Sequence record: NC_047885.1
Source: Escherichia phage chee24
Strand: one strand, 5' to 3'
Length of the DNA: 64,000 nt
In this document: positions 1 to 64,000 of the stretch, piece after piece
How the letters are laid out: every line of letters starts with the position of its first letter
How positions within the stretch are numbered: the first letter of the stretch is position 1
Notes under the pieces: generated by a model
Database searches by the model: none
Told to the model about the DNA's origin: nothing
The model's input: the letters and a program-made list of their open reading frames with translations, nothing else
Program-made: the position numbers and the translations under genes

Positions 1-132
1 AAAGATTTGCTACTAAAAATGCTTCGAACAGAAATTCACAAAATCCCGCTAAAAACATACCTATTGTAAAATCGGCAGAAAATACATAGGAATCTTTTAT
101 TTTCTGCTTCATTAAGTAAAACCAGATAGTCA

Positions 133-450
133 TTAAAATCTCTCCATTCTAAAGCCAATGAAGTAAGGTGCATTACACGGAACATGCTTAAGATCTTTAA
201 GAGTAATTTTACGTCCTAAGCGTCGTTCCATACAAGTGAAACATAGAACAATATCTTTGGGCTGCTCTTTTCTTATCTGATCCCAGACCCAATCTTCAAC
301 CATACACATTTCATGGTATTGTTCACAGTCTCGACAATAATGACACTGATGTTCTGGTACTTTTTGATTTTTAATACACAGTTCAGTAAAGCGTTTTCCG
401 GCTCTGCCAGACATTTCTGATATTGTTTCTAGAACTTTGTTAATATTCAT
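133..450 (-). CDS. hypothetical Cys/His-rich small protein (105 aa), possible zinc-binding
   Basis: ORF with ATG at 450 preceded by AAGGA; clustered Cys/His (HQCHYCRDC, CFTC). Confidence 0.55.
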   Translation of the reverse strand: MNINKVLETISEMSGRAGKRFTELCIKNQKVPEHQCHYCRDCEQYHEMCMVEDWVWDQIRKEQPKDIVLCFTCMERRLGRKITLKDLKHVPCNAPYFIGFRMERF

Positions 451-467
451 AACAAATTCCTTTAAAT

Positions 468-546
468 TGGTAGATCGCCTGGGACTCGAACCCAGAACCT
501 TCCGATTAAAAGTCGGATGCTACTAAACCTATTGAGCTAGCGACCT
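468..546 (-). tRNA. tRNA-Lys (anticodon UUU), CCA encoded
   Basis: Hand-folded cloverleaf: 7-bp acceptor stem, T-arm CTGGG-TTCGAGT-CCCAG, anticodon stem TCCGA/TCGGA with loop CTTTTAA. Confidence 0.6.
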
Positions 547-547
547 A

Positions 548-715
548 TTAGTAGCCATTATATACTTCTTTAATAGAATAGACTTTTAGGTAAGAATGAT
601 TAATCCCAAACTCCGCCATTACTTCTTTTTCATTTTTTCCATAATGTGCAAGTAAGAATCTTGAGGTATTATTACCTAAACGTTTGTCACTTACTACTAA
701 TCGAAATACTTTCAT
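548..715 (-). CDS. small hypothetical protein (55 aa)
   Basis: Unlisted ORF below the 60-aa track cutoff; ATG at 715 preceded by AGAGGA; fills the gap between two tRNAs. Confidence 0.35.
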   Translation of the reverse strand: MKVFRLVVSDKRLGNNTSRFLLAHYGKNEKEVMAEFGINHSYLKVYSIKEVYNGY

Positions 716-739
716 TTCGAAATCCTCTATTAAAAGGGA

Positions 740-812
740 AGCGGGTGCAGGAATCGAACCTACCTCTTTCTAGCTTATGAGACTAGCGATCTCTACCAGA
801 GATCTAACCCGC
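740..812 (-). tRNA. tRNA-Met or Ile2 (anticodon CAU), no encoded CCA
   Basis: T-arm GTAGG-TTCGATT-CCTGC, anticodon stem CTAGT/GCTAG with loop CTCATAA; acceptor stem has one terminal mismatch. Confidence 0.55.
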
Positions 813-819
813 AATTGTT

Positions 820-895
820 TGGTCAGTGCGGCAGGACTCGAACCTGCGACCCGAAGCATCCAAGGCTCCCACGCTACCAACTGCGCTACGCACTG
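820..895 (-). tRNA. tRNA-Pro (anticodon UGG), CCA encoded
   Basis: Acceptor CAGTGCG/CGCACTG, T-arm GCAGG-TTCGAGT-CCTGC, anticodon loop CTTGGAT. Confidence 0.65.
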
Positions 896-925
896 TTAAT
901 TTTGTTAACTCACTTTATAAGATAT

Positions 926-954
926 ATTATACAGAGAATTAAGTAAAATAGCAA
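926..954 (-). promoter_or_regulatory. sigma70-like early promoter (minus sense TTGCTA-17-TATAAT) driving the tRNA-Pro/Met/Lys cluster
   Basis: Plus-strand ATTATA at 926-931 and TAGCAA at 949-954, 17-bp spacer, A/T-rich upstream element. Confidence 0.6.
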
Positions 955-970
955 ATGAATTTTTAATAAA

Positions 971-1092
971 TTTACTTATTATGTAGGCCGCCTGGAGGCT
1001 ACCAACCCCACGGCTGACAAAGAAGTTTGCGAGACTTCTCTTAAAAGCCAGAATAGACCCGCCGGTCTATCGGAACCTACATAATAAGTAAA
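971..1092. repeat. perfect 17-bp inverted repeat (TTTACTTATTATGTAGG / CCTACATAATAAGTAAA) flanking an 88-bp core
   Basis: Arms at 971-987 and 1076-1092 are exact reverse complements; core contains a further hairpin AGAAGT-TTGCGAG-ACTTCT. Confidence 0.8.
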
Positions 1093-1104
1093 CTTTATAG
1101 TGTC

Positions 1105-1226
1105 ATTCTAGGCAGGACTCGAACCTGCTATCACTTGTGCGGACTTACGAGAACCATTCTTTCACTCGAATCGAACGAGCTTCTGCCCTCGCCAAGCTGG
1201 TTTCCCCCATCAACCACGCTAGAATG
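1105..1226 (-). ncRNA. tRNA-like element, possible pseudo-tRNA or disrupted tRNA
   Basis: Canonical T-arm GCAGG-TTCGAGT-CCTGC at 1111-1128 and 7-bp acceptor-like pairing between 1105-1111 and 1219-1225, but span is too long and no clean anticodon arm was found. Confidence 0.25.
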
Positions 1227-1347
1227 TTAGATTGTTTTCAGTGCAAGAGTCCGAGTCTTGGACACGACCGCTTCGCAAGTACATAGGCAGCTTATCATGA
1301 GTCAGCACTTCCGAATTGCTAGCTCCGTGTTCTGCACTGAAATTTTA

Positions 1348-1695
1348 TTAGTTTAATCGTAAAGTATTATCTACTTCACCATTAATTGTTCGGCATTCCT
1401 CTGGAATTGCCGGGGTGGCCTTGTATTCCCACCATTCAGCACCGTCATATTCCCCACGTTCTAGCCAAGTTCCATCGGCAAACCATACATTACCATAAAG
1501 TAATTGTCCGCCGTATCCAGAATCATATTCAAAGTCTAGGTTATTAAGAAAATCCTCAATATCTTCTTCTGTATAGCCTAAAGGTAATACCCAGACTTTT
1601 TTGTCCCCATAATACCCAAATTCTATTTTAATACACTTAACTTCAGAATTAGTATTTTTTAAGGCAAGTAACAGCTCTTCTTTAGCATTACGCAT
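1348..1695 (-). CDS. hypothetical protein (115 aa)
   Basis: ORF in the minus-strand gene series; protein-like composition. Confidence 0.5.
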   Translation of the reverse strand: MRNAKEELLLALKNTNSEVKCIKIEFGYYGDKKVWVLPLGYTEEDIEDFLNNLDFEYDSGYGGQLLYGNVWFADGTWLERGEYDGAEWWEYKATPAIPEECRTINGEVDNTLRLN

Positions 1696-1720
1696 AATAT
1701 ATTCTCATACTGAATTAATT

Positions 1721-1797
1721 TGGCGCGACCGATGGGATTTGAACCCACATTCTCTCCCGTGACAGGGGAGTACCATTACCAAGCCAGCCCCGGTCGC
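1721..1797 (-). tRNA. tRNA-Asp (anticodon GUC), CCA encoded
   Basis: Acceptor GCGACCG/CGGTCGC, T-arm ATGGG-TTCAAAT-CCCAT, anticodon stem CTCCC/GGGAG with loop CTGTCAC. Confidence 0.65.
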
Positions 1798-1806
1798 ATA
1801 ATTTAT

Positions 1807-1992
1807 TTACTCAGCTTTGAGTTTTTCAATAGCTGCATTAAGTTCTTTAAGAAACTCTTTTCGTACATTAAGACGATTGAGACTTACTAGTATATCATGT
1901 TTAAGTTCTTCGATGTATTTCTTCTCAACTTCAATATTGTTGATAGTACTATCACGATGAACTTCTAGCTGCGCAATCACATTCTTGGACAT
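1807..1992 (-). CDS. small hypothetical protein (61 aa), predicted coiled coil
   Basis: ORF between tRNA genes; heptad-like charged/hydrophobic pattern. Confidence 0.4.
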   Translation of the reverse strand: MSKNVIAQLEVHRDSTINNIEVEKKYIEELKHDILVSLNRLNVRKEFLKELNAAIEKLKAE

Positions 1993-2094
1993 GCTTGTTT
2001 CCTCAGTTATTAATGAAAATGGTATCTGTGGCTGAATTCGATGTCAGCAATGATAGCTGGTTGGCTACCGGTTTACTTAACTCTACACAGAATT

Positions 2095-2172
2095 TGGCGG
2101 TTCCTGCTGGATTCGAACCAGCAACCCTCAACTTAACAAGATGCCGCTCTAACCAATTAGAGCTAAGGAACC
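2095..2172 (-). tRNA. tRNA, probably Asn (anticodon GUU), CCA encoded
   Basis: Acceptor GGTTCCT/AGGAACC, T-arm GCTGG-TTCGAAT-CCAGC, D-arm GCTC..GAGC; anticodon stem weak so anticodon is tentative. Confidence 0.5.
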
Positions 2173-2667
2173 ATATAAGTCAGAACTAGAGTTAATACGT
2201 CCTAGATATTTACTAAGATCCCTAGAATTTATACTAAACCACTCATGTTCTTTTAAATCTTTGAAATACTGGTGAATTAGTTTTTCACCTTTTCGTTTGT
2301 CAAACCAAAAAGACCAATGCTCTAACTTATAATCCCTATAGGGGGAATAAGTCTGATATTGAGCTAATCTCTCTTTTGGATTTTGACTCATACCTATTTT
2401 ATACTGATTTTTCCATGCAGGATTACTAATACAGTATACAAAACCTTCGGAAATAGGAAGTTTATTTTCCTGCTTAAACTTTATAAAGGAAAGTGCAGCA
2501 AGTTTTCTTGAATACATAGTATTCGTATTCTTTTTGGTATTACCATTGGTTCCTGAAAGATTTATATATTCTTCTATAAATCTCTGGATTAGTTCTGCGG
2601 TTATATAGAAGGGCTCATTAGTAACAACGCCTTTCTTTACCAAACTATCAAAAACTTTTGTATGCAC
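2149..2667 (-). CDS. T5orf172-domain protein (GIY-YIG-like nuclease fold, 172 aa)
   Basis: Motif GFVYCISNPAWKNQYKIGMS...YSPYRDYKLEHW typical of the T5orf172 family; 3' end overlaps the tRNA at 2095-2172. Confidence 0.65.
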   Translation of the reverse strand: MHTKVFDSLVKKGVVTNEPFYITAELIQRFIEEYINLSGTNGNTKKNTNTMYSRKLAALSFIKFKQENKLPISEGFVYCISNPAWKNQYKIGMSQNPKERLAQYQTYSPYRDYKLEHWSFWFDKRKGEKLIHQYFKDLKEHEWFSINSRDLSKYLGRINSSSDLYGSLALIG

Positions 2668-2688
2668 TACTTCTTTCCTTTAGTAATT

Positions 2689-2764
2689 TGGACGACCGCA
2701 TGAGATTTGAACTCACATAAAAAGGATTTGCAATCCTTCGCCTAAGCCATTCAGCCAACGGTCG
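2689..2764 (-). tRNA. tRNA-Cys (anticodon GCA), CCA encoded
   Basis: Acceptor CGACCGT/GCGGTCG, anticodon stem AAGGA/TCCTT with loop TTGCAAA, T-arm GTGAG-TTCAAAT-CTCAT. Confidence 0.65.
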
Positions 2765-2942
2765 ATTTATCTTGTTTTTCGAGATCTTCAAATTCTAAAT
2801 CATTGAAGTTCCCTAGAGTACGGGAGTAGAACCCGTCTCCTACGTCATAGCCTGATTTACCACAATCACACATTTTAAACTCTCTATAACGAGTGAAAAT
2901 ATGTTCAGAACCACAACACTTAAATTTAACTAACATTTTCAT
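2751..2942 (-). CDS. small Cys-rich protein (63 aa), possible zinc ribbon
   Basis: ORF with CC..H and CDC motifs. Confidence 0.45.
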   Translation of the reverse strand: MKMLVKFKCCGSEHIFTRYREFKMCDCGKSGYDVGDGFYSRTLGNFNDLEFEDLEKQDKSTVG

Positions 2943-3181
2943 TTAACACGCTCCGGTAAATCTTCGAGTTTATATTGGGTAGCCACATTAGCAGCATCTA
3001 GTAACAAACCCATATGTTTAAGAATCCTGGTGATAGCCTCGCCTTCTGCTTCTTCTACAAAGCAACGTAGATTAACGAAGTCAATACCACCATCCATACC
3101 AGAGAAAATGTTTAGTAAGCGAAACATTACCAGCTTACGTTCTTTCAATTCTTGTTCTGTCATGTTGCTTCTCCAGTTCAA
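2939..3181 (-). CDS. hypothetical protein (80 aa)
   Basis: ORF start overlaps the stop of the upstream ORF (coupled pair). Confidence 0.5.
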   Translation of the reverse strand: MNWRSNMTEQELKERKLVMFRLLNIFSGMDGGIDFVNLRCFVEEAEGEAITRILKHMGLLLDAANVATQYKLEDLPERVK

Positions 3182-3213
3182 TTTATGTAATTATTATATA
3201 GAACTTTTGGAAA

Positions 3214-3501
3214 CTAAGCAACTACATTTTTTAGGAATTTGATCCCTTTCTTTTTCTTCTTATATTTCCACGTTAATGGATTCTGTCGATTATGAACGCT
3301 TGAGATCTTTGTCTCGTCAAAGTTCTTCAATATCATGTAATCACAGGATAATTGTTCTAGTGGAATGTGATCACCGTCAAAAGCGTATACATAAGGCTGT
3401 TGACTAGCACGATAATGATAGACTTTGTTAATTCTACGTTTCAGCGACTTATCCGCGCAGTAAATAAAGAAGTTTTCAGGATGCATCAGCATCTCCTTCA
3501 A
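3214..3501 (-). CDS. hypothetical protein (95 aa)
   Basis: ORF in the minus-strand series. Confidence 0.5.
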   Translation of the reverse strand: MKEMLMHPENFFIYCADKSLKRRINKVYHYRASQQPYVYAFDGDHIPLEQLSCDYMILKNFDETKISSVHNRQNPLTWKYKKKKKGIKFLKNVVA

Positions 3502-3503
3502 TT

Positions 3504-3578
3504 TGGTGCACCCTGTTCGTATCGAACGAACCTCTCAAGCTCTTCAGGCAAGCGCTAATCCATCTCAGCTAAAGGTGC
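3504..3578 (-). tRNA. tRNA, probably Phe (anticodon GAA), CCA encoded
   Basis: Acceptor GCACCTT/AGGGTGC, D-arm GCTG..TAGC, perfect T-arm GTTCG-TTCGATA-CGAAC; anticodon stem has two U-U mismatches. Confidence 0.5.
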
Positions 3579-3584
3579 AAATTT

Positions 3585-3665
3585 TGGCAAACCCACTAGG
3601 ACTCGAACCTAGACCGTACGGTTTTGGAGACCGACATGCTGTCCAGTAACACTCTAGGAATGCAG
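3585..3665 (-). ncRNA. tRNA-like element with Trp-like anticodon loop (CTCCAAA) but no acceptor-stem pairing
   Basis: T-arm CTAGG-TTCGAGT-CCTAG and 3' CCA present; no complementary 5' strand found within tRNA distance. Confidence 0.3.
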
Positions 3666-3669
3666 AAAT

Positions 3670-3763
3670 TGGTACACCCACGGAGAATTGAACTCCGATT
3701 CTCAGATTGAACTCCGATTCTCAGATTGAAATCCTGATGTCCTAGCCATTAGACGATAGGTGT
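3670..3763 (-). tRNA. tRNA-Glu-like gene (anticodon UUC) with a 19-bp tandem duplication at the variable-loop position
   Basis: Removing one repeat copy gives a 75-nt cloverleaf (acceptor ACACCTA/TGGGTGT, D-arm GTCT-AATGGCTA-GGAC, anticodon stem TCAGG/TCTGA, T-arm CGGAG-TTCAATT-CTCCG); as encoded it is 94 nt. Confidence 0.45.
3687..3730. repeat. perfect 19-bp tandem duplication (ATTGAACTCCGATTCTCAG x2) plus a 6-bp partial third copy
   Basis: Exact copies at 3687-3705 and 3706-3724. Confidence 0.85.
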
Positions 3764-3771
3764 ATTAAATT

Positions 3772-3859
3772 TGGTGGGCGTTAATGGAGTCGAACCACTC
3801 GAGTCGCAATGACCAGGGATTTACAATCCCCTCCGCTACCACTTACGGAATAAACGCCC
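3772..3859 (-). tRNA. tRNA-Tyr (anticodon GUA), long variable arm, CCA encoded
   Basis: Acceptor GGGCGTT/AACGCCC, anticodon stem GGGGA/TCCCT with loop TTGTAAA, 88-nt length with extra arm. Confidence 0.6.
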
Positions 3860-3987
3860 ATATTTAGAAGCATTCAAATACTTGTTTAAACACTTTTAAA
3901 TATGTTTCCGAATTAGATAACTATTATACCAAGTTTTAAGGCACTGAGCAAGTCAAATTTTAAAGAACTTGCTCAGTGCTGTATTAG

Positions 3988-4263
3988 TTAGTCGAACTTA
4001 GGAGTGATAGTTAAGGAGAACGGAAGTTCGAAAACTTCTTCGCCCTCATTACTAACGGTAACTACACGACCTTTAAGTTCAGACATTAAAATATCAATAT
4101 CAGCTTTTGCATCTGGAGCCATGCCAGCTTCAATACATTTAGCTTTAACTTCCGGTAAAAGCTCTACGTTATAGAGATAGAGCCACTCAATCTCACCTTC
4201 CCAGTCTTCCCAGGATTTGCAGATTGCACTTTCAATACCAGTTGCTACAACACGATTTTGCAT
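3988..4263 (-). CDS. hypothetical protein (91 aa)
   Basis: ORF with promoter-like TTGCCT-18-TATAAT (minus sense) at about 4290-4345 upstream. Confidence 0.55.
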   Translation of the reverse strand: MQNRVVATGIESAICKSWEDWEGEIEWLYLYNVELLPEVKAKCIEAGMAPDAKADIDILMSELKGRVVTVSNEGEEVFELPFSLTITPKFD

Positions 4264-4353
4264 TAATTAACTCCTTCATCAATTTATATAACTATTATAC
4301 CAGAAATTTAAAGTAAAAGGCAAGTACATTTTTAAAAATTCTGTTTGGAGGAG

Positions 4354-4560
4354 CTAAACTCCAGATTTTTCGGCCAAGTCTAGACTAATAAGAGTTATAG
4401 CCATAATTGCTGCACCGTGTTCTTTTTCTCCGGTGTTTTTAGCAGAGTCTATAATATCCTTAATCTGTTCGTAATAACTTTTTACTTCTTGTTCAATGCC
4501 TGCCTCGGCTATCATGCCTTTAGCCATGAATCGTTGCATGGTAATTTCAGGATTAGCCAT
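4354..4560 (-). CDS. hypothetical protein (68 aa)
   Basis: ORF; start overlaps the stop of the 4553-4720 ORF. Confidence 0.5.
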   Translation of the reverse strand: MANPEITMQRFMAKGMIAEAGIEQEVKSYYEQIKDIIDSAKNTGEKEHGAAIMAITLISLDLAEKSGV

Positions 4561-4720
4561 GTTGTTTCTCCAGTTTCATTTTTAATAGTTTACAGATGAA
4601 ATCAACGTCTTCATCTGTGCCTAAGTCTCTATCCTCAAGGGTCGCCTTGAAGTTTTTCGTCAATTCCATGAGGATGACTTCCCTAGAACGACGTGTTGGC
4701 GGAGGTGGATGTCTATACAT
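4553..4720 (-). CDS. small hypothetical protein (55 aa)
   Basis: Unlisted ORF below the track cutoff, coupled to the downstream gene. Confidence 0.35.
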   Translation of the reverse strand: MYRHPPPPTRRSREVILMELTKNFKATLEDRDLGTDEDVDFICKLLKMKLEKQHG

Positions 4721-4735
4721 CTTATTTCCTTAATT

Positions 4736-4812
4736 TGGTAGGGGTGGTGGGATTCGAACCCACAAAACCTGAATTTTAAGTCCAGTACCTATGCCAATTC
4801 GATTACACCCCC
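4736..4812 (-). tRNA. tRNA with anticodon UAA (Leu-like, but short variable loop)
   Basis: Acceptor GGGGGTG/CACCCCT, T-arm GTGGG-TTCGAAT-CCCAC, anticodon stem CTGGA/TTCAG with loop CTTAAAA. Confidence 0.5.
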
Positions 4813-5107
4813 ATGTAATCAGTTTATTAGTTGATACATATTATAGCCTAAAGAAAACCCTACTACTAATCCTACGAACCAACCAATATAATAATCTTTT
4901 AATTTCACGGGTGTCAACCTCGTTCAATATCTAGAGAAATACCACAGGTAGGATTAATGCCTGTGCCTTTGCACGTCGGACAAACCCAGATATTACAGAA
5001 TGTATCCCCTGCTTCTGCATCAGAACTTTTCCAACTCCTAGACAGTTAGGACAGGCACATTCTTCTAGCTCTTGCTTGAGTTCTTGAAACTTAGACATAT
5101 AGTTTCC

Positions 5108-5296
5108 TTATTCAATTACTTTTGAGGCTTCAAGGGAGTCGATATAGTGTACGTTTTCTACCATGATCATATAATCTGCCACTTTATCCATAGCCTGAGC
5201 TTCAGAGGTAGCCCTGGCTAACCTATATCCTTTTTTATATTCATCCGGGTATTCCCTATCTGGAATAAACACAACACAAACTAGGTATAGTTCCAC
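5108..5296 (-). CDS. hypothetical protein (62 aa)
   Basis: ORF in the minus-strand series. Confidence 0.4.
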   Translation of the reverse strand: MELYLVCVVFIPDREYPDEYKKGYRLARATSEAQAMDKVADYMIMVENVHYIDSLEASKVIE

Positions 5297-5317
5297 TTGT
5301 AACCTCTCTAATCAAGA

Positions 5318-5395
5318 TGGTGGCTCCCCGAGGATTCGAACCTACGTACCTTCCGGTTATGAGCCGGATGCTCATACCATATGAGCTTGAGAACC
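5318..5395 (-). tRNA. tRNA-Met or Ile2 (anticodon CAU), CCA encoded
   Basis: Acceptor GGTTCTC/GGGAGCC, anticodon stem TCCGG/CCGGA with loop CTCATAA; T-stem imperfect. Confidence 0.55.
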
Positions 5396-5401
5396 AGAAT
5401 T

Positions 5402-5490
5402 TGGCGGAAGAAGTGGGAATCGAACCCACAAGGCTATATTTCAAACCGACAGATTAGCAATCTGCTGCAATACCGTTATGCTATTCTTCC
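5402..5490 (-). tRNA. tRNA-Ser (anticodon GCU), long variable arm, CCA encoded
   Basis: Acceptor GGAAGAA/TTCTTCC, anticodon stem GCAGA/TCTGT with loop TTGCTAA, T-arm GTGGG-TTCGATT-CCCAC, 89 nt. Confidence 0.6.
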
Positions 5491-5505
5491 GAATTTATAA
5501 GATAT

Positions 5506-5534
5506 ATTATATTAGAAATTTAGCTTCATAGCAA
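5506..5534 (-). promoter_or_regulatory. sigma70-like early promoter (minus sense TTGCTA-17-TATAAT) upstream of tRNA-Ser
   Basis: Plus-strand ATTATA 5506-5511 and TAGCAA 5529-5534; same conserved promoter family. Confidence 0.55.
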
Positions 5535-6030
5535 GAAAATTTTTCAAGTTTTCGGTAGACATCTCATCCACATCTACAGGAGAAACAAATCCATTTAATT
5601 GTCTAGCAAATTTTTCACCAGCAGGATCATTATCCCCAACAGCTACCAATTTAAAAGGTAGTAATTTCAATTGCTTTAACAACGCTTTTCCTGGAGAAGA
5701 ACCCAACATTGCCAGGGCTGGATAACCAGCGTTATGTAATGCTACGGCCTTAAATACAGATTCCGCAACCAATACTACTTTTTCATCCCCATTGAGAGTT
5801 TCCAGCCCCCATACACACTGTGTAGTAGAATAAGTAAAATACTTAGCTTCAAAAGGAGATTTACCATGACCTTTTGGAGCAGAAGGATTATAAGTCTGAT
5901 AGCCTCTCAACATCCCAGAGAAGTCATACAATGGGACTGTTAGCCATCCTTCCGGACTTAACCAGCAATGATATTTATCTGTATCAAACCCTCTAGATAA
6001 GAGATGTTCTGTTAGTTCATCAACAGTCAT
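5512..6030 (-). CDS. TOPRIM-domain protein, primase-like paralog lacking a zinc finger (172 aa)
   Basis: VVLVAESVFKAVAL and VAVGDNDPAG motifs (Glu plus DxD) align with the TOPRIM region of the primase at 37630-38520. Confidence 0.55.
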   Translation of the reverse strand: MTVDELTEHLLSRGFDTDKYHCWLSPEGWLTVPLYDFSGMLRGYQTYNPSAPKGHGKSPFEAKYFTYSTTQCVWGLETLNGDEKVVLVAESVFKAVALHNAGYPALAMLGSSPGKALLKQLKLLPFKLVAVGDNDPAGEKFARQLNGFVSPVDVDEMSTENLKNFLAMKLNF

Positions 6031-6058
6031 ATTAGATTCCTCTCAAATTTATAAATAT

Positions 6059-6087
6059 ATTATACAGAGGATTTAGCATTCAAGCAA
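6059..6087 (-). promoter_or_regulatory. sigma70-like early promoter (minus sense TTGCTT-17-TATAAT) for 5512-6030
   Basis: Plus-strand ATTATA 6059-6064 and AAGCAA 6082-6087. Confidence 0.55.
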
Positions 6088-6165
6088 TTGAATTTTTTAA
6101 CTTTTTAGAGGAAAATCACAGGATGCTTACGGGTAGCAGGTAAGTGGTCAGGACCGAAATTTGTG

Positions 6166-6195
6166 ACCCCACTAAAAATCTGGGGTCAATTTTTA
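6166..6195 (+). terminator. rho-independent terminator-like hairpin at the 5' edge of the plus-strand cassette
   Basis: Stem GACCCCA/TGGGGTC with 9-nt loop, followed by AATTTTTA. Confidence 0.5.
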
Positions 6196-6203
6196 AAGAC
6201 CCC

Positions 6204-6232
6204 TTGACATTTTTGCCGGGGTAGTGTAAAGT
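6204..6232 (+). promoter_or_regulatory. sigma70-like promoter (TTGACA-17-TAAAGT) for the plus-strand cassette
   Basis: Consensus -35 at 6204-6209, 17-bp spacer, -10 TAAAGT 6227-6232, AGGAGG RBS at 6280. Confidence 0.6.
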
Positions 6233-6295
6233 ATATGTTATGGATGAGTGATCAAAGAGACACACATTTTCTATATACTAGGAGGTGTCAAAAAA

Positions 6296-7275
6296 TGACA
6301 GAAGAAGTAGCTAAGAGTCCTGAAACCGTCGCTAGCGTAGCAGCAGAACTGCATCGTCACGAGGAATCAGATAAGAAAAAGTGGGAGAAAGTCAAAGCCT
6401 ACGAAGAAGAACATCGTGAACACGATGATAAAGATGAAGAAGATGACGATGATGAACATTGTCATAAATATGGAAAACATAAAATGCAAGAACCAGTAAA
6501 CGTATTTACTAATGGCTTCCCTGGCATGGGTGCATTCCCAGCTAACGCAAGTGCTTTCGGTGGAGAAGGTATGGGTCTATTCGGAGCTATCCTAATCGGT
6601 GCTCTATTAACAGGCGGATTTGGTGGTTTTGGTGGTTTTGGCCGTGGTGCTGGCGTTGCCGCTGAAGGGACTGCTGTGGACGCGATCCTTTCTAACCAAG
6701 ATACTGCAAGTATTCTAGCTGCAATCAATACTACTCGTACAGAAGCTAACCAGGGCACTGGGGCTGTTCTAAGCGCAGTAAACGGTGTGGGAGCTGCTCA
6801 AGCTGCTAGCACTCAGCAAGTTCTGACTACTATCTACGGTACAGGTGCTAATCTGTCAAACCAGATCTGTGCTGAAACTCGTAACGTTATTCAGGGTCAG
6901 TTCGATCTTTCTCGTCAGATGGATCAATCTTTCGCTGCTAACCAGATCGCACGTGCTCAAGATAAGTTTGACTCTGCTCAGATTGCTTTCCAGCAGTCTA
7001 TTCAGACCAATAACCAGTTTGCCGCTGTTCAGGCTCAGATGTGTGCTAACCAGAATGCTATAGAGCGTCAGCTTGCTGAATGTTGCTGTGAACTTCAGAC
7101 TGCGATCGCTGGTGTAACTACTGCGCGTATCCAGGACGAACTGAATGAATGCCGTCTGCGTGAAGCAATCGCTCAAGGTAGTGGTGCTAACGGTCAGGTA
7201 ATTAACCAAATCGCTGTAAGTCTTGGTGCTATCACTCAGACTCTGGCTGGTCTGCAGGCTAAACTGCCGGCTTAA
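6296..7275 (+). CDS. hypothetical protein (326 aa): acidic N-terminus, Gly-rich hydrophobic segment, Gln/Ala-rich C-terminal half
   Basis: Track ORF 6235-7275 trimmed to the ATG at 6296 behind AGGAGG; segment GMGLFGAILIGALLTGGFGGFGGFG looks like a glycine-zipper membrane helix; codons look more GC-rich than neighbours. Confidence 0.6.
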
Positions 7276-7296
7276 AATTAAGGGGAGGAGCCCATT

Positions 7297-7713
7297 ATGA
7301 GTAAATATGGTTTTGTAAACAACGGATTTAATCAACAAATGGGCTCCCAGCAGCCCGTTCCGGGTCTGGATAATCCTTACCTACAACAGTTGCAACAGCG
7401 TTTAGCAGAAGCGCAACAGATGCAGCAACAACTCCAGCAAAACCCTGGAAGTGTGAGTCCTATGCAAATGATGCAGCAAATGAGCGGGCAGTCGCAAATG
7501 CCTCAACAAATGCAGCAACAGGTGCCTCAGCAGCAAGTTCAGCAACAAACCCAACAACCGCAGGTTTCTGCGGAAGGACAGGCAGTACTAGCTCTTTTCG
7601 AAGATTTCGCAAAGACAGAGGATGGGAAACAGCTTGTATCACTTATGGGTAAGTTTAATAGCTTCTGCCAAAGCCAGGTTGCAAAAGCTCAAAATGGTGA
7701 TAATAACTCCTAA
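7297..7713 (+). CDS. Gln-rich low-complexity protein (138 aa)
   Basis: ATG behind GGGGAGGAG RBS; long QQ(M/L)QQ tracts. Confidence 0.55.
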   Translation: MSKYGFVNNGFNQQMGSQQPVPGLDNPYLQQLQQRLAEAQQMQQQLQQNPGSVSPMQMMQQMSGQSQMPQQMQQQVPQQQVQQQTQQPQVSAEGQAVLALFEDFAKTEDGKQLVSLMGKFNSFCQSQVAKAQNGDNNS

Positions 7714-7722
7714 GGAGGAATT

Positions 7723-7917
7723 ATGTGTTGCAGAAAATCTGTTTCGTGCTGCCCAATGCCTGTAGCACGTTGTTGCTCTCCAGCAATGTTTACACAAATA
7801 CCGGCGTTCAATCCCTTTGCCTTTAAGCCTACTCTTATCCTGCCCCCTAGAGTAGATTTTCAGTCAAGATTGGCCTCCCGTATGGGTGGTTGCTGTAACA
7901 AGAGTATATGGTTCTAA
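7723..7917 (+). CDS. small Cys-rich protein (64 aa) with four Cys-Cys doublets
   Basis: ATG behind AAGGAGG RBS; sequence MCCRKSVSCC..RCCS..GGCCNK. Confidence 0.5.
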   Translation: MCCRKSVSCCPMPVARCCSPAMFTQIPAFNPFAFKPTLILPPRVDFQSRLASRMGGCCNKSIWF

Positions 7918-7933
7918 AGAACCAATAATAAAA

Positions 7934-7966
7934 AGCCCCTAGTCGAAAGACTTAGGGGCTTTTCTC
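7934..7966 (+). terminator. rho-independent terminator ending the plus-strand cassette
   Basis: Stem AGCCCCTAGTC / GACTTAGGGGCT with GAAA loop, followed by TTTTCTC. Confidence 0.7.
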
Positions 7967-7975
7967 TTATCTTAA

Positions 7976-8014
7976 ATACAGAAAAGCCCTGCGCTCTCCA
8001 GGGAACGCAGGGCT
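7976..8014 (-). terminator. rho-independent terminator downstream of the SPFH gene
   Basis: Stem AGCCCTGCG/CGCAGGGCT; minus-sense T-tract from plus AGAAAA. Confidence 0.6.
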
Positions 8015-8038
8015 TACTTCGAATATTACGTGTGGGTA

Positions 8039-8986
8039 TTACTTGTTACGCATATCCATAATCATCTGGCCATCATAACCAGTGCCAACCACAGTCTGCG
8101 GTACACCACCTTGATACTTCTGAGCACGAATCATTTCAACTTCTAGTTGCTTCCAGCGAATCATCTCAGGAGTAATGGTACGTTGCAGAGCAGCGTTAGC
8201 TTCAGCTTCTTTCTTAGCTGCATACAGTTTAGCATCTGCATCACGTTCGTTTGCAATAGCTTGGTTGTTACGAGCTTCACGATCTGCTTCTGCTTGTTTA
8301 ACCTTCTGCTGTGCTTCTTGTTCAACGCGAGCTAATTCAGCTTTCGCAGCATTAACTTGTTCTTCGCGAACTTTGGTATTCTGTACCTGTTCCATAATTA
8401 CCGGTGGCAATGTAATATCCTGAAGGAACACTTGCTTAACTGTGTAACCATAGGGGCGTGCATACTCTTCAACTTCCTGTTGAATTGCAGTTTGCAATTG
8501 TGCTTGAATTTTAGCATCAAACAAATCTTGTGCTTTAGGTACAGACTTACCAAACTCACGAATAGTAGACAGTAATTTTTCAGTTACATACTTATCTAGA
8601 GCCTGATCTTGAGTACCCGCATTAATACGGTTGATCGGTGCCTTAGAACCATCAAACTGCAACATAACAGTCAGGTCAACAGTGGATTTAAACTTATCCT
8701 GGCTAGGAACCTGAAGTTTATCTAATTTTACAGCAATATCTTTTGTACTAAAAGTATCGAAAGATGCAAATGGGTTTACAAGATGGAAACCAGGTAATAC
8801 TGGGTTAGGATCTACTTTACCTAGAAATGTTTGGGTTTTAACCGTACCATCAGAAACAATAGTATATGAATTAAAAGCTAGGATTAAACCTGCTAAACCA
8901 ACTACAGCACCAATACTCCAACGTTTAATAGTGCGAATTACTTTTTGCTCAGAAGTCAGTTCTTTCATATTTTTAGTATTAGACAT
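8039..8986 (-). CDS. SPFH/band-7 (prohibitin/HflC-like) membrane protein (315 aa)
   Basis: N-terminal membrane anchor (WSIGAVVGLAGLILAF), SPFH-like core, long Ala/Glu/Gln-rich coiled-coil C-terminus. Confidence 0.65.
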   Translation of the reverse strand: MSNTKNMKELTSEQKVIRTIKRWSIGAVVGLAGLILAFNSYTIVSDGTVKTQTFLGKVDPNPVLPGFHLVNPFASFDTFSTKDIAVKLDKLQVPSQDKFKSTVDLTVMLQFDGSKAPINRINAGTQDQALDKYVTEKLLSTIREFGKSVPKAQDLFDAKIQAQLQTAIQQEVEEYARPYGYTVKQVFLQDITLPPVIMEQVQNTKVREEQVNAAKAELARVEQEAQQKVKQAEADREARNNQAIANERDADAKLYAAKKEAEANAALQRTITPEMIRWKQLEVEMIRAQKYQGGVPQTVVGTGYDGQMIMDMRNK

Positions 8987-9020
8987 ATATTTCCTTTGTT
9001 TTAGTTACAGTTAATAAAAT

Positions 9021-9095
9021 TGGCCGAGGTGACAGGATTCGAACCTGCATAAAGGAATTTAGAAGACTCCTGCCTCTCCCTTAGACTACACCCCG
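9021..9095 (-). tRNA. tRNA-Arg (anticodon UCU), CCA encoded
   Basis: Acceptor CGGGGTG/CACCTCG, anticodon stem GGAGT/ATTCC with loop CTTCTAA, T-arm GCAGG-TTCGAAT-CCTGT. Confidence 0.6.
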
Positions 9096-9597
9096 TTTAA
9101 GTATTTTTAAGAACTCTCGTAAAAACTCTTAAAAATACAGACGATACCGGGAGAGTCATAAGTCTCACTCATTAAGTATTTCAAGACAAAATACAGTAAC
9201 GTCTATTATTTTCCAGTTTAAGTCAAGGTGACTTAGTGGTTATGTCCTGCGGTATACTGAGGACTAGGTTAGGTTAGGGTCATGACTCCCCACCTTTTTG
9301 CTGCTACTCAACAGGAGTTATCGCGAATTACCTGTGCTATTGTGCACCATTAGTGGCATCTCTCATGCCAGCATTTCCCACTTTGTGGATAGTTTGAAAA
9401 ACTACTCCGATATGGAGAAAGAACTTCACTATCCTAGAATACCTTCTAAAGTTCTTCTTTAGCCTGGACATAGTTAAATCGTAATAAAACTATTCAGCAG
9501 ACTGGTTGGTTAGTCTGGAACCAACTACCGCGTGGTTTAGGCAGTGCGCAACTAACCTCGGAAGCTTTTACATTAAAAGCACCAGTTATCCAGTTCT

Positions 9598-9670
9598 TAC
9601 CGACCGTAGGATTCGAACCTACATCTTCCACCAGTTACGGCTTGATAATACCGTTTTATACTAGATCGGC
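9598..9670 (-). ncRNA. tRNA-like element (canonical acceptor stem and T-arm, irregular core)
   Basis: Acceptor GCCGATC/GGTCGGT and T-arm GTAGG-TTCGAAT-CCTAC; no standard anticodon arm identified. Confidence 0.3.
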
Positions 9671-9893
9671 AGTGTTACTACATAAGTGATTTCCACACCC
9701 CACTATCAGTAAATTAGAGAAGAGTTTAGGGGAGAGGTTTCAGACGCCCCATTTTACACGTTCTAGCCACTAACCGGGATTGCCGCCCCCTGTGTACTAG
9801 TTTTCCAACTAACCCACCGACTCTATTCAATGCGCTCCGGTTGGGATTCTGCACTCAGCGTAATCGGCTCGCTGTTCTCTAATTTATGAATAT

Positions 9894-9922
9894 ATTATAC
9901 AGAATTTATAAGCATTTAGCAA
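9894..9922 (-). promoter_or_regulatory. sigma70-like early promoter (minus sense TTGCTA-17-TATAAT)
   Basis: Plus-strand ATTATA 9894-9899 and TAGCAA 9917-9922; points into the 9100-9700 region, tRNA-Arg and the SPFH gene. Confidence 0.55.
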
Positions 9923-9930
9923 ATAAATTT

Positions 9931-10374
9931 TTAATTAAATTCGCCAGCAATCTGAGCAGCAGTACCACCATCATAACGCCCAGGAAATTCTTCCTTAATC
10001 GCTTTCATCAGCATACCTTTTGTAATTCCAGGGTTTAGCTTAACTAATTCTGCAAAGTATTTACGAATCTCAGTATCAGATAACTGAGGAGGCAGATACT
10101 CCTGCAACCACTTATTTAGAATGTATTCATACTGAGTGGACTGCAAGCTATAACTATCAAGATCTTGACCATGAAGTTTAGCTTTCATCTGGTTAATGCT
10201 TTTTAGTTGAGCTTTGAGATAAGACACAAATTGTTCAGAAGTGATGAAATCTTTATCAATACGCTGAAGATCCCCGATTATGGTCTGATAGCTTTTAGCG
10301 ACTTCTTTATCAGAACCATTAAACTTAGAATCCTGCAAAGCTCTACGCAAAACATCTAAAATATTCTCTTCCAT
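9931..10374 (-). CDS. GatB/YqeY-domain protein (147 aa)
   Basis: C-terminal YLPPQLSDTEI...GRYDGGTAAQIA resembles the YqeY family signature. Confidence 0.55.
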   Translation of the reverse strand: MEENILDVLRRALQDSKFNGSDKEVAKSYQTIIGDLQRIDKDFITSEQFVSYLKAQLKSINQMKAKLHGQDLDSYSLQSTQYEYILNKWLQEYLPPQLSDTEIRKYFAELVKLNPGITKGMLMKAIKEEFPGRYDGGTAAQIAGEFN

Positions 10375-10544
10375 TATTTCATTCCTAACGCTTGGTTAAA
10401 AGATTGTTCTGTCATAACTGCTGAGACTTTGGCGAAATCAAACTTTTTAGGGTTCGTAGTGATCTCAGCAACGTTGGAAGTTTTAACAGTTTTCGTAGTA
10501 CGAATACCGCGAGTATTAACACCAATAATTACAACTGATTTCAT
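10374..10544 (-). CDS. small hypothetical protein (56 aa)
   Basis: Unlisted ORF; stop overlaps the next ATG as TAATG. Confidence 0.3.
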   Translation of the reverse strand: MKSVVIIGVNTRGIRTTKTVKTSNVAEITTNPKKFDFAKVSAVMTEQSFNQALGMK

Positions 10545-10575
10545 ATTTCGCTTCCTCTCATTAATTTATGAAAGT

Positions 10576-10604
10576 ATTATACAGAAGTTTAAGTATTTAA
10601 GCAA
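10576..10604 (-). promoter_or_regulatory. sigma70-like early promoter (minus sense TTGCTT-17-TATAAT)
   Basis: Plus-strand ATTATA 10576-10581 and AAGCAA 10599-10604. Confidence 0.55.
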
Positions 10605-10612
10605 ATAAATTT

Positions 10613-11080
10613 TTAAGTTTTAGTGACAACAGGCTTATAAAATGTATGTCCCTTAATCTTAGTTGTTTTCTTAAACTTCTTTGTCCAGTATGGTTTATCT
10701 TTACCACTATGGAAGTATAAAGCTCCATGTGTAGGATCTTGTGGTAAATCAACGTAGTATATCACTCTAGCTAAATTCTTGGCGGTTTGCCAAGCCTCAT
10801 CAGTTTTATCAACTTTTGGTCTCTTAGATACCCAAGAGAACTGGTTAGACTGATATACTACTTTACAGTAGGAATCTGGGAATTTACCGGAGTTTACACG
10901 GTTTTTAGTAACATGTGCAATCGCCGTCATTCCCTTTATGCCCTCACCACGACTTTCGAAATAGATATTTTTAGCAATGCAATCTATTTCTTTTGCATCG
11001 TGCGATGCCTGACTACTAAAGCTGAAGGTAAGGGCAGCTACTAAAAGCAAAGCTGCCTTCATTCTTTTTACTCCTGCCAA
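10613..11080 (-). CDS. secreted cell-wall hydrolase, SleB/Hydrolase_2-like (155 aa)
   Basis: Signal-peptide-like MKAALLLVAALTFSFSSQA, then IYFESRGEGIKGMTAIAHVTKNRV motif. Confidence 0.6.
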   Translation of the reverse strand: MAGVKRMKAALLLVAALTFSFSSQASHDAKEIDCIAKNIYFESRGEGIKGMTAIAHVTKNRVNSGKFPDSYCKVVYQSNQFSWVSKRPKVDKTDEAWQTAKNLARVIYYVDLPQDPTHGALYFHSGKDKPYWTKKFKKTTKIKGHTFYKPVVTKT

Positions 11081-11385
11081 TCATATTCAACACGATTGGG
11101 ATTTTCTTTATACCCTAAGTCAAGCAAATCATTACGCATAGTTTGCTTAGCTACGGGATTCGAGGTTACTAGTACCACTTTCTTTGGTCTCTGCCCAAAT
11201 TCTAAGAGTAAACGAAGAATTTGATAACCTTCCATACCATCTACAGCCAAGTCATTATCCATATAAACAAAGTGGCCTGTGGTATCAGTTTTATTCAGAA
11301 ACTCGACAGCGGCTTCTGGGGTTCGAATGATAATGTCCATTCCATGAAGATTACGCACATCATCAATCAAAATATGAAAAGTCAT
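11068..11385 (-). CDS. hypothetical protein (105 aa), possibly receiver-like fold
   Basis: ORF; weak resemblance to phage cyclic-phosphate-processing receiver domains (HILIDDVR...). Confidence 0.45.
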   Translation of the reverse strand: MTFHILIDDVRNLHGMDIIIRTPEAAVEFLNKTDTTGHFVYMDNDLAVDGMEGYQILRLLLEFGQRPKKVVLVTSNPVAKQTMRNDLLDLGYKENPNRVEYDWQE

Positions 11386-11415
11386 AATAGCCTCGTTTCA
11401 TCAATTTAAAAATAT

Positions 11416-11444
11416 ATTATACAGAAAACTTAATAAATTAGCAA
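11416..11444 (-). promoter_or_regulatory. sigma70-like early promoter (minus sense TTGCTA-17-TATAAT)
   Basis: Plus-strand ATTATA 11416-11421 and TAGCAA 11439-11444. Confidence 0.55.
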
Positions 11445-11827
11445 ATACATTTTTAAATTGTGAAACTAGTAAACCGATAAACAGCCTAGAGGCGCCACAG
11501 GCCATATCTTACGAGCCATGTACCTTTGATCTAGGGTTTGAATCATCAACGAATACTTTGCATCTTTTAGCTTTAGAAGTTTAGAAGTTTGAGTTCTTTA
11601 AACTTTTCAGCTTTCATACTTAAATGTTGATCTTTGAAGTTGTGTCGGTAATATCAACGACGCTTTGTTTTTACGTGTCAGATTAAATGTCTGATGTAAT
11701 AAACATAATCTCCAATAGATTATACTTTATAGTATGGTCAGCGGTCTTATTTAACCTCGTATTTCAACCGCTGCTGCGAGGTAAGATGCTTGGGCTTTCG
11801 TCTACCGATTTACTAGCTTTTAAATTA

Positions 11828-12466
11828 TTACTCTACTTCAATGAAGGTAGAGGCGTTAGACTCGGACAGAACAAAGTCAACATTTGTTGCAAAGTCCTGA
11901 TATTCCTCGTCATGCTGCTTAATCAGCTTCTCCAGTTCCAGCGGATCAATCAAGAATGGAGTATTCTTGAGTTCCAGCAGGTTGAGCTGCATTTTAACTT
12001 CATCTTCGGAAGTTTTCTTATCGCGGGTAGCCATGCTATCCTGCAAACGCTCATATTTAGCATCAAACTGTGCTTTCTGCGTATTAAACTTAACCGTAGC
12101 GGCATGGAACTGCTTACGCATGTTAGCCAGCAGCTGAGCTTTAAGCTCCATAGAACGCTTAGCTTCAATTGCTTCCGCAACAGTCATCTTACGAGAACCA
12201 ATCTCAACTACTGTTTCCGCATTGCTCTTAATCAGAGCAGCTTTGATACGATCACGCTTGGACATCATATCCATGAGAGATTGGAAATCTGCCTTAATAC
12301 GTGCAGACAGATCGTCTACTTCGATTGCAGCGCCAACTACAACCTTATTTTTATCCTTACCTTCACCAACAGCGATCAGAAGCTGTTGTTCAGTAGCTTT
12401 ACGGATTTTAGCTTCCAGAGATTTGATAGTTGCCAGAGCGCGAGTTTTAGAGATACGAGTAGTCAT
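11828..12466 (-). CDS. hypothetical protein (212 aa)
   Basis: Minus-strand ORF with protein-like composition; preferred over the overlapping plus ORF. Confidence 0.55.
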   Translation of the reverse strand: MTTRISKTRALATIKSLEAKIRKATEQQLLIAVGEGKDKNKVVVGAAIEVDDLSARIKADFQSLMDMMSKRDRIKAALIKSNAETVVEIGSRKMTVAEAIEAKRSMELKAQLLANMRKQFHAATVKFNTQKAQFDAKYERLQDSMATRDKKTSEDEVKMQLNLLELKNTPFLIDPLELEKLIKQHDEEYQDFATNVDFVLSESNASTFIEVE

Positions 12467-12519
12467 TATTTGCTTCCTTATATGAAGTTTGAGATTTGAA
12501 TTTGTTTAAATTTGGTATA

Positions 12520-12702
12520 TTACAGACCAATTGCCAGCAGAGTGCGCAGAACAGTATCATTACTGTTATCAATTTTAGGATTAGCACGATTTAACAGATC
12601 AAAGATTTTCTGGATACCTGATTGACGTTCAGCCATACGACGTATACCAAGATTACGAGTAGCTTTCTTACCATTTTTACGAACATTTTTAGATACTGGC
12701 AT
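12520..12702 (-). CDS. small basic hypothetical protein (60 aa)
   Basis: ORF directly downstream of the promoter at 12743-12771. Confidence 0.4.
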   Translation of the reverse strand: MPVSKNVRKNGKKATRNLGIRRMAERQSGIQKIFDLLNRANPKIDNSNDTVLRTLLAIGL

Positions 12703-12742
12703 ATTTGTTTTCCTTTTATTGTTTTCTCAAATTTATGAATAT

Positions 12743-12771
12743 ATTATACAGAATTTTGGAGCCGGAAGCAA
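12743..12771 (-). promoter_or_regulatory. sigma70-like early promoter (minus sense TTGCTT-17-TATAAT)
   Basis: Plus-strand ATTATA 12743-12748 and AAGCAA 12766-12771. Confidence 0.55.
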
Positions 12772-12772
12772 A

Positions 12773-13474
12773 TCAAATTTTCATTTTTTCGATCATAGCT
12801 GCAACACAATAGCTTTCAACTAAGGCATCAAATGCAGGATCATGCTTAACCGGATATATCCCATAACGAATGGTGTCCATCTTCTCCATTTTAGCTATTG
12901 CCCAGCTAACACCTTCGGTCTCTAGAGCCTTATAACTGTATCCAGCTTGCATCCAGAGATTACGAAGAGATCGAACATTACCCAAATTCCAGAATTTCCA
13001 CGGAACTACCTCTTCATTGGTTCCAGCATGGAACGTGTTTGCAGAGTAGATAGTCATATCAAACTCTGGGCCATTGCCATAATACAAAGCATTTTCGCCT
13101 AGAGCCAACTCCATAATATTTTGGGCCATAGAGAAGGCAGCATAGTTTGAGCCTAATTTATTAGTGCAATGATGTTTACCATTTTGGAAGGCAATCAGTT
13201 TTGGATTACGTTCCTTCATAGCTTCCATAATATGTAGAGCTGATGGGCTATTCTTAGCTTGATCCATCCAGAATGCTAGAGTAGATGCCGTAACTTTAGC
13301 TCCAGAATTAAGCTGATCCTGCACATCCAAAGTAACAAATACTAAGTCAGGGTCTTTATCAATCCCATGCATAGCCACAAAAGCGAAAGAAGGCATTGCG
13401 ATATGAGTAGTACCACAATCTCCTGGAGTTCCTAGAGATTCAATATCTAGCATACCAAATGGTTTTACTTTCAT
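12773..13474 (-). CDS. DEDDh-type 3'-5' exonuclease-like protein (233 aa)
   Basis: N-terminal MLDIESLG (DxE) and C-terminal HDPAFDA (H-x4-D) motifs. Confidence 0.55.
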   Translation of the reverse strand: MKVKPFGMLDIESLGTPGDCGTTHIAMPSFAFVAMHGIDKDPDLVFVTLDVQDQLNSGAKVTASTLAFWMDQAKNSPSALHIMEAMKERNPKLIAFQNGKHHCTNKLGSNYAAFSMAQNIMELALGENALYYGNGPEFDMTIYSANTFHAGTNEEVVPWKFWNLGNVRSLRNLWMQAGYSYKALETEGVSWAIAKMEKMDTIRYGIYPVKHDPAFDALVESYCVAAMIEKMKI

Positions 13475-13502
13475 AACTTATCCTTTATTGTGTAGAAAAC
13501 TA

Positions 13503-13739
13503 TTAAAGAGCTGTCTCTTTAATAGACTCCCACTTCTTGGGGTCTTTAAAACCAGGAAGCATATCCTCACTGACATCCCAGTTCTCTTCCATAGAGAAGT
13601 CGGGCCATTCATTCCAGCTACCTTCCAGCTCTTCATAACAGGTATCCATTACCTCATGACTAGAAAGTCGTGTATAATCCCTAGCTGACTTATGGGTGCT
13701 AGCACGGTTAAAATCATTCTTTGCTACAAAATTACGCAT
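13503..13739 (-). CDS. hypothetical protein (78 aa)
   Basis: ORF in the minus-strand series. Confidence 0.45.
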   Translation of the reverse strand: MRNFVAKNDFNRASTHKSARDYTRLSSHEVMDTCYEELEGSWNEWPDFSMEENWDVSEDMLPGFKDPKKWESIKETAL

Positions 13740-13744
13740 AGTTT

Positions 13745-13772
13745 CTCCAAATAAGAGGGGCTTTCGCCCCCT
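13745..13772 (-). terminator. terminator-like GC hairpin after 13781-13996
   Basis: Hairpin AGGGGGC-TTTC-GCCCCCT; minus-sense T-rich run follows. Confidence 0.45.
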
Positions 13773-13780
13773 GATTTAAA

Positions 13781-13996
13781 TTACTTGCCCAGCAGTTTAA
13801 GGATATTTTCCATAATAGTTTGGGCAGATTTTTCACTCTTGTTGGTTTCAGCCAACTTTAAAGCGAGTTCTTCCTGCTGTTTCTGAATATCCGCAGCAAT
13901 TTTTTGATCAGCCTCAATACGAGCTTGAAGCTCATCAGTGATAGTGGTAAAGGAAGCAACGATTTCAGTAACGGAACGTGGTTTCTTAGAGAACAT
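13781..13996 (-). CDS. hypothetical protein (71 aa), predicted coiled coil
   Basis: ORF. Confidence 0.45.
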   Translation of the reverse strand: MFSKKPRSVTEIVASFTTITDELQARIEADQKIAADIQKQQEELALKLAETNKSEKSAQTIMENILKLLGK

Positions 13997-14060
13997 AAAA
14001 AATATCCTTGATTAGTTAGAGAATCAGTAGATTCTAGGGGCTCTCGCCCCTATTTATCTA

Positions 14061-14576
14061 TTACTTCGCTTTACGCTTGCGAGCTGGTTTAGCAGATTTA
14101 CGAGCAGAATCACCCGTGAACTTAATGCCTACACCGTAACACAGAGCACGAACATTATCTTTACTATACTCTACGCCAAAGATATTTGGCTTAACAGAAC
14201 CAAACTGTCCACGAGTATCACGCAATACATCTGCTGTTGGTTTACGCTTCTGGTTAACTGCCTTCTCATAGTCTTTCATAGACATACCATTACGAGAGAA
14301 CAATTCAGCCCCAGCGTTGAAGCTCAGGGAAACTGGGACAGATTTGTGGCCGTAATTTTCTACATACATAACCATTTTGTAGGATTTACGGGTAGCATTT
14401 TTAGCTTTAGGCTTCTGACGAATCGGAGCCGGATTATTCAGTGCTTGCGCAGCCTGAGCATCGGTAGGATGCTTACGCAGGTGACGTTCCAGGCGAGCTT
14501 TGCGATTAGCCTCAGTCTTCGGGAAAGTTTTAACTGCCGGAGCTGCTTGAGTTTTTGCGTTTTTCTGCTTAGCCAT
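14061..14576 (-). CDS. basic Lys/Arg-rich protein (171 aa), possible nucleic-acid binding
   Basis: ORF with highly basic termini. Confidence 0.5.
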   Translation of the reverse strand: MAKQKNAKTQAAPAVKTFPKTEANRKARLERHLRKHPTDAQAAQALNNPAPIRQKPKAKNATRKSYKMVMYVENYGHKSVPVSLSFNAGAELFSRNGMSMKDYEKAVNQKRKPTADVLRDTRGQFGSVKPNIFGVEYSKDNVRALCYGVGIKFTGDSARKSAKPARKRKAK

Positions 14577-14614
14577 TATTTATTTTCCTTTTTGTTTATC
14601 AATTTATGAAGTAT

Positions 14615-14643
14615 ATTATACGAGAATTTGAAGCGTTTAGCAA
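14615..14643 (-). promoter_or_regulatory. sigma70-like early promoter (minus sense TTGCTA-17-TATAAT)
   Basis: Plus-strand ATTATA 14615-14620 and TAGCAA 14638-14643. Confidence 0.55.
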
Positions 14644-14659
14644 CTGAATTTTTTAAAAA

Positions 14660-14938
14660 TTATCTACCAACCATCTTGGCTTGTTCTGCATCGGAAACAT
14701 ATTGATACGCTCCTTTATTATACGCTGGAGCAGTACACATTTTCTTACGCTCAATCTCTTCTTGAGCTTTTCTTTCGCGTTCAGCTAATTCTTCATCCAG
14801 ATAAACTAAACGTTGTTCTGGAGGAGGTGGAAGACGTGTTTCTGGCTCACCAATATTAGCCTTTCTTATTTGACGAGGTGATTGTGCACGTTTTCTCAAC
14901 GGTTTAAATCCTAATGAATTTGAGTTATAAATTCGCAT
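14660..14938 (-). CDS. hypothetical protein (92 aa)
   Basis: ORF. Confidence 0.45.
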   Translation of the reverse strand: MRIYNSNSLGFKPLRKRAQSPRQIRKANIGEPETRLPPPPEQRLVYLDEELAERERKAQEEIERKKMCTAPAYNKGAYQYVSDAEQAKMVGR

Positions 14939-14965
14939 AAAGCCCTCCTCACTTTCAATACGAAT

Positions 14966-14994
14966 ATTATACTAAATTAGAGGGCTTTAAGCAA
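14966..14994 (-). promoter_or_regulatory. sigma70-like early promoter (minus sense TTGCTT-17-TATAAT)
   Basis: Plus-strand ATTATA 14966-14971 and AAGCAA 14989-14994. Confidence 0.5.
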
Positions 14995-15014
14995 GAAGAT
15001 TTTTAATTTATTTA

Positions 15015-15491
15015 TCACATCTCGGCCATTTCAGCTTCAGTAATAACTGTGTTACACAGTGCATCTACAGCTTCATTACCACTAATACCAGAATGTCCTT
15101 TAACCTTAATAAAGGTAGGATTAGTATTATGAAAGTTGATATACTTCTGTGTTAATTTAAATGCTTCCTGCCAAAGTTCTAGATTAAGAGGAACTTCACC
15201 ATCTGCTTTCTTCCAGCCTTTCCTTTGCCAAGAAAACATCCAACTTTCCATACCATTTTTGCAATAAGCAGAGTCAGTATAGATAATAATTGGTCTATTA
15301 TCTTTTTTAACGGACCAACGTAGAGCTTCTACAATAGCTGTGAGTTCCATCTCATTATTTGTAGTTTTAGGACTATAACCAGATTTAGAGCCTAAACGAT
15401 CATCGTTATCATCATAGACAATAAAGCCCCAAGCACCCGGGCCAGGGTTGGACTTACAAGCACCATCTGTGTAAATGTGGAAAACCGACAT
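15015..15491 (-). CDS. rnh: ribonuclease H (RNase HI-like)
   Basis: TDGACKSNPGPGAWG motif; start moved to the ATG at 15491 behind GGAGG (TAATG overlap with the upstream stop). Confidence 0.8.
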   Translation of the reverse strand: MSVFHIYTDGACKSNPGPGAWGFIVYDDNDDRLGSKSGYSPKTTNNEMELTAIVEALRWSVKKDNRPIIIYTDSAYCKNGMESWMFSWQRKGWKKADGEVPLNLELWQEAFKLTQKYINFHNTNPTFIKVKGHSGISGNEAVDALCNTVITEAEMAEM

Positions 15492-15772
15492 TATACCTCC
15501 CAACTAATTTTAAGACCCATGTCTACAAAGGCGGCTTCTCGGTAGTATTGTGAGAGATGATACCCCTTATCCGATAAGGTTTTTAGTACCGATTTAGCGG
15601 CTCCTGGCATTTCTCTAGGATTATATAGCCACCTAGCGTAAGGATTATCTCGAATAATTACTTCTGTATTTCCAGACTTAGCAGCTTCTACAATCTTTTC
15701 TTCTATAAACTTTAGAAATGCGGGTACTTCTGTTAATCCTGCAAGTTCTTGGGCTTCTTTGGCTGAAATCAT
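15491..15772 (-). CDS. hypothetical protein (93 aa)
   Basis: ORF coupled to the RNase H gene. Confidence 0.5.
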   Translation of the reverse strand: MISAKEAQELAGLTEVPAFLKFIEEKIVEAAKSGNTEVIIRDNPYARWLYNPREMPGAAKSVLKTLSDKGYHLSQYYREAAFVDMGLKISWEV

Positions 15773-15797
15773 TGTATACCTCCAATTTATAAAATAT

Positions 15798-15826
15798 ATT
15801 ATATTTAAATTTCACTAAATAAGCAA
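15798..15826 (-). promoter_or_regulatory. sigma70-like early promoter (minus sense TTGCTT-17-TATAAT)
   Basis: Plus-strand ATTATA 15798-15803 and AAGCAA 15821-15826. Confidence 0.5.
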
Positions 15827-15842
15827 ATGAAATTTAAATATA

Positions 15843-15860
15843 ATAGCCCCGAAGGGCTAT
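15843..15860 (-). terminator. terminator-like GC hairpin after the thymidylate synthase gene
   Basis: Hairpin TAGCCC-CGAA-GGGCTA just downstream of the stop. Confidence 0.4.
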
Positions 15861-15865
15861 TTAAG

Positions 15866-16705
15866 TTAAGAGGACATTTTAGCTTTAAGAGCTGGATGAG
15901 GATCGTACCCCTCTAAATGGAATGACCATGCTGCCGTATTATTTTCTAGTAAGTCGTAAAGATCTACAAACTCTGGCATTACTAGAGTTGGCAGAGGGCG
16001 TGGCTTGCGTTTTACCTGTTCTTCTACCTGTTCCATGTGGTCATTATAGATATGAGTATCACCGCCACTAAAGATAAGATAACGAGGTTTTAATCCTGTC
16101 AGTTTTGCTAATATATGCGTTAATAAAGCATAACTAGCAATATTGAAAGGTAAACCGAGGAAACAATCCACAGAGCGTTGTGTCCATTTAAGATCTAGGT
16201 ATCCATCGTTACTTACATAGCACTGGAAGCCATAGTGACACGGTGGTAGTGCCATTTTATCAAGTTCAGCTACGTTCCACGCAGAAACTAGGTGTCTACG
16301 ACCATGTGGATTATTCTTGAGTCCCTCAATGAGTTCTAAAATCTGATCTCGTCCGCCAAAGTTGCGCCATTGTTTACCATATACTGGTCCTAGATTACCA
16401 TTGTCATAACCCATGCTTATAGCTTGGTCTTCATAATTTGGGGTCCAGATAGTCCACTGTCCTTCGTCACGCCCAAATGTGAATATACGCAGATCATGGA
16501 GATTTGTAGACCCAGATAGGAACCATAAGAGTTCTCCAACTACCGATTTCCAAGCTAGACGTTTAGTGGTTACGGCAGGGAATCCCTCACGTAGATCGAA
16601 CTTAGCATAGGAATCAAAAATTGAAACTGTGCCTGTTCCTGTACGGTCATTACGGGGTTCACCTAGTAAAATTACATCTGTCAAAATTTTTAAGTATTGT
16701 TGCAT
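15866..16705 (-). CDS. thyA: thymidylate synthase
   Basis: N-terminal NDRTGTGT and active-site PPCH motifs. Confidence 0.9.
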   Translation of the reverse strand: MQQYLKILTDVILLGEPRNDRTGTGTVSIFDSYAKFDLREGFPAVTTKRLAWKSVVGELLWFLSGSTNLHDLRIFTFGRDEGQWTIWTPNYEDQAISMGYDNGNLGPVYGKQWRNFGGRDQILELIEGLKNNPHGRRHLVSAWNVAELDKMALPPCHYGFQCYVSNDGYLDLKWTQRSVDCFLGLPFNIASYALLTHILAKLTGLKPRYLIFSGGDTHIYNDHMEQVEEQVKRKPRPLPTLVMPEFVDLYDLLENNTAAWSFHLEGYDPHPALKAKMSS

Positions 16706-17238
16706 TAATAAGTAACCAATTCCTGTACAAATCGCAGGCTGTTATCACTGTTTGCGCCAACTGCATAGACTAATCGAGTGGATTCATAGTTATAATCCAG
16801 TATCATACTATCTAGGTATGTATCTGCCTCTAGCTTCTGTTCGCTAAAGATTGTAGATACAAAAGCACTTTCAATATGCCCATGTTGGTACATTTCTAGA
16901 AGAAGATTAGCTCCACCTAGAACTACTGTTTGCTGATCTTTTAGAAAAGTAGGTAATGTATCACCTATCATTGATATGGGAGTGTAAATATCGTGTGTAA
17001 TATCATCTGGCAGTGGACGATCAGCACGAATAAATAGGTCAGAAGCTCCAATCATACGTTCCCTAACGGCGTATGGAAGAGCTAAATAAGTACCTGCCCC
17101 AATAATAATATTATCAGGATTTAGTACATCTAATTGTGAATAAAAAGCATCTAGTTCTTCTTTAAAAGAACCCCAGGGAAGCTTACCTCGGAGGCCGAAC
17201 TCCCCATTCGGCCCAACTGCATACATTGCTGTAATCAT
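16705..17238 (-). CDS. frd: dihydrofolate reductase
   Basis: DHFR-like N-terminus (IGAGTYLALP); coupled between thyA and nrdB. Confidence 0.75.
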   Translation of the reverse strand: MITAMYAVGPNGEFGLRGKLPWGSFKEELDAFYSQLDVLNPDNIIIGAGTYLALPYAVRERMIGASDLFIRADRPLPDDITHDIYTPISMIGDTLPTFLKDQQTVVLGGANLLLEMYQHGHIESAFVSTIFSEQKLEADTYLDSMILDYNYESTRLVYAVGANSDNSLRFVQELVTY

Positions 17239-18380
17239 AGGAAATCTCCAAATTCATTGCCCAGATCTTTCAGAGTATCAGTAGAGGTCTCAGTTACCTG
17301 ACCTACACGGTAAGCTGCACCAATCTGGATTTCTTGTGGAGCAGGCTGTAGAGAAGTAGTATCCAACCAGTTCATGATCCACGGAATAGGGTTTTTGGTG
17401 ATTACTGGTAAGTGACTAGGCCATTCTACACCAATGTGCATAAATGCGTTACGTCCCACAAAGTACAAGTATTCTTCTAGAAGTTCTGCATTCAAACCAA
17501 TCAGACTACGACCTTTGAAGATGAAATGACCCCATTCAATTTCAGTTTTCAGAGTTTTCAGGAGCTGTGCTGGTGCTTTAGCCACTGCTTCATCTACCAG
17601 ATCTTTGTCAAACTGCTGGAACATAATCTGGATGATTGTTTTAGACATCTGAGTATGTAGGGCTTCATCTTTAGCAATCAATTGCAGATTTTTAGCAATA
17701 CCTTGCAGAATATCGTTCTCTGCTAACGCAAAGGTACATGCAAAGGATGCGTAGAACTGCATTGCTTCCAGACCGTAGATTGCAAAATAAGCATCTAACA
17801 GTTTAGCCTGAGTTTCACGCTTAACTTCAGGGAACTCAGTTTCTGGATATGTATTGTCACCACGATGATCACGTACTGCAATGAAATACTGACCTAACTG
17901 GTACAGTTCATCAAACAGTTCAACAGAATCTGCGATACGTGCAAATGCTTCTTGGTTTTTAGTTACAGAATCAATAAATTCTGCCGGATCAGTCAGCACA
18001 TTACGGATAATGTTGCTATACGCACGGCTATGCAGGTCTTCGAAGTAGCTCCACTGTTTTAGCATTCCTTCCAGTTCAGGGCGGCTTACAAGCGGCATAA
18101 TAGCTGCTTCAGGCGCTCGACTGATAAAGGAATCAGTTTGAGTCTGCCATGCTAAGTTCAGGAGTGTAATTTCCTGAATTTCACGTGGGAGGTTAGGCCA
18201 TTGTTTCTTATCTGCTTCCAGACTGATTTCAGTTTCAGTCCAAAATTGAGAGCGTTGCAGAAGTGCCAGACGCTCTAATTCTGGATGTGCTACACGTACA
18301 TAATCTGCGATACCTAGAGAATCGCCCAGGAAAAGATCAGCGTTAGTATGATCCCAATTCAGGTTTAGTAAAGTAGTCAT
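17235..18380 (-). CDS. nrdB: ribonucleotide reductase class Ia small subunit
   Basis: NrdB-like length and composition; ATGA overlap with the DHFR gene. Confidence 0.8.
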   Translation of the reverse strand: MTTLLNLNWDHTNADLFLGDSLGIADYVRVAHPELERLALLQRSQFWTETEISLEADKKQWPNLPREIQEITLLNLAWQTQTDSFISRAPEAAIMPLVSRPELEGMLKQWSYFEDLHSRAYSNIIRNVLTDPAEFIDSVTKNQEAFARIADSVELFDELYQLGQYFIAVRDHRGDNTYPETEFPEVKRETQAKLLDAYFAIYGLEAMQFYASFACTFALAENDILQGIAKNLQLIAKDEALHTQMSKTIIQIMFQQFDKDLVDEAVAKAPAQLLKTLKTEIEWGHFIFKGRSLIGLNAELLEEYLYFVGRNAFMHIGVEWPSHLPVITKNPIPWIMNWLDTTSLQPAPQEIQIGAAYRVGQVTETSTDTLKDLGNEFGDFL

Positions 18381-18411
18381 TGATTTTCCTCTTTCTCACT
18401 ATTTCAGGAAT

Positions 18412-18440
18412 ATTATAGCAAATCAGGTAGCGATTAGCAA
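18412..18440 (-). promoter_or_regulatory. sigma70-like promoter (minus sense TTGCTA-17-TATAAT) between nrdA and nrdB
   Basis: Plus-strand ATTATA 18412-18417 and TAGCAA 18435-18440. Confidence 0.5.
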
Positions 18441-18450
18441 GTAAAATTTC

Positions 18451-18478
18451 AAAGAAAAAGGAGACCCGAAGATCTCCT
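18451..18478 (-). terminator. terminator-like hairpin directly after nrdA
   Basis: Hairpin AGGAGA-CCCGAAGA-TCTCCT with T-rich runs on both sides. Confidence 0.5.
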
Positions 18479-18487
18479 TGTTTTTTA

Positions 18488-20818
18488 TTATAACTGGCAA
18501 CCACCAGAAGCACAACCCGCTGCTTCTTCACCAGCTCCTCCACCATTCGCAGTGTTAAAGTTAGCATAATACCAAGTTTTTATACCGTACTTAACAGCAG
18601 TCATGAAATCACGAACTACTACTGGGCCAGGGATGATTTCATTCTCGAATTTAGAGTAATCATAATACATCTGGAAACTTGATGACTGATTCAAGAATTT
18701 TTGGTAAACGGCGTTCCACTTGATCCACTCAGTGCGATCAATATCATAGGCCAGTTTATAGCTCATGAGAGTATCCCAATCGGTTGCACCTGGAGCAATT
18801 GCAATTACTTTATTCACTGCACTACCCTTGATAGATACAATCTTACGAGGTGGCTCAATTGAGTTGGTAACACCCAATAGTACAGAAGAGCTTTCTCCCG
18901 GCATCTGCGCAGTCAGAACAGAGTTACGCATACCGTATTTCAGAATATCTGCACGCAGAGATTCCCAGTCCATTTCTAGACCTACGGATACCAGTTCATC
19001 AACAGTTTTCTTGTACGTGTCGATTACCAGAGTTCCTTTAGATGGTTTAGTACGATCGAACCATTCACATGCACCTTGCTCTTTGGCTAGACGTACAGAG
19101 GCTTTATGCAGGAAGTAAGACAGTTTTTCAGCCTCACGATGAATCCAGTTACGTGCTTCAACACCTTCGTAGGCCAAACCTTCCGCCGCCATTGCACCTG
19201 CTGCGTTCATCAGACCAATACCAACATTACGACGTTTCTTAGCCGTATATTCCATAGTTGGGAACGGATAATCCTGAATTTCAATGATGGTATCAACGAA
19301 TTTCAGAAGAATATAGCAAGTCTTTTCCCACTCAGCCAGAGATTCCATGCGTCCTAGTACAACACCACCTAAGTTACACAGAGATACTTCCCCAATATCC
19401 TCCGGCTTCATTTGATCAAGTTGTTCTTTTGTTTTATACAGCTCTGTAATGTGGTGGAATGGGCGTGTAGGCTGAGTAATTTCAACACAAAGGTTTGTCA
19501 TACGGATTGGATCAAGGAAGTTACCGTGACGATTAGATTCCCCGATGTGGTGCGCATACATACGTCCTGTTTCCATTCGGATACGTAGCCAGGTATCTAG
19601 GATTTCTTTTGCAGAGACTTTAGGAGCTGCTGGAACTGTTTTTCCTTCGTGGTCGATCTTTGTAAGAGATGCCACACGTTTCTCCGCTGCCACATAAATT
19701 TCTTCAAATTTAGCCTCGTCATCACTATAAAACGCTTCATGAACTTCTGGAGCATAGAAGTATGACATTAGCGTAATATCTTCATTTTTCAGATAACGTT
19801 TTAACAAAAGATTGTTGAAGCTCAGAGAATAATCCATCTTATCGATTTTATTCTCGTCTGTAGCACGTTGTTGCTTAACCTGCATCAACTGGATGATTTC
19901 AGGGTCAAAGTAAGGATAGGATACAGTAGCAGAACCACCACGAGTTTGCTGAGTATTAGCCTTTACTGATCGGTCAATGTGTCGATAATATGGCAGTTTT
20001 CCGGAATGCGGGAATGCCCCATTTCGCACCGGATCAGCAATTGATCGGCTTTCAAGATGATACCCGATTCCCGCTCTGGCTGCGACCATTTTAAAAACGA
20101 TGTGCTCGGCTGTGTCGATTGAATCCAATGTGTCAGTGGAATCAACGAGGCAACAACTAGCAAATCCACGATCACTAGAGCGCAAGCCAACCAATGGCGG
20201 CGTAGGAACGTTGATCTTGTGGAGCGACATTGCATTGTAGAGATCGATTGCATCTAGAATTGTCCAGTTAGGTTGAGATAACATCGCCATTGCCATACCC
20301 ATATAGGCGAATTGCGGAGTTTCGTAAATTTCTCCAGTTGCTATATTACGGCGAGAATACTTATCAAAGAATTGTTTCAGTCCTCCACTAGTGAAAAGAC
20401 GGTCACGATCATGGTCAATAACCTGATTCAAAGCCTCAAACTGCTCATCGGTAATCCATGCACTCATGTCTTCCCATGCACCTACACTAACCATATGATC
20501 ATGGAAGAAGCGTAGAGAAGGTGGTTCAAAGGAATCATAAAGGCGTTTACGCATCTGCGCAAGACGTAATTCCTTTGCTGGCACGTCGTATGCTGGATTA
20601 TCTTTGATAAGACTTTCAGCAGCCTTAATTAAAGCATCCATCAGAGTGTCGGAATCTACAACCCCTTTGGGCAGAGTTTTTTGAGCAGCCATAGTAATGG
20701 CTGACCAACTTACATCAACTGTTTTGCAACCATACTCCGCCCAACCATTGAGTTTTTCAGGAGCAAAGTCTTCTACAGTACCGTCACGTTTAATTACTTT
20801 TTCAATGCGATGGCTCAT
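18488..20818 (-). CDS. nrdA: ribonucleotide reductase class Ia large subunit
   Basis: ATP-cone N-terminus (MSHRIEKVIKRDGTVEDF), active-site region, C-terminal Cys pair; start placed at the internal ATG behind AAGGAAA rather than the track start at 20923. Confidence 0.9.
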   Translation of the reverse strand: MSHRIEKVIKRDGTVEDFAPEKLNGWAEYGCKTVDVSWSAITMAAQKTLPKGVVDSDTLMDALIKAAESLIKDNPAYDVPAKELRLAQMRKRLYDSFEPPSLRFFHDHMVSVGAWEDMSAWITDEQFEALNQVIDHDRDRLFTSGGLKQFFDKYSRRNIATGEIYETPQFAYMGMAMAMLSQPNWTILDAIDLYNAMSLHKINVPTPPLVGLRSSDRGFASCCLVDSTDTLDSIDTAEHIVFKMVAARAGIGYHLESRSIADPVRNGAFPHSGKLPYYRHIDRSVKANTQQTRGGSATVSYPYFDPEIIQLMQVKQQRATDENKIDKMDYSLSFNNLLLKRYLKNEDITLMSYFYAPEVHEAFYSDDEAKFEEIYVAAEKRVASLTKIDHEGKTVPAAPKVSAKEILDTWLRIRMETGRMYAHHIGESNRHGNFLDPIRMTNLCVEITQPTRPFHHITELYKTKEQLDQMKPEDIGEVSLCNLGGVVLGRMESLAEWEKTCYILLKFVDTIIEIQDYPFPTMEYTAKKRRNVGIGLMNAAGAMAAEGLAYEGVEARNWIHREAEKLSYFLHKASVRLAKEQGACEWFDRTKPSKGTLVIDTYKKTVDELVSVGLEMDWESLRADILKYGMRNSVLTAQMPGESSSVLLGVTNSIEPPRKIVSIKGSAVNKVIAIAPGATDWDTLMSYKLAYDIDRTEWIKWNAVYQKFLNQSSSFQMYYDYSKFENEIIPGPVVVRDFMTAVKYGIKTWYYANFNTANGGGAGEEAAGCASGGCQL

Positions 20819-20962
20819 TTGGCTTTCCTTTTTATGGTTATCAGGATTTAAGGAATATTCTACTTTATTATTGGTCATTAGGCAAATAAAATTTTCTGAT
20901 AGAAAAGGCCCGAGTATTTTCATACCCAGGCCTTCTGTGTTGTCAGTCTAGTTTTTGGCCAC

Positions 20963-21160
20963 TTAAGTTCTCAGCAGAATATCTATTGAGGTACTTAGTT
21001 CATTATAATTGAAGGGCCGATTTGGATTTGAGGTTACAATTTTCCACGCTAGGGTAGTCTTAGGACTTTCTTCCCCTTCCTTACGTGTAATCATATTAGC
21101 AGCACTCAGTGAAGTACGATGTATTTTAGTTTTACGGTGTAGATGTACAACGTCTCCCAT
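20963..21160 (-). CDS. small hypothetical protein (65 aa)
   Basis: Track ORF 20963-21229 trimmed to the ATG just after the phoH stop, behind GGGGAAGG. Confidence 0.35.
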   Translation of the reverse strand: MGDVVHLHRKTKIHRTSLSAANMITRKEGEESPKTTLAWKIVTSNPNRPFNYNELSTSIDILLRT

Positions 21161-21161
21161 A

Positions 21162-21914
21162 TTACACCTTCCCCATGTCTTTAAAAATATCGTAGAATGC
21201 TTTAGACTCAACAGAACGAACGTTATCAATCAATTCGATCATTGAGAATGGAGCATTTTCATATTTCTCATAAACTTCCATAAGAAGTGCTAGACCTGAG
21301 TCACCTTTAATGTCTTTCTGAGCTATATCCCCGCAGATAATTAAACGGCAGTCTTGTCCTACACGAGTTAGGAGACAAATCATTGCCTCAACGGAAATAT
21401 TCTGAGCTTCATCGACAATTACATAGGAGTTGTTGAAAGTTCTGCCACGAGCATGTTCTATAGCCAAAAATTTAATTTTCTGACGTTCGACATACCCCTT
21501 ATAGGCATGATCACCGATGGCCCATTTCATACCATCAGCTATTGGCTCTAACCAAGGCTCTAGCTTTTCTGCTAGATCACCAGGAAGCATACCAAGAGAC
21601 TTACCTAGAGGTTCATTAGGACGTACGAGGATCACTTGCTCAATATCTGAGTGAATGTCTACGAGTTCCTGAGCTGCAAGAACAGACGGGATAAAGGTTT
21701 TACCAGTACCTGGCTCACCAATACCCACAGTCACTGTGTTGTTCTTGATCATATTGATATATGATTTTTGCTCTCGGTTTTTACCTACTAGGGATTTAGC
21801 AACTGGGTTAGCGTAATCATTAGAAAAATCAGCCTGAATTACGTTATTCTCATATTTGTTGCCACGCTTTCTTGAACCATTGCGGTTCTCTCTTTTTTGA
21901 CGTGCTTTTCCCAT
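21162..21914 (-). CDS. phoH: PhoH-like ATPase
   Basis: Walker A GEPGTGKT; start moved to the ATG at 21914 behind GGAG. Confidence 0.85.
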   Translation of the reverse strand: MGKARQKRENRNGSRKRGNKYENNVIQADFSNDYANPVAKSLVGKNREQKSYINMIKNNTVTVGIGEPGTGKTFIPSVLAAQELVDIHSDIEQVILVRPNEPLGKSLGMLPGDLAEKLEPWLEPIADGMKWAIGDHAYKGYVERQKIKFLAIEHARGRTFNNSYVIVDEAQNISVEAMICLLTRVGQDCRLIICGDIAQKDIKGDSGLALLMEVYEKYENAPFSMIELIDNVRSVESKAFYDIFKDMGKV

Positions 21915-21987
21915 AAATAACACTCCTATAGTGTACTTCGCTAACAGAGGATCAACAAAAAGATCTTGTTTATCAACTTACAAATAT

Positions 21988-22016
21988 ATTATACCAGTAT
22001 ATGCAGTAAAAAGCAA
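21988..22016 (-). promoter_or_regulatory. sigma70-like promoter (minus sense TTGCTT-17-TATAAT) for phoH
   Basis: Plus-strand ATTATA 21988-21993 and AAGCAA 22011-22016. Confidence 0.55.
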
Positions 22017-22128
22017 CTACAATTTTAAATAAGCCTATGATATTGCATTTAAATAAAAAATTTGCTTGCTTTTAACGGGAAATGTATGGTATTAGATAAT
22101 CATTTTATACCGCGTACATAGGCGCGTG

Positions 22129-22157
22129 ATTATACTATTTTAAGTACAAAATAGCAA
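22129..22157 (-). promoter_or_regulatory. second upstream sigma70-like promoter (minus sense TTGCTA-17-TATAAT)
   Basis: Plus-strand ATTATA 22129-22134 and TAGCAA 22152-22157. Confidence 0.5.
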
Positions 22158-22226
22158 ATAAATTTTTTAACAATTTGCTAACCTTTTAGCACAGATCAAA
22201 ATACAATATCTAAGAGAAAAATTATA

Positions 22227-22255
22227 TTGACATTTGCCCTTGAATAAGCTATAAT
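22227..22255 (+). promoter_or_regulatory. sigma70 consensus promoter (TTGACA-17-TATAAT) for nrdD
   Basis: Exact consensus hexamers with 17-bp spacer; AGAAGGAGAG RBS follows. Confidence 0.7.
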
Positions 22256-22284
22256 AGTAGTCTTAGTTAGAGAAGGAGAGTATA

Positions 22285-24159
22285 ATGAATCGTAATGAAG
22301 AACTAAAGTATAAAGAAATGCAGGCGTTAATTAGAAACTGCAAAGAGATTATCGAAGGATCAGCAGATGAAGAGCTGCTGTTTAATAATGCCAATAAACC
22401 CTCAGAACGTTTCCCTACACAAAGGGATATGCTTGCAGGTGAATTGAGTAAGTATCTGATTCTAGAAGAAATGCCAATTCAGATTCGAAATGCTCATATG
22501 ATTGGGGATATTCATTTCCATGATGCTGATTATGCCGCGTTAGGCATGACTAACTGTTGTCTGGTAGCTCTGGAAGATATGTTGAAGAATGGTATGAAGG
22601 TTGGTAATGCTGAAATTAGCACTCCAAACTCTATCACTACTGCTGCTGCTATTACAGCTCAGATTATCACACAGGTTAGCTCCCATCAGTATGGTGGTAC
22701 TTCTGTAGACCGATTAGATGAAGTATTAGCCCCTTATGTTCGTAAGTCCTATGATAAAAATCATGCGTTTGCAAAACGTTGGACTAAGGATGAAGCCAAA
22801 GCATCCGTAATGGCTACGGAGATGACTGAAAAAGAAGTCTATGACGCTTGTCAGGGTTTAGAATATGAAATCAATACCATGTTCAACTCTAATGGTCAGA
22901 GTCCATTTATTACCTTTGGTTTTGGTCTAGGAACTTCTTGGGAAGCACGTCTAGTACAGAGGGCAATACTGAAAGTACGCATGGATGGTTTAGGTATCAA
23001 TAAACGTACAGCTATCTTTCCTAAACTGGTATTTGTACTTCGTGATGGCGTAAATATGAAACCAGGAGATGTTAATTATGACATCAAGAAGTTAGCTATG
23101 AAATGTACTGCTGAACGTATGTATCCAGATTATATCAGCTATGACAAAGTTGTAGAAGTTACTGGAGACTACAAAGTTTCTATGGGCTGCCGTTCATTCC
23201 TAGCTGCTGCAGAAGATGGTGAAACTGCTGGCCGTAATAACTTAGGTGTTGTTTCTGTAAACTTGCCTAGAATTGCTATCGAAGCTGAAGGAAATATTGA
23301 TCTATTCTTTGATTTGCTTGAGCTACGTGTGGATACAGCGTTAAAAGCATTGGAGTGGAGAGTTGATCGCTTAAAATACATCCAAGCTAAAGCTGCACCC
23401 ATCCTCTATATGTCAGGAGCCTTTGGGTTACGCTTGGAGCCTGATGAATATGTATTTGATCATTTTTATAACCGTGCTTCTGTATCTCTGGGGTATATTG
23501 GTTGCCATGAAATGCTACAGTTCATGTTTGGCAAAGATGTAGACACAATGTCCGAGACCTGCATCAAGTTTGTTCAGCGTGTATTGCAGTACATGCGGGA
23601 TAGAGTCGATCAGAAGAAGGAAGAAACTAAGTTAGGTTATAGCCTGTATGCTACACCATCAGAATCCCTATGTGACCGTTTTTGTCGTCTAGACCGTGAA
23701 TATTTCCCGGAGCATGAAGATATTCTGTCCAAAGGATACTACACTAACTCTCACCACCTTGATGTGGAACGTAAAGTTGCTCCTAACGTGAAATTTGATT
23801 ATGAATCTAATTTTACTCCAATTGCATCTGGTGGGTGTATTTCCTACGTGGAATTACCAGACATGAAACGATTCCCGGATGCACTGGAATGGGTTATTAA
23901 CTATGCTGCTAGTAAGGTTCATTACTTTGGTATTAATACTCCAGTGGATTCTTGTGGTAAATGTGGATTCTTGGGTGAGACAGTAGCATCCGAAGATGGA
24001 TTTAAGTGCCCTATCTGTGGTAATCATGACCCTGAAACTCTTGAAGTAACTCGTCGAGTTTGTGGGTATCTTGGAAATCCAGGCGCTCGTCCGTTTAACC
24101 CAGGCAAACAACATGAGGTTATGGGCAGGGTGAAACATCAGGATATTCGAGCTAAATAA
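22285..24159 (+). CDS. nrdD: anaerobic ribonucleoside-triphosphate reductase (class III)
   Basis: C-terminal zinc ribbon (CGKCG..CPICG) and glycyl-radical motif RVCGYLG. Confidence 0.9.
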   Translation: MNRNEELKYKEMQALIRNCKEIIEGSADEELLFNNANKPSERFPTQRDMLAGELSKYLILEEMPIQIRNAHMIGDIHFHDADYAALGMTNCCLVALEDMLKNGMKVGNAEISTPNSITTAAAITAQIITQVSSHQYGGTSVDRLDEVLAPYVRKSYDKNHAFAKRWTKDEAKASVMATEMTEKEVYDACQGLEYEINTMFNSNGQSPFITFGFGLGTSWEARLVQRAILKVRMDGLGINKRTAIFPKLVFVLRDGVNMKPGDVNYDIKKLAMKCTAERMYPDYISYDKVVEVTGDYKVSMGCRSFLAAAEDGETAGRNNLGVVSVNLPRIAIEAEGNIDLFFDLLELRVDTALKALEWRVDRLKYIQAKAAPILYMSGAFGLRLEPDEYVFDHFYNRASVSLGYIGCHEMLQFMFGKDVDTMSETCIKFVQRVLQYMRDRVDQKKEETKLGYSLYATPSESLCDRFCRLDREYFPEHEDILSKGYYTNSHHLDVERKVAPNVKFDYESNFTPIASGGCISYVELPDMKRFPDALEWVINYAASKVHYFGINTPVDSCGKCGFLGETVASEDGFKCPICGNHDPETLEVTRRVCGYLGNPGARPFNPGKQHEVMGRVKHQDIRAK

Positions 24160-24166
24160 GCTAATC

Positions 24167-24200
24167 AGCCGGGTTGCTAGTCGACCTGGCTTTTATTTTA
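24167..24200 (+). terminator. rho-independent terminator after nrdD
   Basis: Stem AGCCGGGT/ACCTGGCT followed by TTTTATTTTATTT. Confidence 0.65.
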
Positions 24201-24201
24201 T

Positions 24202-24230
24202 TTGCTTTCAGCTAAAAATATATGTATAAT
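24202..24230 (+). promoter_or_regulatory. sigma70-like early promoter (TTGCTT-17-TATAAT) with conserved leader
   Basis: -35 24202-24207, -10 24225-24230, leader AGATTTATAAATTTGAGAGGAGGG. Confidence 0.65.
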
Positions 24231-24257
24231 AGATTTATAAATTTGAGAGGAGGGTAT

Positions 24258-24617
24258 ATGGAACTAAAACCATTTATTGTTGTATCTAAGTTAGGACATT
24301 ATCACTTAGGAGTAGATACTATTCAGGAAGCTATTTTTGCTGCTACAGGTGATTACTCATTACTAGAAGGTATTGGATATCCTACATTACTAGGTGACTT
24401 TGTAGAGCAAGAATTAGATATTACTGTCTATAATCCTATATATGAAGAACCTGAAGACTTAAAAGAGACTCTAGAATTTGTATATTGGAACCACTTACAA
24501 GTATTTAATGTTACCACCAATGGCACAGAGGATTTCTCTTCTGCTATTAAATATCATATTAAGCAAGTTTACTACGATTACTTCTATGAGGATATTGGAG
24601 CGGAGCTAAAAGTATGA
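24258..24617 (+). CDS. hypothetical protein (119 aa)
   Basis: Track ORF 24222 starts inside the promoter -10; moved to the ATG behind GAGAGGAGGG. No Cys cluster, so not an NrdG activase. Confidence 0.5.
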   Translation: MELKPFIVVSKLGHYHLGVDTIQEAIFAATGDYSLLEGIGYPTLLGDFVEQELDITVYNPIYEEPEDLKETLEFVYWNHLQVFNVTTNGTEDFSSAIKYHIKQVYYDYFYEDIGAELKV

Positions 24618-24844
24618 AAAACGTAAAACATCTTAAATATCGCTTAATCTATAACGGACGTATGGAAACTGAAGAGCTAGCTCAATTAGCTATTAACTCT
24701 AATGAGGTTATGGTGCGTGCGCTGGCAATTGAAAAGTTGCGGGCTTCTTATGAAAGCCGTATTATGCGGCTGGAGGAAACCCTTTATGGACTTCTTGAAT
24801 CAGAAGCTAAAAGCAACCCAGAGGACAGGCCTACTAAGCAATAG
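24614..24844 (+). CDS. hypothetical protein (76 aa)
   Basis: ATGA coupling with the upstream gene. Confidence 0.5.
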   Translation: MKNVKHLKYRLIYNGRMETEELAQLAINSNEVMVRALAIEKLRASYESRIMRLEETLYGLLESEAKSNPEDRPTKQ

Positions 24845-24898
24845 AAGGTATGCATATAGGGAATAATTTTACTCCCAAAACATTATCGAAGGATTTAA

Positions 24899-25738
24899 GT
24901 GAGGAATTGTACAGTGCGTAGATTAATTATTATCAGTGGTGCAGGTTTGAGTGTTGAAAGTGGTGTACGAGCCTTCCGTACTGATACTGCTAGTGGTAAA
25001 GCATTGTGGGATGATTATGACTTAGAAGAGGTATGTAATATTCATGCCTTTCGTGGTAACTTTTATCATAAAACCCATATGTTTTACAACAAGCGACGTG
25101 AAGAGCTAGAAACTGTTGAACCTAACCTTGCGCATCTTCGTATTGGTGAGTGGTATAAGAAATATCCGGGTCAAGTAGTAAATTTGACTACTAACGTTGA
25201 TGACCTTATTGAGCGTGCTGGTGTTCCCCATAATGATATTCTCCACATTCATGGATACTTAAAGGAGGTTGTTGTAGCTGATAGCTATAATAGTAGCAAT
25301 AAACGAGTTATTGATGTTGGGTATAGCTCTATTGACCCAGATGATTATAAATGGGTTAAACCTAATGTAATCTTCTTTGGTGAGCATGCTCCAGCGTACG
25401 CAGAAATGTACAATATTTTTGATGGTATTACTAGTCAAGATATGATCGTTGTAGTTGGTTGCTCTAACCAAGTAATTAATTTCTACTGGGAATTATTTCC
25501 TATTCTTAACCGTACTGCTGCGAAACTTATGGTGGTTAACTACTACGATAGTGCCCTAGCGGCAGAACCAGGCTATCAAGGTATGACTCGTAGTGATATG
25601 TACCAGTTGGAAGATCGTGGTATTCCTTACTGGAGTAAAGGTGCGGTAGATGCTTTCAGTGATCCTGGTTTTATTGCTCGTGTAGAAGCTCATCTAGAGG
25701 GTAGACCTTATATGCCGGGAAAACAAATATGTCCATAG
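24899..25738 (+). CDS. Sir2-family (sirtuin-like NAD-dependent) protein
   Basis: SGAGLSVESGVRAFR (GAGIS-like), TTNVDDL and HIHG motifs; GTG start, second GTG at 24914 also possible. Confidence 0.65.
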   Translation: MRNCTVRRLIIISGAGLSVESGVRAFRTDTASGKALWDDYDLEEVCNIHAFRGNFYHKTHMFYNKRREELETVEPNLAHLRIGEWYKKYPGQVVNLTTNVDDLIERAGVPHNDILHIHGYLKEVVVADSYNSSNKRVIDVGYSSIDPDDYKWVKPNVIFFGEHAPAYAEMYNIFDGITSQDMIVVVGCSNQVINFYWELFPILNRTAAKLMVVNYYDSALAAEPGYQGMTRSDMYQLEDRGIPYWSKGAVDAFSDPGFIARVEAHLEGRPYMPGKQICP

Positions 25739-25911
25739 TTAAATCTGTATATACACATCCCGATGATATATTTGTATGGGCGGATGGTAGTTGGTGCTAT
25801 CGATGTGAGCTATGGGAAATGGACTATAAATCCGATGACTATGGTGTCATATATGTTGATACGGTTGAGTATGATACGTTCTTAGAAAGGGACAAAAATG
25901 GAAATAAGTAA
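25729..25911 (+). CDS. small hypothetical protein (60 aa)
   Basis: ORF overlapping both neighbours' ends. Confidence 0.4.
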   Translation: MSIVKSVYTHPDDIFVWADGSWCYRCELWEMDYKSDDYGVIYVDTVEYDTFLERDKNGNK

Positions 25912-26404
25912 TACTCCAATTATTTTTCTAGATATTGATGGGGTGCTCAACTCTAGCATCTCCCATCACCATGCACCTGATGATGAGAAGATTTTCTTCG
26001 GAAGTGACTGGGTTTTTAAGCCGCTTCTCAAGGCTTTTCAGGACTTTATTCGTCCTTCTCCAATAATGATTGTTGGGGTATCTTCATGGTTCTCTGTCAG
26101 GAATGAGATGGAGAACGTTCAGATTATGACCGGATTAGATCTTATCGATCGTTTTCTTGGTACAACGGATTTTACTGGTGGTGGGCTATCTAGGGGTAAT
26201 TCTGTTCTTCGCTTCGTTGAAAAGCATAAGCTCAAACATTGGTGTGTGCTGGATGACGCTGGTGCTATGATGTATCAGTATCCAACGGTTATAGTCAACG
26301 GTAGAACTGGAATAAATCTTCAAGATTTAAGAGCTGTTAGCTATATGTTAGAATTTAGTCCAGATCTTGAAATGTGTAAAGCCCTACAACAATTTAAGGT
26401 GTAA
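25898..26404 (+). CDS. HAD-superfamily phosphatase-like protein (168 aa)
   Basis: N-terminal IFLDIDGVLN (DxDG[TV]L motif I). Confidence 0.55.
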   Translation: MEISNTPIIFLDIDGVLNSSISHHHAPDDEKIFFGSDWVFKPLLKAFQDFIRPSPIMIVGVSSWFSVRNEMENVQIMTGLDLIDRFLGTTDFTGGGLSRGNSVLRFVEKHKLKHWCVLDDAGAMMYQYPTVIVNGRTGINLQDLRAVSYMLEFSPDLEMCKALQQFKV

Positions 26405-26406
26405 AT

Positions 26407-26835
26407 ATGTTCAATAATGTATTTTCTAAAGAAGCTAACCCAATATTGGTTAATTTTTGGCGTACTCTTCCAGCCAATCTGTACAATGAGGCTATTAACT
26501 CCTTGAAAATATGGTGTGAGAATAACGAAATCTCCTTTGCTTTTAAAGATGATATTGATGAGGCTCCCTGTATTGGTTTAATTGTTCAGGTAGAGGAGGG
26601 TCTTGAAGAAATTGTCGGTTGGAAAGAGTTAGATGAAATGGGCTTAGTTTTTGCGTTAAACTATAAGCTGTTTATGCCTGCTAAGCATCGCCTCGTTGTT
26701 AACTATAAAACTAGTGAATCTCCTGGTTTTCAGGTTAATGAACGTTATGGTTGGTCTTACTCACCGGAAGAAGTAAATGAGGGGATTCAGAAACTTCGAC
26801 ATTTCGGGTATATGATCCCAGGTTTAACTGCTTAA
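26407..26835 (+). CDS. hypothetical protein, paralog A of a tandem pair (142 aa)
   Basis: Shares CIG, W..L..MGL..ALN..LF.P and G(Y/I)..PGL motifs with 26845-27237. Confidence 0.55.
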   Translation: MFNNVFSKEANPILVNFWRTLPANLYNEAINSLKIWCENNEISFAFKDDIDEAPCIGLIVQVEEGLEEIVGWKELDEMGLVFALNYKLFMPAKHRLVVNYKTSESPGFQVNERYGWSYSPEEVNEGIQKLRHFGYMIPGLTA

Positions 26836-26844
26836 GGAGGCAGA

Positions 26845-27237
26845 ATGGAACAAGTATATTGGCGTCAGATTGACCCTAGTTTGGTGAAACGTGCGGAGAA
26901 GCTGCTACAACGTTGGTTGGGGGTAAGACAAGTCTCCTTCACTTTTCCGGAGCAGCAAACGGATGATCCATGCATTGGCGTTTTCCTGTCTGGATATGCC
27001 GGGGAATGGGAATTGGATTGGAATGAATTGTCTGCTATGGGCTTGATTGTTGCCCTAAACTTCTCTTTGTTCCATCCACGTGGTTTGGCCATATGTCGTG
27101 TGCCTGATGATGGTTGTTCGCCCCATCTTTTACAGGTGGAAGATGATATTTGGGAGTACACTCCAGATATTCTCACAGAAGCTAAAGAACAATTAAATCG
27201 TGTTGGGATTTATGTTCCGGGCTTAAATGATGAATGA
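26845..27237 (+). CDS. hypothetical protein, paralog B of a tandem pair (130 aa)
   Basis: GGAGG RBS; paralogous to 26407-26835. Confidence 0.55.
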   Translation: MEQVYWRQIDPSLVKRAEKLLQRWLGVRQVSFTFPEQQTDDPCIGVFLSGYAGEWELDWNELSAMGLIVALNFSLFHPRGLAICRVPDDGCSPHLLQVEDDIWEYTPDILTEAKEQLNRVGIYVPGLNDE

Positions 27238-27260
27238 TTTTTATTAGCTGAACTCTGATT

Positions 27261-27286
27261 ACCGAGTCATTTTGGCTCGGTTTTAT
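27261..27286 (+). terminator. weak terminator-like hairpin after the paralog pair
   Basis: Stem ACCGAG/CTCGGT followed by TTTTA. Confidence 0.4.
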
Positions 27287-27328
27287 CCGTACTCAAGACC
27301 AATGATAGCACCATCCGGAAAATTTTAC

Positions 27329-27357
27329 TTGCATGATGCCCAAAATCTTGATATAAT
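27329..27357 (+). promoter_or_regulatory. sigma70-like promoter (TTGCAT-17-TATAAT)
   Basis: -35 27329-27334, -10 27352-27357. Confidence 0.55.
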
Positions 27358-27856
27358 ATTTATATTGAATTGAGAGACATTAGTAAAAATTGATTTTGCT
27401 AATTTTTCTTGTTTACAATCCGCGATACGGAACAGTTAGGCTGCCCCATTAAGGGTTGTTTTAACTGTTACGTGTTAGTTTTTAAACAAATAGTTAATAG
27501 AATACTTAGCGATCTGCGTCCCGTAGGAACCCTGGTAAGGCCTCGAAGCAACCTAGATAGAGGTGGTTGTGAAGTGAGACGGGAGGAGTGAAAAACTCCG
27601 AGACGTGATTCTGTAAGTTATATTGCATCTAGTATGAGCTAGTATATGAAGCATTAGGTGAGCAAATCTGGCTTAGCGGCCATCCTCAAGGATTTGTGCG
27701 GTATAGCAAAGCAGCAGCGCAGCGTGAAAGTGGAAGTTGCCACCCCACTTCAGTATTTGCGATTAATTTGTTGAGAAATTGACAGTAACAGTTGTTCTAT
27801 TCTTTCTGAATAGTCCTAAAGAAAACTTATTTCATTTCCAACACAGGAGTATTGTT

Positions 27857-30646
27857 GTGTTTTCAATCCTACAAGGTCATGCAGGATTTCATCGCGATTT
27901 AGCCACAGGCAATTGGCGAGAAGTTAAAGCAGAAGATTATCTTTTTGCTAAAAGATTTTCCTCAAAGCATCCTGAAGGTAAACCAGCTTCAATGCCCTTC
28001 AAGTTTGATGTAATTGACGAAGTTGATCCTCAAACCCTAGTAGAAATGCTTCCTCTTATGAGACGTTTAACGTCTGACCCTCATATCGTTGCGGTACGAG
28101 GTCGATGTCTTGCACCTAAAAATAATGTGCGACGTAAGAAGGGCAACTTTAATGTATCTAATCCAAGTCATATAATCGCAATGGATGTGGATGGTATTGT
28201 AGATACAGGAGGTTGTAACAAGTTTGATCTTGTTGGCATGGCGCGTCATATTATTAGGATGTTGAATAGTATTAGTGAGGATATGTTTCCTCTTGATGCA
28301 GGGTTTATTGCTCATGCATCATCTTCGGCTGGACTAAAACCAGGTATCCGAATGCACTTAATACTAGAATCTAATGTTAAAGTTACACAGGGCCAGATCA
28401 AGTTCTTATTTACATCTATCAACGAAAGTAGTAGACAAAAGTATGGTTTTGATATTGCCGACTTAGCTTATTACTCTTCCGTACAGCTCCACTATTTTGC
28501 AGATCCTTTATTTACTGATGGTATAGTTGATCCGTTTAAAGCGGAGAGTGCTTCACGTCTGGTATTTGTTAAAGGCTCAAAAGTAAATTTACCTAATAAT
28601 CTAGTTGACTATGAAACAACTAGAGGAGAGTTTAAAGAGGAATTCTACTCTTTACTCGATCAAATTAAAGGTAAAAAAGCTGCCTCTGATAAAGTAGAGG
28701 AAACTATCAGTGAGCTAGAAGAGGCTGATGATGGGGTATACTTACGTATTATTCCAAAGCTATATCACCGAGCGTTAGAGGATGGGGTAGATTTTGGTTG
28801 GCTAGAGAAAGAAATCCGCCCAGCTTTATCAGAATATATTGCAACTAAAGATAATAGCCGTAATATTCAGGATTATTTCAATAACGGACGGAAGCAGGCA
28901 TTAAAAGCCTTTGTGAATAACTCTAAGCGTGAGATCCCTGAAGTATTAAAAGGTATCCCCCTTAAAAAGCTAGAAACTAACTCACTAGAGACCGACAACT
29001 TCTTGAAATTAAATACTGTACCACCAGAAGGCTATATGACTTTTGTAAAAGCAAGTCTAGGTACAGGTAAAACCACGGCTGTTGTTCGTTGGCTGGATTC
29101 AGGGGTTATTAAAGGTAATTTCTTAGCAATTACCAATACTAGGGCACTAGTGTCTTCAAATGCTAAGAAATTTAGCGCAGGTCAATATGATAAATCTGTA
29201 GATATGCTCAACTTTAAACGTGGGGCTATTGATCGTATGTCCACAACCATTCACTCTTTGCATAAGTTTAAGAGTTTTATTGGTCAAATTGATGCAATCT
29301 TTATAGATGAATGTGATGCAGTAATGAATGACCTATTATTCGCCCCGGTTGTTAAGCAACGTCGCGAGTGTATTCAGGTTCTTCGAGATATTCTTGCAAC
29401 TGCAAAAATAATTATATTATCTGATGGAGATATTAGTGCAGAAACAATTGAAGCATATGGTTCTTTGATTGAGTTTGATAAACCAGTTGCATTTTACAAT
29501 CACCACCGTAAAATGTTATCAAAGGCTCATGCTTATGAGTTTCCTGATGAATCCAGTATTTGGGTTGCACTTCAAACATCACTAGAGATGGGTGAGAAAT
29601 CTATTCTAGTATCTGATTGTGGCCCTGATGAGCTGAATGAGAAGGGTATGGCACTACGTCGTAATACTGGTGCGTTAGTTAAGGAAATCCATTCAAACTC
29701 TACCTCAGATGTGGATATTCGACGTATTCTGGATTATACAACTAATGAGCTAATTGATCAACAAATTGATTGCTTATTATGTAGTCCATCCGTAACGAGT
29801 GGTGTTGACTTCAACTATTTTGATAACGTATTCGTTATTACTAGAACCAGTAATCAAGCGCCAAACATGCGTTTTCAAGCAATCAGGCGCGACCGTGGTG
29901 CTCAGAACATCTATTATTTTATTGATAAATCCACTAGTGGATTCTCCGCAGGTTCTGAACAATATAATATTGATGAAGGTTGGCTGGAGTTAGCACAGCA
30001 ATTATACGCACGTCGCAGGGAGCTGGAATCTAGAAACTATACTAGTACCTTACGTTATTACTTGCTTGATCAGGGTGCAACTATTGATATTTTCAGCGAA
30101 AGCTGGGGAACTATTGAAGGTGCTGGTAAAGAGTACACAGAAGAGCGAATCAAAGCTATTCTACATTCAACCCCGGATTATTGTGCTCCACGTCATGCGG
30201 ATGCGTATGAAGCTAAACTACTTCTTGTTCGCTATTATCATCTTGAGTCTATTAAAGATGTAACAGTTGAGCATGTTGAACAATATATCAAAGATAAACC
30301 GAATGATCGAGCTGCATTCTTCCATAAGATGCACGAGATGTTCTGGGAAGATATTAAGAAGTGTTCAAATATAACCATTAAACCATTCATAGAAGCTCTA
30401 AAAGGTAAGAAAAAGGACTTCTTCCTTAAAACAGGTCAGAGTGCTAACCCAAAATATGCTAGAATGTATCTTGGTATGATGGGTATCGGTAAGGATATGA
30501 ACACTGAAAATATCGTAGACTGGTATAGAACCTACTGCAAAATCGAGTGTATGCCAATTCCTTATAAGTTCATGACTGATGAGGAAAAACATATGCACGA
30601 TGAAGCAATGTCAGAACTAGGTGCTAGAAATGACAGTGAAGAATAA
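27857..30646 (+). CDS. large P-loop NTPase, helicase-like (about 929 aa)
   Basis: Walker A SLGTGKTT and Walker B-like IFIDECD; start set at GTG 27857 behind ACAGGAG because the track start 27779 is a TTG inside a TTGACA-like motif. Confidence 0.65.
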   Translation: MFSILQGHAGFHRDLATGNWREVKAEDYLFAKRFSSKHPEGKPASMPFKFDVIDEVDPQTLVEMLPLMRRLTSDPHIVAVRGRCLAPKNNVRRKKGNFNVSNPSHIIAMDVDGIVDTGGCNKFDLVGMARHIIRMLNSISEDMFPLDAGFIAHASSSAGLKPGIRMHLILESNVKVTQGQIKFLFTSINESSRQKYGFDIADLAYYSSVQLHYFADPLFTDGIVDPFKAESASRLVFVKGSKVNLPNNLVDYETTRGEFKEEFYSLLDQIKGKKAASDKVEETISELEEADDGVYLRIIPKLYHRALEDGVDFGWLEKEIRPALSEYIATKDNSRNIQDYFNNGRKQALKAFVNNSKREIPEVLKGIPLKKLETNSLETDNFLKLNTVPPEGYMTFVKASLGTGKTTAVVRWLDSGVIKGNFLAITNTRALVSSNAKKFSAGQYDKSVDMLNFKRGAIDRMSTTIHSLHKFKSFIGQIDAIFIDECDAVMNDLLFAPVVKQRRECIQVLRDILATAKIIILSDGDISAETIEAYGSLIEFDKPVAFYNHHRKMLSKAHAYEFPDESSIWVALQTSLEMGEKSILVSDCGPDELNEKGMALRRNTGALVKEIHSNSTSDVDIRRILDYTTNELIDQQIDCLLCSPSVTSGVDFNYFDNVFVITRTSNQAPNMRFQAIRRDRGAQNIYYFIDKSTSGFSAGSEQYNIDEGWLELAQQLYARRRELESRNYTSTLRYYLLDQGATIDIFSESWGTIEGAGKEYTEERIKAILHSTPDYCAPRHADAYEAKLLLVRYYHLESIKDVTVEHVEQYIKDKPNDRAAFFHKMHEMFWEDIKKCSNITIKPFIEALKGKKKDFFLKTGQSANPKYARMYLGMMGIGKDMNTENIVDWYRTYCKIECMPIPYKFMTDEEKHMHDEAMSELGARNDSEE

Positions 30647-30863
30647 AAAATGGGAAACAAGGAAGTTTCCAGTGAAAGAGCGTAAAGTTCCTGTTTATGA
30701 TACTTCGGAAAAGCTATGTAGGGTGGTACCACATAGATTAGCTGGTATCCCTAACATATCCGAGTGGTTACTTAAACAACGGAGGACTAACGTATCTCTT
30801 CGCATAGGGTTTGAGTTAGATAAAGTATATGCTGAACTTTCTTCTTTGCTCAAGGAATCGTAA
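30630..30863 (+). CDS. small hypothetical protein (77 aa)
   Basis: ATG behind AGGTG; overlaps the end of the NTPase gene. Confidence 0.4.
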   Translation: MTVKNKKWETRKFPVKERKVPVYDTSEKLCRVVPHRLAGIPNISEWLLKQRRTNVSLRIGFELDKVYAELSSLLKES

Positions 30864-30871
30864 AAATTTAT

Positions 30872-30900
30872 TTGCTTTCAGGAAAATTTTTCTGTATAAT
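30872..30900 (+). promoter_or_regulatory. strong early promoter matching the classic T5 P_N25 sequence from memory
   Basis: AAAAATTTATTTGCTTTCAGGAAAATTTTTCTGTATAATAGATTCATAAATTTGAGAGAGGAG; -35 30872-30877, -10 30895-30900. Confidence 0.85.
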
Positions 30901-30931
30901 AGATTCATAAATTTGAGAGAGGAGTTTAAAT

Positions 30932-31636
30932 ATGGCTGGTTCTCGCAGAAAGAAACATATCCATGAAATCCCTGATGAAGTCTTTAAAAAAGTTATAGAG
31001 CATCTGGAGAACGGTGGTACCAAGAAAGCAGCTTGTGAAATGCTCGGCGTATCATCCAATCCAACTATGGAAAGGATGATTGAAGAATGGCAAGATCGCC
31101 AAATTCAAGTTGCCGAGATGAAGAAAAAGAAACGTGGTACACTCATTGAAGGTATTGAGTTGGCCAACGTTATTGAACAGTATCTATCTGGCGATTCTTT
31201 TGAAGAGATTGCCGATCGTAATTACCGCTCTGTAGCAATGGTTAAATCTGTTCTGGAACGATATGGTGCTCTACTTCGTTTGAACGATATTGTAGACCCA
31301 TTGAATCCTCCAATTATCCCTGACGATGCTGTAGCAGAAGAATTTGAAGTTGGAGAACTAGTTTGGGTTCCTGGATACCAGTGTATCGGTGAAATCAAAA
31401 AAGCAATGGATAATCCTGTTGGTTGTTATCGAGTCTGGTTACTATCGGAAGGAAAACAACAGAACGTTCATTATATGAATTACGAGCTGGCTTCTGTTAA
31501 ACATCTGGAAAAGTTAGGGGTTGACGTAAAATCTCTGGGGTACAAGTGGACTCGTGAAGAAGTTATTACGTTGATTAATGAAGCTGTTAAGGCTGCCTTG
31601 AAACTTGATAAAGAAAAAGGAAAACGCCGTGAGTAG
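30932..31636 (+). CDS. helix-turn-helix domain protein (234 aa), putative regulator
   Basis: HTH-like GGTKKAACEMLGVS near the N-terminus; first gene behind the P_N25-like promoter. Confidence 0.6.
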   Translation: MAGSRRKKHIHEIPDEVFKKVIEHLENGGTKKAACEMLGVSSNPTMERMIEEWQDRQIQVAEMKKKKRGTLIEGIELANVIEQYLSGDSFEEIADRNYRSVAMVKSVLERYGALLRLNDIVDPLNPPIIPDDAVAEEFEVGELVWVPGYQCIGEIKKAMDNPVGCYRVWLLSEGKQQNVHYMNYELASVKHLEKLGVDVKSLGYKWTREEVITLINEAVKAALKLDKEKGKRRE

Positions 31637-31880
31637 ACTAACTGATTTACTTAAAGATGGAGAAGTAAAAACTCTGTATCGTAGAAGCTGGGATAATGAT
31701 AATAATGGCTTAGTGTTACTAACTTTAGATGCTGACTCGGATGTAGCTACTCAGCATACCTGGGTAGCCGGTAACTATCCATATAGCGAGGTTGTTTCAT
31801 TAACAGTATGCGAAGCTATTGCAGACGATTGGGAGGTTGCCAGCATCGAGGATATGCTCGCTGTTGGCCTGGTGGAGTAA
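31629..31880 (+). CDS. hypothetical protein (about 83 aa)
   Basis: Start at GTG 31629 behind AAGGAAAA; track start 31605 is a TTG. Confidence 0.4.
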   Translation: MSRLTDLLKDGEVKTLYRRSWDNDNNGLVLLTLDADSDVATQHTWVAGNYPYSEVVSLTVCEAIADDWEVASIEDMLAVGLVE

Positions 31881-31897
31881 CTACTTAAAAATTTCAG

Positions 31898-31926
31898 TTG
31901 CTTAATCCTATAATTCTTGATATAAT
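31898..31926 (+). promoter_or_regulatory. sigma70-like early promoter (TTGCTT-17-TATAAT)
   Basis: -35 31898-31903, -10 31921-31926. Confidence 0.6.
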
Positions 31927-31983
31927 ATTCTCATAGTTTGAAAGAACTATTCTGTTTAATTCTTAATTAAGGAAATATAAAAT

Positions 31984-32394
31984 ATGACTACTCCAACTCA
32001 GTGGACTGATGAACTGTTCGAAAAAATGTCTTCCGAATACGTTGCTCGTATGGAGCAATTCCCAGAGGATGAACGTCCGGGTGTTAGCATGGAAATTGTT
32101 AGCGAAATTGCCCAGGAAAACGGTGTAACTCCGAACGGTTTTCGTATGAAGCTAACTAAAGCAGGTATGTATATCAAGAAAGCTGCTGGCTCCGCTTCTA
32201 AATCTAGCGCATCTGCTGGAGAAAAAGCTTCTGGTGGTTCTCGTACTTCCAAAGCCCAAGCTCATGCCGATCTTCGTTCAGCATTCTCTGATGCTGGCCT
32301 AGCACCAGATTTTCTGGATGATGCAATTATCGACAAACTGACCGGTAAAGCGGCTGCCCATCTTGCAGAAGCAATCCGAGCTATCACTAAGTAA
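31984..32394 (+). CDS. hypothetical protein (136 aa) with Ser/Ala-rich linker
   Basis: ORF behind AAGGAAA. Confidence 0.5.
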   Translation: MTTPTQWTDELFEKMSSEYVARMEQFPEDERPGVSMEIVSEIAQENGVTPNGFRMKLTKAGMYIKKAAGSASKSSASAGEKASGGSRTSKAQAHADLRSAFSDAGLAPDFLDDAIIDKLTGKAAAHLAEAIRAITK

Positions 32395-32430
32395 TTTTTA
32401 GATAAATCCACCAACAAAAGGAACACAGTT

Positions 32431-32727
32431 ATGACCAAAGCTGAAATTATCGCACAATGTGAAAAATTTGGTGAGTTTTATCTTCATTACGAGAAACTTC
32501 GTCAGAAAGGAACCACGTACCTTCAGGGTACGATGGAATTTGATCCAGCCCAAGATAAATATCTGGCTGAGCGTATTAAACGTGAACGTATTCGTAAAGC
32601 GAAAGATGATGAAATCCTTGTCTTCTCTCGTACTAATGATAGTTTCCGTTTTATTCCTGTCGAGAAAGTCCGTCGTGTGACTAGCCTCCAATCAGAGTTA
32701 GATCGTGCTTCTCCAGTAGGCCGATAA
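32431..32727 (+). CDS. hypothetical protein (98 aa)
   Basis: ORF behind AAAGGAA. Confidence 0.5.
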   Translation: MTKAEIIAQCEKFGEFYLHYEKLRQKGTTYLQGTMEFDPAQDKYLAERIKRERIRKAKDDEILVFSRTNDSFRFIPVEKVRRVTSLQSELDRASPVGR

Positions 32728-32777
32728 GAAACCAATTAGCCCCTATATGGGGCTTTTTGTGTATTTGGGATATGTAA

Positions 32778-33086
32778 ATGAGCGAACAGGTAAATCAAAA
32801 CTATGAAGGACACGTTGATGACCAGTCCATCATACTTTGGGAGAAGGAGGGAGAACAAGTAAGATTAACAGTATCTGAATTTCGTGGGAATCTATACATG
32901 GGTATTCGTTACTGGCTTCTTGATATTAATGATGAATGGTTTCCAACGAAATCTGGCTTCTCTTTTCCTTACACCCTAGAAACAACATCACAGCTTTTCT
33001 ATGCGTTTACACAGATTCTTAGCGAATCTGAGGTTTTACATGAAGTACAGAAACGAGCTGAAGAACTCAAAGCCAAGAATGCCTAG
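32778..33086 (+). CDS. hypothetical protein (102 aa), possibly PC4-like ssDNA-binding fold
   Basis: ORF; product call rests on weak resemblance only. Confidence 0.45.
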   Translation: MSEQVNQNYEGHVDDQSIILWEKEGEQVRLTVSEFRGNLYMGIRYWLLDINDEWFPTKSGFSFPYTLETTSQLFYAFTQILSESEVLHEVQKRAEELKAKNA

Positions 33087-33104
33087 TTCTTGGCTTTTTC
33101 TTTA
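33071..33104 (+). terminator. rho-independent terminator overlapping the stop of 32778-33086
   Basis: Stem AGCCAAGAA/TTCTTGGCT followed by TTTTTCTTT. Confidence 0.6.
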
Positions 33105-33113
33105 TAAATGTAT

Positions 33114-33142
33114 TTGCTTTCAACTCAGTTTTGTTATATAAT
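33114..33142 (+). promoter_or_regulatory. sigma70-like early promoter (TTGCTT-17-TATAAT)
   Basis: -35 33114-33119, -10 33137-33142. Confidence 0.6.
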
Positions 33143-33171
33143 ATTTATATAAATTAATGAGAGGATCAATC

Positions 33172-33372
33172 ATGGCAATGACAATAACACTTCCCAAGAT
33201 TCAAGCAAAACTTAATCTACTTTCCACAGCACGCATTAATTATCAAGATAGCATAGGCACAGTAAATCAAAAGGTGTACAAAGATGCGTTCCTGAAAGAA
33301 TCTGCTGATTTGATGGATATGGTTACACAATATAATAAAGAACTCAAGATGGAAATCGCCGATGATGAATAA
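33172..33372 (+). CDS. small hypothetical protein (66 aa)
   Basis: ATG behind GAGAGGA; track start 33157 lies in the leader. Confidence 0.4.
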   Translation: MAMTITLPKIQAKLNLLSTARINYQDSIGTVNQKVYKDAFLKESADLMDMVTQYNKELKMEIADDE

Positions 33373-34336
33373 TGTAAAAGGCTTTATTAAGCGTTGTCAA
33401 GAAGCATATTATCAGGGTATGTCTTTAATCTCTGATGAGGAGTATGATTGCCTGGTAAAACGCTTCCCGTTAGAAGAAGAGATCGGGCCTAAGGGTGATA
33501 TTCCACATCTGTATCGTATGTATTCTTTACAGAAAGTTTATTATAATCGTGGAGATAAACCCCCGTTTAACCCGTTAGGTCAAGTAGAAACTGATAAGTT
33601 AGATGGTTGTGCAATTTCTCTGCTATATATTAATGGCGAATTTGTTCAAGCACTAACTCGTGGTAACGGTATTCTGGGAAATGATGTCACAAGCAACGTA
33701 AGATTGCTGAACATCCCTAAAAAGATTTCCCAAAAAGTACCTACTCAAATCACTGGTGAAGTTCTAATTACAAAAGAAGTAGAAAATAAACGTAATTTTG
33801 CCTCTGGCGCTATTAACCTCAAAGATAGTGATGATTTCGTACAACGCATTGGAGAAGGCGGTTTAATCTTTGTTGCTTACGGTATCCAATGTTCTGCTGA
33901 ATCTGTAGGTATTACAGAAGCATATTTAAAAGATATGCTTTGGCTAGAGAATGAGAACTTCTTAACAGTTGTTAATGTGCGTTCCTTTTTTAAATGGATT
34001 CCGACGGACGGTAAAGTTGTTCGTATTAATGACAACAACAAATTCTTCCGTGAAGGCTGGACTAATAAATTCCCTCGTGGAGCATTCGCCATTAAAGAGG
34101 ATGAAGAAGGCGAGATTACAACTCTTACTAAAGTTGAATGGCAGGTAGGGGCTTCTGGTAAAGTAACTCCAGTCGGTTATTTTGAACCAGTAATTATTGA
34201 TGATGCTACAATTGTTAAAGCGACTCTTAATAACGTTGATTATATTAACTCTCTTGATCTAGAGATCGGTTGCCAGATTCGAGTGATTCGTGCTGGTGGT
34301 GTAATCCCGTGCATAGTAGAGCGAGTATACGATTAA
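33362..34336 (+). CDS. NAD-dependent DNA ligase, N-terminal part (adenylation domain with KxDG)
   Basis: Active-site KLDG motif; ORF ends before any zinc-finger/HhH/BRCT region. Confidence 0.75.
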   Translation: MMNNVKGFIKRCQEAYYQGMSLISDEEYDCLVKRFPLEEEIGPKGDIPHLYRMYSLQKVYYNRGDKPPFNPLGQVETDKLDGCAISLLYINGEFVQALTRGNGILGNDVTSNVRLLNIPKKISQKVPTQITGEVLITKEVENKRNFASGAINLKDSDDFVQRIGEGGLIFVAYGIQCSAESVGITEAYLKDMLWLENENFLTVVNVRSFFKWIPTDGKVVRINDNNKFFREGWTNKFPRGAFAIKEDEEGEITTLTKVEWQVGASGKVTPVGYFEPVIIDDATIVKATLNNVDYINSLDLEIGCQIRVIRAGGVIPCIVERVYD

Positions 34337-34479
34337 TACATAACCCTTTGCTACCCATCTACCATATCGGAATTATAAAGTGGTTATTGACATTTCCGCC
34401 GCTTAGGTATATACTATTATCATTCAGTTGAGGGATAGAAAGTTATGGCGAGGGTAAGCAAAGTTAGTTAAAATTGTAG

Positions 34480-34508
34480 TTGCTAAATGCTTAAATACTT
34501 GCTATAAT
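34480..34508 (+). promoter_or_regulatory. sigma70-like promoter (TTGCTA-17-TATAAT) between the two ligase ORFs
   Basis: -35 34480-34485, -10 34503-34508. Confidence 0.6.
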
Positions 34509-34538
34509 ATTTATATAAATTGATAAGGAAGAAATTTG

Positions 34539-35318
34539 ATGAAAATCGAAATTCCAACACAATGTCCCTCTTGTGGTTCTAAGCTAGATCTTGTCAACGG
34601 ACAATTATTCTGTCGTAATAAGTCCAACTGTCCAGCGCAATCAAGTAAGTTAATTGAGAACTTCTGTACAAAAATGAAGTTAAAGGGCTTTGGCCCAAAA
34701 ACTATTGAGAAGCTGGAGCTGACGAAGATTTCAGAACTATTTTACCTAACCGAAGAAGATTTGGTTAGAGCCGTGGGTAGCAAGGTTGCCGCTAAGTTAA
34801 TTAGCGAATTAAATAATAAAGTTCGCGGAGACATTGACTTTGGTTCAGTTCTCGGTTCTTTAGGAATCCCTCTAATCGGAGAGGTTGCAGCAAAGAAATT
34901 GTCCCAAAATTGCACCAGTTTTCAAGATGTGAGAGCTGATGGCAGAGCTGGAGAAAATTATAAAGCCTGGCTAAATTCCCCACAAGGCAAGGATGTTATC
35001 GAATTACCGTGGAAATTCACAACTGGTATTAAAGGTGCTAAAGCTGAGGTCATCATCACTGATGGTCTAGTAGCCCAACCAAACGGAATAACGGTATGTA
35101 TTACCGGATCTTTGCAAGATTTTGCAAATAGAACGGATGCAACAAACTATTTAGAAGGTCTAGGATATACGGTTAAGAAATCCGTTACCAAAGACGTCAA
35201 ATACCTAATCTGTGAGGATGAATCGAAGCGTTCTTCCTCATCTTATAAGAAAGCCGAAACGAATGGGATAGAAATCCTGTCGATTAAAGAACTATTGGAG
35301 AAAAATAATAATGTCTAA
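34539..35318 (+). CDS. NAD-dependent DNA ligase, C-terminal part (zinc finger, HhH, BRCT-like)
   Basis: CPSCGS...CRNKSNCPAQ zinc-finger motif; ATG at 34539 behind AAGGAAGAAA. Confidence 0.7.
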   Translation: MKIEIPTQCPSCGSKLDLVNGQLFCRNKSNCPAQSSKLIENFCTKMKLKGFGPKTIEKLELTKISELFYLTEEDLVRAVGSKVAAKLISELNNKVRGDIDFGSVLGSLGIPLIGEVAAKKLSQNCTSFQDVRADGRAGENYKAWLNSPQGKDVIELPWKFTTGIKGAKAEVIITDGLVAQPNGITVCITGSLQDFANRTDATNYLEGLGYTVKKSVTKDVKYLICEDESKRSSSSYKKAETNGIEILSIKELLEKNNNV

Positions 35319-36078
35319 ACTGAACTGGAACGTAGAAGGTGTAACCGAGTCTCTGAAAGCAAAAGCCACTGCTCTGGGTGTTGCTGTAATCTCTCAAGAA
35401 CAAGTAGCTGCTATCGCTGCTGAACTGGCTGCTGAAACTGGCAAAGACGTTACCGCTCGCTCTGTTGGCTCTAAGCTGCGTAAAGAAGGTTTCGAAGTAC
35501 AGAAAGCTAACGAAGTACAGAAATCCCCATGGACTCCTGAGCAGGAAGCTGAACTGGTTGATTTCCTGAACGCTCATGCTGGTCAGTATACTTATGCTGA
35601 AATCGCTGCTGCTGTAGCTGGTGGTCAGTTCGGTGCTAAGCAGGTACAGGGTAAAATCTTGAGTCTGGAAATGACCGCATCTGTTAAGCCGACCGAAAAA
35701 GCTGCTGCTGTTCGTTCCTTCACTCCGGATGAAGAAACTGACTTTGTTAATCAGGTTGTTGCTGGAGCTACTATTGAAGCTATCGCTGCTCACTTCGGTC
35801 GTAATATCAAGCAGATCCGTGGTAAAGCTCTGAGTCTGCTTCGTGAAGGTCGTATCGCTGCTATGCCGGTACAGGAAACTTCAAGTGCTAAAACTCGTGA
35901 AGATCTGTTAGAAGGTCTGGATCTGGCTAACATGACTGTTGCTGAGATCGCTGAGAAAACTGGTAAGTCTGAGCGCGGTGTTAAATCTATGCTGTCTCGT
36001 CGTGGTCTGGTTGCTAAGGACTATGATGGTGCCGCTAAGCGTGCTAAACTGGATGCAAAAGCTGCGGCTGCTGAATAA
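35311..36078 (+). CDS. abundant-type protein with three internal HTH-like repeats (255 aa), putative DNA-binding
   Basis: Three repeats (TYAEIAAA...GKILSL, IEAIAAHFG...GKALSLL, TVAEIAEKTG...KSML); codon choice looks strongly host-optimal. Confidence 0.55.
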   Translation: MSKLNWNVEGVTESLKAKATALGVAVISQEQVAAIAAELAAETGKDVTARSVGSKLRKEGFEVQKANEVQKSPWTPEQEAELVDFLNAHAGQYTYAEIAAAVAGGQFGAKQVQGKILSLEMTASVKPTEKAAAVRSFTPDEETDFVNQVVAGATIEAIAAHFGRNIKQIRGKALSLLREGRIAAMPVQETSSAKTREDLLEGLDLANMTVAEIAEKTGKSERGVKSMLSRRGLVAKDYDGAAKRAKLDAKAAAAE

Positions 36079-36095
36079 TCTGGTAAATTAAACCT

Positions 36096-36130
36096 AAGGG
36101 GAGGGGGCTATGCTCCTTCCCCTTTTTGCA
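36096..36130 (+). terminator. rho-independent terminator after 35311-36078
   Basis: Stem AAGGGGAGG/CCTTCCCCTT followed by TTTTG. Confidence 0.6.
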
Positions 36131-36160
36131 TTTAGAAGGCACGAAAGCGTGCAAAGGAGA

Positions 36161-37633
36161 ATGACCTTGTTTAACGTGCAAGCTGTAGTGTTGAAGATGC
36201 TTCTAGCTTCCGAACAGAAGCAAATAGCATTGGAAACATTCTCAAAACTGCATAAAGATCATTTTAATGACGCTTTCTCCTCAATTTACCAAGCCGTCCA
36301 GAATTATTATAAAAAATATAACACAATGCCGTCCATTGACGCACTGATGCTTGAGGCTAATAGGAACGCCCGCCTTTCTCAAGCTCTAGTCGTTTTAGCT
36401 AACACTCAAATTCCAGAAGTTAGCATGGAACAGGCACTTGAAGTCCTAGAAGCCGAGTATACACAGGATTTATTCCTGAAGCTTCTAGAAACAGACGTGC
36501 TTCAAGATTTAACAATGCTGGATCAGGGAGAAATTCTTAACCGAGTTGCCTCCCTTCACTTAAAATTAGAAGAGAAAGTAACGAATACTGGAAAAGTATT
36601 CAACGCAGATAACATGCGTATTTTCCAGAGAGAAGAAGATACCAAACTGAACTTAATCGCTCTTGGTATTTGTAATGAGTTCGACGCTCAAATTGGTTTA
36701 GCTCGCACAGAAACGTTACTGCTTGGTGGTTGGCGTGGTACTGGTAAATCCATTATCTGTTCAAACATACAGGTTCAGCAATATTTGAATGGAGATATTG
36801 CTCCATACTTCTCAATTGAGATGAAAGAACATGAAGTATTTAGACGTAATCTAGCTATGTTAGCTGGTGTATCAGCACTAGCAATGCGTAATAATACTCT
36901 AGAAGGTGCAGCTCTGTTGAGATTAGCCAGAACTAGAGCTAGGATGTTTAACGGTGGTGAAGAGCTTTTCGATAACTTCGTTAAACAGTACACAATGGCT
37001 AAGATGAGTGATTTCTACGATATGGAAAGTAAGCTAATAGAAGGGTATGAATTACATACTCCTATGATTATTGTTTATGATCCTGAGCTGTCTATTACAA
37101 CAGTTGACGTAGAATTAAATAAATTAGTTGCTAGATATGGGGATAAAGTTACAGTAGCTTTACTGGACTATATTAACCAAACCCGACTTCCAGATTCTAA
37201 AACCATTGATATGTATGACTGGAAAGAACAGATGGTTGTTAGCTCGTCTTTCAAATCTATCTGCCAGAAACATAACGTGGCTGGTGTAGCTCCTTACCAG
37301 ATTGATCAAGATGGTAGAACACGTATGTCAAAGGGGATTCTTGATTCCGCAGACATGGCTGCTAATCTTAATGCTGCAAAAGCGGATAATGGTCAAGGTG
37401 CTATTATGTTTGACTTCGTTAAGACTCGTTCTTCTGATAGCGTGAAGTTTATGCCTAAAATGAACTGGGAAACCCTGCGGATGGATAACACTACCAACCT
37501 AGCAATGGAAGATATATCTCAAATGGAAGCTGAGTTCGTTATCCCTATTGAGAAGGATAAGCCGGCTCAATCTAAACGTGCTAAGAAAGACAAAGCTGAA
37601 AATTCAACAGGTGAACAGGCCAGCGATATATGA
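36161..37633 (+). CDS. DnaB-family replicative helicase-like protein
   Basis: Walker A GWRGTGKS and SIEM (DnaB SLEM-like) motif; start moved to the ATG behind AAAGGAGA, past the terminator. Confidence 0.65.
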   Translation: MTLFNVQAVVLKMLLASEQKQIALETFSKLHKDHFNDAFSSIYQAVQNYYKKYNTMPSIDALMLEANRNARLSQALVVLANTQIPEVSMEQALEVLEAEYTQDLFLKLLETDVLQDLTMLDQGEILNRVASLHLKLEEKVTNTGKVFNADNMRIFQREEDTKLNLIALGICNEFDAQIGLARTETLLLGGWRGTGKSIICSNIQVQQYLNGDIAPYFSIEMKEHEVFRRNLAMLAGVSALAMRNNTLEGAALLRLARTRARMFNGGEELFDNFVKQYTMAKMSDFYDMESKLIEGYELHTPMIIVYDPELSITTVDVELNKLVARYGDKVTVALLDYINQTRLPDSKTIDMYDWKEQMVVSSSFKSICQKHNVAGVAPYQIDQDGRTRMSKGILDSADMAANLNAAKADNGQGAIMFDFVKTRSSDSVKFMPKMNWETLRMDNTTNLAMEDISQMEAEFVIPIEKDKPAQSKRAKKDKAENSTGEQASDI

Positions 37634-38520
37634 GTAGAATAACAGAACTACTTGATCTGAAAGGCATTGAATATAAAGACACAGGTGGGGACATCCTCAT
37701 CTGTTGTCTCAATCCAGATCATGATGATAAACACCCAAGTTTGCGTATTGACCCTGAAACAGGTATTATGCACTGCTTGAGTTGTGGCTTCGGTAAAGGT
37801 ATACCGAGCATTTACCATTATTTTAATGAGACTCAGTACCGACAGTCCCCAAGGCTATCGCAAGTACGTAAAAAGATTTCAGAGATTAGGAATGGATCAA
37901 CGAATCTTGCAATTCCTGAATCTGCTTGCCTTTTCGAAGGTGATTTCCGAGGTATAAGTTCTAAGACCTTGAAGAAATATTTTGCTTTCCAACACCAAGC
38001 AGACTGGGAAGGCAGAATTGTATTCCCAATCACAGATGCTGTTGGACGCAATATCCTATTTTTGGGTCGTTCTATAAACAGTTCTGCCCCTCCTAAATAC
38101 TTAGTAAAACCAAAACAAGTTTCACCACCAATTTTTCCTGTACGATATAATACTCCAGTTCTTATTCTAGTTGAAGGCATCTTTGATATGCTGAACCTAG
38201 AGGATAATGGTATAGACTATACTTCTTGCTGCTTTGGTACACATCAGTTTACTTCGGATAACATTGCAGATAAGTTCAGTCCTTATATTATTGCCGGTGT
38301 AAAAGTTGTTGTTATCTTACTAGATAATGATGCTTCTGGTAGTAAAGCTGCACAAGCATTGGCCAAGCTAATTCGTACAAAAACGCGTTTAACACCTGTA
38401 GTTGCTAACTTTCTTCTGCCTGAAGGTAAAGACCCTGGTGACTTAAATAAAGAAGAGATTGATATGTTAGCAAAACGTATTGAAATTTTAGTTGCTGAAT
38501 CGCTTAAAGATTTGGTATAA
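37630..38520 (+). CDS. DNA primase (zinc-binding domain plus TOPRIM)
   Basis: CLNPDHDDKHPS...HCLSCG zinc motif; TOPRIM LVEGIFDML...LLDNDASG; ATGA coupling. Confidence 0.75.
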   Translation: MSRITELLDLKGIEYKDTGGDILICCLNPDHDDKHPSLRIDPETGIMHCLSCGFGKGIPSIYHYFNETQYRQSPRLSQVRKKISEIRNGSTNLAIPESACLFEGDFRGISSKTLKKYFAFQHQADWEGRIVFPITDAVGRNILFLGRSINSSAPPKYLVKPKQVSPPIFPVRYNTPVLILVEGIFDMLNLEDNGIDYTSCCFGTHQFTSDNIADKFSPYIIAGVKVVVILLDNDASGSKAAQALAKLIRTKTRLTPVVANFLLPEGKDPGDLNKEEIDMLAKRIEILVAESLKDLV

Positions 38521-38582
38521 TATATTGGTAAGTTAGAGAAGAAACACTGAAGTTATACTTGCTTACCAAGAGGAGATTAAAT

Positions 38583-41150
38583 TTGAAAATCGCAGTAGTT
38601 GATAAAGCTCTAAATAATACTCGTTATGATAAACATTTCCAGCTATACGGCGAGGAAGTTGATGTATTCCATATGTGTAACGAGAAGTTATCCGGTCGTT
38701 TGCTCAAAAAGCATATTACTATCGGGACTCCGGAAAACCCATTTGACCCGAATGATTATGATTTTGTTATACTGGTAGGTGCCGAACCTTTTCTGTACTT
38801 TGCAGGTAAGAAAGGTATTGGTGATTATACCGGTAAACGTGTAGAGTATAATGGATATGCTAACTGGATTGCGAGTATCAGCCCAGCCCAGCTACACTTT
38901 AAACCTGAAATGAAACCAGTTTTTGATGCAACAGTAGAGAATATCCACGATATTATTAATGGTCGTGAGAAGATTGCAAAAGCTGGTGATTACCGTCCTA
39001 TTACTGACCCTGATGAGGCAGAAGAATATATCAAGATGGTGTATAATATGGTTATCGGACCTGTCGCATTCGACTCCGAAACCTCAGCACTATACTGTCG
39101 AGATGGTTATCTGCTTGGTGTTTCTATTTCTCACCAAGAGTATCAGGGTGTATATATCGATTCTGATTGTCTCACAGAGGTTGCAGTATACTATCTCCAG
39201 AAAATTCTGGATAGTGAAAACCATACTATTGTTTTTCACAACTTGAAGTTTGATATGCACTTTTATAAGTACCATCTGGGACTTACTTTTGATAAAGCGC
39301 ATAAAGAACGCAGGCTCCATGATACCATGTTGCAGCACTATGTTCTAGATGAACGTCGGGGTACTCATGGCTTGAAATCTCTAGCAATGAAGTATACCGA
39401 TATGGGTGACTATGACTTCGAACTAGATAAGTTCAAAGATGATTACTGCAAAGCACATAAAATCAAGAAAGAAGATTTCACCTATGATTTAATTCCGTTT
39501 GATATTATGTGGCCTTATGCTGCGAAAGATACAGATGCTACCATACGTTTGCACAACTTCTTCTTACCAAAAATTGAGAAGAATGAAAAACTTTGCAGTC
39601 TGTACTACGATGTTTTGATGCCTGGTTGCGTATTCTTGCAACGTGTTGAGGATCGTGGAGTACCTATCTCTATTGATCGTTTGAAAGAAGCTCAGTATCA
39701 ACTGACTCATAATTTGAATAAAGCCCGTGAGAAACTGTACACTTATCCAGAAGTTAAACAGCTAGAACAAGATCAGAATGAAGCATTTAACCCGAACTCT
39801 GTTAAACAACTTCGTGTTCTTCTGTTCGATTATGTTGGTTTGACTCCAACTGGTAAGTTAACAGATACTGGTGCAGATTCTACAAACGCAGAAGCTCTGA
39901 ATGAACTGGCTACGCAGCATCCAATTGCTAAAACTCTACTAGAGATTCGTAAGCTTACTAAGCTAATCTCTACTTATGTTGAGAAGATTCTTCTGAGTAT
40001 TGATGCAGATGGTTGCATTCGTACTGGTTTCCATGAACATATGACTACTTCTGGTCGTCTGAGTTCTTCTGGTAAGCTGAACTTACAACAGCTACCCCGT
40101 GATGAATCTATCATTAAGGGTTGTGTAGTTGCACCACCTGGATACCGTGTAATCGCATGGGACTTAACAACTGCGGAAGTTTATTATGCTGCTGTTCTAT
40201 CTGGTGATAGAAATATGCAACAAGTATTTATCAACATGAGAAATGAACCTGATAAATACCCTGACTTCCACTCTAACATCGCCCACATGGTATTTAAATT
40301 GCAATGTGAACCTCGTGATGTTAAGAAGCTGTTCCCAGCTCTACGTCAGGCAGCTAAGGCAATTACCTTTGGTATTTTGTACGGTTCTGGCCCGGCTAAA
40401 GTAGCACATTCTGTTAACGAAGCATTGCTAGAACAAGCAGCCAAAACTGGTGAACCGTTTGTTGAATGTACTGTTGCAGATGCTAAAGAGTACATTGAGA
40501 CTTACTTTAGTCAATTCCCACAGCTTAAGCGTTGGATTGATAAGTGCCACGATCAGATCAAGAATCATGGGTTTATCTATAGTCACTTTGGTCGTAAACG
40601 TCGTCTGCATAATATCCATTCCGAAGACCGTGGCGTTCAGGGTGAAGAAATTCGTTCTGGATTTAACGCAATCATTCAGTCTGCTTCTTCTGATAGTCTC
40701 CTTTTAGGTGCTGTAGATGCAGATAATGAAATCATTTCTCTTGGTTTAGCACAAGAGATGAAGATTGTTATGCTGGTTCATGACTCCGTAGTTGCTATTG
40801 TTCGTGAGGATTTGATCGACCAATACAATGAAATTCTGATTCGTAATATTCAGAAAGACCGGGGTATCAGTATTCCTGGCTGTCCGATTGGTATTGATTC
40901 AGATTCTGAAGCTGGAGGTTCTCGTGACTATTCTTGTGGTAAGATGAAGAAACAGCACCCATCAATCGCTTGTATTGATGATGATGAATATACTCGTTAC
41001 GTTAAAGAAATGCTTCTTGATTCTGAATTCGAGTATAAGAAGTTAGCAGCAATGGATAAAGAGCATCCAGACCACAGCAAGTACAAGGATGATAAGTTTA
41101 TTGCTGTATGCAAAGATCTGGATAACGTGAAAAGGATTCTCGGTGCTTAA
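38583..41150 (+). CDS. DNA polymerase, family A, with 3'-5' exonuclease domain; TTG start
   Basis: N-terminus (M)KIAVVDKALNN matches remembered T5 polymerase; TTG at 38583 lies 7 nt after AAGAGGAG; 855 aa. Confidence 0.9.
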   Translation: MKIAVVDKALNNTRYDKHFQLYGEEVDVFHMCNEKLSGRLLKKHITIGTPENPFDPNDYDFVILVGAEPFLYFAGKKGIGDYTGKRVEYNGYANWIASISPAQLHFKPEMKPVFDATVENIHDIINGREKIAKAGDYRPITDPDEAEEYIKMVYNMVIGPVAFDSETSALYCRDGYLLGVSISHQEYQGVYIDSDCLTEVAVYYLQKILDSENHTIVFHNLKFDMHFYKYHLGLTFDKAHKERRLHDTMLQHYVLDERRGTHGLKSLAMKYTDMGDYDFELDKFKDDYCKAHKIKKEDFTYDLIPFDIMWPYAAKDTDATIRLHNFFLPKIEKNEKLCSLYYDVLMPGCVFLQRVEDRGVPISIDRLKEAQYQLTHNLNKAREKLYTYPEVKQLEQDQNEAFNPNSVKQLRVLLFDYVGLTPTGKLTDTGADSTNAEALNELATQHPIAKTLLEIRKLTKLISTYVEKILLSIDADGCIRTGFHEHMTTSGRLSSSGKLNLQQLPRDESIIKGCVVAPPGYRVIAWDLTTAEVYYAAVLSGDRNMQQVFINMRNEPDKYPDFHSNIAHMVFKLQCEPRDVKKLFPALRQAAKAITFGILYGSGPAKVAHSVNEALLEQAAKTGEPFVECTVADAKEYIETYFSQFPQLKRWIDKCHDQIKNHGFIYSHFGRKRRLHNIHSEDRGVQGEEIRSGFNAIIQSASSDSLLLGAVDADNEIISLGLAQEMKIVMLVHDSVVAIVREDLIDQYNEILIRNIQKDRGISIPGCPIGIDSDSEAGGSRDYSCGKMKKQHPSIACIDDDEYTRYVKEMLLDSEFEYKKLAAMDKEHPDHSKYKDDKFIAVCKDLDNVKRILGA

Positions 41151-41640
41151 TTTCAAATTGCCCGTCTATGCGTTACGGGCGTTTGTATCAATTGAGCAAG
41201 AAGGTGATTATTCCGTAATTACAACAAGATATAATAAATATGTGCTAGATAACAGGAAGTTGCCTGGCACGTTTTCTCAGCGTAGGCTTATTCTATTTGA
41301 GAAACGGAAAGAATTACCATACAAGCTCTATCCTATTAGGGGTAGAATATCAATGTTGTCTCAATTAGTTGGGTCAAAGCGTAACCAATTTATAGATTCT
41401 GATGGAAATCTTATTAATTGGAAGAAAACTACGTTCTATGATGTTGTCACCTCTAAAGTTTTGCATTCAGCTAGAATTTATAATGGAAAATACCAATGCT
41501 ATGTGGCTAAAGTTCCTTATCCATTTGTATTATCCTATGTTCCAGCTTATATAAGCTATATTCTGGTAAATAATAGCCCTGTTATTTATCAAGTCCATCA
41601 AGAGGAGCCTGAAATTCCTAGACTTAGAATAAAATTATGA
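41143..41640 (+). CDS. hypothetical protein (165 aa)
   Basis: ORF with GTG start overlapping the polymerase stop; start uncertain. Confidence 0.45.
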   Translation: MLNFKLPVYALRAFVSIEQEGDYSVITTRYNKYVLDNRKLPGTFSQRRLILFEKRKELPYKLYPIRGRISMLSQLVGSKRNQFIDSDGNLINWKKTTFYDVVTSKVLHSARIYNGKYQCYVAKVPYPFVLSYVPAYISYILVNNSPVIYQVHQEEPEIPRLRIKL

Positions 41641-42989
41641 AGGTTGTTATATCTAATAAAGCCTATTTCAAGCCCGATGATGAACTTTGGGATTATTGTA
41701 GTAAGCAAACCACTTATCACATAGAGACAATGACTAGTAAATACCCTATTATGTATAAGAATAGTGGTGTTGTTGCCAAAGAGATTAAGTGGATTCCTAT
41801 TACGCGTCTGGACTTACTAGATGCTAAAGGAGTAAAATACGAATTAGTCGATAAACGCACATTAGCTCCGGTAGATATACCAAAACCTAAGTTCAAGCTG
41901 CGTGAAGAAGATCAGCTTCCAATATATGAAGAATGCGATGATACCTGTATTATTAATGGTAAGCCTGGGTTTGGTAAAACTATCCTAGCTCTTGCACTTG
42001 CATATAAATTTGGCCAGAAAACTTTGGTAATCTGTACGAATACATCCATTCGTGAAATGTGGGCGGCAGAAGTTCGTAAATGGTTTGGGTTTGAACCAGG
42101 CATCATAGGTTCTGGGAAATACAATATTGATCCACCAATTGTAGTCAGTAATATTCAAACAGTGAATAAACATGCGAATAATCTTTCTAAAGTATTCGGT
42201 ACTGTTATAGTTGATGAAGTTCACCATTGTGTGGCTACAACTTTCACTAATTTCCTAGAAATATCATGTGCTCGCTATAAAATTGGACTATCCGGTACAC
42301 TAAAACGAAAAGATGGTTTACAAGTTATGTTCAAAGATTTCTTTGGATATAAGATATTTAGCCCGCCGGTTAATAATACTGTTGCACCTACAATCCATAG
42401 GTACTCAGTGCCTGTTGAACTATCGGGAAACCAAAACGTACCGTGGGCATTACGTGCTAACGATGTGTATAATCATCCTGAATATCGAGAGACTATTGTA
42501 AACCTAGCACATTTATATGTGAATATGGGACATAAAGTACTCATTGTAAGTGATAGAACAGAGTTAATCCAAACAGTACTAGAAGCACTATCTCAGCGAG
42601 GCGTCACAACCTATGAGATTATTGGCGCAACCCCACTTGATGATCGATTAAAAATTCAGGAAGATATAGCAAAAGGTGGGCCTTGCGTACTTGCAGCCGC
42701 TCAAAGTATCTTCTCTGAAGGTATTTCCCTTAATGAGCTGTCTTGTTTAATAATGGGAAGTCTTATTAATAATGAATCTCTCATTGAACAGCTTGCAGGT
42801 CGTGTTCAACGTATTGTCGATGGTAAACTCGACCCTATTGTTGTAGATCTAATTATGAAAGGTGGTACTGGGCTAAGACAGGCTTCTGGACGTATGGCAG
42901 TATATCGTAACAACGGGTGGAAAACTATTACTATGACTCCGGAAAAAGCAGTTCAGTTAGCTAAAATTGCATTTGGCAACAGCTCATAA
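41637..42989 (+). CDS. SF2 DNA helicase (T5 D10-like)
   Basis: Walker A GKPGFGKT, DEVH box (IVDEVHH), helicase C-terminal motifs. Confidence 0.8.
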   Translation: MKVVISNKAYFKPDDELWDYCSKQTTYHIETMTSKYPIMYKNSGVVAKEIKWIPITRLDLLDAKGVKYELVDKRTLAPVDIPKPKFKLREEDQLPIYEECDDTCIINGKPGFGKTILALALAYKFGQKTLVICTNTSIREMWAAEVRKWFGFEPGIIGSGKYNIDPPIVVSNIQTVNKHANNLSKVFGTVIVDEVHHCVATTFTNFLEISCARYKIGLSGTLKRKDGLQVMFKDFFGYKIFSPPVNNTVAPTIHRYSVPVELSGNQNVPWALRANDVYNHPEYRETIVNLAHLYVNMGHKVLIVSDRTELIQTVLEALSQRGVTTYEIIGATPLDDRLKIQEDIAKGGPCVLAAAQSIFSEGISLNELSCLIMGSLINNESLIEQLAGRVQRIVDGKLDPIVVDLIMKGGTGLRQASGRMAVYRNNGWKTITMTPEKAVQLAKIAFGNSS

Positions 42990-43001
42990 ATGATGTATAA
43001 T
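42973..43001 (+). promoter_or_regulatory. sigma70-like promoter (TTGGCA-17-TATAAT), first of a tandem pair
   Basis: -35 42973-42978, -10 42996-43001, conserved leader ATATATACATAAATTTGAGAG. Confidence 0.55.
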
Positions 43002-43063
43002 ATATACATAAATTTGAGAGAGAAAGTTTAGGATTGATAAGAAAGTCCGAAGCAGAAAAATAA

Positions 43064-43093
43064 AAATTTTAGTTGCTAAATTCTCTCGAAATC
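43064..43093 (+). promoter_or_regulatory. sigma70-like promoter (TTGCTA-18-TATAAT), second of the pair
   Basis: -35 43064-43069, -10 43088-43093, same conserved leader. Confidence 0.55.
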
Positions 43094-43209
43094 TAGTATA
43101 ATATATACATAAATTCGAGGAGAAAACAAAAATTAAATTCTTCGATTATGAAAAGCTATACTTACTAGCTAGAGGAAATTCCGACTTAATTATTAAGCTA
43201 TTCAAAAGA

Positions 43210-43494
43210 ATGCTTACAGAGCCTGATGCTCACCAATTACTGGTCGGTTCCTCATTCATTTTGAATGAATCAACAATAGTTGATAATCCAAATAAATTGT
43301 CTAATAGACAACTGGCAGAATATCTAGGAATTTTAAGTCTACGAAATTATGCCGAATACAAGTTTACAAACGATCCTAGTTTGGACATACAATATGTTCC
43401 AGTATGGATACCACGTTTAGTAATCGACACTAACCCACTAATCGCAATTAACAAATCGAAATTAATCTTTAAAGAGGAAATAAAATATGGCTAA
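43210..43494 (+). CDS. hypothetical protein (94 aa)
   Basis: ORF with weak RBS. Confidence 0.4.
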   Translation: MLTEPDAHQLLVGSSFILNESTIVDNPNKLSNRQLAEYLGILSLRNYAEYKFTNDPSLDIQYVPVWIPRLVIDTNPLIAINKSKLIFKEEIKYG

Positions 43495-44260
43495 GTCTTG
43501 GGGCGAAACTACTGGCGGTTCTAACGATAAAATCGAATTCCTGAAGTTCAACAACGGTATCACTCGTGTTCGTATCGTTTCTGGTGTTCTTCCACGTTAT
43601 GTCTACTGGCTGACTAATAAAGAGGGTAGCGTAGCTCCTTTCGAATGTCTCCGTTTTAACCGCGACAAAGAGAGCTTTGTTCGTGGTAAAGCTGATCCGG
43701 TTCATGAGATGGGCTTCTTTGAGAAAGAGCTGGATAAAGATGGTAATCGCGTTCCGCTGAAACCGAAGAAAAACTATATCGCTTTTGTTATCGACCGTTC
43801 TGATAACAAACTGAAAGTAATGGAAGTCAAAGCTACTATTCTGAAAGGCATCCAGTCTATCATGAAGCAGTTGAATCTGGCAACTCCGTTTGATATTGAT
43901 ATTTCTATTGAGAAAAAAGGCAAAGGTTTCGATACTGAGTATGATGTACAGCAGATTGCTGCTATGCAGTTCCAGATTAAGCTGCAAGATCCTAACAGTG
44001 CAGAATCTAAGCAATATGCTGCGGATGTAGATCTGATTGGTGAAGCTATGTGTGACGAAGATGGCGACATCATTAAGTTCGAAAAAGTTCCTTCTCTGGA
44101 ACAAACCTATCCGGTTCCTACCTATGAAGAGCAGAAAGAAGCAATTCAAGCCTTCATGGAAGGTCGTGAGAATAAAGATGATGATGCCAAATCTGGTAAC
44201 AGCAATGCTGGTTCCCAGAAAGGTATTGACCAAGAAGCTGCAAGCGATCTGGACGATTAA
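43487..44260 (+). CDS. acidic-tailed protein (257 aa), possible ssDNA-binding protein
   Basis: AAGAGGA RBS; host-optimal codons; acidic C-terminal tail (..EAASDLDD); function is inferred. Confidence 0.5.
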   Translation: MAKSWGETTGGSNDKIEFLKFNNGITRVRIVSGVLPRYVYWLTNKEGSVAPFECLRFNRDKESFVRGKADPVHEMGFFEKELDKDGNRVPLKPKKNYIAFVIDRSDNKLKVMEVKATILKGIQSIMKQLNLATPFDIDISIEKKGKGFDTEYDVQQIAAMQFQIKLQDPNSAESKQYAADVDLIGEAMCDEDGDIIKFEKVPSLEQTYPVPTYEEQKEAIQAFMEGRENKDDDAKSGNSNAGSQKGIDQEAASDLDD

Positions 44261-44266
44261 TAAATA

Positions 44267-44292
44267 GAGGGGCCGAAGCCCCTTTCTTTTTA
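44267..44292 (+). terminator. rho-independent terminator
   Basis: Hairpin AGGGGC-CGAA-GCCCCT followed by TTCTTTTT. Confidence 0.65.
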
Positions 44293-44296
44293 ACCA

Positions 44297-45274
44297 ATGA
44301 GAATATTATTTAGTGCTGATCATCATATCAAACTAGGACAAGATAAAGTTCCAAAGGAATGGCAGAAGCGTCGCTTCCTGATGCTAGGAGAACGGTTAAA
44401 TGATATATTCCATAATCATAACTGTGATCTTCATATTGCTGGTGGTGATATACTTGATGTTGCCGACCCGTCGTCAGAAGAAATAGAACTGCTTGAACAG
44501 TTCATGTCAAGACTTGACCATCCAGGCAAAATCTTTACTGGAAATCATGAAATGTTAACTAAAACCATTTCATGTCTGTACCATTATGCGGGAGTTATTA
44601 ATAAAGTAACTAGTGGGAAGTGGGAAGTAATTACCAAACCATATCGTTCCCCTGAATTTGATATTGTTCCGTATGATGAGATTCATAAACCCAAGTGGAA
44701 ACCTGCTGAATCAAAACTATGTTTCACGCATGTTCGTGGTGAAATCCCTCCACATGTAAAACCAGAAATTGATCTAACTAAGTACAACTGTTATGATACT
44801 GTAATTGCTGGTGATTTACATTCTTATACTAATAGCCAGACTATCGGGTCTACTAGACTCCTCTACCCAGGGTCTCCATTAACTACATCGTTCCATAGAG
44901 AACGTACAAAAGGTACAAATGGTTGTTTCATTGTTGATACCGATACATTAAAAGTAGAATGGATTGAACTTGGCGATCTACCTCAGTTGATTCGTAAGAC
45001 AATCGAGGTTGGAGAAGAAATGGAACCGAGTGATTATGATCGTGTAGTCTACGAAGTTACTGGTGACGTTGTTCAATTAAAGTCTATCAAAGACTCTGAT
45101 TTATTAGACAAGAAGATTAACCATCGAGTTACTAAAGATGCTAAGTTAAATCTTGTTGATCTTGATATGTTGGGCGAACTTGAACTTTACTTCCATGAAG
45201 TCGAGAAGCTATCTCAAGGCGACATTGATAGAATCTTGGCTAGAGCTGCGAAATATGTCAAAGATTATAATTAA
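44297..45274 (+). CDS. Mre11/SbcD-like nuclease (calcineurin-like phosphoesterase)
   Basis: Phosphoesterase motifs DHH, GGDILD, GNHE. Confidence 0.75.
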   Translation: MRILFSADHHIKLGQDKVPKEWQKRRFLMLGERLNDIFHNHNCDLHIAGGDILDVADPSSEEIELLEQFMSRLDHPGKIFTGNHEMLTKTISCLYHYAGVINKVTSGKWEVITKPYRSPEFDIVPYDEIHKPKWKPAESKLCFTHVRGEIPPHVKPEIDLTKYNCYDTVIAGDLHSYTNSQTIGSTRLLYPGSPLTTSFHRERTKGTNGCFIVDTDTLKVEWIELGDLPQLIRKTIEVGEEMEPSDYDRVVYEVTGDVVQLKSIKDSDLLDKKINHRVTKDAKLNLVDLDMLGELELYFHEVEKLSQGDIDRILARAAKYVKDYN

Positions 45275-47093
45275 GACACTAAAATTTAGTAACGTTATGT
45301 CTTACGGTAAGGACATCGTAATTCATTTCGATAAGAATCCAGTTACTCAACTAATTGGGGGCAATGGGCTAGGGAAATCCACCATCGCTACGGTTATCGA
45401 GGAATTGTTTTATAACAAGAACTCTCGAGGTATCAAGAAGGATGCATTATTCTCTTGGAATGCCCCTAAGAAAGAATACGATATGCACGCTTACTTTTCA
45501 AAAGATGATGATGAGTATGAGCTGCATAAAGTTGTCAAGTCAACTGCTAAAGTAACGTTGATTAAGAACGGGGAAGATATTAGCGGGCATACTGCAACCC
45601 AAACATACAAGATGATTGAAGAGATTATGGGTGGTGACTTTCAAACATTCACCAAACTGATTTATCAATCAGTGGGTTCCAACCTAGACTTTCTAAAAGC
45701 AACGGATGCAACACGTAAAGCGTTTCTTGTTAACCTGTTTAACCAGGAACAGTACAAAGAAATGTCTGAGACTATCAAAGCTGATCGTAAAGAAGTGGCA
45801 GCCACATTAAGTAATCTGCAGGGCCAAATGGCTGTAATTACGAAAATCCTTAATGGAAAGAATAATCTGGGAACTTTGCAGGAACCTGTAGAAGTACCGG
45901 AGTTTGATGAAGAGCCATTAGCACAAGAACTTACTGAATCGAAAATTAAGGCGGCATTAGCCAAGTCTCAAGAGGCTAATATTACTAAATTGCGTAATTT
46001 GGACAAAGCTGTACAAGTTGCCGAACAATCTTTCGAGCCTTTCAAAAATTTGCCCGCGCCCACTGACCAAAACGAAGAGATCTCAAGTGTTACGCGTGAC
46101 CTAACGATTGTGACCTCACGTGCGGGCGAAGTTAAGAAACGTTATCAGAAGTTCAAGCAAGAGGCTTCAAATACTGAATGCCCTACTTGTGGTACTCATC
46201 TGGATACAACTGCTGCTCAAAAAGCAATGGATATGGCTAGAATAGAATATGATCCTCTGTTCAAAGAGAAGCAATCTCTTGAAGCTAAGCTAGAACAGTT
46301 GAAGAAAGAACAACTTGAGTACGTTGCGTATACTAGAGCAAAGGATGCTTTGGATAAAGCGGTGGTAGCTAGAGACGAGTTCAAAAATTCAATGAGTGAT
46401 GCTTCTTTTGAAGAACTCAATGTGCAAATCCTACAGGTGCAAATCCGACAATTAGAACAGGCAATCGCTGATGGACGTTCTAAGGTTGCAATTGCCAAAG
46501 AGCATAATGCAAATGTCGAATTAGCTAATGCAAAATATAAAGCGAAACTAGAACAGATTGAGAAAGCTGAAGCAGAAATGTCTGAGATTACTTCCAAACT
46601 GAATGGAGTATCAGAAGCTGTAGCTGATCTTGATATTCTAATTGCTGCTTTGAAAAATCTGGTGGGATATAAATTAGAGCATAGTGTGAAAGTATTTGAA
46701 GAACTAATTAATAAATACCTTTCCATTATGACTGGAGGTAAATTCGCACTTGGATTTGAACTTGATGAAACAAAATTACAAGTAGTAATCTTCAATGATG
46801 GAAACCGTACCAGTATGGAGAACTGCTCTACTGGTCAGCAAAGTCGAATTAATTTAGCAACATTGTTAGCGATTCGTATGCTGTTAACATCTATTAGTAA
46901 AGTTAATATTAATCTTCTATTCCTTGATGAAGTAATTAGCTTTATTGATACGAAAGGACTTGATACTCTCGTTGAACTATTAAATGAGGAAGAAAGTCTA
47001 AATTCTATCATTGTTTCTCATGGGCATACGCATCCATTAGCTCATAAGATTACTGTCAAAAAAGATGCAGAAGGATTTTCCTACTTAGAATAA
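45255..47093 (+). CDS. SbcC/Rad50-like ATPase
   Basis: Walker A GGNGLGKST, central zinc-hook-like CPTCG in a coiled coil; start moved to ATG 45255 (track 45153). Confidence 0.75.
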   Translation: MSKIIIKTLKFSNVMSYGKDIVIHFDKNPVTQLIGGNGLGKSTIATVIEELFYNKNSRGIKKDALFSWNAPKKEYDMHAYFSKDDDEYELHKVVKSTAKVTLIKNGEDISGHTATQTYKMIEEIMGGDFQTFTKLIYQSVGSNLDFLKATDATRKAFLVNLFNQEQYKEMSETIKADRKEVAATLSNLQGQMAVITKILNGKNNLGTLQEPVEVPEFDEEPLAQELTESKIKAALAKSQEANITKLRNLDKAVQVAEQSFEPFKNLPAPTDQNEEISSVTRDLTIVTSRAGEVKKRYQKFKQEASNTECPTCGTHLDTTAAQKAMDMARIEYDPLFKEKQSLEAKLEQLKKEQLEYVAYTRAKDALDKAVVARDEFKNSMSDASFEELNVQILQVQIRQLEQAIADGRSKVAIAKEHNANVELANAKYKAKLEQIEKAEAEMSEITSKLNGVSEAVADLDILIAALKNLVGYKLEHSVKVFEELINKYLSIMTGGKFALGFELDETKLQVVIFNDGNRTSMENCSTGQQSRINLATLLAIRMLLTSISKVNINLLFLDEVISFIDTKGLDTLVELLNEEESLNSIIVSHGHTHPLAHKITVKKDAEGFSYLE

Positions 47094-47096
47094 AAC

Positions 47097-47579
47097 ATGG
47101 CTGTAGATAGTAGAGAGAAAGGTAAACGTGGTGAATATCAGGTAAGAGATATTCTACGTGAGCGTACAGGTCTTGAGTGGGAACGTGTTCCTGGCTCTGG
47201 TGCTTTTGGCCAGAGCCACGGACTGAAGGGTGACATCTACCTTCCACCACAAAGCGGACACATTAGTAAATACTGCTTCGAGGTTAAGTGGTATAAAGAT
47301 GATAATATATCAAGTAATTTATTTAATGTTGGTGAATCCACTCTAGAGAAGTGGTGGCAGCAGTGCTCACGTGAAGGCGAGCAGATGAACTCCAAGCCTG
47401 CATTAATATTCAAAAAAGACAGAGGACAGTGGTTAATAGCTTTAGATAGCTCAGACCCGATGGTTGACAACTTAATGAGTCGTACCCATATGGTGTTAAA
47501 TAAGAAAGGCATGGAAATCGTAATCGGTTTATTTGAGCCGTGGCTACATAATGCATCTGTTGAGGACTTAATTAAATAA
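47097..47579 (+). CDS. hypothetical protein (160 aa), possible PD-(D/E)xK nuclease or resolvase
   Basis: GKRGE...D...EVK pattern; weak. Confidence 0.45.
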   Translation: MAVDSREKGKRGEYQVRDILRERTGLEWERVPGSGAFGQSHGLKGDIYLPPQSGHISKYCFEVKWYKDDNISSNLFNVGESTLEKWWQQCSREGEQMNSKPALIFKKDRGQWLIALDSSDPMVDNLMSRTHMVLNKKGMEIVIGLFEPWLHNASVEDLIK

Positions 47580-48454
47580 TGAGCAAATCCTGGGGAAAAT
47601 TTATTGAAGAAGAGGAAGCTGAAATGGCTTCCCGTCGTAACCTAATGATTGTCGATGGAACTAACTTAGGCTTTCGCTTCAAACATAACAACAGTAAAAA
47701 ACCATTTGCCTCAAGTTATGTTTCAACTATTCAATCTTTAGCAAAATCCTACTCCGCAAGAACTACGATTGTTCTAGGTGATAAGGGGAAATCTGTATTT
47801 CGTCTAGAACATCTACCAGAGTATAAAGGTAATCGTGATGAAAAGTATGCACAACGTACAGAAGAAGAGAAAGCACTGGACGAACAGTTCTTTGAGTATT
47901 TGAAAGATGCTTTCGAGTTGTGTGAAACTACATTCCCAACTTTTACCATTCGTGGTGTAGAAGCAGATGATATGGCAGCTTATATTGTTAAGCTCATCGG
48001 GCATCTTTATGATCACGTTTGGTTGATTTCTACCGATGGTGACTGGGATACGTTATTAACGGATAAAGTTTCTCGTTTTTCTTTCACAACACGTCGTGAA
48101 TACCATCTTCGTGATATGTATGAGCATCATAATGTGGATGATGTTGAGCAGTTTATCTCTCTGAAAGCAATTATGGGAGATCTAGGGGATAATATTCGTG
48201 GCGTTGAAGGTATTGGGGCAAAACGCGGATATAATATTATTCGTGAGTTTGGTAACGTACTAGATATTATTGATCAGCTTCCCCTGCCTGGAAAACAGAA
48301 ATATATACAGAATCTGAATGCATCGGAAGAACTACTTTTCCGAAACTTGATTCTGGTTGATTTACCGACGTATTGTGTAGATGCTATTGCTGCCGCAGGG
48401 CAAGATGTATTAGATAAATTTACAAAAGATATTTTGGAGATTGCAGGACAATGA
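47579..48454 (+). CDS. D15: flap endonuclease / 5'-3' exonuclease (T5 D15)
   Basis: Sequence MSKSWGKFIEEEEAEMASRRNLMIVDGTNLGFRF... matches the remembered T5 D15 protein; 291 aa. Confidence 0.9.
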   Translation: MSKSWGKFIEEEEAEMASRRNLMIVDGTNLGFRFKHNNSKKPFASSYVSTIQSLAKSYSARTTIVLGDKGKSVFRLEHLPEYKGNRDEKYAQRTEEEKALDEQFFEYLKDAFELCETTFPTFTIRGVEADDMAAYIVKLIGHLYDHVWLISTDGDWDTLLTDKVSRFSFTTRREYHLRDMYEHHNVDDVEQFISLKAIMGDLGDNIRGVEGIGAKRGYNIIREFGNVLDIIDQLPLPGKQKYIQNLNASEELLFRNLILVDLPTYCVDAIAAAGQDVLDKFTKDILEIAGQ

Positions 48455-48897
48455 TTAAAATTAAATTAACTCACCCAGATTGTATGCCTAAGATTGGCTC
48501 TGAAGATGCCGCAGGTATGGATCTGCGAGCATTCTTTGGTACTAACCCTGCCGCAGATTTACGTGCTATTGCACCAGGCAAATCCTTAATGATTGACACC
48601 GGTGTCGCGGTGGAAATTCCGCGAGGTTGGTTCGGTTTGGTAGTTCCGCGTAGTTCTTTAGGAAAGCGCCATTTGATGATTGCAAACACCGCAGGTGTGA
48701 TCGACTCAGATTATCGTGGGACTATTAAGATGAACCTGTTTAACTACGGTTCTGAAATTCAAACATTAGAAAATTTCGAGAGACTTTGTCAGCTAGTGGT
48801 ACTACCACACTATTCAACTCATCATTTTGAAATCGTTGACGAACTAGAGGAGACTGTACGTGGAGAAGGTGGATTTGGAAGCTCAGGAAGTAAATAA
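48451..48897 (+). CDS. dut: dUTP pyrophosphatase
   Basis: dUTPase motifs AAGMDLRA and IDSDYRGTI; ATGA coupling. Confidence 0.85.
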   Translation: MIKIKLTHPDCMPKIGSEDAAGMDLRAFFGTNPAADLRAIAPGKSLMIDTGVAVEIPRGWFGLVVPRSSLGKRHLMIANTAGVIDSDYRGTIKMNLFNYGSEIQTLENFERLCQLVVLPHYSTHHFEIVDELEETVRGEGGFGSSGSK

Positions 48898-48919
48898 GCA
48901 TGATTATTCAGATCCTAAA

Positions 48920-49129
48920 ATGATAGGTAACTTTGAACATTCAAAAAACTACCACATTGCGGTTGCTGAACCTAACCTAAATAATGTAGTTCTGAAAGTA
49001 GATAATGAAGGCAATGTAATCCATTGGAATGAAGAAGCTTTTGTTGAGCTATGTAGCAAGTCTCAAGATCCTACGCTTAGAGCTATGTTAGCAGTATTTA
49101 ACTTAGGTATTATTGCTGGAAACAGATAA
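48920..49129 (+). CDS. hypothetical protein (about 69 aa)
   Basis: ORF trimmed to the first ATG after the dut stop; weak RBS. Confidence 0.3.
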   Translation: MIGNFEHSKNYHIAVAEPNLNNVVLKVDNEGNVIHWNEEAFVELCSKSQDPTLRAMLAVFNLGIIAGNR

Positions 49130-49136
49130 TAGTAAA

Positions 49137-49168
49137 CCCCAGTGGATTGCCCACTGGGGTTTTCTTTT
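49137..49168. terminator. bidirectional rho-independent terminator at the early/late boundary
   Basis: Perfect 9-bp stem CCCCAGTGG/CCACTGGGG with T-runs on both strands; the minus-strand fibre stop codon lies in the T-tract. Confidence 0.7.
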
Positions 49169-51254
49169 ATTTATCAAGTAACTGTTTTACCAGTTTCTTA
49201 AGCTCATCAATCTCTTGTTGCTGCTTTTCAACAACTTCATTAAGCTCGTTAAAAGCATTAACTAGAAGAGCATTGACACCTGCATGGGAGACACCAAGCA
49301 TACTGTCTTCTTTTTGTGGCTCAATCTTGTACACTGCTTCTGGGAGGACAGATTGCACATCTTGAGCGATAACACCAGCCTCAGTACTGTAAACAGTATC
49401 TTTTTCCTCTTTAAGAGTATTTCTCTTATAATATGTATAGCCTACTAGAGATTTAACCTTATCACGAGCATTCTCAATTTCCTTAAGATCGGCTTTCATG
49501 CGAATATCAGAACTGCTTACCCAGTTACCACCAACAGCATTACCAGCGCTATCAAAACGAAACTCAGCCCCCCTGCAATACATGTTTAACTGTGCACCGC
49601 CGGCACTCCAGCCTACTACATCCATACCGGCTAACCAGTCTACACCCCACATTACGCTTTTAAATACAGAAGATGCAGCATCCAATCCAGTATGTTCTAC
49701 TAGCATTCCTGTAGGTCTTGATCTCCAATCAGTAAATGAACCACCACTAATAGCACCGCTTATTAGTGACCCAGATTCCCCACTTGCAGCCCCCTGTACT
49801 CTAATGGCACCTCGATTAGATATTGCATTAACTAATTGCCCCAAAGCTCCATGAGCTTGCTGCCATACACCCCAAGTACCACCCTCCATAATGCGTACGC
49901 TTACTGAACCTTTCCAAGTTCCTGTAAACATGGTGGCTCTTTGCATTCTATAGTTAGGATCTGGGTGTACTAGAGTCTCTAGGAAAAACCAAGCGTCTTC
50001 CAACCCGTTTATTTGTTGGTATGGTCGGGTACCAACAATATTTCCTCCAGTAGGTGGAACAGTAAACCTACAAGTTACAGCAAGAGTATCAAAGTTAAAT
50101 CCATTTGGGTACTTACCATCCATAGAGGACAAGAGGTCCCACTCTGTTAATTCTAGATTTTTTCTAGCTTGGCCAGCAGAATTAGCCCCCGTACCCCCAG
50201 CTGCAATAGCCAAAGGAACCCAAGTATCAGTATCCTCTTTCCAGCTACCCCATTCCCCATTAGGCCTAGCAGTGATTCTGAATCCAGACCCTGGAGCATA
50301 CATCATAGTCTCAGTAGCACTTTGTTTGAATCTGTCAATATCTAGGTTAGTTCTGGCACCATCCTTAGAATTTGCCCCCGTACCACCGTTAGAGAATTGA
50401 ACAGTAGTTTGATCATTGAACTGCTCCTGCCAGCCCCTCCAGTTGCCTGTACCGTCAAGAACGTTAACCCAAGAACTACCAGACGAGCCAACCGCATGTA
50501 GTACCCCGTATTGGGCAGCACCATTTATATCTATACCGTGGCAGTGAAAATTATATGTCCACCAACCTTCTTGCTTAGAAGGCCCGTTAACTATTAATCC
50601 ACCAGATGAATAATACCCGCTTTGACCTGCAACTGCAACATGGTTTAGAACATCTTCTCCATCAGCTATTTTTTCAGCTAAGGCACCAACCGGAACATTA
50701 AGATTTTTTCTTGCTACTTTTGGAGTAGTTCCTCCAGTACCACCAAATGCAACTTTTAGTGATTGTACTACTGTCGTAGAACTGTCAATTAGACCAAAAT
50801 CCCCATTATCATATATAAATAAAGAATACTTACCATTTGGAGAAGTAACAAAAGTTCCACTATCTTGCTGCCGTAGGCGTTCAACTTGTAAGGCTTTCTT
50901 AGCACCCTCTAACGTAGTAGCACCAGTACCACCCTGAGCAATAGTAATAGCTTTAGTCAGTGCATTTAATTCTGTAATATCGTTATTAGCACCTTTAGCA
51001 GCTTTAGTACCTAAAGTAGTATTAATACCACCTAATGCAGTATTAATATTACCAATTGATTCATTAATACTATTAATAGATGCATCAGTAGCAGCTTTAT
51101 CAGTAGTATATTTAGAAATTTGTAGATATTTGGAAGTTAGTACAACAGCACCAGCCTCTCCATCGACAGAGAAAACACCAGCAACTGCAGCGTCTCTGTT
51201 AACTACTACGTAAGGCGCCATTGCGCCAGATTTAGGCATTAAATTACGTGACAT
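49167..51254 (-). CDS. tail fibre protein with C-terminal intramolecular chaperone domain (LtfB-like, 695 aa)
   Basis: C-terminus SSSDIRMKADLKEIENARDKVKSLVGYTYYKR...GVIAQDV resembles the S74-type auto-cleaving chaperone domain. Confidence 0.7.
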   Translation of the reverse strand: MSRNLMPKSGAMAPYVVVNRDAAVAGVFSVDGEAGAVVLTSKYLQISKYTTDKAATDASINSINESIGNINTALGGINTTLGTKAAKGANNDITELNALTKAITIAQGGTGATTLEGAKKALQVERLRQQDSGTFVTSPNGKYSLFIYDNGDFGLIDSSTTVVQSLKVAFGGTGGTTPKVARKNLNVPVGALAEKIADGEDVLNHVAVAGQSGYYSSGGLIVNGPSKQEGWWTYNFHCHGIDINGAAQYGVLHAVGSSGSSWVNVLDGTGNWRGWQEQFNDQTTVQFSNGGTGANSKDGARTNLDIDRFKQSATETMMYAPGSGFRITARPNGEWGSWKEDTDTWVPLAIAAGGTGANSAGQARKNLELTEWDLLSSMDGKYPNGFNFDTLAVTCRFTVPPTGGNIVGTRPYQQINGLEDAWFFLETLVHPDPNYRMQRATMFTGTWKGSVSVRIMEGGTWGVWQQAHGALGQLVNAISNRGAIRVQGAASGESGSLISGAISGGSFTDWRSRPTGMLVEHTGLDAASSVFKSVMWGVDWLAGMDVVGWSAGGAQLNMYCRGAEFRFDSAGNAVGGNWVSSSDIRMKADLKEIENARDKVKSLVGYTYYKRNTLKEEKDTVYSTEAGVIAQDVQSVLPEAVYKIEPQKEDSMLGVSHAGVNALLVNAFNELNEVVEKQQQEIDELKKLVKQLLDK

Positions 51255-51297
51255 AGTATTTCCTTAGTAAATAGGGGAGAATTACTCCCCTATACTC

Positions 51298-54200
51298 TTA
51301 CTTATTTACCAGAGTAGCCACTAGAGCTTTTAACTCTGCCAGCTCTGCCTTAACGGATTTCAGTTCTTCCTGGGACTCTTCGAACTTTAGAGATAAGTAA
51401 CGAACTGCTAAAGCTGTATCAATAGCAATTGGGTTGATATCTAAGGCTAGAGTATCATCATTGTAATCAATGATCTTACCTTCTACGTTCTCAGTTTCTT
51501 CGTCACAGCAATGATGTTCTGAAGTTTCTATGATAGGAGAACCAGGAACCAGTTTTACGTACTCAGGGTCAATTTTATAAAGATCTTGAGCAATAACACC
51601 ACGGCGTACACGATTATACTTATCTAGTTTATAGATAAATGTGGTAGGTTTAAATTGCTTTATATTCTCATAGGAGGCTAACCCATCATCATAATTAATA
51701 TCTCTTTTGATATCTCTATCTGAAGAAGGGTTCATAGCAATGTCATAGTTACCTCCCCAAGGATCATTACCCCAAGTATATATGCTACCATTTGTTCTAA
51801 AGGTGAATGAACGGTGGAACTGGCCATCCCCATTTAACTTAAGAGCAGCATCAGGCCATGCAGCGTTACCATTAGAAATACATCCAAGCCCAACACGTAG
51901 TGAGTAGCCTCCTGTAGATACAGTACCACCAGAAACAAATGGAGACCAACCACCATCATTATTTATTACAGACTCTGCATGAAATGGGGCACCCATGTAA
52001 TTCCACTCTAAGCCCCAAGATCCTTGGATACACTGACCACGAAAACCTCTTTGAGCAGTTATGTGCCCACCGAAAGAGTTATAGAAGTTAAACTCTTTCC
52101 AATCTGTACCACTATTATTAACTCCAATACGGAGGCAGTCTAAGTCCGGTCCACTACCACGGATACCACCTACTTGCCAGTAACCGTTATACCAGTTACC
52201 CTGTAGTAAGTTAACCCAAGAACCAGCACCAGGGTCATTATTAGGAGTAGGTACAACCATACTAATTTCCCTGTTGCCCCCACCTGTTTGCTGTATATAG
52301 ATTTTTTCCCCGCCTTTGATCCATCCCTGGGCTGTAACATAACCACTTGCAAGGTAGTTAACTGCATGTACATTCTGTAGCCCAGTTAAATCACCATTTT
52401 CTACAAACTGTATATAACGGTTTGCACCATTTAAAGTATTGTTAATATGAAGGGTAATTTTAGCCAAGCCTGATTGCATCTCATGATAGATTCTACCCTG
52501 AGTAATAACATTTTGATCAGATTCCTTTAGCCTATTTAGGTTAAGGATACCACTATAGGGTATACTTTCGGGGTTAGATAGATCTACCCCAGTAAATCTA
52601 GTAGTATTATGATACCCCAATCCAAAGTTATCACGTGCAGCAACTTTATCAGTAGCTCCCGTACCTCCAGAGCCTATAGGCAACGCAGCTACCGTTTCTT
52701 CACCCCTCTTCCAGACACCCCATGTTCCATCATTAGTTATTCTAAACTCATGAATACCAGCAGGGCTCTGGAGGGAATTGAAAGCAGCATCAGCGGGACT
52801 ATCATTACAGAAAACTCCACCAACTTCTAAAGCTTTCTTAGCGGCACCAACTGTGGTAGCTCCAGTACCGCCTTTAGCTAGACTTAAGACACCTTGAGTA
52901 TCCCCATTTAAATCCGGCTTATTAACAGTACCATAAAGAATATTAGTATGAACAGTAGGGTTTTCACCATCTAAACCACCATCATTGATTGCGGCTACAA
53001 ATACTGAGGCACTACCATACGCTGGACAGATAAATGAGTTAGTATCTGCTACTCTGGAATAGAAACCTGCAGCATATGCAGGCAAGCCGTCAAATCCAGT
53101 GTCATTGCGATAATACCCAGAACCAAAGGCTCTCATAGCCTTGAAAAATGATACTATATCAGGTTCATTTAATGCAATACCAGTACCACCTAAACCAAAA
53201 GCACCTCTTAATAAAACCTCGCCATCAGTACCATTCCAAACGTTTTTAGTTACTACATTACCTAGTGCAAGATTTCCATTCTCATCAGGTATAATAGCAC
53301 CATTAACCATCGCTACGTAAGGAAGTTTAATAGCACCAGTATCATCAGCAGGACCAACCCCATTCACAGTAGTAATATAAGGGATTTGTTCTTTGATAGC
53401 ACCAGCATCTTCTTCACCTTTAGTTGGTGCACGGAATGCCTGTCCTTGCATCATATCTGGTAGACGGAAGGTTGTGGAACCATCACCGGTGGAGAAGTAG
53501 AGTGTTGCACCAGCCTGCCATTGTTCTTCCGTAACAGAGGGGATTAAGCCAGCCTCAATAGCTTCCCAAGTATCTGGATAGTCTACACGAAGAACTTCAC
53601 GGCCATCAGCAGGTAGAACACCAGGGTAACCAACACCTGAATCCTTGTTATAAGGGAACCAAGTAACTTCACCTAGCCATAGAGATGGGTTACCACCAGG
53701 AAGGGTGATCTGTACGTTACCTGCATCGTCTGCATGAACGTTGTTAATAGAAACTAGCTTTTGCTCTATTTCTACTAACTCTAGAACAGGAGCTTCAGCA
53801 GTACCAGCAACTTTATACCAACCGTACTTTGAATCAGTTTGATTCCAGACTAGAACCTTTTCGTCTAGCACACGGTTTACAACATCAGCATCAGCTTCTG
53901 CTTTAGTCTTATAAACTTTGATAAAACCAGAAATATCTACTTTATCAAGTTTACTATCAACAATCTGAGTTGCACGATCTGCCTCAGCTTTAGCACGATC
54001 TGCCTCAGTAGTAGCATCGATAGCTTTATCACCGGCTTCAGTAGCAGAACCAGCAGCATTAGTTTCAGAAATCTTAGCGTTTAGTTCTGATTGCTTTGCA
54101 GCAGCAGCATGTTCGCCAGCAGTGGTAGCAGCAGCATCAGCTCCATCTTTAGCTGTTTCAGCACCAGTCTTAGCAGCTTCTGCAGCTGTTTGAGCTTGTT

Positions 54201-54648
54201 GCGCAGCTGTTTTAGCTTGTTCTGCAAGTCTACGACTAGTTTCAGCATTTTGAGCCGCTAATTCAGCAGAATCTCTAAATCCTTTAGACTCTTCCGCCGA
54301 TGTAGCAGATGCTTCAGCACTCTTTTGAGATAAACCAGCTTGTTTTTTAGCTTCGGCCGCAGATGCCGCTGATTGGGTTGCAGATGTTTCAGAAGAAGTA
54401 GCATAGATACTAGCCATGTTTTCTGAATCTTTTGCCTTATTCTCAGAATCTTTAGCAGCAATTTCAGAACCTTTTGCTGCTGCCGCAGAAGCAGCGGTGG
54501 CTTCTACAGCAGCAGTTAATTCACCAGCAGTAATAGAACTAATAGAACTTCCTAAAACTACTGTATATTTAGGATACTTACTAGCAGTAGTTGTAGTGTC
54601 ATCTATGTTCAGGATCTGCTGTACAATAATTTTAGTTTTAAGTGCCAT
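51298..54648 (-). CDS. L-shaped tail fibre protein (pb1/LtfA-like, 1116 aa) with C-terminal chaperone domain
   Basis: Ala-rich coiled-coil N-terminus, Gly/Thr-rich shaft, C-terminal SDRDIKRDI...RGVIAQDLYKIDPEYV. Confidence 0.75.
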   Translation of the reverse strand: MALKTKIIVQQILNIDDTTTTASKYPKYTVVLGSSISSITAGELTAAVEATAASAAAAKGSEIAAKDSENKAKDSENMASIYATSSETSATQSAASAAEAKKQAGLSQKSAEASATSAEESKGFRDSAELAAQNAETSRRLAEQAKTAAQQAQTAAEAAKTGAETAKDGADAAATTAGEHAAAAKQSELNAKISETNAAGSATEAGDKAIDATTEADRAKAEADRATQIVDSKLDKVDISGFIKVYKTKAEADADVVNRVLDEKVLVWNQTDSKYGWYKVAGTAEAPVLELVEIEQKLVSINNVHADDAGNVQITLPGGNPSLWLGEVTWFPYNKDSGVGYPGVLPADGREVLRVDYPDTWEAIEAGLIPSVTEEQWQAGATLYFSTGDGSTTFRLPDMMQGQAFRAPTKGEEDAGAIKEQIPYITTVNGVGPADDTGAIKLPYVAMVNGAIIPDENGNLALGNVVTKNVWNGTDGEVLLRGAFGLGGTGIALNEPDIVSFFKAMRAFGSGYYRNDTGFDGLPAYAAGFYSRVADTNSFICPAYGSASVFVAAINDGGLDGENPTVHTNILYGTVNKPDLNGDTQGVLSLAKGGTGATTVGAAKKALEVGGVFCNDSPADAAFNSLQSPAGIHEFRITNDGTWGVWKRGEETVAALPIGSGGTGATDKVAARDNFGLGYHNTTRFTGVDLSNPESIPYSGILNLNRLKESDQNVITQGRIYHEMQSGLAKITLHINNTLNGANRYIQFVENGDLTGLQNVHAVNYLASGYVTAQGWIKGGEKIYIQQTGGGNREISMVVPTPNNDPGAGSWVNLLQGNWYNGYWQVGGIRGSGPDLDCLRIGVNNSGTDWKEFNFYNSFGGHITAQRGFRGQCIQGSWGLEWNYMGAPFHAESVINNDGGWSPFVSGGTVSTGGYSLRVGLGCISNGNAAWPDAALKLNGDGQFHRSFTFRTNGSIYTWGNDPWGGNYDIAMNPSSDRDIKRDINYDDGLASYENIKQFKPTTFIYKLDKYNRVRRGVIAQDLYKIDPEYVKLVPGSPIIETSEHHCCDEETENVEGKIIDYNDDTLALDINPIAIDTALAVRYLSLKFEESQEELKSVKAELAELKALVATLVNK

Positions 54649-55070
54649 TATTGAGTTACCCCGTCACTTACATAAACCTTTCCTTCCATAATACGGAAAG
54701 AACTGACTTCTGAACCAATAACATCGCGAGTCATTAGAATATCGTAATAACCTGCGAAACGTTGTCTTGGGTTATATTTATCACGCTCTTTGGATGCCTT
54801 AATACCGATATTATTAACATCTCCAACACTAAGGCTAATAGCAGCAGCTCCTTGAGCCGCATCGATTATACGAGTTTTAAAAGTAGCTAAAGTTTCCGCA
54901 TCCTCGTCAAGACTTGCTTTAATCGTTCCACGGAGTGAATAACCTGTTAGATTAACAGGTATTTCAGAGGGAGGGTATACACTATCATCAACATCCATAA
55001 ACTGCATGATAAGACCATAAGGCACTTTCTCATCAACAACAATATCAATTACTCTATTTTCTGTACTCAT
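54648..55070 (-). CDS. p132: tail collar protein (T5 p132-like, 140 aa)
   Basis: Length and position match remembered T5 p132; TAATG coupling. Confidence 0.55.
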
Positions 55071-55076
55071 TATTTA

Positions 55077-57134
55077 TTACCTTATATGGATATACCCACT
55101 ATTTAGGTCTATCTTCATCTTGTAGTATGCCTCAGGATTCCCGGATAGCGCAGCATTTCTATCATAAATGATATTAACACCAATTTGAGACAAGAAAGCA
55201 TTTCCGGCTACAATTTTATCCGCCGTCACCGTCCCATTAACAATCATGTTCCCATGAAGAACCATTGCAGGGTTAACCCACCCAGATCCATTCCATTGTC
55301 TGGTAAATGCTGATTGTGGAGAATTACTATTAAATTCGGTTAATACATCATATCTAACAGGAGGACTACCAAAGTTATTCTGGAAGAAGGCATTAGCCTG
55401 CCCATCATCCCAGCCTCCAAGACCAGGAATACCTAAGGAGTACATTCCAGGACCACGTTGTCCATCATGTCCTATAGTACCTTCAGTACCACTCCACTGA
55501 ACTACATCAGACCAGCTAGTACCTTCAAGAAGTTTGTTAGTAACGGGATCAAGTGTACCCGTAGTCGCATAGATATTTTGAGTCATATCTGTACGATTAG
55601 GTGGAGTTTTCGACCAACCAGGAGGCGGATAATCTTGCTCTAGTGGTTTTGCTGGAAGTGAGGTTGCTAACTTATAAACAAATACTGTCTGTTTACCTTG
55701 TAATCCAGTTCCAATATCTACGTCACCATTTGGTGTTCCAATGACTACACCACTAGAGATACGCAAAGTAGTACCATCATAACGTATCCATTGTGTAGCG
55801 TTACCAATGTCTAATTTAGCTTTGGCAGAGGTATTATCCATACCCATCCAAATACCAGAGTTATTATCCCCCCAAGATTTACCTTGAGTATAAATTGCTG
55901 GATTATCCTTACCAGATAAATTAGTCATGATAAAGTTCGCAGCATTAATATCTCTAGTAATTACTTTACCGTCAACGTTAACAACACGGTTTATAGGGTC
56001 AAAAGAAATAGGTGCTTTTCCTTCTTCATCTAGCAGACCAATGTTAATAGCACCAGTAGCTGCGTCGATTAAGAATGTCTGTCTCCAGATTTCTCCATCT
56101 TTCATACTGCCCTTAATAAAGGCGTAATTAACATCAATACCCGTCTCATTGACAAAGCTGTTGTCTAGAGGAGTATCTTCATTCAATATAAATGTTACAG
56201 GAGCTGATTCTGTTATATCTTGCTTATTTGGTCCCCAGGCAATTGATGATACCTTAAAAGTATGCTCAACTTTCCATGGGAATGATATAATTGTTGCAGC
56301 TCTAGCCGCCCCAACGTTTATCTTTTGAGCTTTAGCCCAACCAGTCTTAGCGTATTCTTCAGAGTTTATATAAGTAACCAGAAATTCACGGACATTAGCA
56401 CCAGCACCACGTTCCCAGTCCCATTCTATTCTAACATCATATCGTTCCTTACCGTCTGCGATTCGTGCAGCTTTAAAGGCAATGTTAGTAGGTGCAGTAG
56501 GCGGTACGAAATTATAAGCTACAGTGAAAACGCTAGGATATTCATAATATCCAGATGAGTCAACTGTAACACCATCTGGCATCGTAACTTGACCAGATAT
56601 TCTGATCTTATAGTCTCCAACAGGAACACCACCAAATTTGATAGTAGGTCCCAGCGCACCTATATAATACTTAACCCATTCACTTTCTTCTGATGCAGTA
56701 CTTTTTAATTCAATAGTGCAGTAACTAGCTTCACCAGCAGTCTCTACAACAACTATTGGAGCACCAACACCAACATCAACGGGTTCTGATTCAGATCTTG
56801 CTGCAGTAATTATTGGCTTTTCCTTTGTTCTAAAATTAGTTTCATTAGAGAGGTTGATACCAATTTTTGCATTTAAAAGCTCTGAGTCAATAATTGAGTC
56901 ATAGAAAGCCCCCTGAATCTCATAGGAGGTAGAGGGGGTTAGATTATTAATCATTACGAAGAAAGTATCTATACCGGTGTAATCACGTCTATCTATACTT
57001 TCTCCTATTTTTAACCAAAAAGATCTACCAATAACATCATAATCAGTATAAATGGAGTGCTGGACATAAGCCAAAGTATATCCAGTCATTATACTATTTA
57101 AGACCATTTTGGCTGGTGCATTATTTGAAATCAT
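55077..57134 (-). CDS. pb4: baseplate tube / tail tip protein (T5 pb4-like)
   Basis: Position and size match remembered pb4; start set at the ATG overlapping the pb3 stop (track 57149 is a GTG). Confidence 0.6.
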   Translation of the reverse strand: MISNNAPAKMVLNSIMTGYTLAYVQHSIYTDYDVIGRSFWLKIGESIDRRDYTGIDTFFVMINNLTPSTSYEIQGAFYDSIIDSELLNAKIGINLSNETNFRTKEKPIITAARSESEPVDVGVGAPIVVVETAGEASYCTIELKSTASEESEWVKYYIGALGPTIKFGGVPVGDYKIRISGQVTMPDGVTVDSSGYYEYPSVFTVAYNFVPPTAPTNIAFKAARIADGKERYDVRIEWDWERGAGANVREFLVTYINSEEYAKTGWAKAQKINVGAARAATIISFPWKVEHTFKVSSIAWGPNKQDITESAPVTFILNEDTPLDNSFVNETGIDVNYAFIKGSMKDGEIWRQTFLIDAATGAINIGLLDEEGKAPISFDPINRVVNVDGKVITRDINAANFIMTNLSGKDNPAIYTQGKSWGDNNSGIWMGMDNTSAKAKLDIGNATQWIRYDGTTLRISSGVVIGTPNGDVDIGTGLQGKQTVFVYKLATSLPAKPLEQDYPPPGWSKTPPNRTDMTQNIYATTGTLDPVTNKLLEGTSWSDVVQWSGTEGTIGHDGQRGPGMYSLGIPGLGGWDDGQANAFFQNNFGSPPVRYDVLTEFNSNSPQSAFTRQWNGSGWVNPAMVLHGNMIVNGTVTADKIVAGNAFLSQIGVNIIYDRNAALSGNPEAYYKMKIDLNSGYIHIR

Positions 57135-59983
57135 TAAATGGATGCCCACTCCACAGACTGTTCTCCATCATCTCCTTCAGCCCTAATACGAAAATACAAT
57201 TTTCTATTTATACCTAGAGCACCACTGTTGTGGAGAGCAAAATCTGCCTTATTATATGTTAGTAAATAGTCATAAGTATACTGATTTTCAATACGTACAC
57301 TTCTTAACATCCTATTTTGTGAATCGTGTATTTCAAGGGTATAAAATATACTCTCTATTATATCTTCTTCCGGTATCCTATCCCAAGCTAGTTTTACATC
57401 TGGGCCGACAAACTCAGTTACATCCCCAGAGGCCGTATTAGTTACTCTAAAATTAGATACTACGCTTAGGTTTTTAGCAGAGTTAAGCTCTATAGATAAT
57501 GTTACTGGAGAACTTCTTCTACCATTAATATCTACTGCCCTTATCTCAAATATAGCCAGACCTGCTGGTTCCCCAATTATTTCTTGGATCATACGTTCGT
57601 TAGGATTGGTCTCTAACTGTTGTATTATGTAAGGTTCGGCATGGCCTGAGTGCACAATAGAGTAGTAAACTACATTATTGGTTAGACTCGGAAGCCAGGA
57701 TAACTCACCATTTTTACCTATAGAACCAACTAAGCCGCCGGGTGTAGGAGTATACTTAAAATCTCTAGGAGGAAGAACATTGTTACTAATATCTGGTATA
57801 TCATTACCGCTATTATCAACCTGCTCAGAGTTGATGAATACATCTTCTCCATACTCCTGTAGAGTAACATTAATCTTACCCTCTCTAGAGTTTTCAACCT
57901 CATCAACTAGGAAATACTTTTTGTCCCATCCATAACGATCATATGTGAATGCAATAGCATCATTAGGCTCAATACCAATGAATTGATATGGCAATGAGAA
58001 AGAAAGTGTTCTTGAGTATCTGGATTTCTTAAGTTCTCTATCCGCAAAACTTCTTGCAGTATAGTAATTAGTAATATTAGCAAAAGATAGTTGTAATTTT
58101 TTATCCAGGTTCTTGTCCTGTTCCTTATACCTGGAGTTATAGAATGTAATGGAATTAGTTTTCCAGCTAAGGGCTGGATCTACGATAGATGCTTGAACTG
58201 AGTTGAATTTATTTCTACCAGTAGTATCAGATAGCTCCAAATCACCGTAAGTATCTAGAAAATTAATCTCTAATGGAGTATTAGAGTATTTTTCTACAGT
58301 AACCCTGTACTGGCCAGATAAGTTGTTAATAGCCCCACCGTAGGACTCTAATAAACCTTGCACATTTTTAAATACTGATTCAGATGTATCCAGAATAGTA
58401 TTCATTTGTACTATTTGTCTATTTTCTGCTAGTGGATCAGTCCACCCAACGTATCTCCAATATGGCTGCCAAGATACCTGATAGGATTCATCTATAATAT
58501 CTAAAATAGCTGCTTCCTGTATTAATTGCTGAAGGGGGAACTGATCAATGGTAATACTAGCGCCATATCTATCAGAGGTTAAGTAATCAAGTGTTTGCCA
58601 AATACCATTTAAACTAGTACTATTAGCAGTTACTCTACCATCAGAATGATAGACTTTTACTTTTTTACCTTGAATTTCAGCACTAACTTCAGGAATCTCA
58701 GTCCTATTTTCATTAATAGTGAAGCGCACCACTGCGTATGCAGTATCTAGTAGTTTATACCTAGCATCCCAGTACTCCGGTCCATTGCCATTCATATTCT
58801 GAAGGTAGAACCCACGTTCTTTAGCTATATCTACTAGTACTTCAGAAGCCGTTTGGTCAGGTTTTCCATGATACGTCCAAATTCTTATATCACCATTACC
58901 ATCATTATATTTATATTCCTGGCCATGCACAGAAGGACTACTAGAAGATATTCCTGATGCTATTCTTTGCATGGTGTCTCCGGCTACTTTTTTAACACCG
59001 AAACAGGTTCTAGCAGAGCTATCATTAGAGTCCATACAAATCATAGGGTTATCCCCAAAGGAAAAGTCAAGAAAACCGTCTATCTCTCCTTCAGCAAAAG
59101 CATATACTACGTAAACTATATTAGGATTGTGTAATTCCGTATCCGCAAAAATAGGTATTCCCGGTACTTTCTGTACACCATAAACTACTGGTAGATACTT
59201 AGCAGCAAGGTTAAAATCTATATCTACTTCTTTAGTAACAGTCTCATAATACTTTTTAAGACTATAACTTCTAGATAGTCCAAATAGCTTTTTCTTAGAC
59301 TTTAGCTTGTATCTTTCTTCCTGTACCTGATACTTTGCTAGAATAGAGATACTTTTATTGGCATGAAAGAAACCGTAGTCTTCTTGGTACTCAAGTCTTT
59401 TAGCCCCGTTAGATGGAAGTAATTGTCCTGCTACAACTTCAAGCCCTCTATGAGAAGCATCATCAGTAAATCTACCATTAACCCTATCAAAATCATAGAA
59501 TTGGTTAGAACAATTCCAAGTAATTGTGGAGGTTCCAACTCCCGAAGTGCTAATATTATCCTTAATACCTCCACCAGTAATTCTACCTCTAAAGTATAAT
59601 AAAGGCCCATTTGTGTCTGGGTCTACAGGTAAAATAGAACCATCTTCTGTAATAATTGCTTGGTGAATTGATACTAATCTATCTAAAAAAGACACACCAT
59701 TCTGCACTAATTTCAGTACTTCATCCTGCGCTGTACCTGTAATAGTAAAAGATAGGCTGCCAATAGATAAATCTCTATTTTGTTTATGTGTGCTAATAGA
59801 CTTAACTTTACCGGCCTGGTACAAAATACCATTATATAGTACATCTCTAAAATAGTCAGTTAAGTAAATAAAAGCAGTACTAGTACCAGTAGAGCCGGGT
59901 AATTCTAGAGAAATTAGACTAGCAGTTTTTATTCTGCTATTATTTTTTAAGTAGTTTCTAGCACTATCTAATATTTTTTTCAT
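57134..59983 (-). CDS. pb3: baseplate hub protein (T5 pb3-like, 949 aa)
   Basis: Length equals remembered pb3; ATGA coupling with the distal tail protein gene. Confidence 0.65.
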   Translation of the reverse strand: MKKILDSARNYLKNNSRIKTASLISLELPGSTGTSTAFIYLTDYFRDVLYNGILYQAGKVKSISTHKQNRDLSIGSLSFTITGTAQDEVLKLVQNGVSFLDRLVSIHQAIITEDGSILPVDPDTNGPLLYFRGRITGGGIKDNISTSGVGTSTITWNCSNQFYDFDRVNGRFTDDASHRGLEVVAGQLLPSNGAKRLEYQEDYGFFHANKSISILAKYQVQEERYKLKSKKKLFGLSRSYSLKKYYETVTKEVDIDFNLAAKYLPVVYGVQKVPGIPIFADTELHNPNIVYVVYAFAEGEIDGFLDFSFGDNPMICMDSNDSSARTCFGVKKVAGDTMQRIASGISSSSPSVHGQEYKYNDGNGDIRIWTYHGKPDQTASEVLVDIAKERGFYLQNMNGNGPEYWDARYKLLDTAYAVVRFTINENRTEIPEVSAEIQGKKVKVYHSDGRVTANSTSLNGIWQTLDYLTSDRYGASITIDQFPLQQLIQEAAILDIIDESYQVSWQPYWRYVGWTDPLAENRQIVQMNTILDTSESVFKNVQGLLESYGGAINNLSGQYRVTVEKYSNTPLEINFLDTYGDLELSDTTGRNKFNSVQASIVDPALSWKTNSITFYNSRYKEQDKNLDKKLQLSFANITNYYTARSFADRELKKSRYSRTLSFSLPYQFIGIEPNDAIAFTYDRYGWDKKYFLVDEVENSREGKINVTLQEYGEDVFINSEQVDNSGNDIPDISNNVLPPRDFKYTPTPGGLVGSIGKNGELSWLPSLTNNVVYYSIVHSGHAEPYIIQQLETNPNERMIQEIIGEPAGLAIFEIRAVDINGRRSSPVTLSIELNSAKNLSVVSNFRVTNTASGDVTEFVGPDVKLAWDRIPEEDIIESIFYTLEIHDSQNRMLRSVRIENQYTYDYLLTYNKADFALHNSGALGINRKLYFRIRAEGDDGEQSVEWASI

Positions 59984-60594
59984 AGACTTTCCCGTAAATT
60001 TAATGAGATGTTGGAATATGTTCCGTTATTATTTAGTGTAGATCCAAAAGCATCACCATTCATGAGTTTTGTTCTAAATAGTATTCCATTAAATACTGGC
60101 TTCTCCGCTCCAGTAGTAGTTATAAATAAATCAGGATATAAGTTTATAGACCATGTATTACCTGATTTGTTAAATGATGTTATTTTATATACTTTTGGGT
60201 GGTTAGACAGCTTAAATAGATCCCCCGGTTTTGGAGTACCTGTAAGAAGTCCTTTTGTATCCATAGTTATATTAGAACCCTTCTGTCCAGCAGGTATATT
60301 TACTAGACTAGTATTACCTCTAACTCTAAAAGCTTCGTATTGGGGTAATATAACATCTATATAACCACCAGTCCTTTTGTATTCTAGAATAAAAGCATCT
60401 AGAACACTATATTCATCTGGAAATAATTCTGGATAAGAAATATTTATACCCCAGTATTGAGCAGATACCTTAACTTCGTTAACTTTACCATTTGGTAACT
60501 CATCACGAATTACTGGGTCATTATCAATCAGGTTAACACTTTCGAATCCTAAGCCTGAAAGTTCTGGATTCGTGTATGGGTCTGGTAATCTCAT
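59980..60594 (-). CDS. pb9: distal tail protein (T5 pb9-like, 204 aa)
   Basis: Length and position; RBS AAAGAGGAGAAATTAACT-ATG. Confidence 0.6.
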   Translation of the reverse strand: MRLPDPYTNPELSGLGFESVNLIDNDPVIRDELPNGKVNEVKVSAQYWGINISYPELFPDEYSVLDAFILEYKRTGGYIDVILPQYEAFRVRGNTSLVNIPAGQKGSNITMDTKGLLTGTPKPGDLFKLSNHPKVYKITSFNKSGNTWSINLYPDLFITTTGAEKPVFNGILFRTKLMNGDAFGSTLNNNGTYSNISLNLRESL

Positions 60595-60622
60595 AGTTAA
60601 TTTCTCCTCTTTAATAACAATA

Positions 60623-60650
60623 TTATAATAGTATTAGAAAATTTTATCAA
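60623..60650 (-). promoter_or_regulatory. sigma70-like promoter (minus sense TTGATA-16-TATAAT) ahead of the pb9-like gene
   Basis: Plus-strand ATTATA 60623-60628 and TATCAA 60645-60650. Confidence 0.45.
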
Positions 60651-60660
60651 GAAATTTTTA

Positions 60661-60697
60661 TTTTTCCATAAAGAAAAGGAGGACTCAAAGTCCTCCT
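60661..60697 (-). terminator. rho-independent terminator after the tape measure gene
   Basis: Stem AGGAGGACT/AGTCCTCCT with CAA loop; minus-sense TTTCTTTATGG follows. Confidence 0.6.
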
Positions 60698-60703
60698 CCA
60701 GTT

Positions 60704-63700
60704 TTAAGAATTTCCTAATGTTTTCAGACTAGCACCGTTCTCATTCAGAGCTAATTCTACTGCGTCTCTTAGAGCACCACTATTACTAGAAGCAAACTCT
60801 CTAAAACTTGCAGCATCCATAGCACTAATATTCAAGATGATAGGTCTTCCTGAAGTTGAGTTAGATGAGGTTTTTAGCTCATCATTAGGTGTAGCTTTCA
60901 TAGGAACCATAGGGGTAACTACTTCTGTACCATGCTCACCCATTTGATAGCTAACCCCAGGGTACATATTACCACCCTCAGCACGAGGAACGAAAGAGTT
61001 AGCACCGCCTATGCCTTTATCACCACGGATATAAGATAATTCACCAGCATTAGCAGACATAGACACATCTATATTCTTCTGACGCTCTCCTAAGGTTAGG
61101 TAACTAGTTGTATCCGCTCCAGAATCAGCAATACTTGACATACCAGATGCAGAAGATGCTTGTGCTAATGCCAATGCACCCGCTAAACCTGCCGCAACCA
61201 TTAGTGGAATAGAGAACGGATATGGAACAGCGGTGGCTGCCTGCATTACAGCTACTGCAGTTTGGATGATAATCTGCTTCTTAGCTGCGTCTTGTTGAAT
61301 CTTCAGCTTTTCAGCTTCCAACTTCTTCAACTTAGCTTTAGATGCTTCTGATTTACCATCACGCTTCTGTTCAGCTGCAATAGCCTGATCAATTGCACTA
61401 ACCTGCTGACTAGCACTATACTGAATCACAGAAGATACAGCTTGCATACCTGCTGCGATCGTGGAAGTAGTATCTAGTGATTTCATTGAGAACTGAATCA
61501 TAGCATTAGTTAAATTACCCATGCTTTGAGCCACAGCAGTTGCTTCGGAGTTTAGCTCAGATAACTTAGAGATTGCCTGATCATAAGAAGCCATTCTATT
61601 TCCCATATCAGCAAAATCTTTATCTTCTCCAGATAGTCCAGTTGTAGGAGTGTACACAGCACCTAAAGAAGATCCAACAGAAGCTTGCATCTCCGCATTT
61701 CTCTGTGCCCTTAAACCTGCTAGTTGTGCCCTAGTTTCAGCTATCTTTTTATTATATTCTGCTTGTGCCGCAGCATTACCTAATGTTTTCTGCTTTAAGT
61801 CTTCATATAATTTTAGCTGTTCCTGTAAGCGCTCCGCATTTCCCATTAATGGTTTAGTAGTAAATTGTCTTTGCTGTTCTTCCTCTCTACCAGCAGCCAT
61901 TGAAGCAATCTGATCTTGGCGGAATTTCCAGATTTCACGTTCAATTTGGGCTTGAGCACGTCTAGACTGTTCCGCCTCCTTCTGTTTATCAGCTTGTTTT
62001 GTATACCATTCGTACTTCTCTTTTTCAATGGTCAATTCAAGATTTAACTGTGCTAGACGATACTGAGTATCTGTCATAGTACGGTTATTTAAGAGAGCTA
62101 TCTCACGATCTACACCCAGGATTTTATCTGTATAATCCTTAACCTTCTTCTGGGCCTCCATACCCTGATTGGTAAGTTTAAGTTTCTCCAGCTGAATTTT
62201 TTCAATTTCTTTCTCAACAGCTTTATTTCCCTGGTTTGTTTGAAGAACACGGCGTAAAGCAGCTTCTTGCTCTTCTAACTGTTGGAGTTCTAAACGCCTA
62301 CCGGCTTCCTGTGCTTTTTCTTTATCCTTAGTTTGGTTATATACATCAGCTATCTTCTGTTGAACTGCTAACTGGTTCTTAGTCTCATTACCGGTTAGTT
62401 TAACGTACTCAGATAAGGCCTGAGACGCAGTTTTCATTTCGGACAGAGTATTGTAGCCTAGGTTAAGATTTTTAACGTATTCATCAGCACTCTTACCAGT
62501 ACCTAGAGATAGAGATTCTATATTTTTTATAGCATCTGCTAAAGTAGCACTAGTTTTAGCAGCAGTATCTGTATTCTGAGCAACGTTCTGTATGTCATTA
62601 GCTAAGTCACTAGCCGTTTTCTTAGTCTGATTGTACGCTTTCTGCTGCTCAGTTAGTCCTTTTAATACAGTAGAGTTAAAATCGTATACAGCATCAGGAT
62701 CAGTAGTATCTCTCTGTAGATTAATTTGCTTCTGAAACTCTGGACTAGCCTTTGCAGCAGCGGCACCAGCAGCTTGATACGCTGATTTCCAAGCATTGAG
62801 ATTCTCTGTAGAATCCTCTACTTCCTTACCAAGTCTAGTTACTTGTAGACCCATAGCTGCAGTTTCTGCTACAAATTGCTTATTGGCCTCCGAAGCACCT
62901 GCTGCTGCAAGACCAACAGGAATACCTTCACCAACTTGACGTATAGCTAATTTTGTATAGAAATCTGCTTGTTCCATTCGTTTATCAAACTCAGATTTTA
63001 GCTTATTACGCTTATCAAGAGATTCCTTATACATATCTAGAGCTTTATTATAGCCTTCTTCAGAAGCAGCTAAACTTAAAGCAACAGCACCAACGTTGGT
63101 AGGGTCTATCTGTCTATTAGTTTTTTCTTGAGCTCTAGCTGCTTCGGCAGATATAGAAGCCTGAGATGTATAAAATACTGTGTTGATAGCGTCAATTACT
63201 GGCCCTAAATACTTAGCAGCAGCTTGTTGTATTTTTCTTAGTGCAGCATCTGCATTAGCAGCAAATTGCTCCCATGGAGTTGCACGTAGTACTTCGTCTA
63301 GGTAGCCAAACCGCTTAGTAGATTCAGCAATTACCGCGTTAGCGTATGCTTGTTGTTTCTGGAAAGTGGTAAGACTATTAACATTATATGTTATACCTGT
63401 GTTTGCAGCATTTAACTGTTTAACATAATCAGCGTATGCGTCATTAAGACGGATGGTGACACCAAGTTCATCCAGAAGTTCGATTTCTTGTTTAGATACA
63501 CCCTTAATTACACGGTTAAGTGCATCAGTCATATCAACGCCAAGAACAGCAGCAGCACGACGAGCTACTAAACCAAATTTATTAAGTTGTTCGGCATCAA
63601 ATCCATAAGCAGATGCTGAAGATGCCTGTCTCATTGCTTCCTCAAAAGAAATAGCATATCCAGCAGCTTCTTGTAGTGATCTAGCAAGGGTCTGAACAGG

Positions 63701-64000
63701 AGTACCTGTCTGAGTACCTACTATAACACCAAATTTTTCTAGACGATTTAGCTGATCACCTAGTTTAAGTTGTTCAAATGCTGATTGCAAAACGAAGATG
63801 TTGGAAGCAAGAGCTGCGTACATAATAGGTAGACTACCACCGATCTTAGCCATTGCCGCAAAATCACGAGTTGCACCACGTGCTGAACCAGAAGTATTAC
63901 CAATAGCTCTAGAAGCTCTACCAGCGGCACCAGCAGTATCATTAAAACCTCTAGCTGTACCGCCTAAAACTCTATTGGTGTCATACAATCTATCTTGAAC
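60704..64000 (-). CDS. pb2: tail tape measure protein (T5 pb2-like), partial: N-terminus beyond window end
   Basis: Over 1090 aa of coiled-coil-rich sequence with a Gly/Ala hydrophobic segment; reading frame still open at the window edge. Confidence 0.75.
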   Translation of the reverse strand, partial: VQDRLYDTNRVLGGTARGFNDTAGAAGRASRAIGNTSGSARGATRDFAAMAKIGGSLPIMYAALASNIFVLQSAFEQLKLGDQLNRLEKFGVIVGTQTGTPVQTLARSLQEAAGYAISFEEAMRQASSASAYGFDAEQLNKFGLVARRAAAVLGVDMTDALNRVIKGVSKQEIELLDELGVTIRLNDAYADYVKQLNAANTGITYNVNSLTTFQKQQAYANAVIAESTKRFGYLDEVLRATPWEQFAANADAALRKIQQAAAKYLGPVIDAINTVFYTSQASISAEAARAQEKTNRQIDPTNVGAVALSLAASEEGYNKALDMYKESLDKRNKLKSEFDKRMEQADFYTKLAIRQVGEGIPVGLAAAGASEANKQFVAETAAMGLQVTRLGKEVEDSTENLNAWKSAYQAAGAAAAKASPEFQKQINLQRDTTDPDAVYDFNSTVLKGLTEQQKAYNQTKKTASDLANDIQNVAQNTDTAAKTSATLADAIKNIESLSLGTGKSADEYVKNLNLGYNTLSEMKTASQALSEYVKLTGNETKNQLAVQQKIADVYNQTKDKEKAQEAGRRLELQQLEEQEAALRRVLQTNQGNKAVEKEIEKIQLEKLKLTNQGMEAQKKVKDYTDKILGVDREIALLNNRTMTDTQYRLAQLNLELTIEKEKYEWYTKQADKQKEAEQSRRAQAQIEREIWKFRQDQIASMAAGREEEQQRQFTTKPLMGNAERLQEQLKLYEDLKQKTLGNAAAQAEYNKKIAETRAQLAGLRAQRNAEMQASVGSSLGAVYTPTTGLSGEDKDFADMGNRMASYDQAISKLSELNSEATAVAQSMGNLTNAMIQFSMKSLDTTSTIAAGMQAVSSVIQYSASQQVSAIDQAIAAEQKRDGKSEASKAKLKKLEAEKLKIQQDAAKKQIIIQTAVAVMQAATAVPYPFSIPLMVAAGLAGALALAQASSASGMSSIADSGADTTSYLTLGERQKNIDVSMSANAGELSYIRGDKGIGGANSFVPRAEGGNMYPGVSYQMGEHGTEVVTPMVPMKATPNDELKTSSNSTSGRPIILNISAMDAASFREFASSNSGALRDAVELALNENGASLKTLGNS

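What the first reader, a model, noticed from the sequence alone, without database searches (positions are those of the whole stretch)
24899..27237. Sir2-like protein, HAD-like phosphatase and a tandem pair of paralogous unknowns in one early operon
A sirtuin-fold protein (GAGIS-like, TxNxD and HG motifs) sits next to a HAD-type phosphatase (DxDG motif) and two paralogous proteins of unknown function. Sir2 domains act on NAD in bacterial anti-phage systems, so a phage-borne Sir2 with a nucleotide phosphatase could serve NAD or nucleotide metabolism or counter-defence. The paralog pair suggests recent duplication and diversification.
Basis: inference. Interest (0 to 1): 0.65.

Follow-up and report, generated by a model that had tools for sequence, protein, structure and literature searches.

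The report
T5 phage sirtuin–phosphatase early gene cluster
This is the long-annotated early gene cluster of a T5-like phage, holding a zinc-less sirtuin, a small HAD phosphatase and two old copies of an unknown domain (DUF7415); the genes are real and already catalogued, but nobody has shown what they do.

Summary
The window is a Tequintavirus, 100% identical to phage pork27. Coordinates 24899-27237 are the orthologues of T5 genes T5.102 and T5.104-T5.107. They encode a Sir2 protein, a 60-aa ORF, a HAD_SAK_2 phosphatase and two DUF7415 proteins, in one promoter-to-terminator unit after nrdD.

The Sir2 is a classical class-III (CobB/SIRT5-like) sirtuin of a phage-only clade. It keeps every NAD and catalytic residue and the YxxR pair, and it has lost all four zinc cysteines. 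It matches no defence-system Sir2 model.

The sirtuin–HAD pairing in T5-like phages was published in 2022 with a KptA-like RNA-repair hypothesis. I re-verified the supporting contexts: RNA ligase, cREC and kinase in rV5 and Mydo; 2H, Nudix-cREC and PIN-PhoH in a jumbo phage. However, this genome has no Rnl1-type RNA ligase.

The paralogue duplication is old, not recent.

A published T5 knock-down screen scores Sir2 and HAD as not fitness-relevant on a lab host. The second DUF7415 gene (T5.107) is scored borderline fitness-relevant.

DUF7415 has a confident predicted structure with no known fold match. It recurs next to, or fused with, replication and nucleotide enzymes. Function stays unproven and novelty is low.

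The parts
24167..24191 (+). Intrinsic terminator hairpin ending the nrdD transcript; upstream boundary of the unit
   Evidence: 10-bp stem with 6 GC pairs followed by a T-run. The same feature is annotated as a terminator in T5.
24201..24229 (+). Promoter-like site TTGCTT-17 nt-TATAAT that would drive the cluster
   Evidence: Read directly from the sequence. It lies where T5 annotates a promoter upstream of T5.100. It falls below the scan threshold because the -35 hexamer matches only 3 of 6 positions.
24258..24617 (+). T5.100 orthologue, 119 aa, function unknown
   Evidence: phrog_11748, E=1e-64. GGAGG ribosome-binding site before the ATG at 24258. A homologue sits at the same position in phage My1. 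Scored 'Not Fit' in the T5 screen.
24614..24844 (+). T5.101 orthologue, 76 aa, function unknown
   Evidence: phrog_5236, E=2e-44. No Pfam match. Scored 'Not Fit'.
24914..25738 (+). Zinc-less sirtuin of a phage-only clade derived from class III (T5.102 orthologue). The ORF opens at 24899; the likely start is the GTG at 24914.
   Evidence: Pfam SIR2 E=2.1e-24 and phrog_2162 E=2e-120. Best PDB sequence match is E. coli CobB, E=1.7e-17. The AlphaFold2 model (pLDDT 88.8) matches CobB with target-normalised TM 0.83. GAG, FR, PNxxH, TxNxD, H118 and FGE are conserved; Y63 and R66 are invariant in 38 phage homologues; all four zinc cysteines are absent.
25729..25911 (+). T5.104 orthologue, 60 aa, overlapping both neighbouring genes; function unknown
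   Evidence: phrog_5116, E=1.9e-29. A homologue follows Sir2 in Klebsiella phage Roth50, E=1.5e-14. T5 carries an extra weak paralogue, T5.103, that this window lacks.
25898..26404 (+). Small HAD-superfamily phosphatase of the HAD_SAK_2 family (T5.105 orthologue)
   Evidence: Pfam PF18143 E=1.8e-20, covering profile positions 1-138 of 139. D12, D14, S62/S63, R99/R105 and D119/D120 are invariant in five homologues. No relative of solved structure by sequence or profile search. Scored 'Not Fit'.
26407..26835 (+). DUF7415 paralogue A (T5.106 orthologue), two-domain form; the canonical HP and R residues are lost
   Evidence: Pfam DUF7415 E=1.6e-35 in two stretches. Alignments show FMPAKHR in place of FHPRGLA. 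Its orthologue is the first copy in Roth50. Scored 'Not Fit'.
26845..27237 (+). DUF7415 paralogue B (T5.107 orthologue), two-domain form that keeps the family motif WN..S..GL...N....HP.G.A..R.P..G.S
27261..27286 (+). Terminator-like hairpin (ACCGAGTC / GGCTCGGT followed by TTTAT) ending the unit
   Evidence: Read from the sequence. It lies at the position of the T5-annotated rho-independent terminator after T5.107.

Best explanation
What it is: the conserved early transcription unit T5.100-T5.107 of a Tequintavirus. It lies between the nucleotide-metabolism block (thy, frd, nrdB, nrdA, phoH, nrdD) and the replication block (T5.108 helicase, NAD-dependent DNA ligase, polymerase).

The enzymes:
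- The Sir2 protein belongs to a phage-only sirtuin clade that descends from class-III sirtuins such as CobB and SIRT5. It keeps the full NAD pocket, the catalytic histidine and the anion-binding Tyr/Arg pair. It has lost the zinc module and has a rebuilt substrate loop.
- The HAD protein has all four catalytic HAD motifs intact.

Most likely mechanism (inferred, not shown):
1. The sirtuin uses NAD+ to transfer ADP-ribose onto an anionic phosphate acceptor. The most probable acceptor is a 2' or terminal phosphate left on RNA, for example tRNA, cut by a metal-independent nuclease. The phosphate would leave as an ADP-ribose derivative. This is chemistry analogous to KptA/Tpt1.
2. The HAD_SAK_2 phosphatase removes either a remaining terminal RNA phosphate or the phosphate of the ADP-ribose by-product.

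The pair would be a conditionally useful end-healing or nucleotide clean-up accessory, not a core function.

The two DUF7415 genes are probably not part of that chemistry. They belong to a separate small phage domain family that travels with replication and dNTP-metabolism genes. Copy B is the ancestral, motif-bearing form.

The confidence given (0.38) applies to the mechanism. The identity of the genes is near certain.
For: Identity and conservation:
- The region is 100% identical to pork27 and about 94% identical to T5. The same gene order is annotated in T5, with a promoter and terminators.
- The sirtuin assignment rests on Pfam, PDB sequence matches, the predicted structure and conserved residues.
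- The HAD catalytic motifs are intact.

Context of the same sirtuin clade (37-64% identical in the alignment) in other phage lineages, which I re-verified:
- rV5: RnlA, cREC, Sir2 and a MazG-annotated gene in one tight operon, with an AAA_33 kinase and a metallophosphoesterase transcribed divergently.
- Mydo: metallophosphoesterase, then RNA ligase, cREC, AAA_33 kinase, a small ORF and Sir2.
- Jumbo phage CBB: a 2H/Acb1-like phosphoesterase, a small ORF, Sir2, a Nudix-cREC fusion, then PIN-PhoH.
- Jumbo phage EC.P1: Sir2, Nudix, then PIN-PhoH.
- T5-like phages and My1: Sir2, a small ORF, then HAD_SAK_2.
- The shared theme is enzymes that act on phosphate or cyclic-phosphate ends. Iyer et al. 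2022 proposed this reading (PMC9503650 section 3.7.3).
- HAD_SAK_2 also lies about 650 nt upstream of rnlA in Aeromonas phage Aeh1.

Other support:
- The invariant Tyr63/Arg66 pair fits an anionic acceptor.
- The window carries 15 phage tRNA genes, which are plausible substrates.
- Knock-down of T5.102-T5.106 has no effect on a laboratory host, which fits a conditional accessory role.

Separate status of DUF7415:
- It occurs without Sir2 or HAD in T4-like phages: between nrdD and nrdG in two genera, and two genes downstream of a Nudix gene in two others.
- In P2-like contigs, the replication protein gpA is the adjacent ORF in 21 of 78 loci.
- It is found fused to thymidylate kinase, a dATP/dGTP pyrophosphohydrolase, a 3'-5' exonuclease and DUF3850/ASCH.
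Against: - No biochemistry exists for any member of this phage sirtuin clade in the searchable literature. No sirtuin is known to act on RNA phosphates.
- The pork27 genome has no homologue of the Rnl1-type RNA ligases, the cREC protein or the MazG-annotated protein that flank Sir2 in rV5 and Mydo (tblastn and phmmer, E up to 1). No RNA ligase is annotated in the parts of the genome whose annotation I read. A full heal-and-seal pathway is therefore not encoded here.
- Sugarland-like phages keep Sir2 but lack the HAD. HAD_SAK_2 occurs without Sir2 in T4-like phages. The pairing is therefore not obligate.
- The closest sequences and structures are all protein lysine deacylases.
- Gene proximity in a densely packed early region of related phages is weak evidence of functional coupling.
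- Fusions seen in metagenomic gene calls could include mis-called genes.
Confidence: 0.38

Rival explanations
1. The sirtuin is what its nearest relatives are. It would be an NAD+-dependent protein lysine deacylase with CobB/SIRT5-like specificity for acidic acyl groups (succinyl, malonyl) or acetyl. It would re-set acylation of host or phage proteins early in infection. The HAD and DUF7415 genes would simply be neighbours.
For: - The best sequence and structure matches are CobB, Sir2-Af1/Af2 and SIRT5, with target-normalised TM up to 0.84.
- The catalytic His118, the FGE loop, all NAD contacts and the class-III YxxR pair are invariant in the phage clade.
- The protein is a single domain with no fused sensor or effector.
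- Skliros et al. 2016 reached this reading for the zinc-less Vibrio-phage homologues and listed T5 (PMC5107563).
Against: - All four zinc cysteines are gone. The peptide-clamping loop GTSxxVxPA is replaced by a clade-specific GCSNxVINFxWELFP.
- Scores against the curated CobB models are far below their cut-offs: 102 against 243 bits, and 92 against 320 bits.
- The recurrent linkage to RNA-end and cyclic-phosphate enzymes in four phage lineages would have to be coincidence.
- No substrate is known.
Confidence: 0.3
2. The cluster is a counter-defence or NAD-economy module. The sirtuin and phosphatase would destroy or divert NAD-derived or cyclic-nucleotide immune signals, or manage NAD, ADP-ribose and nicotinamide pools during infection. 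This is.
For: - In jumbo phage CBB, the gene two positions before the sirtuin matches the anti-CBASS Acb1 family (E=1e-15). The gene after it is a Nudix-cREC fusion, and a nicotinamide phosphoribosyltransferase lies about 2 kb upstream.
- T5-like phages use NAD heavily. They encode an NAD-dependent DNA ligase. Some carry the NARP3 NAD-rebuilding pair (PMC13464706).
- Dispensability on a laboratory host fits a conditional anti-defence gene.
Against: - No similarity to any PADLOC model and no known anti-defence family match for the window's own proteins.
- A sirtuin consumes NAD+, which would work against the phage's own NAD needs.
- No phenotype on any defence-carrying host has been reported in the papers I could search.
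- The HAD family is named for RNA-repair proteins, not for signal degradation.
Confidence: 0.12
3. The HAD protein is a free-nucleotide phosphatase, and the whole unit, including DUF7415, is an accessory of deoxynucleotide supply attached to nrdD. The sirtuin would regulate that metabolism.
For: - The unit starts directly after nrdD and sits beside thy, frd, nrdAB and phoH.
- HAD_SAK_2 lies between td and nrdA.1 in Aeh1, and near the dCTPase/dUTPase gene in Proteus phage PM2.
- DUF7415 lies between nrdD and nrdG in two T4-like genera. It is fused to thymidylate kinase and to dNTP pyrophosphohydrolases.
Against: - T5-like phages already encode a dedicated 5'-deoxyribonucleotidase.
- In T4-like genomes these positions are variable slots between conserved core genes, so adjacency is weak evidence.
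- DUF7415 also sits between head gene L and tail gene X in phiCTX.
- Nothing links a sirtuin to ribonucleotide reductase here.
Confidence: 0.1

Closest known systems
E. coli CobB and human SIRT5 (class-III sirtuins, NAD+-dependent lysine deacylases)
   Same: - Best sequence match (E=1.7e-17) and best structural match (TM 0.83 normalised to CobB).
- Shares GAGxS, FR, PNxxH, TxNxD, the catalytic His and FGE.
- Shares the Tyr/Arg pair that binds the acidic acyl group in class III.
   Different: - About 25% identity.
- No zinc-binding cysteines.
- Gln replaced by Thr in the TQNxD motif.
- A different loop where canonical sirtuins clamp the peptide.
- Far below the curated CobB score cut-offs.
- Found only on phage-sized contigs.
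Phage sirtuin neighbourhoods of Iyer, Burroughs, Anantharaman and Aravind 2022 (PMC9503650 section 3.7.3), especially 'type 3', typified by the T5-like phage SP15
   Same: This is that neighbourhood: the phage-clade sirtuin next to a 'Swiss-army-knife' HAD phosphatase. I re-verified the related rV5/Mydo and jumbo-phage versions.
   Different: - The paper does not discuss the DUF7415 pair, the small ORF between Sir2 and HAD, or the lack of an RNA ligase in T5-like genomes.
- Its function assignment is a prediction only.
KptA/Tpt1 RNA 2'-phosphotransferase
   Same: The proposed chemistry is the same. NAD+ donates ADP-ribose to a phosphate, nicotinamide leaves, and the ribose 2''-OH then attacks to release the phosphate as an ADP-ribose cyclic phosphate. 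This parallels the two-step sirtuin mechanism (established knowledge of both families; an inference for this protein).
   Different: Unrelated fold (ART superfamily against a Rossmann-fold sirtuin). No experimental support for a sirtuin doing this reaction.
T4 polynucleotide kinase-phosphatase (HAD-type 3'-phosphatase domain) with RNA ligase 1
   Same: - A phage HAD-superfamily DxD phosphatase implicated in healing broken tRNA ends.
- rV5 and Mydo encode kinase, phosphoesterase and Rnl1 beside the sirtuin.
   Different: - The window's HAD is a separate 168-aa protein of another HAD family. It has no detectable sequence relative of solved structure.
- No polynucleotide kinase or RNA ligase partner was found (Rnl1-type ligase searched; none annotated).
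Zinc-less Sir2/CobB of KVP40-like Vibrio phages (Skliros et al. 2016, PMC5107563)
   Same: Same phage clade. Vibrio phage Va3 is 40% identical by tblastn (37% in the alignment) and shows the same loss of zinc ligands with a conserved His.
   Different: Different neighbours (next to a topoisomerase gene). That paper proposes deacetylation of acetyl-CoA synthetase, which is untested.

Membership tests
Sirtuin / SIR2 family (Pfam PF02146) | Profile score above the curated gathering threshold | tested here: met
   86.9 bits against a cut-off of 24, E=2.1e-24, covering profile positions 1-178 of 180.
Sirtuin / SIR2 family (Pfam PF02146) | Rossmann-type sirtuin fold | tested here: met
   The AlphaFold2 model (pLDDT 88.8, pTM 0.88) matches CobB, Sir2-Af1 and SIRT5 with Foldseek E values of about 1e-17 to 1e-13. 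TM normalised to the target is 0.81-0.84 for CobB chains.
Sirtuin / SIR2 family (Pfam PF02146) | NAD-binding motifs (GAGxS, FR, TxNxD) and the catalytic histidine | tested here: met
   G14, A15, G16, S21, F26, R27, T97, N99, H118 and G119 are invariant across phage and canonical sirtuins, and D101 nearly so. All of these except T97 (nearly invariant there) are invariant in 38 phage homologues. Gln of the TQNxD motif is Thr.
Sirtuin / SIR2 family (Pfam PF02146) | Cys4 zinc-binding module in the small domain | tested here: not met
   No cysteine aligns with the CobB, Af1 or Af2 zinc ligands in any of the eight phage sequences aligned. The same loss was noted for Vibrio-phage homologues (PMC5107563).
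Sirtuin / SIR2 family (Pfam PF02146) | NAD+-dependent deacylase or ADP-ribosyltransferase activity | not testable with these tools
   No biochemical report was found.
Class-III sirtuins (CobB/SIRT5 type) | The Tyr-x-x-Arg pair that binds the acidic acyl group | tested here: met
   FYNKRR aligns with CobB FYNARR. Y63 and R66 are invariant in 38 phage homologues.
CobB equivalog (NCBIfam NF040867, NF001753) | Score above the curated equivalog or subfamily cut-off | tested here: not met
   91.7 bits against 320, and 102.1 bits against 243.
Defence-type SIR2 NADases (ThsA, DSR1/2, SIR2-HerA, SIR2-APAZ) | Match to defence-system SIR2 profiles, or fusion or pairing with a sensor (SLOG, HerA, pAgo, long C-terminal domain) | tested here: not met
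   No PADLOC model matched at E up to 0.01. The protein is a single sirtuin domain of about 274 aa. None of the 50 listed structural matches is a defence SIR2.
HAD superfamily, HAD_SAK_2 (Pfam PF18143) | Profile score above the gathering threshold | tested here: met
   74.2 bits against 27.5, E=1.8e-20.
HAD superfamily, HAD_SAK_2 (Pfam PF18143) | Catalytic motifs I (DxD), II (S/T), III (K/R) and IV (DD) | tested here: met
   D12, D14, S62/S63, R99/R105 and D119/D120 are invariant in homologues from T5-like, My1 and three T4-like phages.
HAD superfamily, HAD_SAK_2 (Pfam PF18143) | Phosphatase activity on RNA ends | not testable with these tools
   The family name rests on a prediction. No relative of solved structure or known activity was found.
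Predicted sirtuin-centred RNA-repair neighbourhood (Iyer et al. 2022) | Phage-clade sirtuin adjacent to an RNA-end phosphate-processing enzyme | tested here: met
   Sir2, a 60-aa ORF, then HAD_SAK_2. Related versions were verified.
Predicted sirtuin-centred RNA-repair neighbourhood (Iyer et al. 2022) | An RNA ligase in the same genome to seal healed ends | tested here: not met
   No hit to the rV5, Mydo or Aeh1 Rnl1-type ligases anywhere in the 120.6-kb pork27 genome. None is annotated in the parts whose annotation I read. Rnl2 and RtcB types were not searched with profiles.
DUF7415 (Pfam PF24187) | Profile score above the gathering threshold | tested here: met
   121.5 and 111.2 bits against a cut-off of 27, with two matched stretches in each protein.

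The most novel reading that the evidence does not exclude
Two linked readings remain open.

1. The zinc-less phage sirtuin clade is the first sirtuin whose natural acceptor is a phosphate on RNA or a nucleotide, not an acyl-lysine. It would be a functional analogue of KptA/Tpt1. In T5-like phages it would work with a HAD phosphatase and no dedicated RNA ligase, so it would serve something other than classic heal-and-seal tRNA repair.

2. DUF7415 copy B (T5.107) is a new, structurally unprecedented module tied to replication or dNTP supply, and it matters for T5 fitness.
Probability: 0.25. Interest if true: 0.7.

Novelty: already known. Interest (0 to 1): 0.33.

Why it matters
Sirtuins of this clade occur in about a thousand sequenced phage records: T5-like, rV5-like, phi92-like, KVP40-like and jumbo phages. 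None has a demonstrated activity. Showing what the enzyme does would settle a 20-year-old annotation ('NAD-dependent deacetylase') and test the 2022 RNA-repair prediction. It could also add a new reaction type to the sirtuin family.

The cluster matters for NAD-centred phage–host conflict. T5-like phages both spend NAD (DNA ligase, sirtuin), and in some cases rebuild it (NARP3).

The least expected lead is DUF7415. It is a small acidic domain with a very confident predicted structure and no known fold match. It sits beside replication and dNTP enzymes in T5-, T4- and P2-like phages. One copy was scored fitness-relevant in T5.

For this window itself, the result is ordinary. It is a known phage carrying known, already annotated genes.

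Tried and rejected
2. PDB sequence and profile searches for the HAD protein found nothing credible.
3. PADLOC found no hit for any of the seven proteins. NCBIfam gave only sub-threshold CobB hits.
4. I considered acidic pI as evidence against an RNA substrate and rejected it. The phage RNA ligases and cREC proteins are equally acidic.
5. A tblastn marker census of 80 IMG/VR DUF7415 loci was too insensitive: 69 of 80 had no marker hit. I replaced it by clustering the adjacent ORFs and annotating cluster representatives.
6. Searches for homologues of the small ORFs T5.100, T5.101 and T5.104 beside Sir2 outside Demerecviridae found none.
7. Rfam found only tRNAs in the window.
8. Literature searches for T5.102-T5.107, DUF7415 and phage sirtuin biochemistry found no experimental work beyond the knock-down screen.
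9. The idea that the HAD and DUF7415 contexts in Aeh1 prove a link to RNA ligase was downgraded. T4-like core gene order places td, nrd, denA and rnlA together anyway.


Full report
**Identity of the window.** The region 24899-27237 is 100% identical to five T5-like phages (pork27, pork29, saus111K, poul124, saus47N) and about 94% identical to T5 itself. 439 phage records match it. By offset, the window is pork27 positions 32000-95999. The T5 annotation of the same stretch lists T5.099 nrdD, a terminator, a promoter, T5.100, T5.101, T5.102 'Sir2', T5.103, T5.104, T5.105, T5.106, T5.107, a terminator, a promoter and T5.108, a replication-origin-binding helicase. The window has the same order but lacks T5.103.

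**Check of the observation.** Five tightly packed ORFs on the + strand occupy the stated coordinates.
- Sir2: 24899-25738. The probable start is the GTG at 24914, which has a GAGGA 8 nt upstream. All homologues begin MRRLI.
- A 60-aa ORF: 25729-25911.
- HAD: 25898-26404.
- Two DUF7415 ORFs: 26407-26835 and 26845-27237.

Pfam gives SIR2 at E=2.1e-24, HAD_SAK_2 at E=1.8e-20, and DUF7415 at E=1.6e-35 and 2.7e-32. The paralogues are 31% identical over 124 residues, E=8e-21.

The boundaries of the unit are visible in the sequence. A strong terminator hairpin follows nrdD (24167-24191). A TTGCTT-17-TATAAT promoter lies at 24201-24229. A terminator-like hairpin lies at 27261-27286. These coincide with the T5 features. 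The unit also contains the unknown ORFs 24258-24617 and 24614-24844.

**The sirtuin.**
- The best solved relatives by sequence are E. coli CobB (E=1.7e-17), then Archaeoglobus Sir2-Af1/Af2 and SIRT5.
- An AlphaFold2 model built on 38 homologues (pLDDT 88.8, pTM 0.88) matches CobB best (Foldseek E=8e-18; TM 0.83 normalised to CobB). The next matches are Af1 and SIRT5. No defence-type SIR2 appears among the 50 listed matches.
- An alignment of eight phage sirtuins with CobB, Af1 and Af2, and a 38-member phage alignment, show conserved GAG, S21-G22, F26-R27, P75-N76-x-x-H79, T-x-N99-x-D101, R106-A-G108, catalytic H118-G119, P155 and F160-G-E162. They also show the class-III Tyr63/Arg66 pair.
- None of the four zinc cysteines is present. 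Gln of the TQNxD motif is Thr. The canonical GTSxxVxPA loop is replaced by a clade-specific GCSNxVINFxWELFP.
- The scores against curated CobB models are far below their cut-offs. No PADLOC defence model matches.
- The clade is phage-borne. 166 clusters were found in the 5.8-billion-protein search. All named members carry phage names or come from phage-sized contigs. 1002 phage records hit by tblastn: T5-like, Vequintavirinae, Phapecoctavirus, Sugarland-like, KVP40-like and jumbo phages.
- The loss of the zinc site in phage Sir2/CobB proteins was already noted by Skliros et al. 2016, who listed T5.

**The phosphatase.**
- The 168-aa protein matches almost the whole HAD_SAK_2 profile.
- The HAD motifs are invariant in homologues from My1 and three T4-like phages: D12-x-D14, S62/S63, R99/R105 and D119-D120.
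- No solved relative was found by sequence or by profile.
- RefSeq labels T5.105 'Sir2'. This is an error that appears to come from PHROG 18062. The pork27 record truncates the gene and so loses the catalytic N-terminus.

**What is already published.**
- Iyer, Burroughs, Anantharaman and Aravind 2022 (PMC9503650 section 3.7.3) defined a distinct phage sirtuin clade and three conserved neighbourhoods. [quoted passage not shown]
- They proposed that the sirtuin removes RNA 2'-phosphates in the manner of KptA.
- I found no experimental study of any member.

**Independent check of those contexts.**
- rV5: RnlA, cREC (PF20274, E=9e-14), Sir2 and a MazG-annotated gene lie in one tight co-directional block. 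An AAA_33 kinase and a metallophosphoesterase are transcribed divergently.
- Mydo: metallophosphoesterase, then RNA ligase, cREC, AAA_33 kinase, a small ORF, Sir2 and a DNA ligase.
- CBB: an Acb1-like 2H phosphoesterase, a zinc-binding small ORF, Sir2, a Nudt16-like Nudix-cREC fusion, then PIN-PhoH. A nicotinamide phosphoribosyltransferase lies about 2 kb upstream.
- EC.P1: Sir2, Nudix, then PIN-PhoH.
- Within Demerecviridae: My1 has Sir2, a small ORF, HAD, a 90-aa ORF and one DUF7415 gene. Sugarland-like Roth50 has Sir2, a small ORF and two DUF7415 genes, with no HAD.
- The recurring partners are enzymes that act on phosphate or cyclic-phosphate termini. This is the main reason I rank a phosphate-directed, KptA-like activity first.

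**Evidence against that ranking.**
- The complete pork27 genome has no homologue of the Rnl1-type ligases, the cREC protein or the MazG-annotated protein. No RNA ligase is annotated in the parts of the genome whose annotation I read.
- HAD and Sir2 each occur without the other.
- The nearest characterised relatives are all lysine deacylases.
- The catalytic histidine and the Tyr/Arg pair fit both readings. The second step of both mechanisms needs the ribose 2'-OH to be activated, and both acceptors are anionic. This point is inference from the established sirtuin and Tpt1 mechanisms.

**Fitness data.** The CRISPRi-ART screen of T5 (PMC11879866, supplementary files 1 and 16) scores T5.100-T5.106 as 'Not Fit'. 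This set includes the sirtuin and the HAD. It scores T5.107 as 'Fit' (score -2.90, p=0.0215), one of only 17 such genes. The call is borderline: neighbouring genes score between -3.1 and -4.6. The screen also misses many genes expected to matter, so it is a lead and not proof.

**The DUF7415 pair.**
- Reciprocal best hits pair window copy A with the first Roth50 copy, and copy B with the second. My1's single copy is of the B type. The duplication is therefore old and the gene order is preserved.
- The C-terminal half of each protein corresponds to standalone proteins of about 75 aa, with the motif WN..S..GL...N....HP.G.A..R.P..G.S....D..W.Y. Copy B keeps this motif. Copy A has lost the HP and R residues.
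- An exhaustive profile search found 340 cluster representatives at E up to 1e-3.
- Of 20 long members scanned, five had an identifiable partner domain: thymidylate kinase (one), dATP/dGTP pyrophosphohydrolase (two), Rv2179c-like 3'-5' exonuclease (one) and DUF3850/ASCH (one). A sixth, P0226, looks MazG-like by eye only.
- Standalone copies lie between nrdD and nrdG in Jiaodavirus and Gualtarvirus. They lie two genes downstream of a Nudix gene in Slopekvirus and Pseudotevenvirus. One follows rnlA in Aeh1.
- In P2-like contigs the adjacent ORF is gpA in 21 of 78 loci. A 233-aa protein with a DPPY motif, which had no Pfam match, is adjacent in 12. DUF3850 is adjacent in 3. In phiCTX the copy lies between L and X.
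- The literature search returned nothing for DUF7415.
- I conclude that DUF7415 is an independent small accessory domain associated with replication and dNTP genes, not a component of the sirtuin–HAD chemistry. Its mechanism is unknown.

**Verdict.** It is wrong on the resemblance to defence Sir2 proteins and on recent duplication. The cluster is a known, annotated feature of a known phage, and its main functional hypothesis is already in print. The residual interest lies in two things: the untested activity of the phage sirtuin clade, and DUF7415 copy B.

Noticed in passing
window 27238-27856: About 620 nt with no gene separates the cluster's terminator from the T5.108-like helicase gene. The helicase probably starts at the GTG at 27857, after the RBS ACAGGAG; the mechanical ORF opens at a TTG at 27779. 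A promoter-like TTGCAT...TATAAT lies at about 27329-27352. The roughly 500-nt leader folds better than all 100 shuffles (z=-3.25) and matches no Rfam family. It could be a structured leader, a small RNA or an origin-related region.
   Followed up: partly
L001 (T5 NC_005859) 6155-6661; L002 (pork27) 6210-6506: RefSeq names the HAD phosphatase T5.105 'Sir2 (NAD-dependent deacetylase)', probably through PHROG 18062. The pork27 record truncates the same gene to 98 aa and loses the catalytic DxD. DUF7415 proteins are variously labelled 'tail tube protein' or 'exonuclease' in other records.
   Followed up: yes
window 26845-27237 (T5.107 orthologue): The published CRISPRi-ART screen lists T5.107 among the 17 fitness-relevant T5 genes, described as of 'entirely unknown function'. 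T5.100-T5.106 and T5.108 are scored not fitness-relevant. The call is borderline (p=0.0215).
   Followed up: partly
L069 2155-4794 and other P2-like IMG/VR loci (L020-L099): In prophage-sized contigs of about 35 kb, the ORF adjacent to the standalone DUF7415 gene is the replication protein gpA (PF05840) in 21 of 78 loci. Several DUF7415 genes in these loci are 185 aa long, the length of the MazG-like fusion P0226.
   Followed up: partly
L101 (phage CBB) 1-5189: In this jumbo phage the sirtuin sits between an Acb1-like (anti-CBASS family) 2H phosphoesterase and a Nudix-cREC fusion. A nicotinamide phosphoribosyltransferase lies about 2 kb upstream. This raises an immune-signal or NAD-recycling reading of the sirtuin neighbourhood.
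   Followed up: partly
window 22227-22255: A perfect sigma-70 consensus promoter (TTGACA, 17 nt, TATAAT; 12 of 12) lies directly upstream of nrdD. It faces divergent promoter-like sites for the phoH side.
   Followed up: no
window 468-9671, minus strand: Fifteen tRNA genes of the T5 tRNA cluster, including one ARAGORN calls tRNA-Ser with anticodon ACT, which is probably mis-assigned. In T5 this region also holds several 'stable RNAs of unknown function'.
   Followed up: no
L001 5810-5995 (T5.103) compared with window 25729-25911: T5 carries an extra 61-aa ORF, T5.103, that this window lacks. It looks like a weak paralogue of the small ORF T5.104 (both assigned to phrog_5116; E=0.004 to the Roth50 homologue). 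The small gene after Sir2 was therefore itself duplicated in T5.
   Followed up: partly

What the first reader, a model, noticed from the sequence alone, without database searches (positions are those of the whole stretch)
27358..27856. Long leader of about 500 nt between a promoter and the large NTPase gene, with a non-ATG start
After the promoter at 27329-27357 there is no plausible coding frame until a GTG at 27857 preceded by ACAGGAG. The track's start at 27779 is a TTG inside a TTGACA-like motif, and the 60-aa frame at 27409 has no RBS. The leader looks locally GC-richer than its surroundings and carries several hairpins, which suggests a regulatory RNA, a small RNA gene, or an attenuator.
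Basis: partly seen in the sequence, partly recalled or inferred. Interest (0 to 1): 0.5.

Follow-up and report, generated by a model that had tools for sequence, protein, structure and literature searches.

The report
Large structured RNA in phage leader
The 500-base untranslated stretch in front of the replication helicase gene of this T5-like phage folds into a large RNA structure that evolution has kept intact, and it matches no described RNA family, so it is very probably a new functional RNA and not spacer.

Summary
The window is a T5-like phage (100% identical to T5-like pork27). A T5 early promoter (27329-27357) is followed by about 490 nt with no conserved ORF. The gene of the T5.108-type "origin-binding" helicase starts at GTG 27857, not at TTG 27779.

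The leader is not a small RNA or a simple attenuator. About 330-390 nt of it form a multi-helix RNA domain of at least 14 helices, closed by a stem of about 31 bp (27462-27495 with 27761-27794).

- **Covariation:** base pairing is kept while the sequence drifts to about 45% identity between the window type and the T5 type. In a curated set 98% of 2026 cells pair and 56 of 67 pairs change on both sides. G-U outnumbers A-C 193 to 7, so the + strand RNA is the selected molecule.
- **Independent tests:** covariance models seeded only with window-type sequences recovered the Klebsiella, Pectobacterium and T5 lineages. 0 of 500 shuffles reached the observed covariation.
- **Known families:** Rfam 15 gives no match in any lineage, and the literature searches found nothing.

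Function is inferred, not shown. I favour a leader-embedded RNA, probably processed at the long stem, that controls or accompanies expression of the replication gene. The rivals are a trans-acting RNA, an origin primer RNA and a riboswitch.

The parts
27261..27286 (+). Terminator hairpin (ACCGAGTCA/TGGCTCGGT) plus T run that ends the upstream operon
   Evidence: Inverted repeat I14. Homologous to the terminator annotated in T5, 58952-58976.
27329..27357 (+). T5 early sigma-70 promoter (TTGCAT, 17 nt, TATAAT). Transcription start inferred near 27364.
   Evidence: Sequence. T5 annotation of the homologous site. The same TTGC..N17-19..TATAAT is found in all Enterobacterales lineages.
27371..27411 (+). 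5'-terminal extended stem-loop (inner stem 27379-27388 with 27394-27403) followed by a U-rich tract. Possible 5'-end protection or a weak attenuator.
   Evidence: Folds. The stem sequence differs but still pairs in the Pectobacterium and Klebsiella lineages (read). Function is inferred.
27425..27449 (+). Ultra-conserved element AUACGGAACAGUUAGGCUGCCCCAU, predicted unpaired. GGCUGC 27439-27444 is complementary to GCGGCC 27676-27681, so a pseudoknot is possible.
   Evidence: Identical in window and T5. Near-identical in My1, DU_PP_V and Klebsiella phages. No discriminating covariation for the pseudoknot.
27462..27794 (+). Closed RNA domain. P1 is a long closing stem of about 31 bp, 27462-27495 with 27761-27794 (P1a 27462-71/27785-94, P1b 27473-83/27774-84, P1c 27485-95/27761-72).
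   Evidence: Found by the column-pair scan and by single-sequence folds of six lineages. It is the only helix RNAalifold recovers on the unfitted alignment. 85.6% paired, 12 pairs with double changes.
27514..27722 (+). P2, a long-range helix: CUGCGU 27514-27519 with GCGCAG 27717-27722. It encloses the core junction.
   Evidence: Six different pairing versions in six lineages. 98.3% paired on the unfitted MAFFT alignment. Two double compensatory changes occur inside the window-type group.
27520..27599 (+). 5' sub-domain: P3 27520-23/27580-83, a three-way junction with P3a 27525-43 (GNRA-like tip) and P3b 27548-53/27565-70, then P4 27585-88/27596-99 with an A-rich loop.
   Evidence: Model R3, seeded with window-type sequences only, finds L093, DU_PP_V and My1 (E 6e-14 to 8e-5). 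98% paired, 11 of 20 pairs changed on both sides, 0 of 500 shuffles.
27600..27609 (+). Conserved joining strand GAGA(A/C)GUGAU
   Evidence: Conserved in the window type, L093, DU_PP_V, My1 and Klebsiella lineages.
27611..27714 (+). 3' sub-domain: P4a 27611-14/27711-14; P5 27617-26/27698-707; P5a 27627-31/27655-59; P6 27662-69/27690-97; P6a 27670-72/27679-81, capped by the invariant loop UUAGCG 27673-27678.
   Evidence: Models R1 and R2. 94.9% and 92.4% paired, 21 and 28 of 30 pairs changed on both sides, 0 of 500 shuffles, slid controls 32-47%. My1 was found without being in the seed (E 6e-6).
27728..27750 (+). P7 hairpin AAGUGG/CCACUU with the conserved loop RGUUGCCAYC
   Evidence: Compensatory U-A to G-C change within the window-type group. 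Different stems in the Klebsiella, My1 and T5 types.
27797..27813 (+). P8 hairpin CUAUUC/GAAUAG, inside a pyrimidine-rich tract that follows P1
   Evidence: 90.6% paired. Covaries in L093, DU_PP_V and Klebsiella phages.
27810..27817 (+). AUAGUCCU, complementary at 7 of 8 positions to the Shine-Dalgarno region AGGAGUAU 27845-27852. This pairing excludes P8.
   Evidence: Read from the sequence. UCCU/AGGA was listed. Thermodynamic modelling shows no change in SD accessibility with or without the domain, so a regulatory role is unproven.
27779..27781 (+). TTG that opens the longest ORF. It is not the start codon and lies in the 3' strand of P1.
27845..27859 (+). Shine-Dalgarno AGGAG (27845-27849) and the true start codon GTG (27857-27859)
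27857..30646 (+). Gene of the T5.108 homologue (929 aa), the 'replication origin binding protein': an SF2 helicase related to herpesvirus UL9, with a conserved N-terminal domain of unknown fold.
   Evidence: Pfam Herpes_ori_bp, PHROG 3712, PDB UL9 matches.

Best explanation
**Shown here.** The gap is the 5' leader of the early mRNA of the T5.108-type replication helicase gene. Most of it is a previously undescribed, large, conserved RNA fold. It has a 5'-terminal stem-loop and an invariant single-stranded element. A domain of about 333 nt (27462-27794) is closed by a stem of about 31 bp and holds a junction of at least 12 further helices, including a hairpin with the invariant loop UUAGCG. Selection acts on the + strand RNA, not on a protein frame and not on double-stranded DNA. 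The family occurs in T5-like phages of Escherichia, Salmonella, Klebsiella, Pectobacterium and Providencia, and probably Proteus.

**Inferred, about 40-45% likely.** It works in cis, as part of the transcript.
- The long AU-rich stem P1 is the kind of helix that host RNase III cuts. Cleavage there would separate the folded core from the helicase mRNA and give that mRNA a new 5' end about 60-70 nt before GTG 27857, beginning near hairpin P8.
- The ornate core and the invariant elements serve as a binding platform, most economically for a phage replication protein such as the T5.108 product itself.
- Together these would set the stability and translation of the replication gene early in infection.

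None of these steps is demonstrated.
For: **Layout**
- T5 has the same layout, with the start codon annotated at the homologous GTG.
- 536 phage records hold the region.

**Not coding**
- No ORF is conserved in the leader, and the start codon is fixed by homology.

**Structure**
- Curated count over 32 distinct sequences of 6 lineages: 67 pairs, 98.2% standard pairs, 56 pairs with changes on both sides. Slid controls give 35-46%. G-U 193 against A-C 7.
- Within two groups whose members are over 90% identical, where alignment is trivial: 12 double compensatory changes, 6 wobble-preserving changes and 3 disruptions.
- Covariance models seeded with window-type sequences only recover other lineages at the homologous place. 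My1 is an out-of-seed hit.
- The count of structure pairs gives 0 of 500 shuffles on A7, A8 and A10.
- On a sequence-only MAFFT alignment of the whole domain, 82.7% of cells pair against 36-46% when slid, and 52 of 93 pairs change on both sides.

**Conservation pattern**
- The core is 45-60% identical between window and T5, about as diverged as third codon positions of the adjacent gene (65%). The promoter plus 5' leader is over 96% identical and the 3' flank 93%.

**Cis link**
- No terminator lies between the domain and the gene.
- The domain sits directly upstream of the gene in every lineage.
- P1 is at least 25-31 bp in all lineages.
Against: - No expression, processing or structure-probing data were available, and no T5 transcriptome paper was found.
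- Modelling shows the same SD and start-codon accessibility with or without the domain, so a translational switch is not supported.
- In Proteus phages (Stubb type) a consensus TTGACA-18-TATAAT promoter lies between the RNA region and the gene. The gene therefore need not depend on the leader there.
- In Vibrio and Aeromonas relatives a terminator-like hairpin precedes the gene, although homology of their leaders is not shown.
- The fold is more elaborate than any known protein-binding operator needs to be.
- Cross-lineage alignments of the core were partly hand-curated or model-fitted, which leans towards the structure.
Confidence: 0.5

Rival explanations
1. A trans-acting stable non-coding RNA that only rides in the leader. 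After excision at P1, or as a read-through product, the ~300-nt core acts elsewhere. It could be part of a ribonucleoprotein, a decoy or sponge for a host factor or defence system, or a scaffold like the phage-borne ornate RNAs GOLLD and ROOL.
For: - Its size and complexity are typical of large stand-alone RNAs.
- A long closing stem is how stable RNAs such as rRNA precursors are excised (established knowledge).
- Proteus phages have a separate strong promoter for the gene, downstream of the RNA region.
- Terminator-like hairpins lie between leader and gene in Vibrio 70E34-1a and Aeromonas TS3.
- The invariant loops (UUAGCG, GUUGCCAYC) look like recognition surfaces.
Against: - In the window and in T5 there is no terminator or promoter between the RNA and the gene.
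- The position directly upstream of one gene is kept across deep divergence (57% protein identity).
- No second copy and no relative occurs outside T5-like phages.
Confidence: 0.3
2. An origin-of-replication transcript. The strong early promoter makes a structured pre-primer RNA, as with ColE1 RNA II or the T4 and T7 origin transcripts. It would form an R-loop next to the gene of the initiator helicase and prime or open the T5 origin.
For: - A ~500-nt untranslated structured transcript from a strong promoter lies directly upstream of the 'origin-binding' helicase gene.
- The locus lies at 59 of 121.75 kb, the middle of the T5 genome. From my own recollection of the 1970s electron-microscopy work, not checked here, first-round replication starts near the middle.
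- The core is variable while its structure is kept. This recalls the specificity regions of ColE1-type RNA II.
Against: - There are no iterons or significant direct repeats.
- There is no antisense promoter in the leader.
- The cumulative GC-skew minimum of the window is at about 22 kb, where gene orientation switches, not at 27.4 kb.
- Covariation with abundant G-U pairs shows selection on the folded RNA, but it says nothing about priming.
Confidence: 0.12
3. A very large riboswitch or other ligand- or tRNA-sensing leader that couples helicase synthesis to a metabolite such as the nucleotide pool.
For: - A conserved structured domain lies in a 5' UTR.
- A pyrimidine tract after P1 contains AUAGUCCU, complementary to the SD region, and this pairing excludes P8.
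Against: - No riboswitch family matches at E up to 10 or in other lineages.
- At about 330 nt with at least 14 helices it is far larger than known aptamers.
- The predicted SD accessibility is unchanged by the domain.
- The anti-SD pairing is not conserved outside the T5-like flank.
Confidence: 0.06
4. Nothing functional: a spacer with chance hairpins, or small unannotated proteins, as some GenBank records annotate.
For: - Some records call 'hypothetical proteins' inside the leader.
- A single-sequence fold z-score of -3.4 alone would be weak evidence.
Against: - The ORFs are broken in close relatives and absent in other lineages.
- The compensatory changes and shuffle controls exclude chance.
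- The flanks are more conserved than the neighbouring coding sequence.
Confidence: 0.02

Closest known systems
Large 'ornate' bacterial and phage non-coding RNAs (GOLLD, ROOL, OLE, raiA; Rfam families; cryo-EM in PMC12286853)
   Same: - Several hundred nucleotides and many helices.
- Strong covariation with a few invariant loops.
- GOLLD and ROOL are often phage-encoded.
- Function unknown at discovery.
   Different: - No covariance-model match to any of them.
- Smaller, at about 330-390 nt.
- Sits inside the 5' leader of one specific gene, not next to tRNAs.
- Found in virulent T5-like phages of Enterobacterales.
RNase III processing stems (rRNA precursor stems; T7 early mRNA sites R1-R5; lambda N leader)
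   Same: A long helix of at least 20 bp, irregular and AU-rich, is formed by sequences that flank a functional RNA or precede a gene on an early phage transcript.
   Different: - T7 and lambda sites are simple hairpins of about 60 nt. Here the stem encloses a conserved core of about 260 nt.
- Cleavage has not been tested.
ColE1 RNA II, and the T4 oriF/oriG and T7 primary-origin transcripts
   Same: An untranslated transcript of about 500 nt from a strong promoter lies next to replication functions. For RNA II, the structure is conserved while the sequence varies.
   Different: - No antisense RNA promoter, no AT-rich unwinding element and no iterons were identified.
- An origin position is not supported by skew.
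Autogenous translational operators of phage replication proteins (T4 gene 32 pseudoknot, T4 gp43 operator) and ribosomal-protein leaders
   Same: A structured 5' leader of a replication gene. The favoured mechanism here is feedback through protein binding.
   Different: - Those operators are 20-100 nt.
- No evidence yet that the T5.108 protein binds RNA.
Riboswitches and T-box leaders
   Same: A cis location upstream of the SD, with a possible alternative pairing that involves the SD.
   Different: - No family match.
- Much larger.
- No ligand clue.

Membership tests
Any Rfam 15 family (4227 models, including GOLLD, ROOL, OLE, HEARO, RNase P, group I/II introns, riboswitches, T-box) | A covariance-model score at or above the family's gathering threshold | tested here: not met
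   - No hit in the leader at gathering thresholds.
- Only chance snoRNA and pseudoknot hits with E above 2 at the permissive threshold.
- Nothing in the leaders of 12 related loci.
tRNA / tmRNA | Cloverleaf or tmRNA detected by ARAGORN | tested here: not met
   All 15 tRNAs lie at 468-9671. None lies at 27200-27900.
Independent small RNA gene | Own promoter | tested here: met
   Promoter at 27329-27357, homologous to the promoter annotated in T5.
Independent small RNA gene | Own terminator before the next gene | tested here: not met
   No terminator-like site at 27358-27856. T5 annotates none.
Intrinsic-terminator attenuator | A G+C-rich hairpin followed by a U run between promoter and gene, with a competing antiterminator | tested here: inconclusive
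   - The consensus scan finds none.
- An AU-rich 5' stem-loop (27379-27403) is followed by UUUUUCUU. In folds, that tract pairs with UGAGAGA 27371-77.
Riboswitch | A conserved structured aptamer in the 5' UTR | tested here: met
   Covariation-supported domain.
Riboswitch | An expression platform whose alternative pairing controls the SD or a terminator | tested here: inconclusive
   - AUAGUCCU 27810-17 is complementary to the SD region and excludes P8.
- SD accessibility is unchanged in models.
- The pairing is not conserved in other lineages.
Riboswitch | Specific ligand binding | not testable with these tools
   Needs in-line probing or ITC.
RNase III processing site | A double-stranded helix of about two turns or more | tested here: met
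   P1 has 10 + 11 + 7 + 4 bp separated by single bulges in the window. It is at least 25 bp in all six lineages.
RNase III processing site | Cleavage in vivo that depends on rnc | not testable with these tools
   Needs 5'/3'-end mapping in wild-type and rnc hosts.
ColE1 RNA II-type primer / origin transcript | An antisense regulator (RNA I-like promoter on the opposite strand) | tested here: not met
   No promoter-like site on the - strand within the leader.
ColE1 RNA II-type primer / origin transcript | Replication starts at the 3' end of the transcript | not testable with these tools
   The GC-skew minimum is at about 22 kb, but it is confounded by gene orientation.
Small protein gene(s) | A reading frame conserved among relatives | tested here: not met
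   - Premature stops and frameshifts occur in close relatives.
- No shared ORF exists across lineages.
- L024 has no ORF of 25 aa or more.

The most novel reading that the evidence does not exclude
A new class of large phage RNA that is cut out of the helicase leader and takes part directly in starting or controlling T5 DNA replication. It could be a partner or regulator of the T5.108 primase/helicase-like initiator, or a lineage-specific origin primer RNA. That would make RNA-guided control of replication initiation a feature of a classical virulent phage whose origin has never been defined.
Probability: 0.2. Interest if true: 0.85.

Novelty: categorically new. Interest (0 to 1): 0.72.

Why it matters
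- **A rare kind of find.** New large structured RNAs are rare, and each one found so far (OLE, GOLLD, ROOL, raiA) opened a line of work.
- **A tractable system.** This one sits in T5, a genetically tractable model phage. It lies in front of the gene thought to start T5 replication, so its function can be tested directly by deletion, compensatory mutants, rnc hosts and pull-downs.
- **Applied phages.** T5-like phages are used widely for biocontrol and therapy against E. coli, Salmonella and Klebsiella. An unrecognised conserved RNA in their replication module is relevant to engineering them.
- **Annotation.** The start codon of the helicase should be GTG 27857, and the 'hypothetical proteins' that pipelines call inside the leader are artefacts.
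- **Structure determination.** The fold is a good target: about 330 nt, with many natural sequence variants.

Tried and rejected
- **Rfam** at gathering and permissive thresholds, in the window and in 12 related loci: nothing.
- **Small ORFs in the leader:** rejected.
- **Upstream TTG start:** rejected.
- **DNA-level origin features** (direct repeats, iterons, antisense promoter, skew): not found.
- **RNAalifold on mixed-lineage MAFFT alignments:**
  - It recovers only P1 or a blurred consensus.
  - The core is too diverged for sequence-only alignment, so lineage-aware curation and covariance models were used instead.
- **The raw column-pair covariation scan** was noisy in U- and G-rich sequence. 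Only P1 and P6 stood out.
- **An outer helix 'P0'** (UUUUUCUU 27403-10 with AAGAAAA 27819-25) was considered.
  - It was dropped as unproven, because both tracts are low in complexity.
  - The U tract pairs instead with UGAGAGA in the 5' stem-loop.
- **A pseudoknot between GGCUGC 27439-44 and GCGGCC 27676-81** is possible. The only covariation there (My1 GAC/GUC) favours the local hairpin P6a.
- **A degenerate pattern scan of IMG/VR** (GAGAAGTG..CTTAGCGG) gave 120 loci, but only two were real family members when screened with the model.
- **The metagenome scan** added only close relatives.
- **Models R2 and R3** found nothing convincing in Serratia Kamaji. R2 also found nothing in Vibrio or Aeromonas T5-like phages. 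Their long leaders may hold unrelated or very diverged RNAs.
- **A switch in SD accessibility** is not supported by thermodynamic modelling.
- **Literature searches** for a T5 leader RNA, a T5 transcriptome or a T5 origin gave nothing relevant. The anti-retron 'Rad' of T5-like phages is a protein in the tRNA region and is unrelated.

Full report
**What the window is.** The region 27230-27900 is 100% identical to Bacteriophage T5-like pork27. It matches 536 phage records, almost all T5-like phages of Salmonella, Escherichia and Klebsiella. The window also carries 15 tRNA genes, typical of T5. In the annotated T5 genome (AY543070) the homologous stretch has four features: a terminator (58952-58976), a promoter (58999-59073), about 470 unannotated bases, and then T5.108, 'putative replication origin binding protein', starting at 59545.

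**Checking the observation.**
- The longest ORF opens at TTG 27779, but that codon is not the start.
  - The T5 annotation uses the homologous GTG.
  - In 31 related loci the protein match begins exactly at this codon, which is ATG in Klebsiella phages and GTG elsewhere among these loci. AGGAG lies 7-9 nt upstream in each.
  - Six other lineages have in-frame stop codons 3-21 nt upstream, and nine of the fourteen other loci have one within 42 nt.
  - The TTG is missing in a close relative (L012) and in T5.
- The two small frames in the leader are not genes.
  - The 60-aa frame is interrupted in 10 of 17 close relatives.
  - The 38-aa frame is frameshifted in four.
  - No frame is shared between lineages, and one T5-type leader has no ORF of 25 aa or more.
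- The leader is GC-richer (0.43-0.47) than its flanks.
- It folds better than all 100 shuffles, z = -3.4.

**What is really there.**
- Aligning window and T5 shows an odd pattern. The terminator, the promoter and the first ~108 nt of the leader are nearly identical. The next ~313 nt are only 45-60% identical, although of equal length. The last ~70 nt before the start codon are again conserved.
- The diverged block is bracketed by an inverted repeat, 27462-27471 with 27785-27794.
- More distant relatives have the same arrangement, with yet other sequences in the middle block. These are Klebsiella Sugarland-like phages, Pectobacterium My1 and DU_PP_V, a metagenomic lineage L093, Providencia PR1 and Proteus Stubb.
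- All of them share the short motif CUUAGCGG, and its flanking stem differs in sequence from lineage to lineage.

Read lineage by lineage, the block folds into one common architecture:
- **P1:** a long closing stem of about 31 bp.
- **P2:** a long-range helix, 27514-19 with 27717-22.
- **5' sub-domain:** P3 as a three-way junction with P3a and P3b, then the hairpin P4.
- **Joining strand:** the conserved GAGAAGUGAU.
- **3' sub-domain:** P4a and P5, with the branches P5a and P6/P6a. P6a carries the invariant loop UUAGCG.
- **Hairpins:** P7 inside P1, and P8 just outside it.

**Is it more than chance?**
- *Curated count.* Helix tables for six lineage representatives were transferred to 32 distinct sequences.
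  - 1990 of 2026 cells (98.2%) are standard pairs.
  - 56 of 67 pairs change on both sides.
  - Sliding the partner by 1-3 nt drops pairing to 35-46%.
  - G-U pairs outnumber A-C 193 to 7. This means the + strand RNA is the selected molecule, not the complementary strand and not a DNA cruciform.
- *Within-group changes.* Cross-lineage curation can lean towards a structure, so I also counted only changes inside the window-type group and inside the T5-type group. Members of each are over 90% identical and align trivially. There are 12 double compensatory changes, 6 wobble-preserving changes and 3 disruptions.
- *Covariance models seeded with window-type sequences only.*
  - The 3' sub-domain model found L093 (E 4e-11), DU_PP_V (2e-5), the Klebsiella group (about 5e-5) and the T5 type, all at the homologous place.
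  - Rebuilt from those hits, it found My1, which had never been in a seed (E 6e-6), and PR1/PSTCR5 (E about 0.01-0.1). With filters off it found Proteus Stubb (E 0.06).
  - The 5' sub-domain model found L093, DU_PP_V and My1.
- *count of structure pairs on these alignments.* It gives 94.9%, 92.4% and 98.0% paired. 21 of 30, 28 of 30 and 11 of 20 pairs change on both sides. 0 of 500 shuffles reach the observed covariation, and slid controls give 27-49%.
- *Unfitted alignment.* On a plain MAFFT alignment of the whole domain, the full 93-pair structure gives 82.7% paired against 36-46% slid. 52 pairs change on both sides and 0 of 500 shuffles reach that. P2 is 98.3% paired and P3 100%.
- *RNAalifold* on that unfitted alignment recovers only P1. 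This shows how diverged the core is.

**Rates of change.** The core differs between window and T5 about as much as third codon positions of the adjacent gene, which are 65% identical. The promoter plus 5' leader (over 96%) and the 3' flank (93%) are far better conserved than that. The core therefore behaves as sequence free to drift as long as pairing is kept. The flanks and a few loops are constrained in primary sequence, as expected for contact surfaces. One oddity remains: the window-type core is closer to L093 (64%) and DU_PP_V (57%) than to the T5 type (45%), although the proteins say the opposite. This hints at exchange of the core between phages.

**Comparison with what is known.**
- No Rfam 15 family matches at any threshold, in the window or in 12 related loci.
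- ARAGORN finds no tRNA-like gene here.
- Full-text searches for a T5 leader RNA, a T5 transcriptome, a T5 origin or structured RNAs in T5-like phages gave nothing relevant.
- A pattern scan of IMG/VR, screened with the model, found no member outside T5-like phages.
- In size and complexity the closest things are the large ornate RNAs (GOLLD, ROOL, OLE, raiA). It is not a member of any of them, and unlike them it lies in the 5' leader of one specific gene.

**How it probably works (inference).**
- *What is shown.* It is an RNA-level element on the early transcript of the helicase gene. In the window and in T5, no terminator or promoter separates it from that gene.
- *The processing step.* P1 has two near-continuous turns of AU-rich helix plus more. 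RNase III cuts helices of this kind in rRNA precursors and in T7 early mRNAs. I therefore think processing at P1 is likely. It would free a core of about 300 nt and leave the helicase mRNA with a short 5' end that begins near hairpin P8.
- *The role I favour (about 40-45%).* The element acts in cis on the stability or translation of the replication gene, probably through a bound protein. The reasons are its strict position upstream of this gene in all lineages and the lack of an own terminator.
- *Against a simple switch.* Modelled accessibility of the SD and the start codon is the same with and without the domain.
- *Trans-acting RNA (about 30%).* This is favoured by the extra consensus promoter between RNA and gene in Proteus phages, and by terminator-like hairpins before the gene in some Vibrio and Aeromonas relatives.
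- *Origin primer RNA (about 12%).* This is attractive because of the neighbouring 'origin-binding' helicase and the mid-genome position. But no iterons, no antisense promoter and no skew signal are present.
- *Riboswitch (about 6%) and 'nothing' (about 2%)* are unlikely.

**Limits.**
- No expression or probing data were available.
- The model-size cap forced separate models for two sub-domains. P1, P2, P7 and P8 rest on the curated count and on the unfitted alignment.
- Only about 40 of the more than 500 available genomes could be fetched.
- Homology of the long leaders in Serratia, Vibrio and Aeromonas T5-like phages is open.

**Verdict.** This is a well-supported and apparently undescribed large structured RNA family, in the replication module of a model phage, and its function is unknown.

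Noticed in passing
window 468-9671 (- strand): A cluster of 15 tRNA genes. The last one (9597-9671) is called tRNA-Ser with the unusual anticodon ACT and scores only 34.5 bits.
   Followed up: no
L011 (IMG/VR copy of Salmonella phage SP3), about 97 nt inserted at the position of window 27410: A 97-nt insertion in the 5' leader, directly after the 5' stem-loop, flanked by a repeat of TTTTTCTT. The rest of the RNA is intact.
   Followed up: no
L026, about 100 nt upstream of its leader promoter; window 27319-27379: The module 'early promoter + UUGAGAGA + 5' stem-loop' occurs twice in tandem in L026. The promoter part also matches two places in Klebsiella T5-like genomes, so it is a reused early-promoter cassette.
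   Followed up: partly
window 27390-27419: A second sigma-70-like site lies inside the leader (TTGATT, 18 nt, TACAAT). It would start transcription just before the invariant AUACGGAACAGUUAGGCUGC. It is not kept as a promoter in the Pectobacterium or Klebsiella lineages.
   Followed up: partly
window 27472-27784 compared with T5 (L016): The core of the RNA comes in two forms among otherwise near-identical T5-like phages (window type and T5 type, about 45% identical). The break points lie in P1a. The window type is closer to the cores of more distant phages (L093 64%, DU_PP_V 57%) than to T5, which suggests exchange of the core by recombination.
   Followed up: partly
GenBank PP735124 (L002 1539-2041); OZ196902 (L038 808-1432): Annotation pipelines call three to five small 'hypothetical proteins' inside the leader. 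In the T5-type leader these frames are not conserved, so they look like artefacts.
   Followed up: partly
L035, L036, L037, L038, L039 (Serratia Kamaji; Vibrio JSF12, Achelous, 70E34-1a; Aeromonas TS3): Long ORF-poor stretches of 0.43-1.3 kb also precede the helicase gene in other Demerecviridae subfamilies. The Vibrio group shows conserved islands and hairpins of differing sequence. 70E34-1a and TS3 have a terminator-like hairpin about 100 nt before the gene. My models do not detect homology to the T5-type RNA.
   Followed up: partly
L069/L070 (Proteus phage Stubb / PM135 type), about 66 nt before the gene: A perfect-consensus promoter (TTGACA, 18 nt, TATAAT) lies between the RNA region of about 700 nt and the helicase gene. 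A second one lies at the start of that region.
   Followed up: partly
window about 22000: The cumulative GC skew of the window has its minimum at about 22 kb, where gene orientation switches from - to +. That is 5 kb upstream of the leader.
   Followed up: no
window 27857-28756: The N-terminal ~380 aa of the 'origin-binding' helicase match no Pfam or PDB entry but are well conserved (motifs IIAMDVDG, HASSSAG). The fold and activity of this domain are unknown.
   Followed up: no

What the first reader, a model, noticed from the sequence alone, without database searches (positions are those of the whole stretch)
33362..35318. NAD-dependent DNA ligase encoded as two separate ORFs with a promoter between them
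The adenylation domain (KLDG) ends at 34336. The zinc-finger/HhH/BRCT-like half starts at 34539 with its own RBS, and a full promoter (34480-34508) lies in the roughly 200-bp gap. Either the ligase works as two subunits, or an insertion split an ancestral gene and the C-terminal half gained its own promoter.
Basis: partly seen in the sequence, partly recalled or inferred. Interest (0 to 1): 0.55.

Follow-up and report, generated by a model that had tools for sequence, protein, structure and literature searches.

The report
Phage T5 two-subunit DNA ligase
This is the split NAD-dependent DNA ligase of a T5-like phage, made as two separate proteins (LigA and LigB) with two early promoters between the genes; the feature is real but has been described and annotated since 2005.

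Summary
The window is a T5-like phage, 100% identical to Bacteriophage T5-like pork27. ORF 33365-34336 carries domain Ia, the adenylation domain and the OB fold of LigA. ORF 34539-35318 carries the zinc finger, HhH and BRCT domains. Together they tile a full-length LigA, and the break falls in the OB/zinc-finger linker (E. coli LigA residues ~393-400). The 202-nt gap has stop codons in all three frames, so no frameshift correction can join the ORFs.

The gap holds two promoters, not one: 34387-34415 and 34480-34508. The T5 reference record annotates them as promoters P-K28b and P-K28a.

The split occurs in every Demerecviridae genus sampled. Both genes are under strong purifying selection. The gap is more conserved than synonymous sites in ligA.

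[quoted passage not shown] PDB entries 9HU3 and 9I5I hold both chains of the homologous ligase from a Providencia T5-like phage.

Verdict: a real, ancient, functional two-subunit ligase that is already known. Interest is low.

The parts
33114..33142 (+). Early promoter upstream of orf71-ligA: TTGCTT-17-TATAAT, followed by the ATATTTATATAAATT box that it shares with P-K28a
   Evidence: Read from the sequence. It corresponds to the unnamed promoter directly upstream of ligA in T5 AY543070 and to 'T5P35' in AY587007. The consensus scan did not list it because its -35 hexamer matches only 3 of 6.
33172..33372 (+). Small ORF (66 aa as annotated; 71 aa from the ATG at 33157) whose end overlaps the ligA start (ATGATGAATAA). 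T5 itself lacks it.
   Evidence: It is annotated as a hypothetical protein (P27_0113). It is also present in oldekolle, Shivani and Epseptimaviruses.
33365..34336 (+). ligA, the ligase catalytic subunit: shortened domain Ia, nucleotidyltransferase domain (KxDG lysine K78, aligned to E. coli K115) and OB fold. It ends at about E. coli LigA residue 393.
   Evidence: Pfam PF01653 and PF03120. phrog_3359 with E 2e-175, and positions 10-381 of the 656-position full-length family phrog_3869. PDB alignments. Multiple alignment A1. dN/dS 0.01-0.05.
34337..34538 (.). 202-nt intergenic gap with no ligase-coding remnant and stop codons in all three frames
   Evidence: From position ~37 onward it is 97-99.5% identical across the sampled Tequintavirus and Epseptimavirus phages with a gap of the same ~202-206 nt; S132, which carries a 156-bp insertion at the 5' end of the gap, scores 88.6%. 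No Rfam match.
34387..34415 (+). Promoter P-K28b (TTGACA-17-TATACT)
   Evidence: 11 of 12 consensus matches. Annotated 'promoter P-K 28b' at the homologous site of T5 AY543070 and 'T5P36' in AY587007. Both hexamers are kept in Klebsiella phage IME260.
34480..34508 (+). Promoter P-K28a (TTGCTA-17-TATAAT, with an extended -10 TG).
   Evidence: Annotated 'promoter P-K 28a' in AY543070 and 'T5P37' in AY587007. Invariant in T5-like phages; the -10 hexamer and the downstream box are kept in Sugarlandvirus.
34526..34532 (+). Shine-Dalgarno sequence AAGGAAG for ligB
   Evidence: Sequence. An RBS is annotated at the same place in Shivani and Stitch.
34539..35318 (+). ligB, the DNA-binding subunit: Cys4 zinc finger (C9, C12, C25, C31, aligned to E. 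coli C408, C411, C426, C432), a shortened HhH domain and BRCT. It starts at about E. coli LigA residue 400.
   Evidence: Pfam BRCT and HhH. phrog_3498 with E 4e-136, and positions 388-654 of the 656-position phrog_3869. PDB 9hu3_B, 1dgs and 2owo alignments. Alignment A1. dN/dS 0.08-0.23.
35311..36078 (+). D5 (DNA-binding protein). It overlaps the ligB stop by 8 nt and sits immediately downstream of ligB with no promoter-like site between them, so the P-K28a/b promoters are presumably its promoters too.
   Evidence: T5 annotation T5.118.

Best explanation
This is the naturally split, two-subunit NAD+-dependent DNA ligase of T5-like phages (family Demerecviridae).

LigA (323 aa) carries the NMN-binding Ia module, the adenylyltransferase domain with the KxDG lysine, and the OB fold. 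LigB (259 aa) carries the zinc finger, HhH and BRCT modules, which in single-chain LigA clamp the nicked duplex.

The two products associate non-covalently and rebuild the LigA domain set. They then seal nicks by the standard three steps: enzyme adenylation from NAD+, AMP transfer to the 5' phosphate, and phosphodiester formation.

The split lies exactly in the OB/zinc-finger linker. It arose once, before the genera of the family diverged.

The gap is a transcription-unit boundary. ligA is read from an upstream early promoter. ligB and the following D5 gene are presumably also read from the tandem early promoters P-K28b and P-K28a.

Shown here: domain content, break point, conservation, selection, and the existence of a deposited two-chain structure for an orthologue. 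Inferred: complex formation and activity for this particular phage, and in vivo use of the promoters.
For: - **Identity of the window.** It is 100% identical to Bacteriophage T5-like pork27. More than 500 T5-like genomes share the layout.
- **Domains.**
- **Tiling.** LigA covers positions 10-381 and LigB positions 388-654 of the 656-position full-length phage LigA family phrog_3869. LigA residue 320 aligns to E. coli 390, and LigB residue 3 to E. coli 402.
- **Key residues.** K78 aligns to E. coli K115, and the four zinc cysteines align.
- **No possible read-through.** Stop codons in all frames of the gap.
- **Solved orthologue.** PDB 9HU3/9I5I contain chain A 'DNA ligase (NAD+)' (E 3e-103) and chain B 'DNA ligase subunit B' (E 1e-79). 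Chain B is 100% identical to Providencia phage PSTCR5/PR1.
- **Purifying selection.** dN/dS is 0.01-0.05 for ligA and 0.08-0.23 for ligB.
- **Split across genera.** It is kept in Sugarlandvirus, Priunavirus, Novosibvirus and Vibrio T5-like phages, with gaps of 192 to 1135 bp.
- **Stand-alone homologues.** The 120 best LigB homologues in 5.8 billion protein clusters, down to 50% identity, are all short stand-alone proteins with no ligase adenylation or OB domain: 118 are 247-263 aa and two are truncated (190 and 214 aa).
- **Promoters.** Annotated as P-K28b and P-K28a in T5 AY543070. The gap is 97-99.5% identical where ligA dS is 0.66-0.76.
- **Prior description.** Subunit A/B annotation, NAR 2013 PMC3632103, and BMC Mol Biol 2006 PMC1684257, which cites Wang et al. 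[quoted passage not shown]
Against: - I found no biochemical assay of T5 LigA plus LigB in the searchable literature, and no paper that cites 9HU3. Complex formation therefore rests on a PDB deposition for an orthologue, with LigB about 53% identical (LigA identity was not computed).
- Promoter use in this phage rests on annotation and conservation, not on transcript mapping done here. The consensus scan alone is not above chance.
- A C-terminally truncated LigN can still self-adenylate, so LigA may have partial activity on its own.
Confidence: 0.9

Rival explanations
1. Assembly or sequencing artefact, or a decaying pseudogene. On this reading one ligase gene was broken by an error or a recent mutation, and one or both halves are non-functional.
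For: None found.
Against: - The gap is 202 nt with 5-7 stop codons in each frame and holds no ligase-like coding remnant.
- The same architecture occurs in more than 500 independent genomes and in at least five genera.
- dN/dS is 0.01-0.23 in both halves.
- The orthologous proteins were expressed and their structure solved as two chains.
Confidence: 0.01
2. The two products do not form one enzyme. LigA acts alone as a minimal ligase or adenylyltransferase. LigB is an independent DNA-binding or scaffold protein, for example a BRCT-mediated recruiter in the replisome, expressed with D5 from its own promoters.
For: - A LigN fragment truncated after the OB fold still self-adenylates (PMC1684257).
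- ligB has its own tandem promoters and sits immediately upstream of the DNA-binding protein gene D5, overlapping it by 8 nt.
- dS differs between ligA and ligB, which suggests partly separate evolutionary histories.
Against: - Chains A and B of the orthologue were deposited together in two PDB entries.
- ligA and ligB are adjacent and in the same order in every genus examined, despite variable intervening DNA.
- From my own knowledge, not tested here: in single-chain LigA the zinc-finger and HhH modules are needed for nick sealing.
Confidence: 0.07
3. The halves are joined after transcription or translation into a single polypeptide, by translational bypassing, programmed frameshifting, RNA splicing or a split intein.
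For: - T4 gene 60 sets a precedent for bypassing in phage DNA-metabolism genes (own knowledge).
- The P-K28b-to-ligB leader folds better than shuffled controls (z = -3.2).
Against: - A 202-nt gap with many stop codons.
- ligB has its own Shine-Dalgarno sequence and ATG.
- The gap ranges from 192 to 1135 bp and holds unrelated ORFs in other genera.
- No intein or intron signature: Pfam found none and Rfam gave no match.
- The PDB orthologue is two chains that start and end at the ORF limits.
Confidence: 0.01

Closest known systems
Bacteriophage T5 ligA/ligB (T5.116/T5.117; AAS77162/AAS77163; 'dnlj1/dnlj2' in AY587007)
   Same: Orthologous genes. ligA is 95% and ligB 97% identical in nucleotides, and the 202-nt gap is 99.5% identical. 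The order D3 ... ligA - P-K28b - P-K28a - ligB - D5 - D6 is the same.
   Different: This phage has an extra small ORF between the upstream promoter and ligA. It also lacks the HNH endonuclease gene hegJ between D6 and the primase gene. Nothing differs in the ligase itself.
Two-chain NAD+ ligase of Providencia phage PSTCR5 / vB_PreS_PR1 (PDB 9HU3, 9I5I)
   Same: The same split at the same point. Chain A (339 aa) aligns end to end with LigA (E 3e-103) and chain B (248 aa) with LigB (E 1e-79). The genes are adjacent with a 192-bp gap.
   Different: A different genus (Priunavirus). LigB is about 53% identical. There are small indels in the nucleotidyltransferase domain and ahead of the BRCT domain.
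Single-chain bacterial LigA (E. coli b2411, PDB 2OWO; T. filiformis 1DGS) and single-chain phage LigA (phrog_3869, e.g. Vibrio jumbo phage vB_pir03, 645 aa)
   Same: The same domain order: Ia, NTase, OB, Zn, HhH, BRCT. The KxDG lysine, the Ia motif SDxEYDxL and the Cys4 zinc finger are all conserved.
   Different: One polypeptide versus two. The T5-type proteins are more compact: about 18 residues are missing after domain Ia, there are two ~17-residue deletions in the NTase domain and a ~12-residue deletion in HhH. Identity to E. coli LigA is roughly 24-33%.

Membership tests
NAD+-dependent DNA ligase (LigA family) | Nucleotidyltransferase domain with the motif I lysine (KxDG) | tested here: met
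   PF01653, E 2e-23. 'DKLDG' K78 (323-aa numbering) aligns to E. coli K115 in 2OWO and 4GLX.
NAD+-dependent DNA ligase (LigA family) | N-terminal domain Ia (the NMN-binding module that separates NAD+ ligases from ATP ligases) | tested here: met
   In alignment A1 the motif 'ISDEEYDCL' aligns to E. coli 'IPDAEYDRL' (D32, Y35, D36 match D24, Y27, D28). A YY pair lies one residue off E. coli Y22/H23. The match to phrog_3869 starts at profile position 10. The module is shortened, and the pairwise HMM score for this stretch alone is not significant.
NAD+-dependent DNA ligase (LigA family) | OB-fold domain after the NTase domain | tested here: met
   PF03120, E 4e-22, residues 253-322. Aligned to E. 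coli residues 284-390.
NAD+-dependent DNA ligase (LigA family) | Cys4 zinc finger, HhH domain and C-terminal BRCT domain | tested here: met
   All three are present, but on the second polypeptide. C9, C12, C25 and C31 align to E. coli C408, C411, C426 and C432. HhH: PF12826, which falls below the Pfam cut-off (25.2 bits against 27). BRCT: PF00533, E 2e-8.
NAD+-dependent DNA ligase (LigA family) | All domains on a single polypeptide (canonical LigA) | tested here: not met
   Two ORFs separated by 202 nt with stop codons in all frames. This defines the split sub-type rather than excluding the pair from the family.
Demerecviridae split ligase (LigA subunit phrog_3359 plus LigB subunit phrog_3498) | Full-length matches to both subunit families, with adjacent genes in the order ligA then ligB then D5 | tested here: met
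   phrog_3359 E 2e-175 (1-323 of 325) and phrog_3498 E 4e-136 (1-258 of 256). Synteny is shown.
Demerecviridae split ligase | The two products form a complex with NAD+-dependent nick-sealing activity | not testable with these tools
   The only support is that both chains of the PSTCR5/PR1 orthologue sit in the same PDB entries. I found no assay data.
Phage T5 early promoters (P-K28a / P-K28b) | Sigma-70 -35 and -10 hexamers with 17-bp spacing at the site annotated in T5 | tested here: met
   (11 of 12 and 10 of 12 matches). The gap is 99.5% identical to T5, where the homologous sites are annotated P-K 28b and P-K 28a. Transcription was not measured here.

The most novel reading that the evidence does not exclude
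The split may be more than a neutral accident. Placing two strong early promoters ahead of ligB (and D5) could be an adaptive way to uncouple dosage or timing. LigB, the Zn-HhH-BRCT nick-binding module, would then be made in excess of the catalytic LigA. It might have a second, ligase-independent role, such as marking or protecting the site-specific nicks typical of T5 DNA, or recruiting replisome partners through BRCT. The conserved, well-folding leader between P-K28b and ligB (z = -3.2) might add post-transcriptional control.
Probability: 0.08. Interest if true: 0.5.

Novelty: already known. Interest (0 to 1): 0.15.

Why it matters
A naturally bisected LigA shows that the catalytic core (Ia-NTase-OB) and the DNA-clamping module (Zn-HhH-BRCT) can work as separate polypeptides. 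That is useful for ligase engineering and for understanding domain cooperation. However, the T5 genome papers and records already made this point in 2004-2005, hundreds of genome records annotate it, and an orthologue has a deposited structure. This window adds no new information. What remains open is the biochemistry and stoichiometry of the T5 enzyme, and why the split and its promoters are kept.

Tried and rejected
- **Frameshift or sequencing error.** Rejected. The gap has stop codons in all frames and ligB lies in a different frame.
- **Mobile element in the gap.** I looked for a homing endonuclease or similar as the cause of the split. The T5-type gap has no ORF of 30 aa or more.
  - The gap ORFs of Salmonella phage S132, Proteus PM135 and Vibrio phages VF16 and 70E35.6 have no Pfam hit.
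  - Their only PHROG hits are a DprA-like protein and an unknown family. I found no endonuclease and no homology between lineages.
- **The ~270-bp extra DNA in oldekolle, phA11 and ZJUN2.** I first suspected it lay in the gap. It is an extra ORF upstream of ligA.
- **Structured RNA in the gap.** No Rfam match.
- **Promoter identity.** I recalled the gap promoter as T5 'PD/E20'. That was wrong: the T5 record names the two sites P-K28a and P-K28b. Literature searches for the promoter sequence and names found nothing usable.
- **Paper on the 9HU3/9I5I structure or on T5 ligase biochemistry.** None found in the held library.
- **Fused close relatives.** None among the best 120 LigB homologues. The nearest single-chain phage ligases, from jumbo phages, are about 30% identical.
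- **dN/dS for bobsandoy ligA.** Discarded, because an indel put the ungapped codon comparison out of register.

Full report
**What the window is.** The region 33100-35500 is 100% identical to Bacteriophage T5-like pork27 and four sibling isolates. It is 94-98% identical to many Tequintavirus genomes. [quoted passage not shown] Window position 33100 corresponds to pork27 position 65099.

**Checking the observation.**
- The ORF list confirms 33362/33365-34336 (324 or 323 aa) and 34536/34539-35318 (260 or 259 aa) on the + strand.
- In ORF1, Pfam finds the NAD-ligase adenylation domain (E 2e-23) and the NAD-ligase OB domain (E 4e-22). In ORF2 it finds HhH and BRCT.
- ORF1 is therefore more than 'the adenylation domain': it also holds the OB fold and a short domain Ia.
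- The 202-nt gap has 7, 5 and 6 stop codons in its three frames, and ligB is in a different frame from ligA.
- The promoter at 34480-34508 is there: TTGCTA-17-TATAAT with an upstream TG. A second, better match lies at 34387-34415: TTGACA-17-TATACT.
- The region as a whole has no more promoter-like sites than shuffled sequence (6 against 7.0). The consensus matches need independent support, which is given below.

**Where the break lies.**
- Against the 656-position profile of single-chain phage LigA (phrog_3869), LigA covers positions 10-381 and LigB covers 388-654.
- Against E. coli LigA (2OWO), LigA residue 320 aligns to residue 390 and LigB residue 3 to residue 402.
- A multiple alignment with E. 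coli LigA, a 645-aa jumbo-phage LigA and three split pairs shows the same thing.
  - The first product ends a few residues after the OB fold.
  - The second begins a few residues before the first zinc-finger cysteine.
- Nothing is missing except a few linker residues.
- The adenylation lysine aligns (K78 to E. coli K115). So do the domain Ia motif SDEEYD (to E. coli D32, Y35, D36) and the four zinc cysteines (C9, C12, C25, C31 to C408, C411, C426, C432).
- The phage proteins are more compact than the bacterial enzyme, with deletions after domain Ia, within the NTase domain and within the HhH domain.

**Is it functional?**
- Between this phage and Tequintavirus or Epseptimavirus relatives, dN/dS is 0.01-0.05 for ligA and 0.08-0.23 for ligB. 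Both halves are under purifying selection.
- The strongest evidence comes from the PDB. Entries 9HU3 and 9I5I hold a 339-aa 'DNA ligase (NAD(+))' chain and a 248-aa 'DNA ligase subunit B' chain. These match LigA and LigB end to end, with E 3e-103 and 1e-79.
- Chain B is 100% identical to the LigB of Providencia phages PSTCR5 and vB_PreS_PR1, which are Demerecviridae of the genus Priunavirus. Their genes show the same split, with a 192-bp gap.
- An orthologous pair has therefore been produced and solved as two chains. I could not find the associated paper.

**How old and how widespread is the split?**
- It is present in Tequintavirus and Epseptimavirus (gaps of 202-206 bp, or 358 bp in S132).
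- It is present in Sugarlandvirus (199 bp), Priunavirus (192 bp) and Novosibvirus (Proteus PM135, 344 bp with a small ORF).
- It is present in Vibrio T5-like phages: 443 bp with one ORF in 70E35.6, and 1135 bp with three ORFs in VF16.
- The 120 best LigB homologues among 5.8 billion protein clusters, down to 50% identity, are all short stand-alone proteins: 118 are 247-263 aa and two are truncated, at 190 and 214 aa.
- The nearest single-chain phage ligases are about 30% identical and belong to jumbo phages.
- The ORFs found in the gap in other genera are unrelated to one another. None looks like a homing endonuclease, and one in VF16 is DprA-like.
- The split therefore looks like a single ancient event. 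The site just after ligA is a place where small genes come and go. What caused the split is no longer visible.

**The gap as a promoter region.**
- In the T5 reference record AY543070, the homologous sites are annotated 'promoter P-K 28b' and 'promoter P-K 28a'. AY587007 calls them early promoters T5P36 and T5P37.
- The window's gap is 99.5% identical to that of T5.
- From about 10 nt upstream of the P-K28b -35 hexamer to the ligB start codon, the gap is essentially invariant across the sampled phages (S132 differs at two positions just upstream of the hexamer). In these phages, ligA synonymous sites have diverged to dS 0.66-0.76.
- In Sugarlandvirus, where coding identity is 67-69%, both hexamer pairs and the ATATTTATATAAATTGAT box are kept.
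- The scan predicts no terminator after ligA. ligB may therefore be transcribed both by read-through and from its own two promoters. That is an inference.
- A similar promoter, TTGCTT-17-TATAAT followed by the same downstream box, sits at 33114-33142 ahead of a small ORF and ligA.

**Prior knowledge.**
- The T5 records name the genes ligA and ligB, 'subunit A' and 'subunit B'.
[quoted passage not shown] It also shows that a LigN fragment truncated after the OB fold can still self-adenylate (PMC1684257).
- PHROGs holds separate families for the two subunits.

**Verdict.** The finding is correct but already known. The open questions are the biochemistry of the T5 enzyme and whether the promoter-bearing split has a regulatory purpose.

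Noticed in passing
window 33365-34336 versus 34539-35318: Synonymous divergence drops sharply across the gap. Against Shivani, sal2 and S132, ligA has dS 0.66-0.76 but ligB only 0.15-0.30, and the gap itself is 88.6-99.5% identical (97-99.5% without S132, which has an insertion). This suggests a recombination or mosaic boundary at the conserved promoter region, or different histories for the two halves.
   Followed up: partly
window 34421-34545: The transcript leader from P-K28b to the ligB start folds into a long hairpin of -26.1 kcal/mol (z = -3.19; 2 of 200 shuffles fold as well). The hairpin pairs the region around 34442-34452 with the P-K28a -10 region and leaves the ligB RBS free. The region is invariant in T5-like phages, so covariation could not be assessed. 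A by-eye comparison with Sugarlandvirus suggests the outer stem is only partly kept.
   Followed up: partly
window 34436-34462: An 8-codon mini-ORF (MARVSKVS*) lies 9 nt downstream of a GAGGGA Shine-Dalgarno-like sequence, just after P-K28b. It is conserved in Tequintavirus and Epseptimavirus, but its ATG is lost in Klebsiella phage IME260. It is probably not meaningful.
   Followed up: no
L013 (Salmonella phage S132) 2573-2930; L004 (Proteus PM135) 2995-3162; L006 (Vibrio 70E35.6) 2957-3253; L005 (Vibrio VF16) 2969-3948: The spot just downstream of the ligA stop codon collects unrelated small ORFs in different genera. S132 has a 156-bp insertion with a 64-aa ORF. PM135 has a 55-aa ORF. 70E35.6 has a 98-aa ORF. 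VF16 has three ORFs, one a DprA-like protein (phrog_768, E 4e-49). None is a homing endonuclease.
   Followed up: yes
window 33157-33372: A small ORF of 66-71 aa lies between the upstream early promoter and ligA. Its stop overlaps the ligA start (ATGATGAATAA). It is absent from T5 itself, where the promoter abuts ligA, but present in many relatives (VOG7040). Its function is unknown.
   Followed up: partly
window 37630-37633 (junction of the D6 helicase gene 36110-37633 and the primase gene 37630-38520): In T5 an HNH homing endonuclease gene (hegJ, T5.120) sits between the D6 helicase and primase genes. In this window the two genes overlap by 4 nt and no endonuclease gene is present.
   Followed up: no
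window ~30866-30900 and ~31892-31926: These are the classical T5 promoters P-N25 (TTGCTTTCAGGAAAATTTTTCTGTATAAT) and P-N26, upstream of D2 and D3. They match the sites annotated in T5 AY543070. From my own knowledge, P-N25 is the 'T5 promoter' of common expression vectors.
   Followed up: partly
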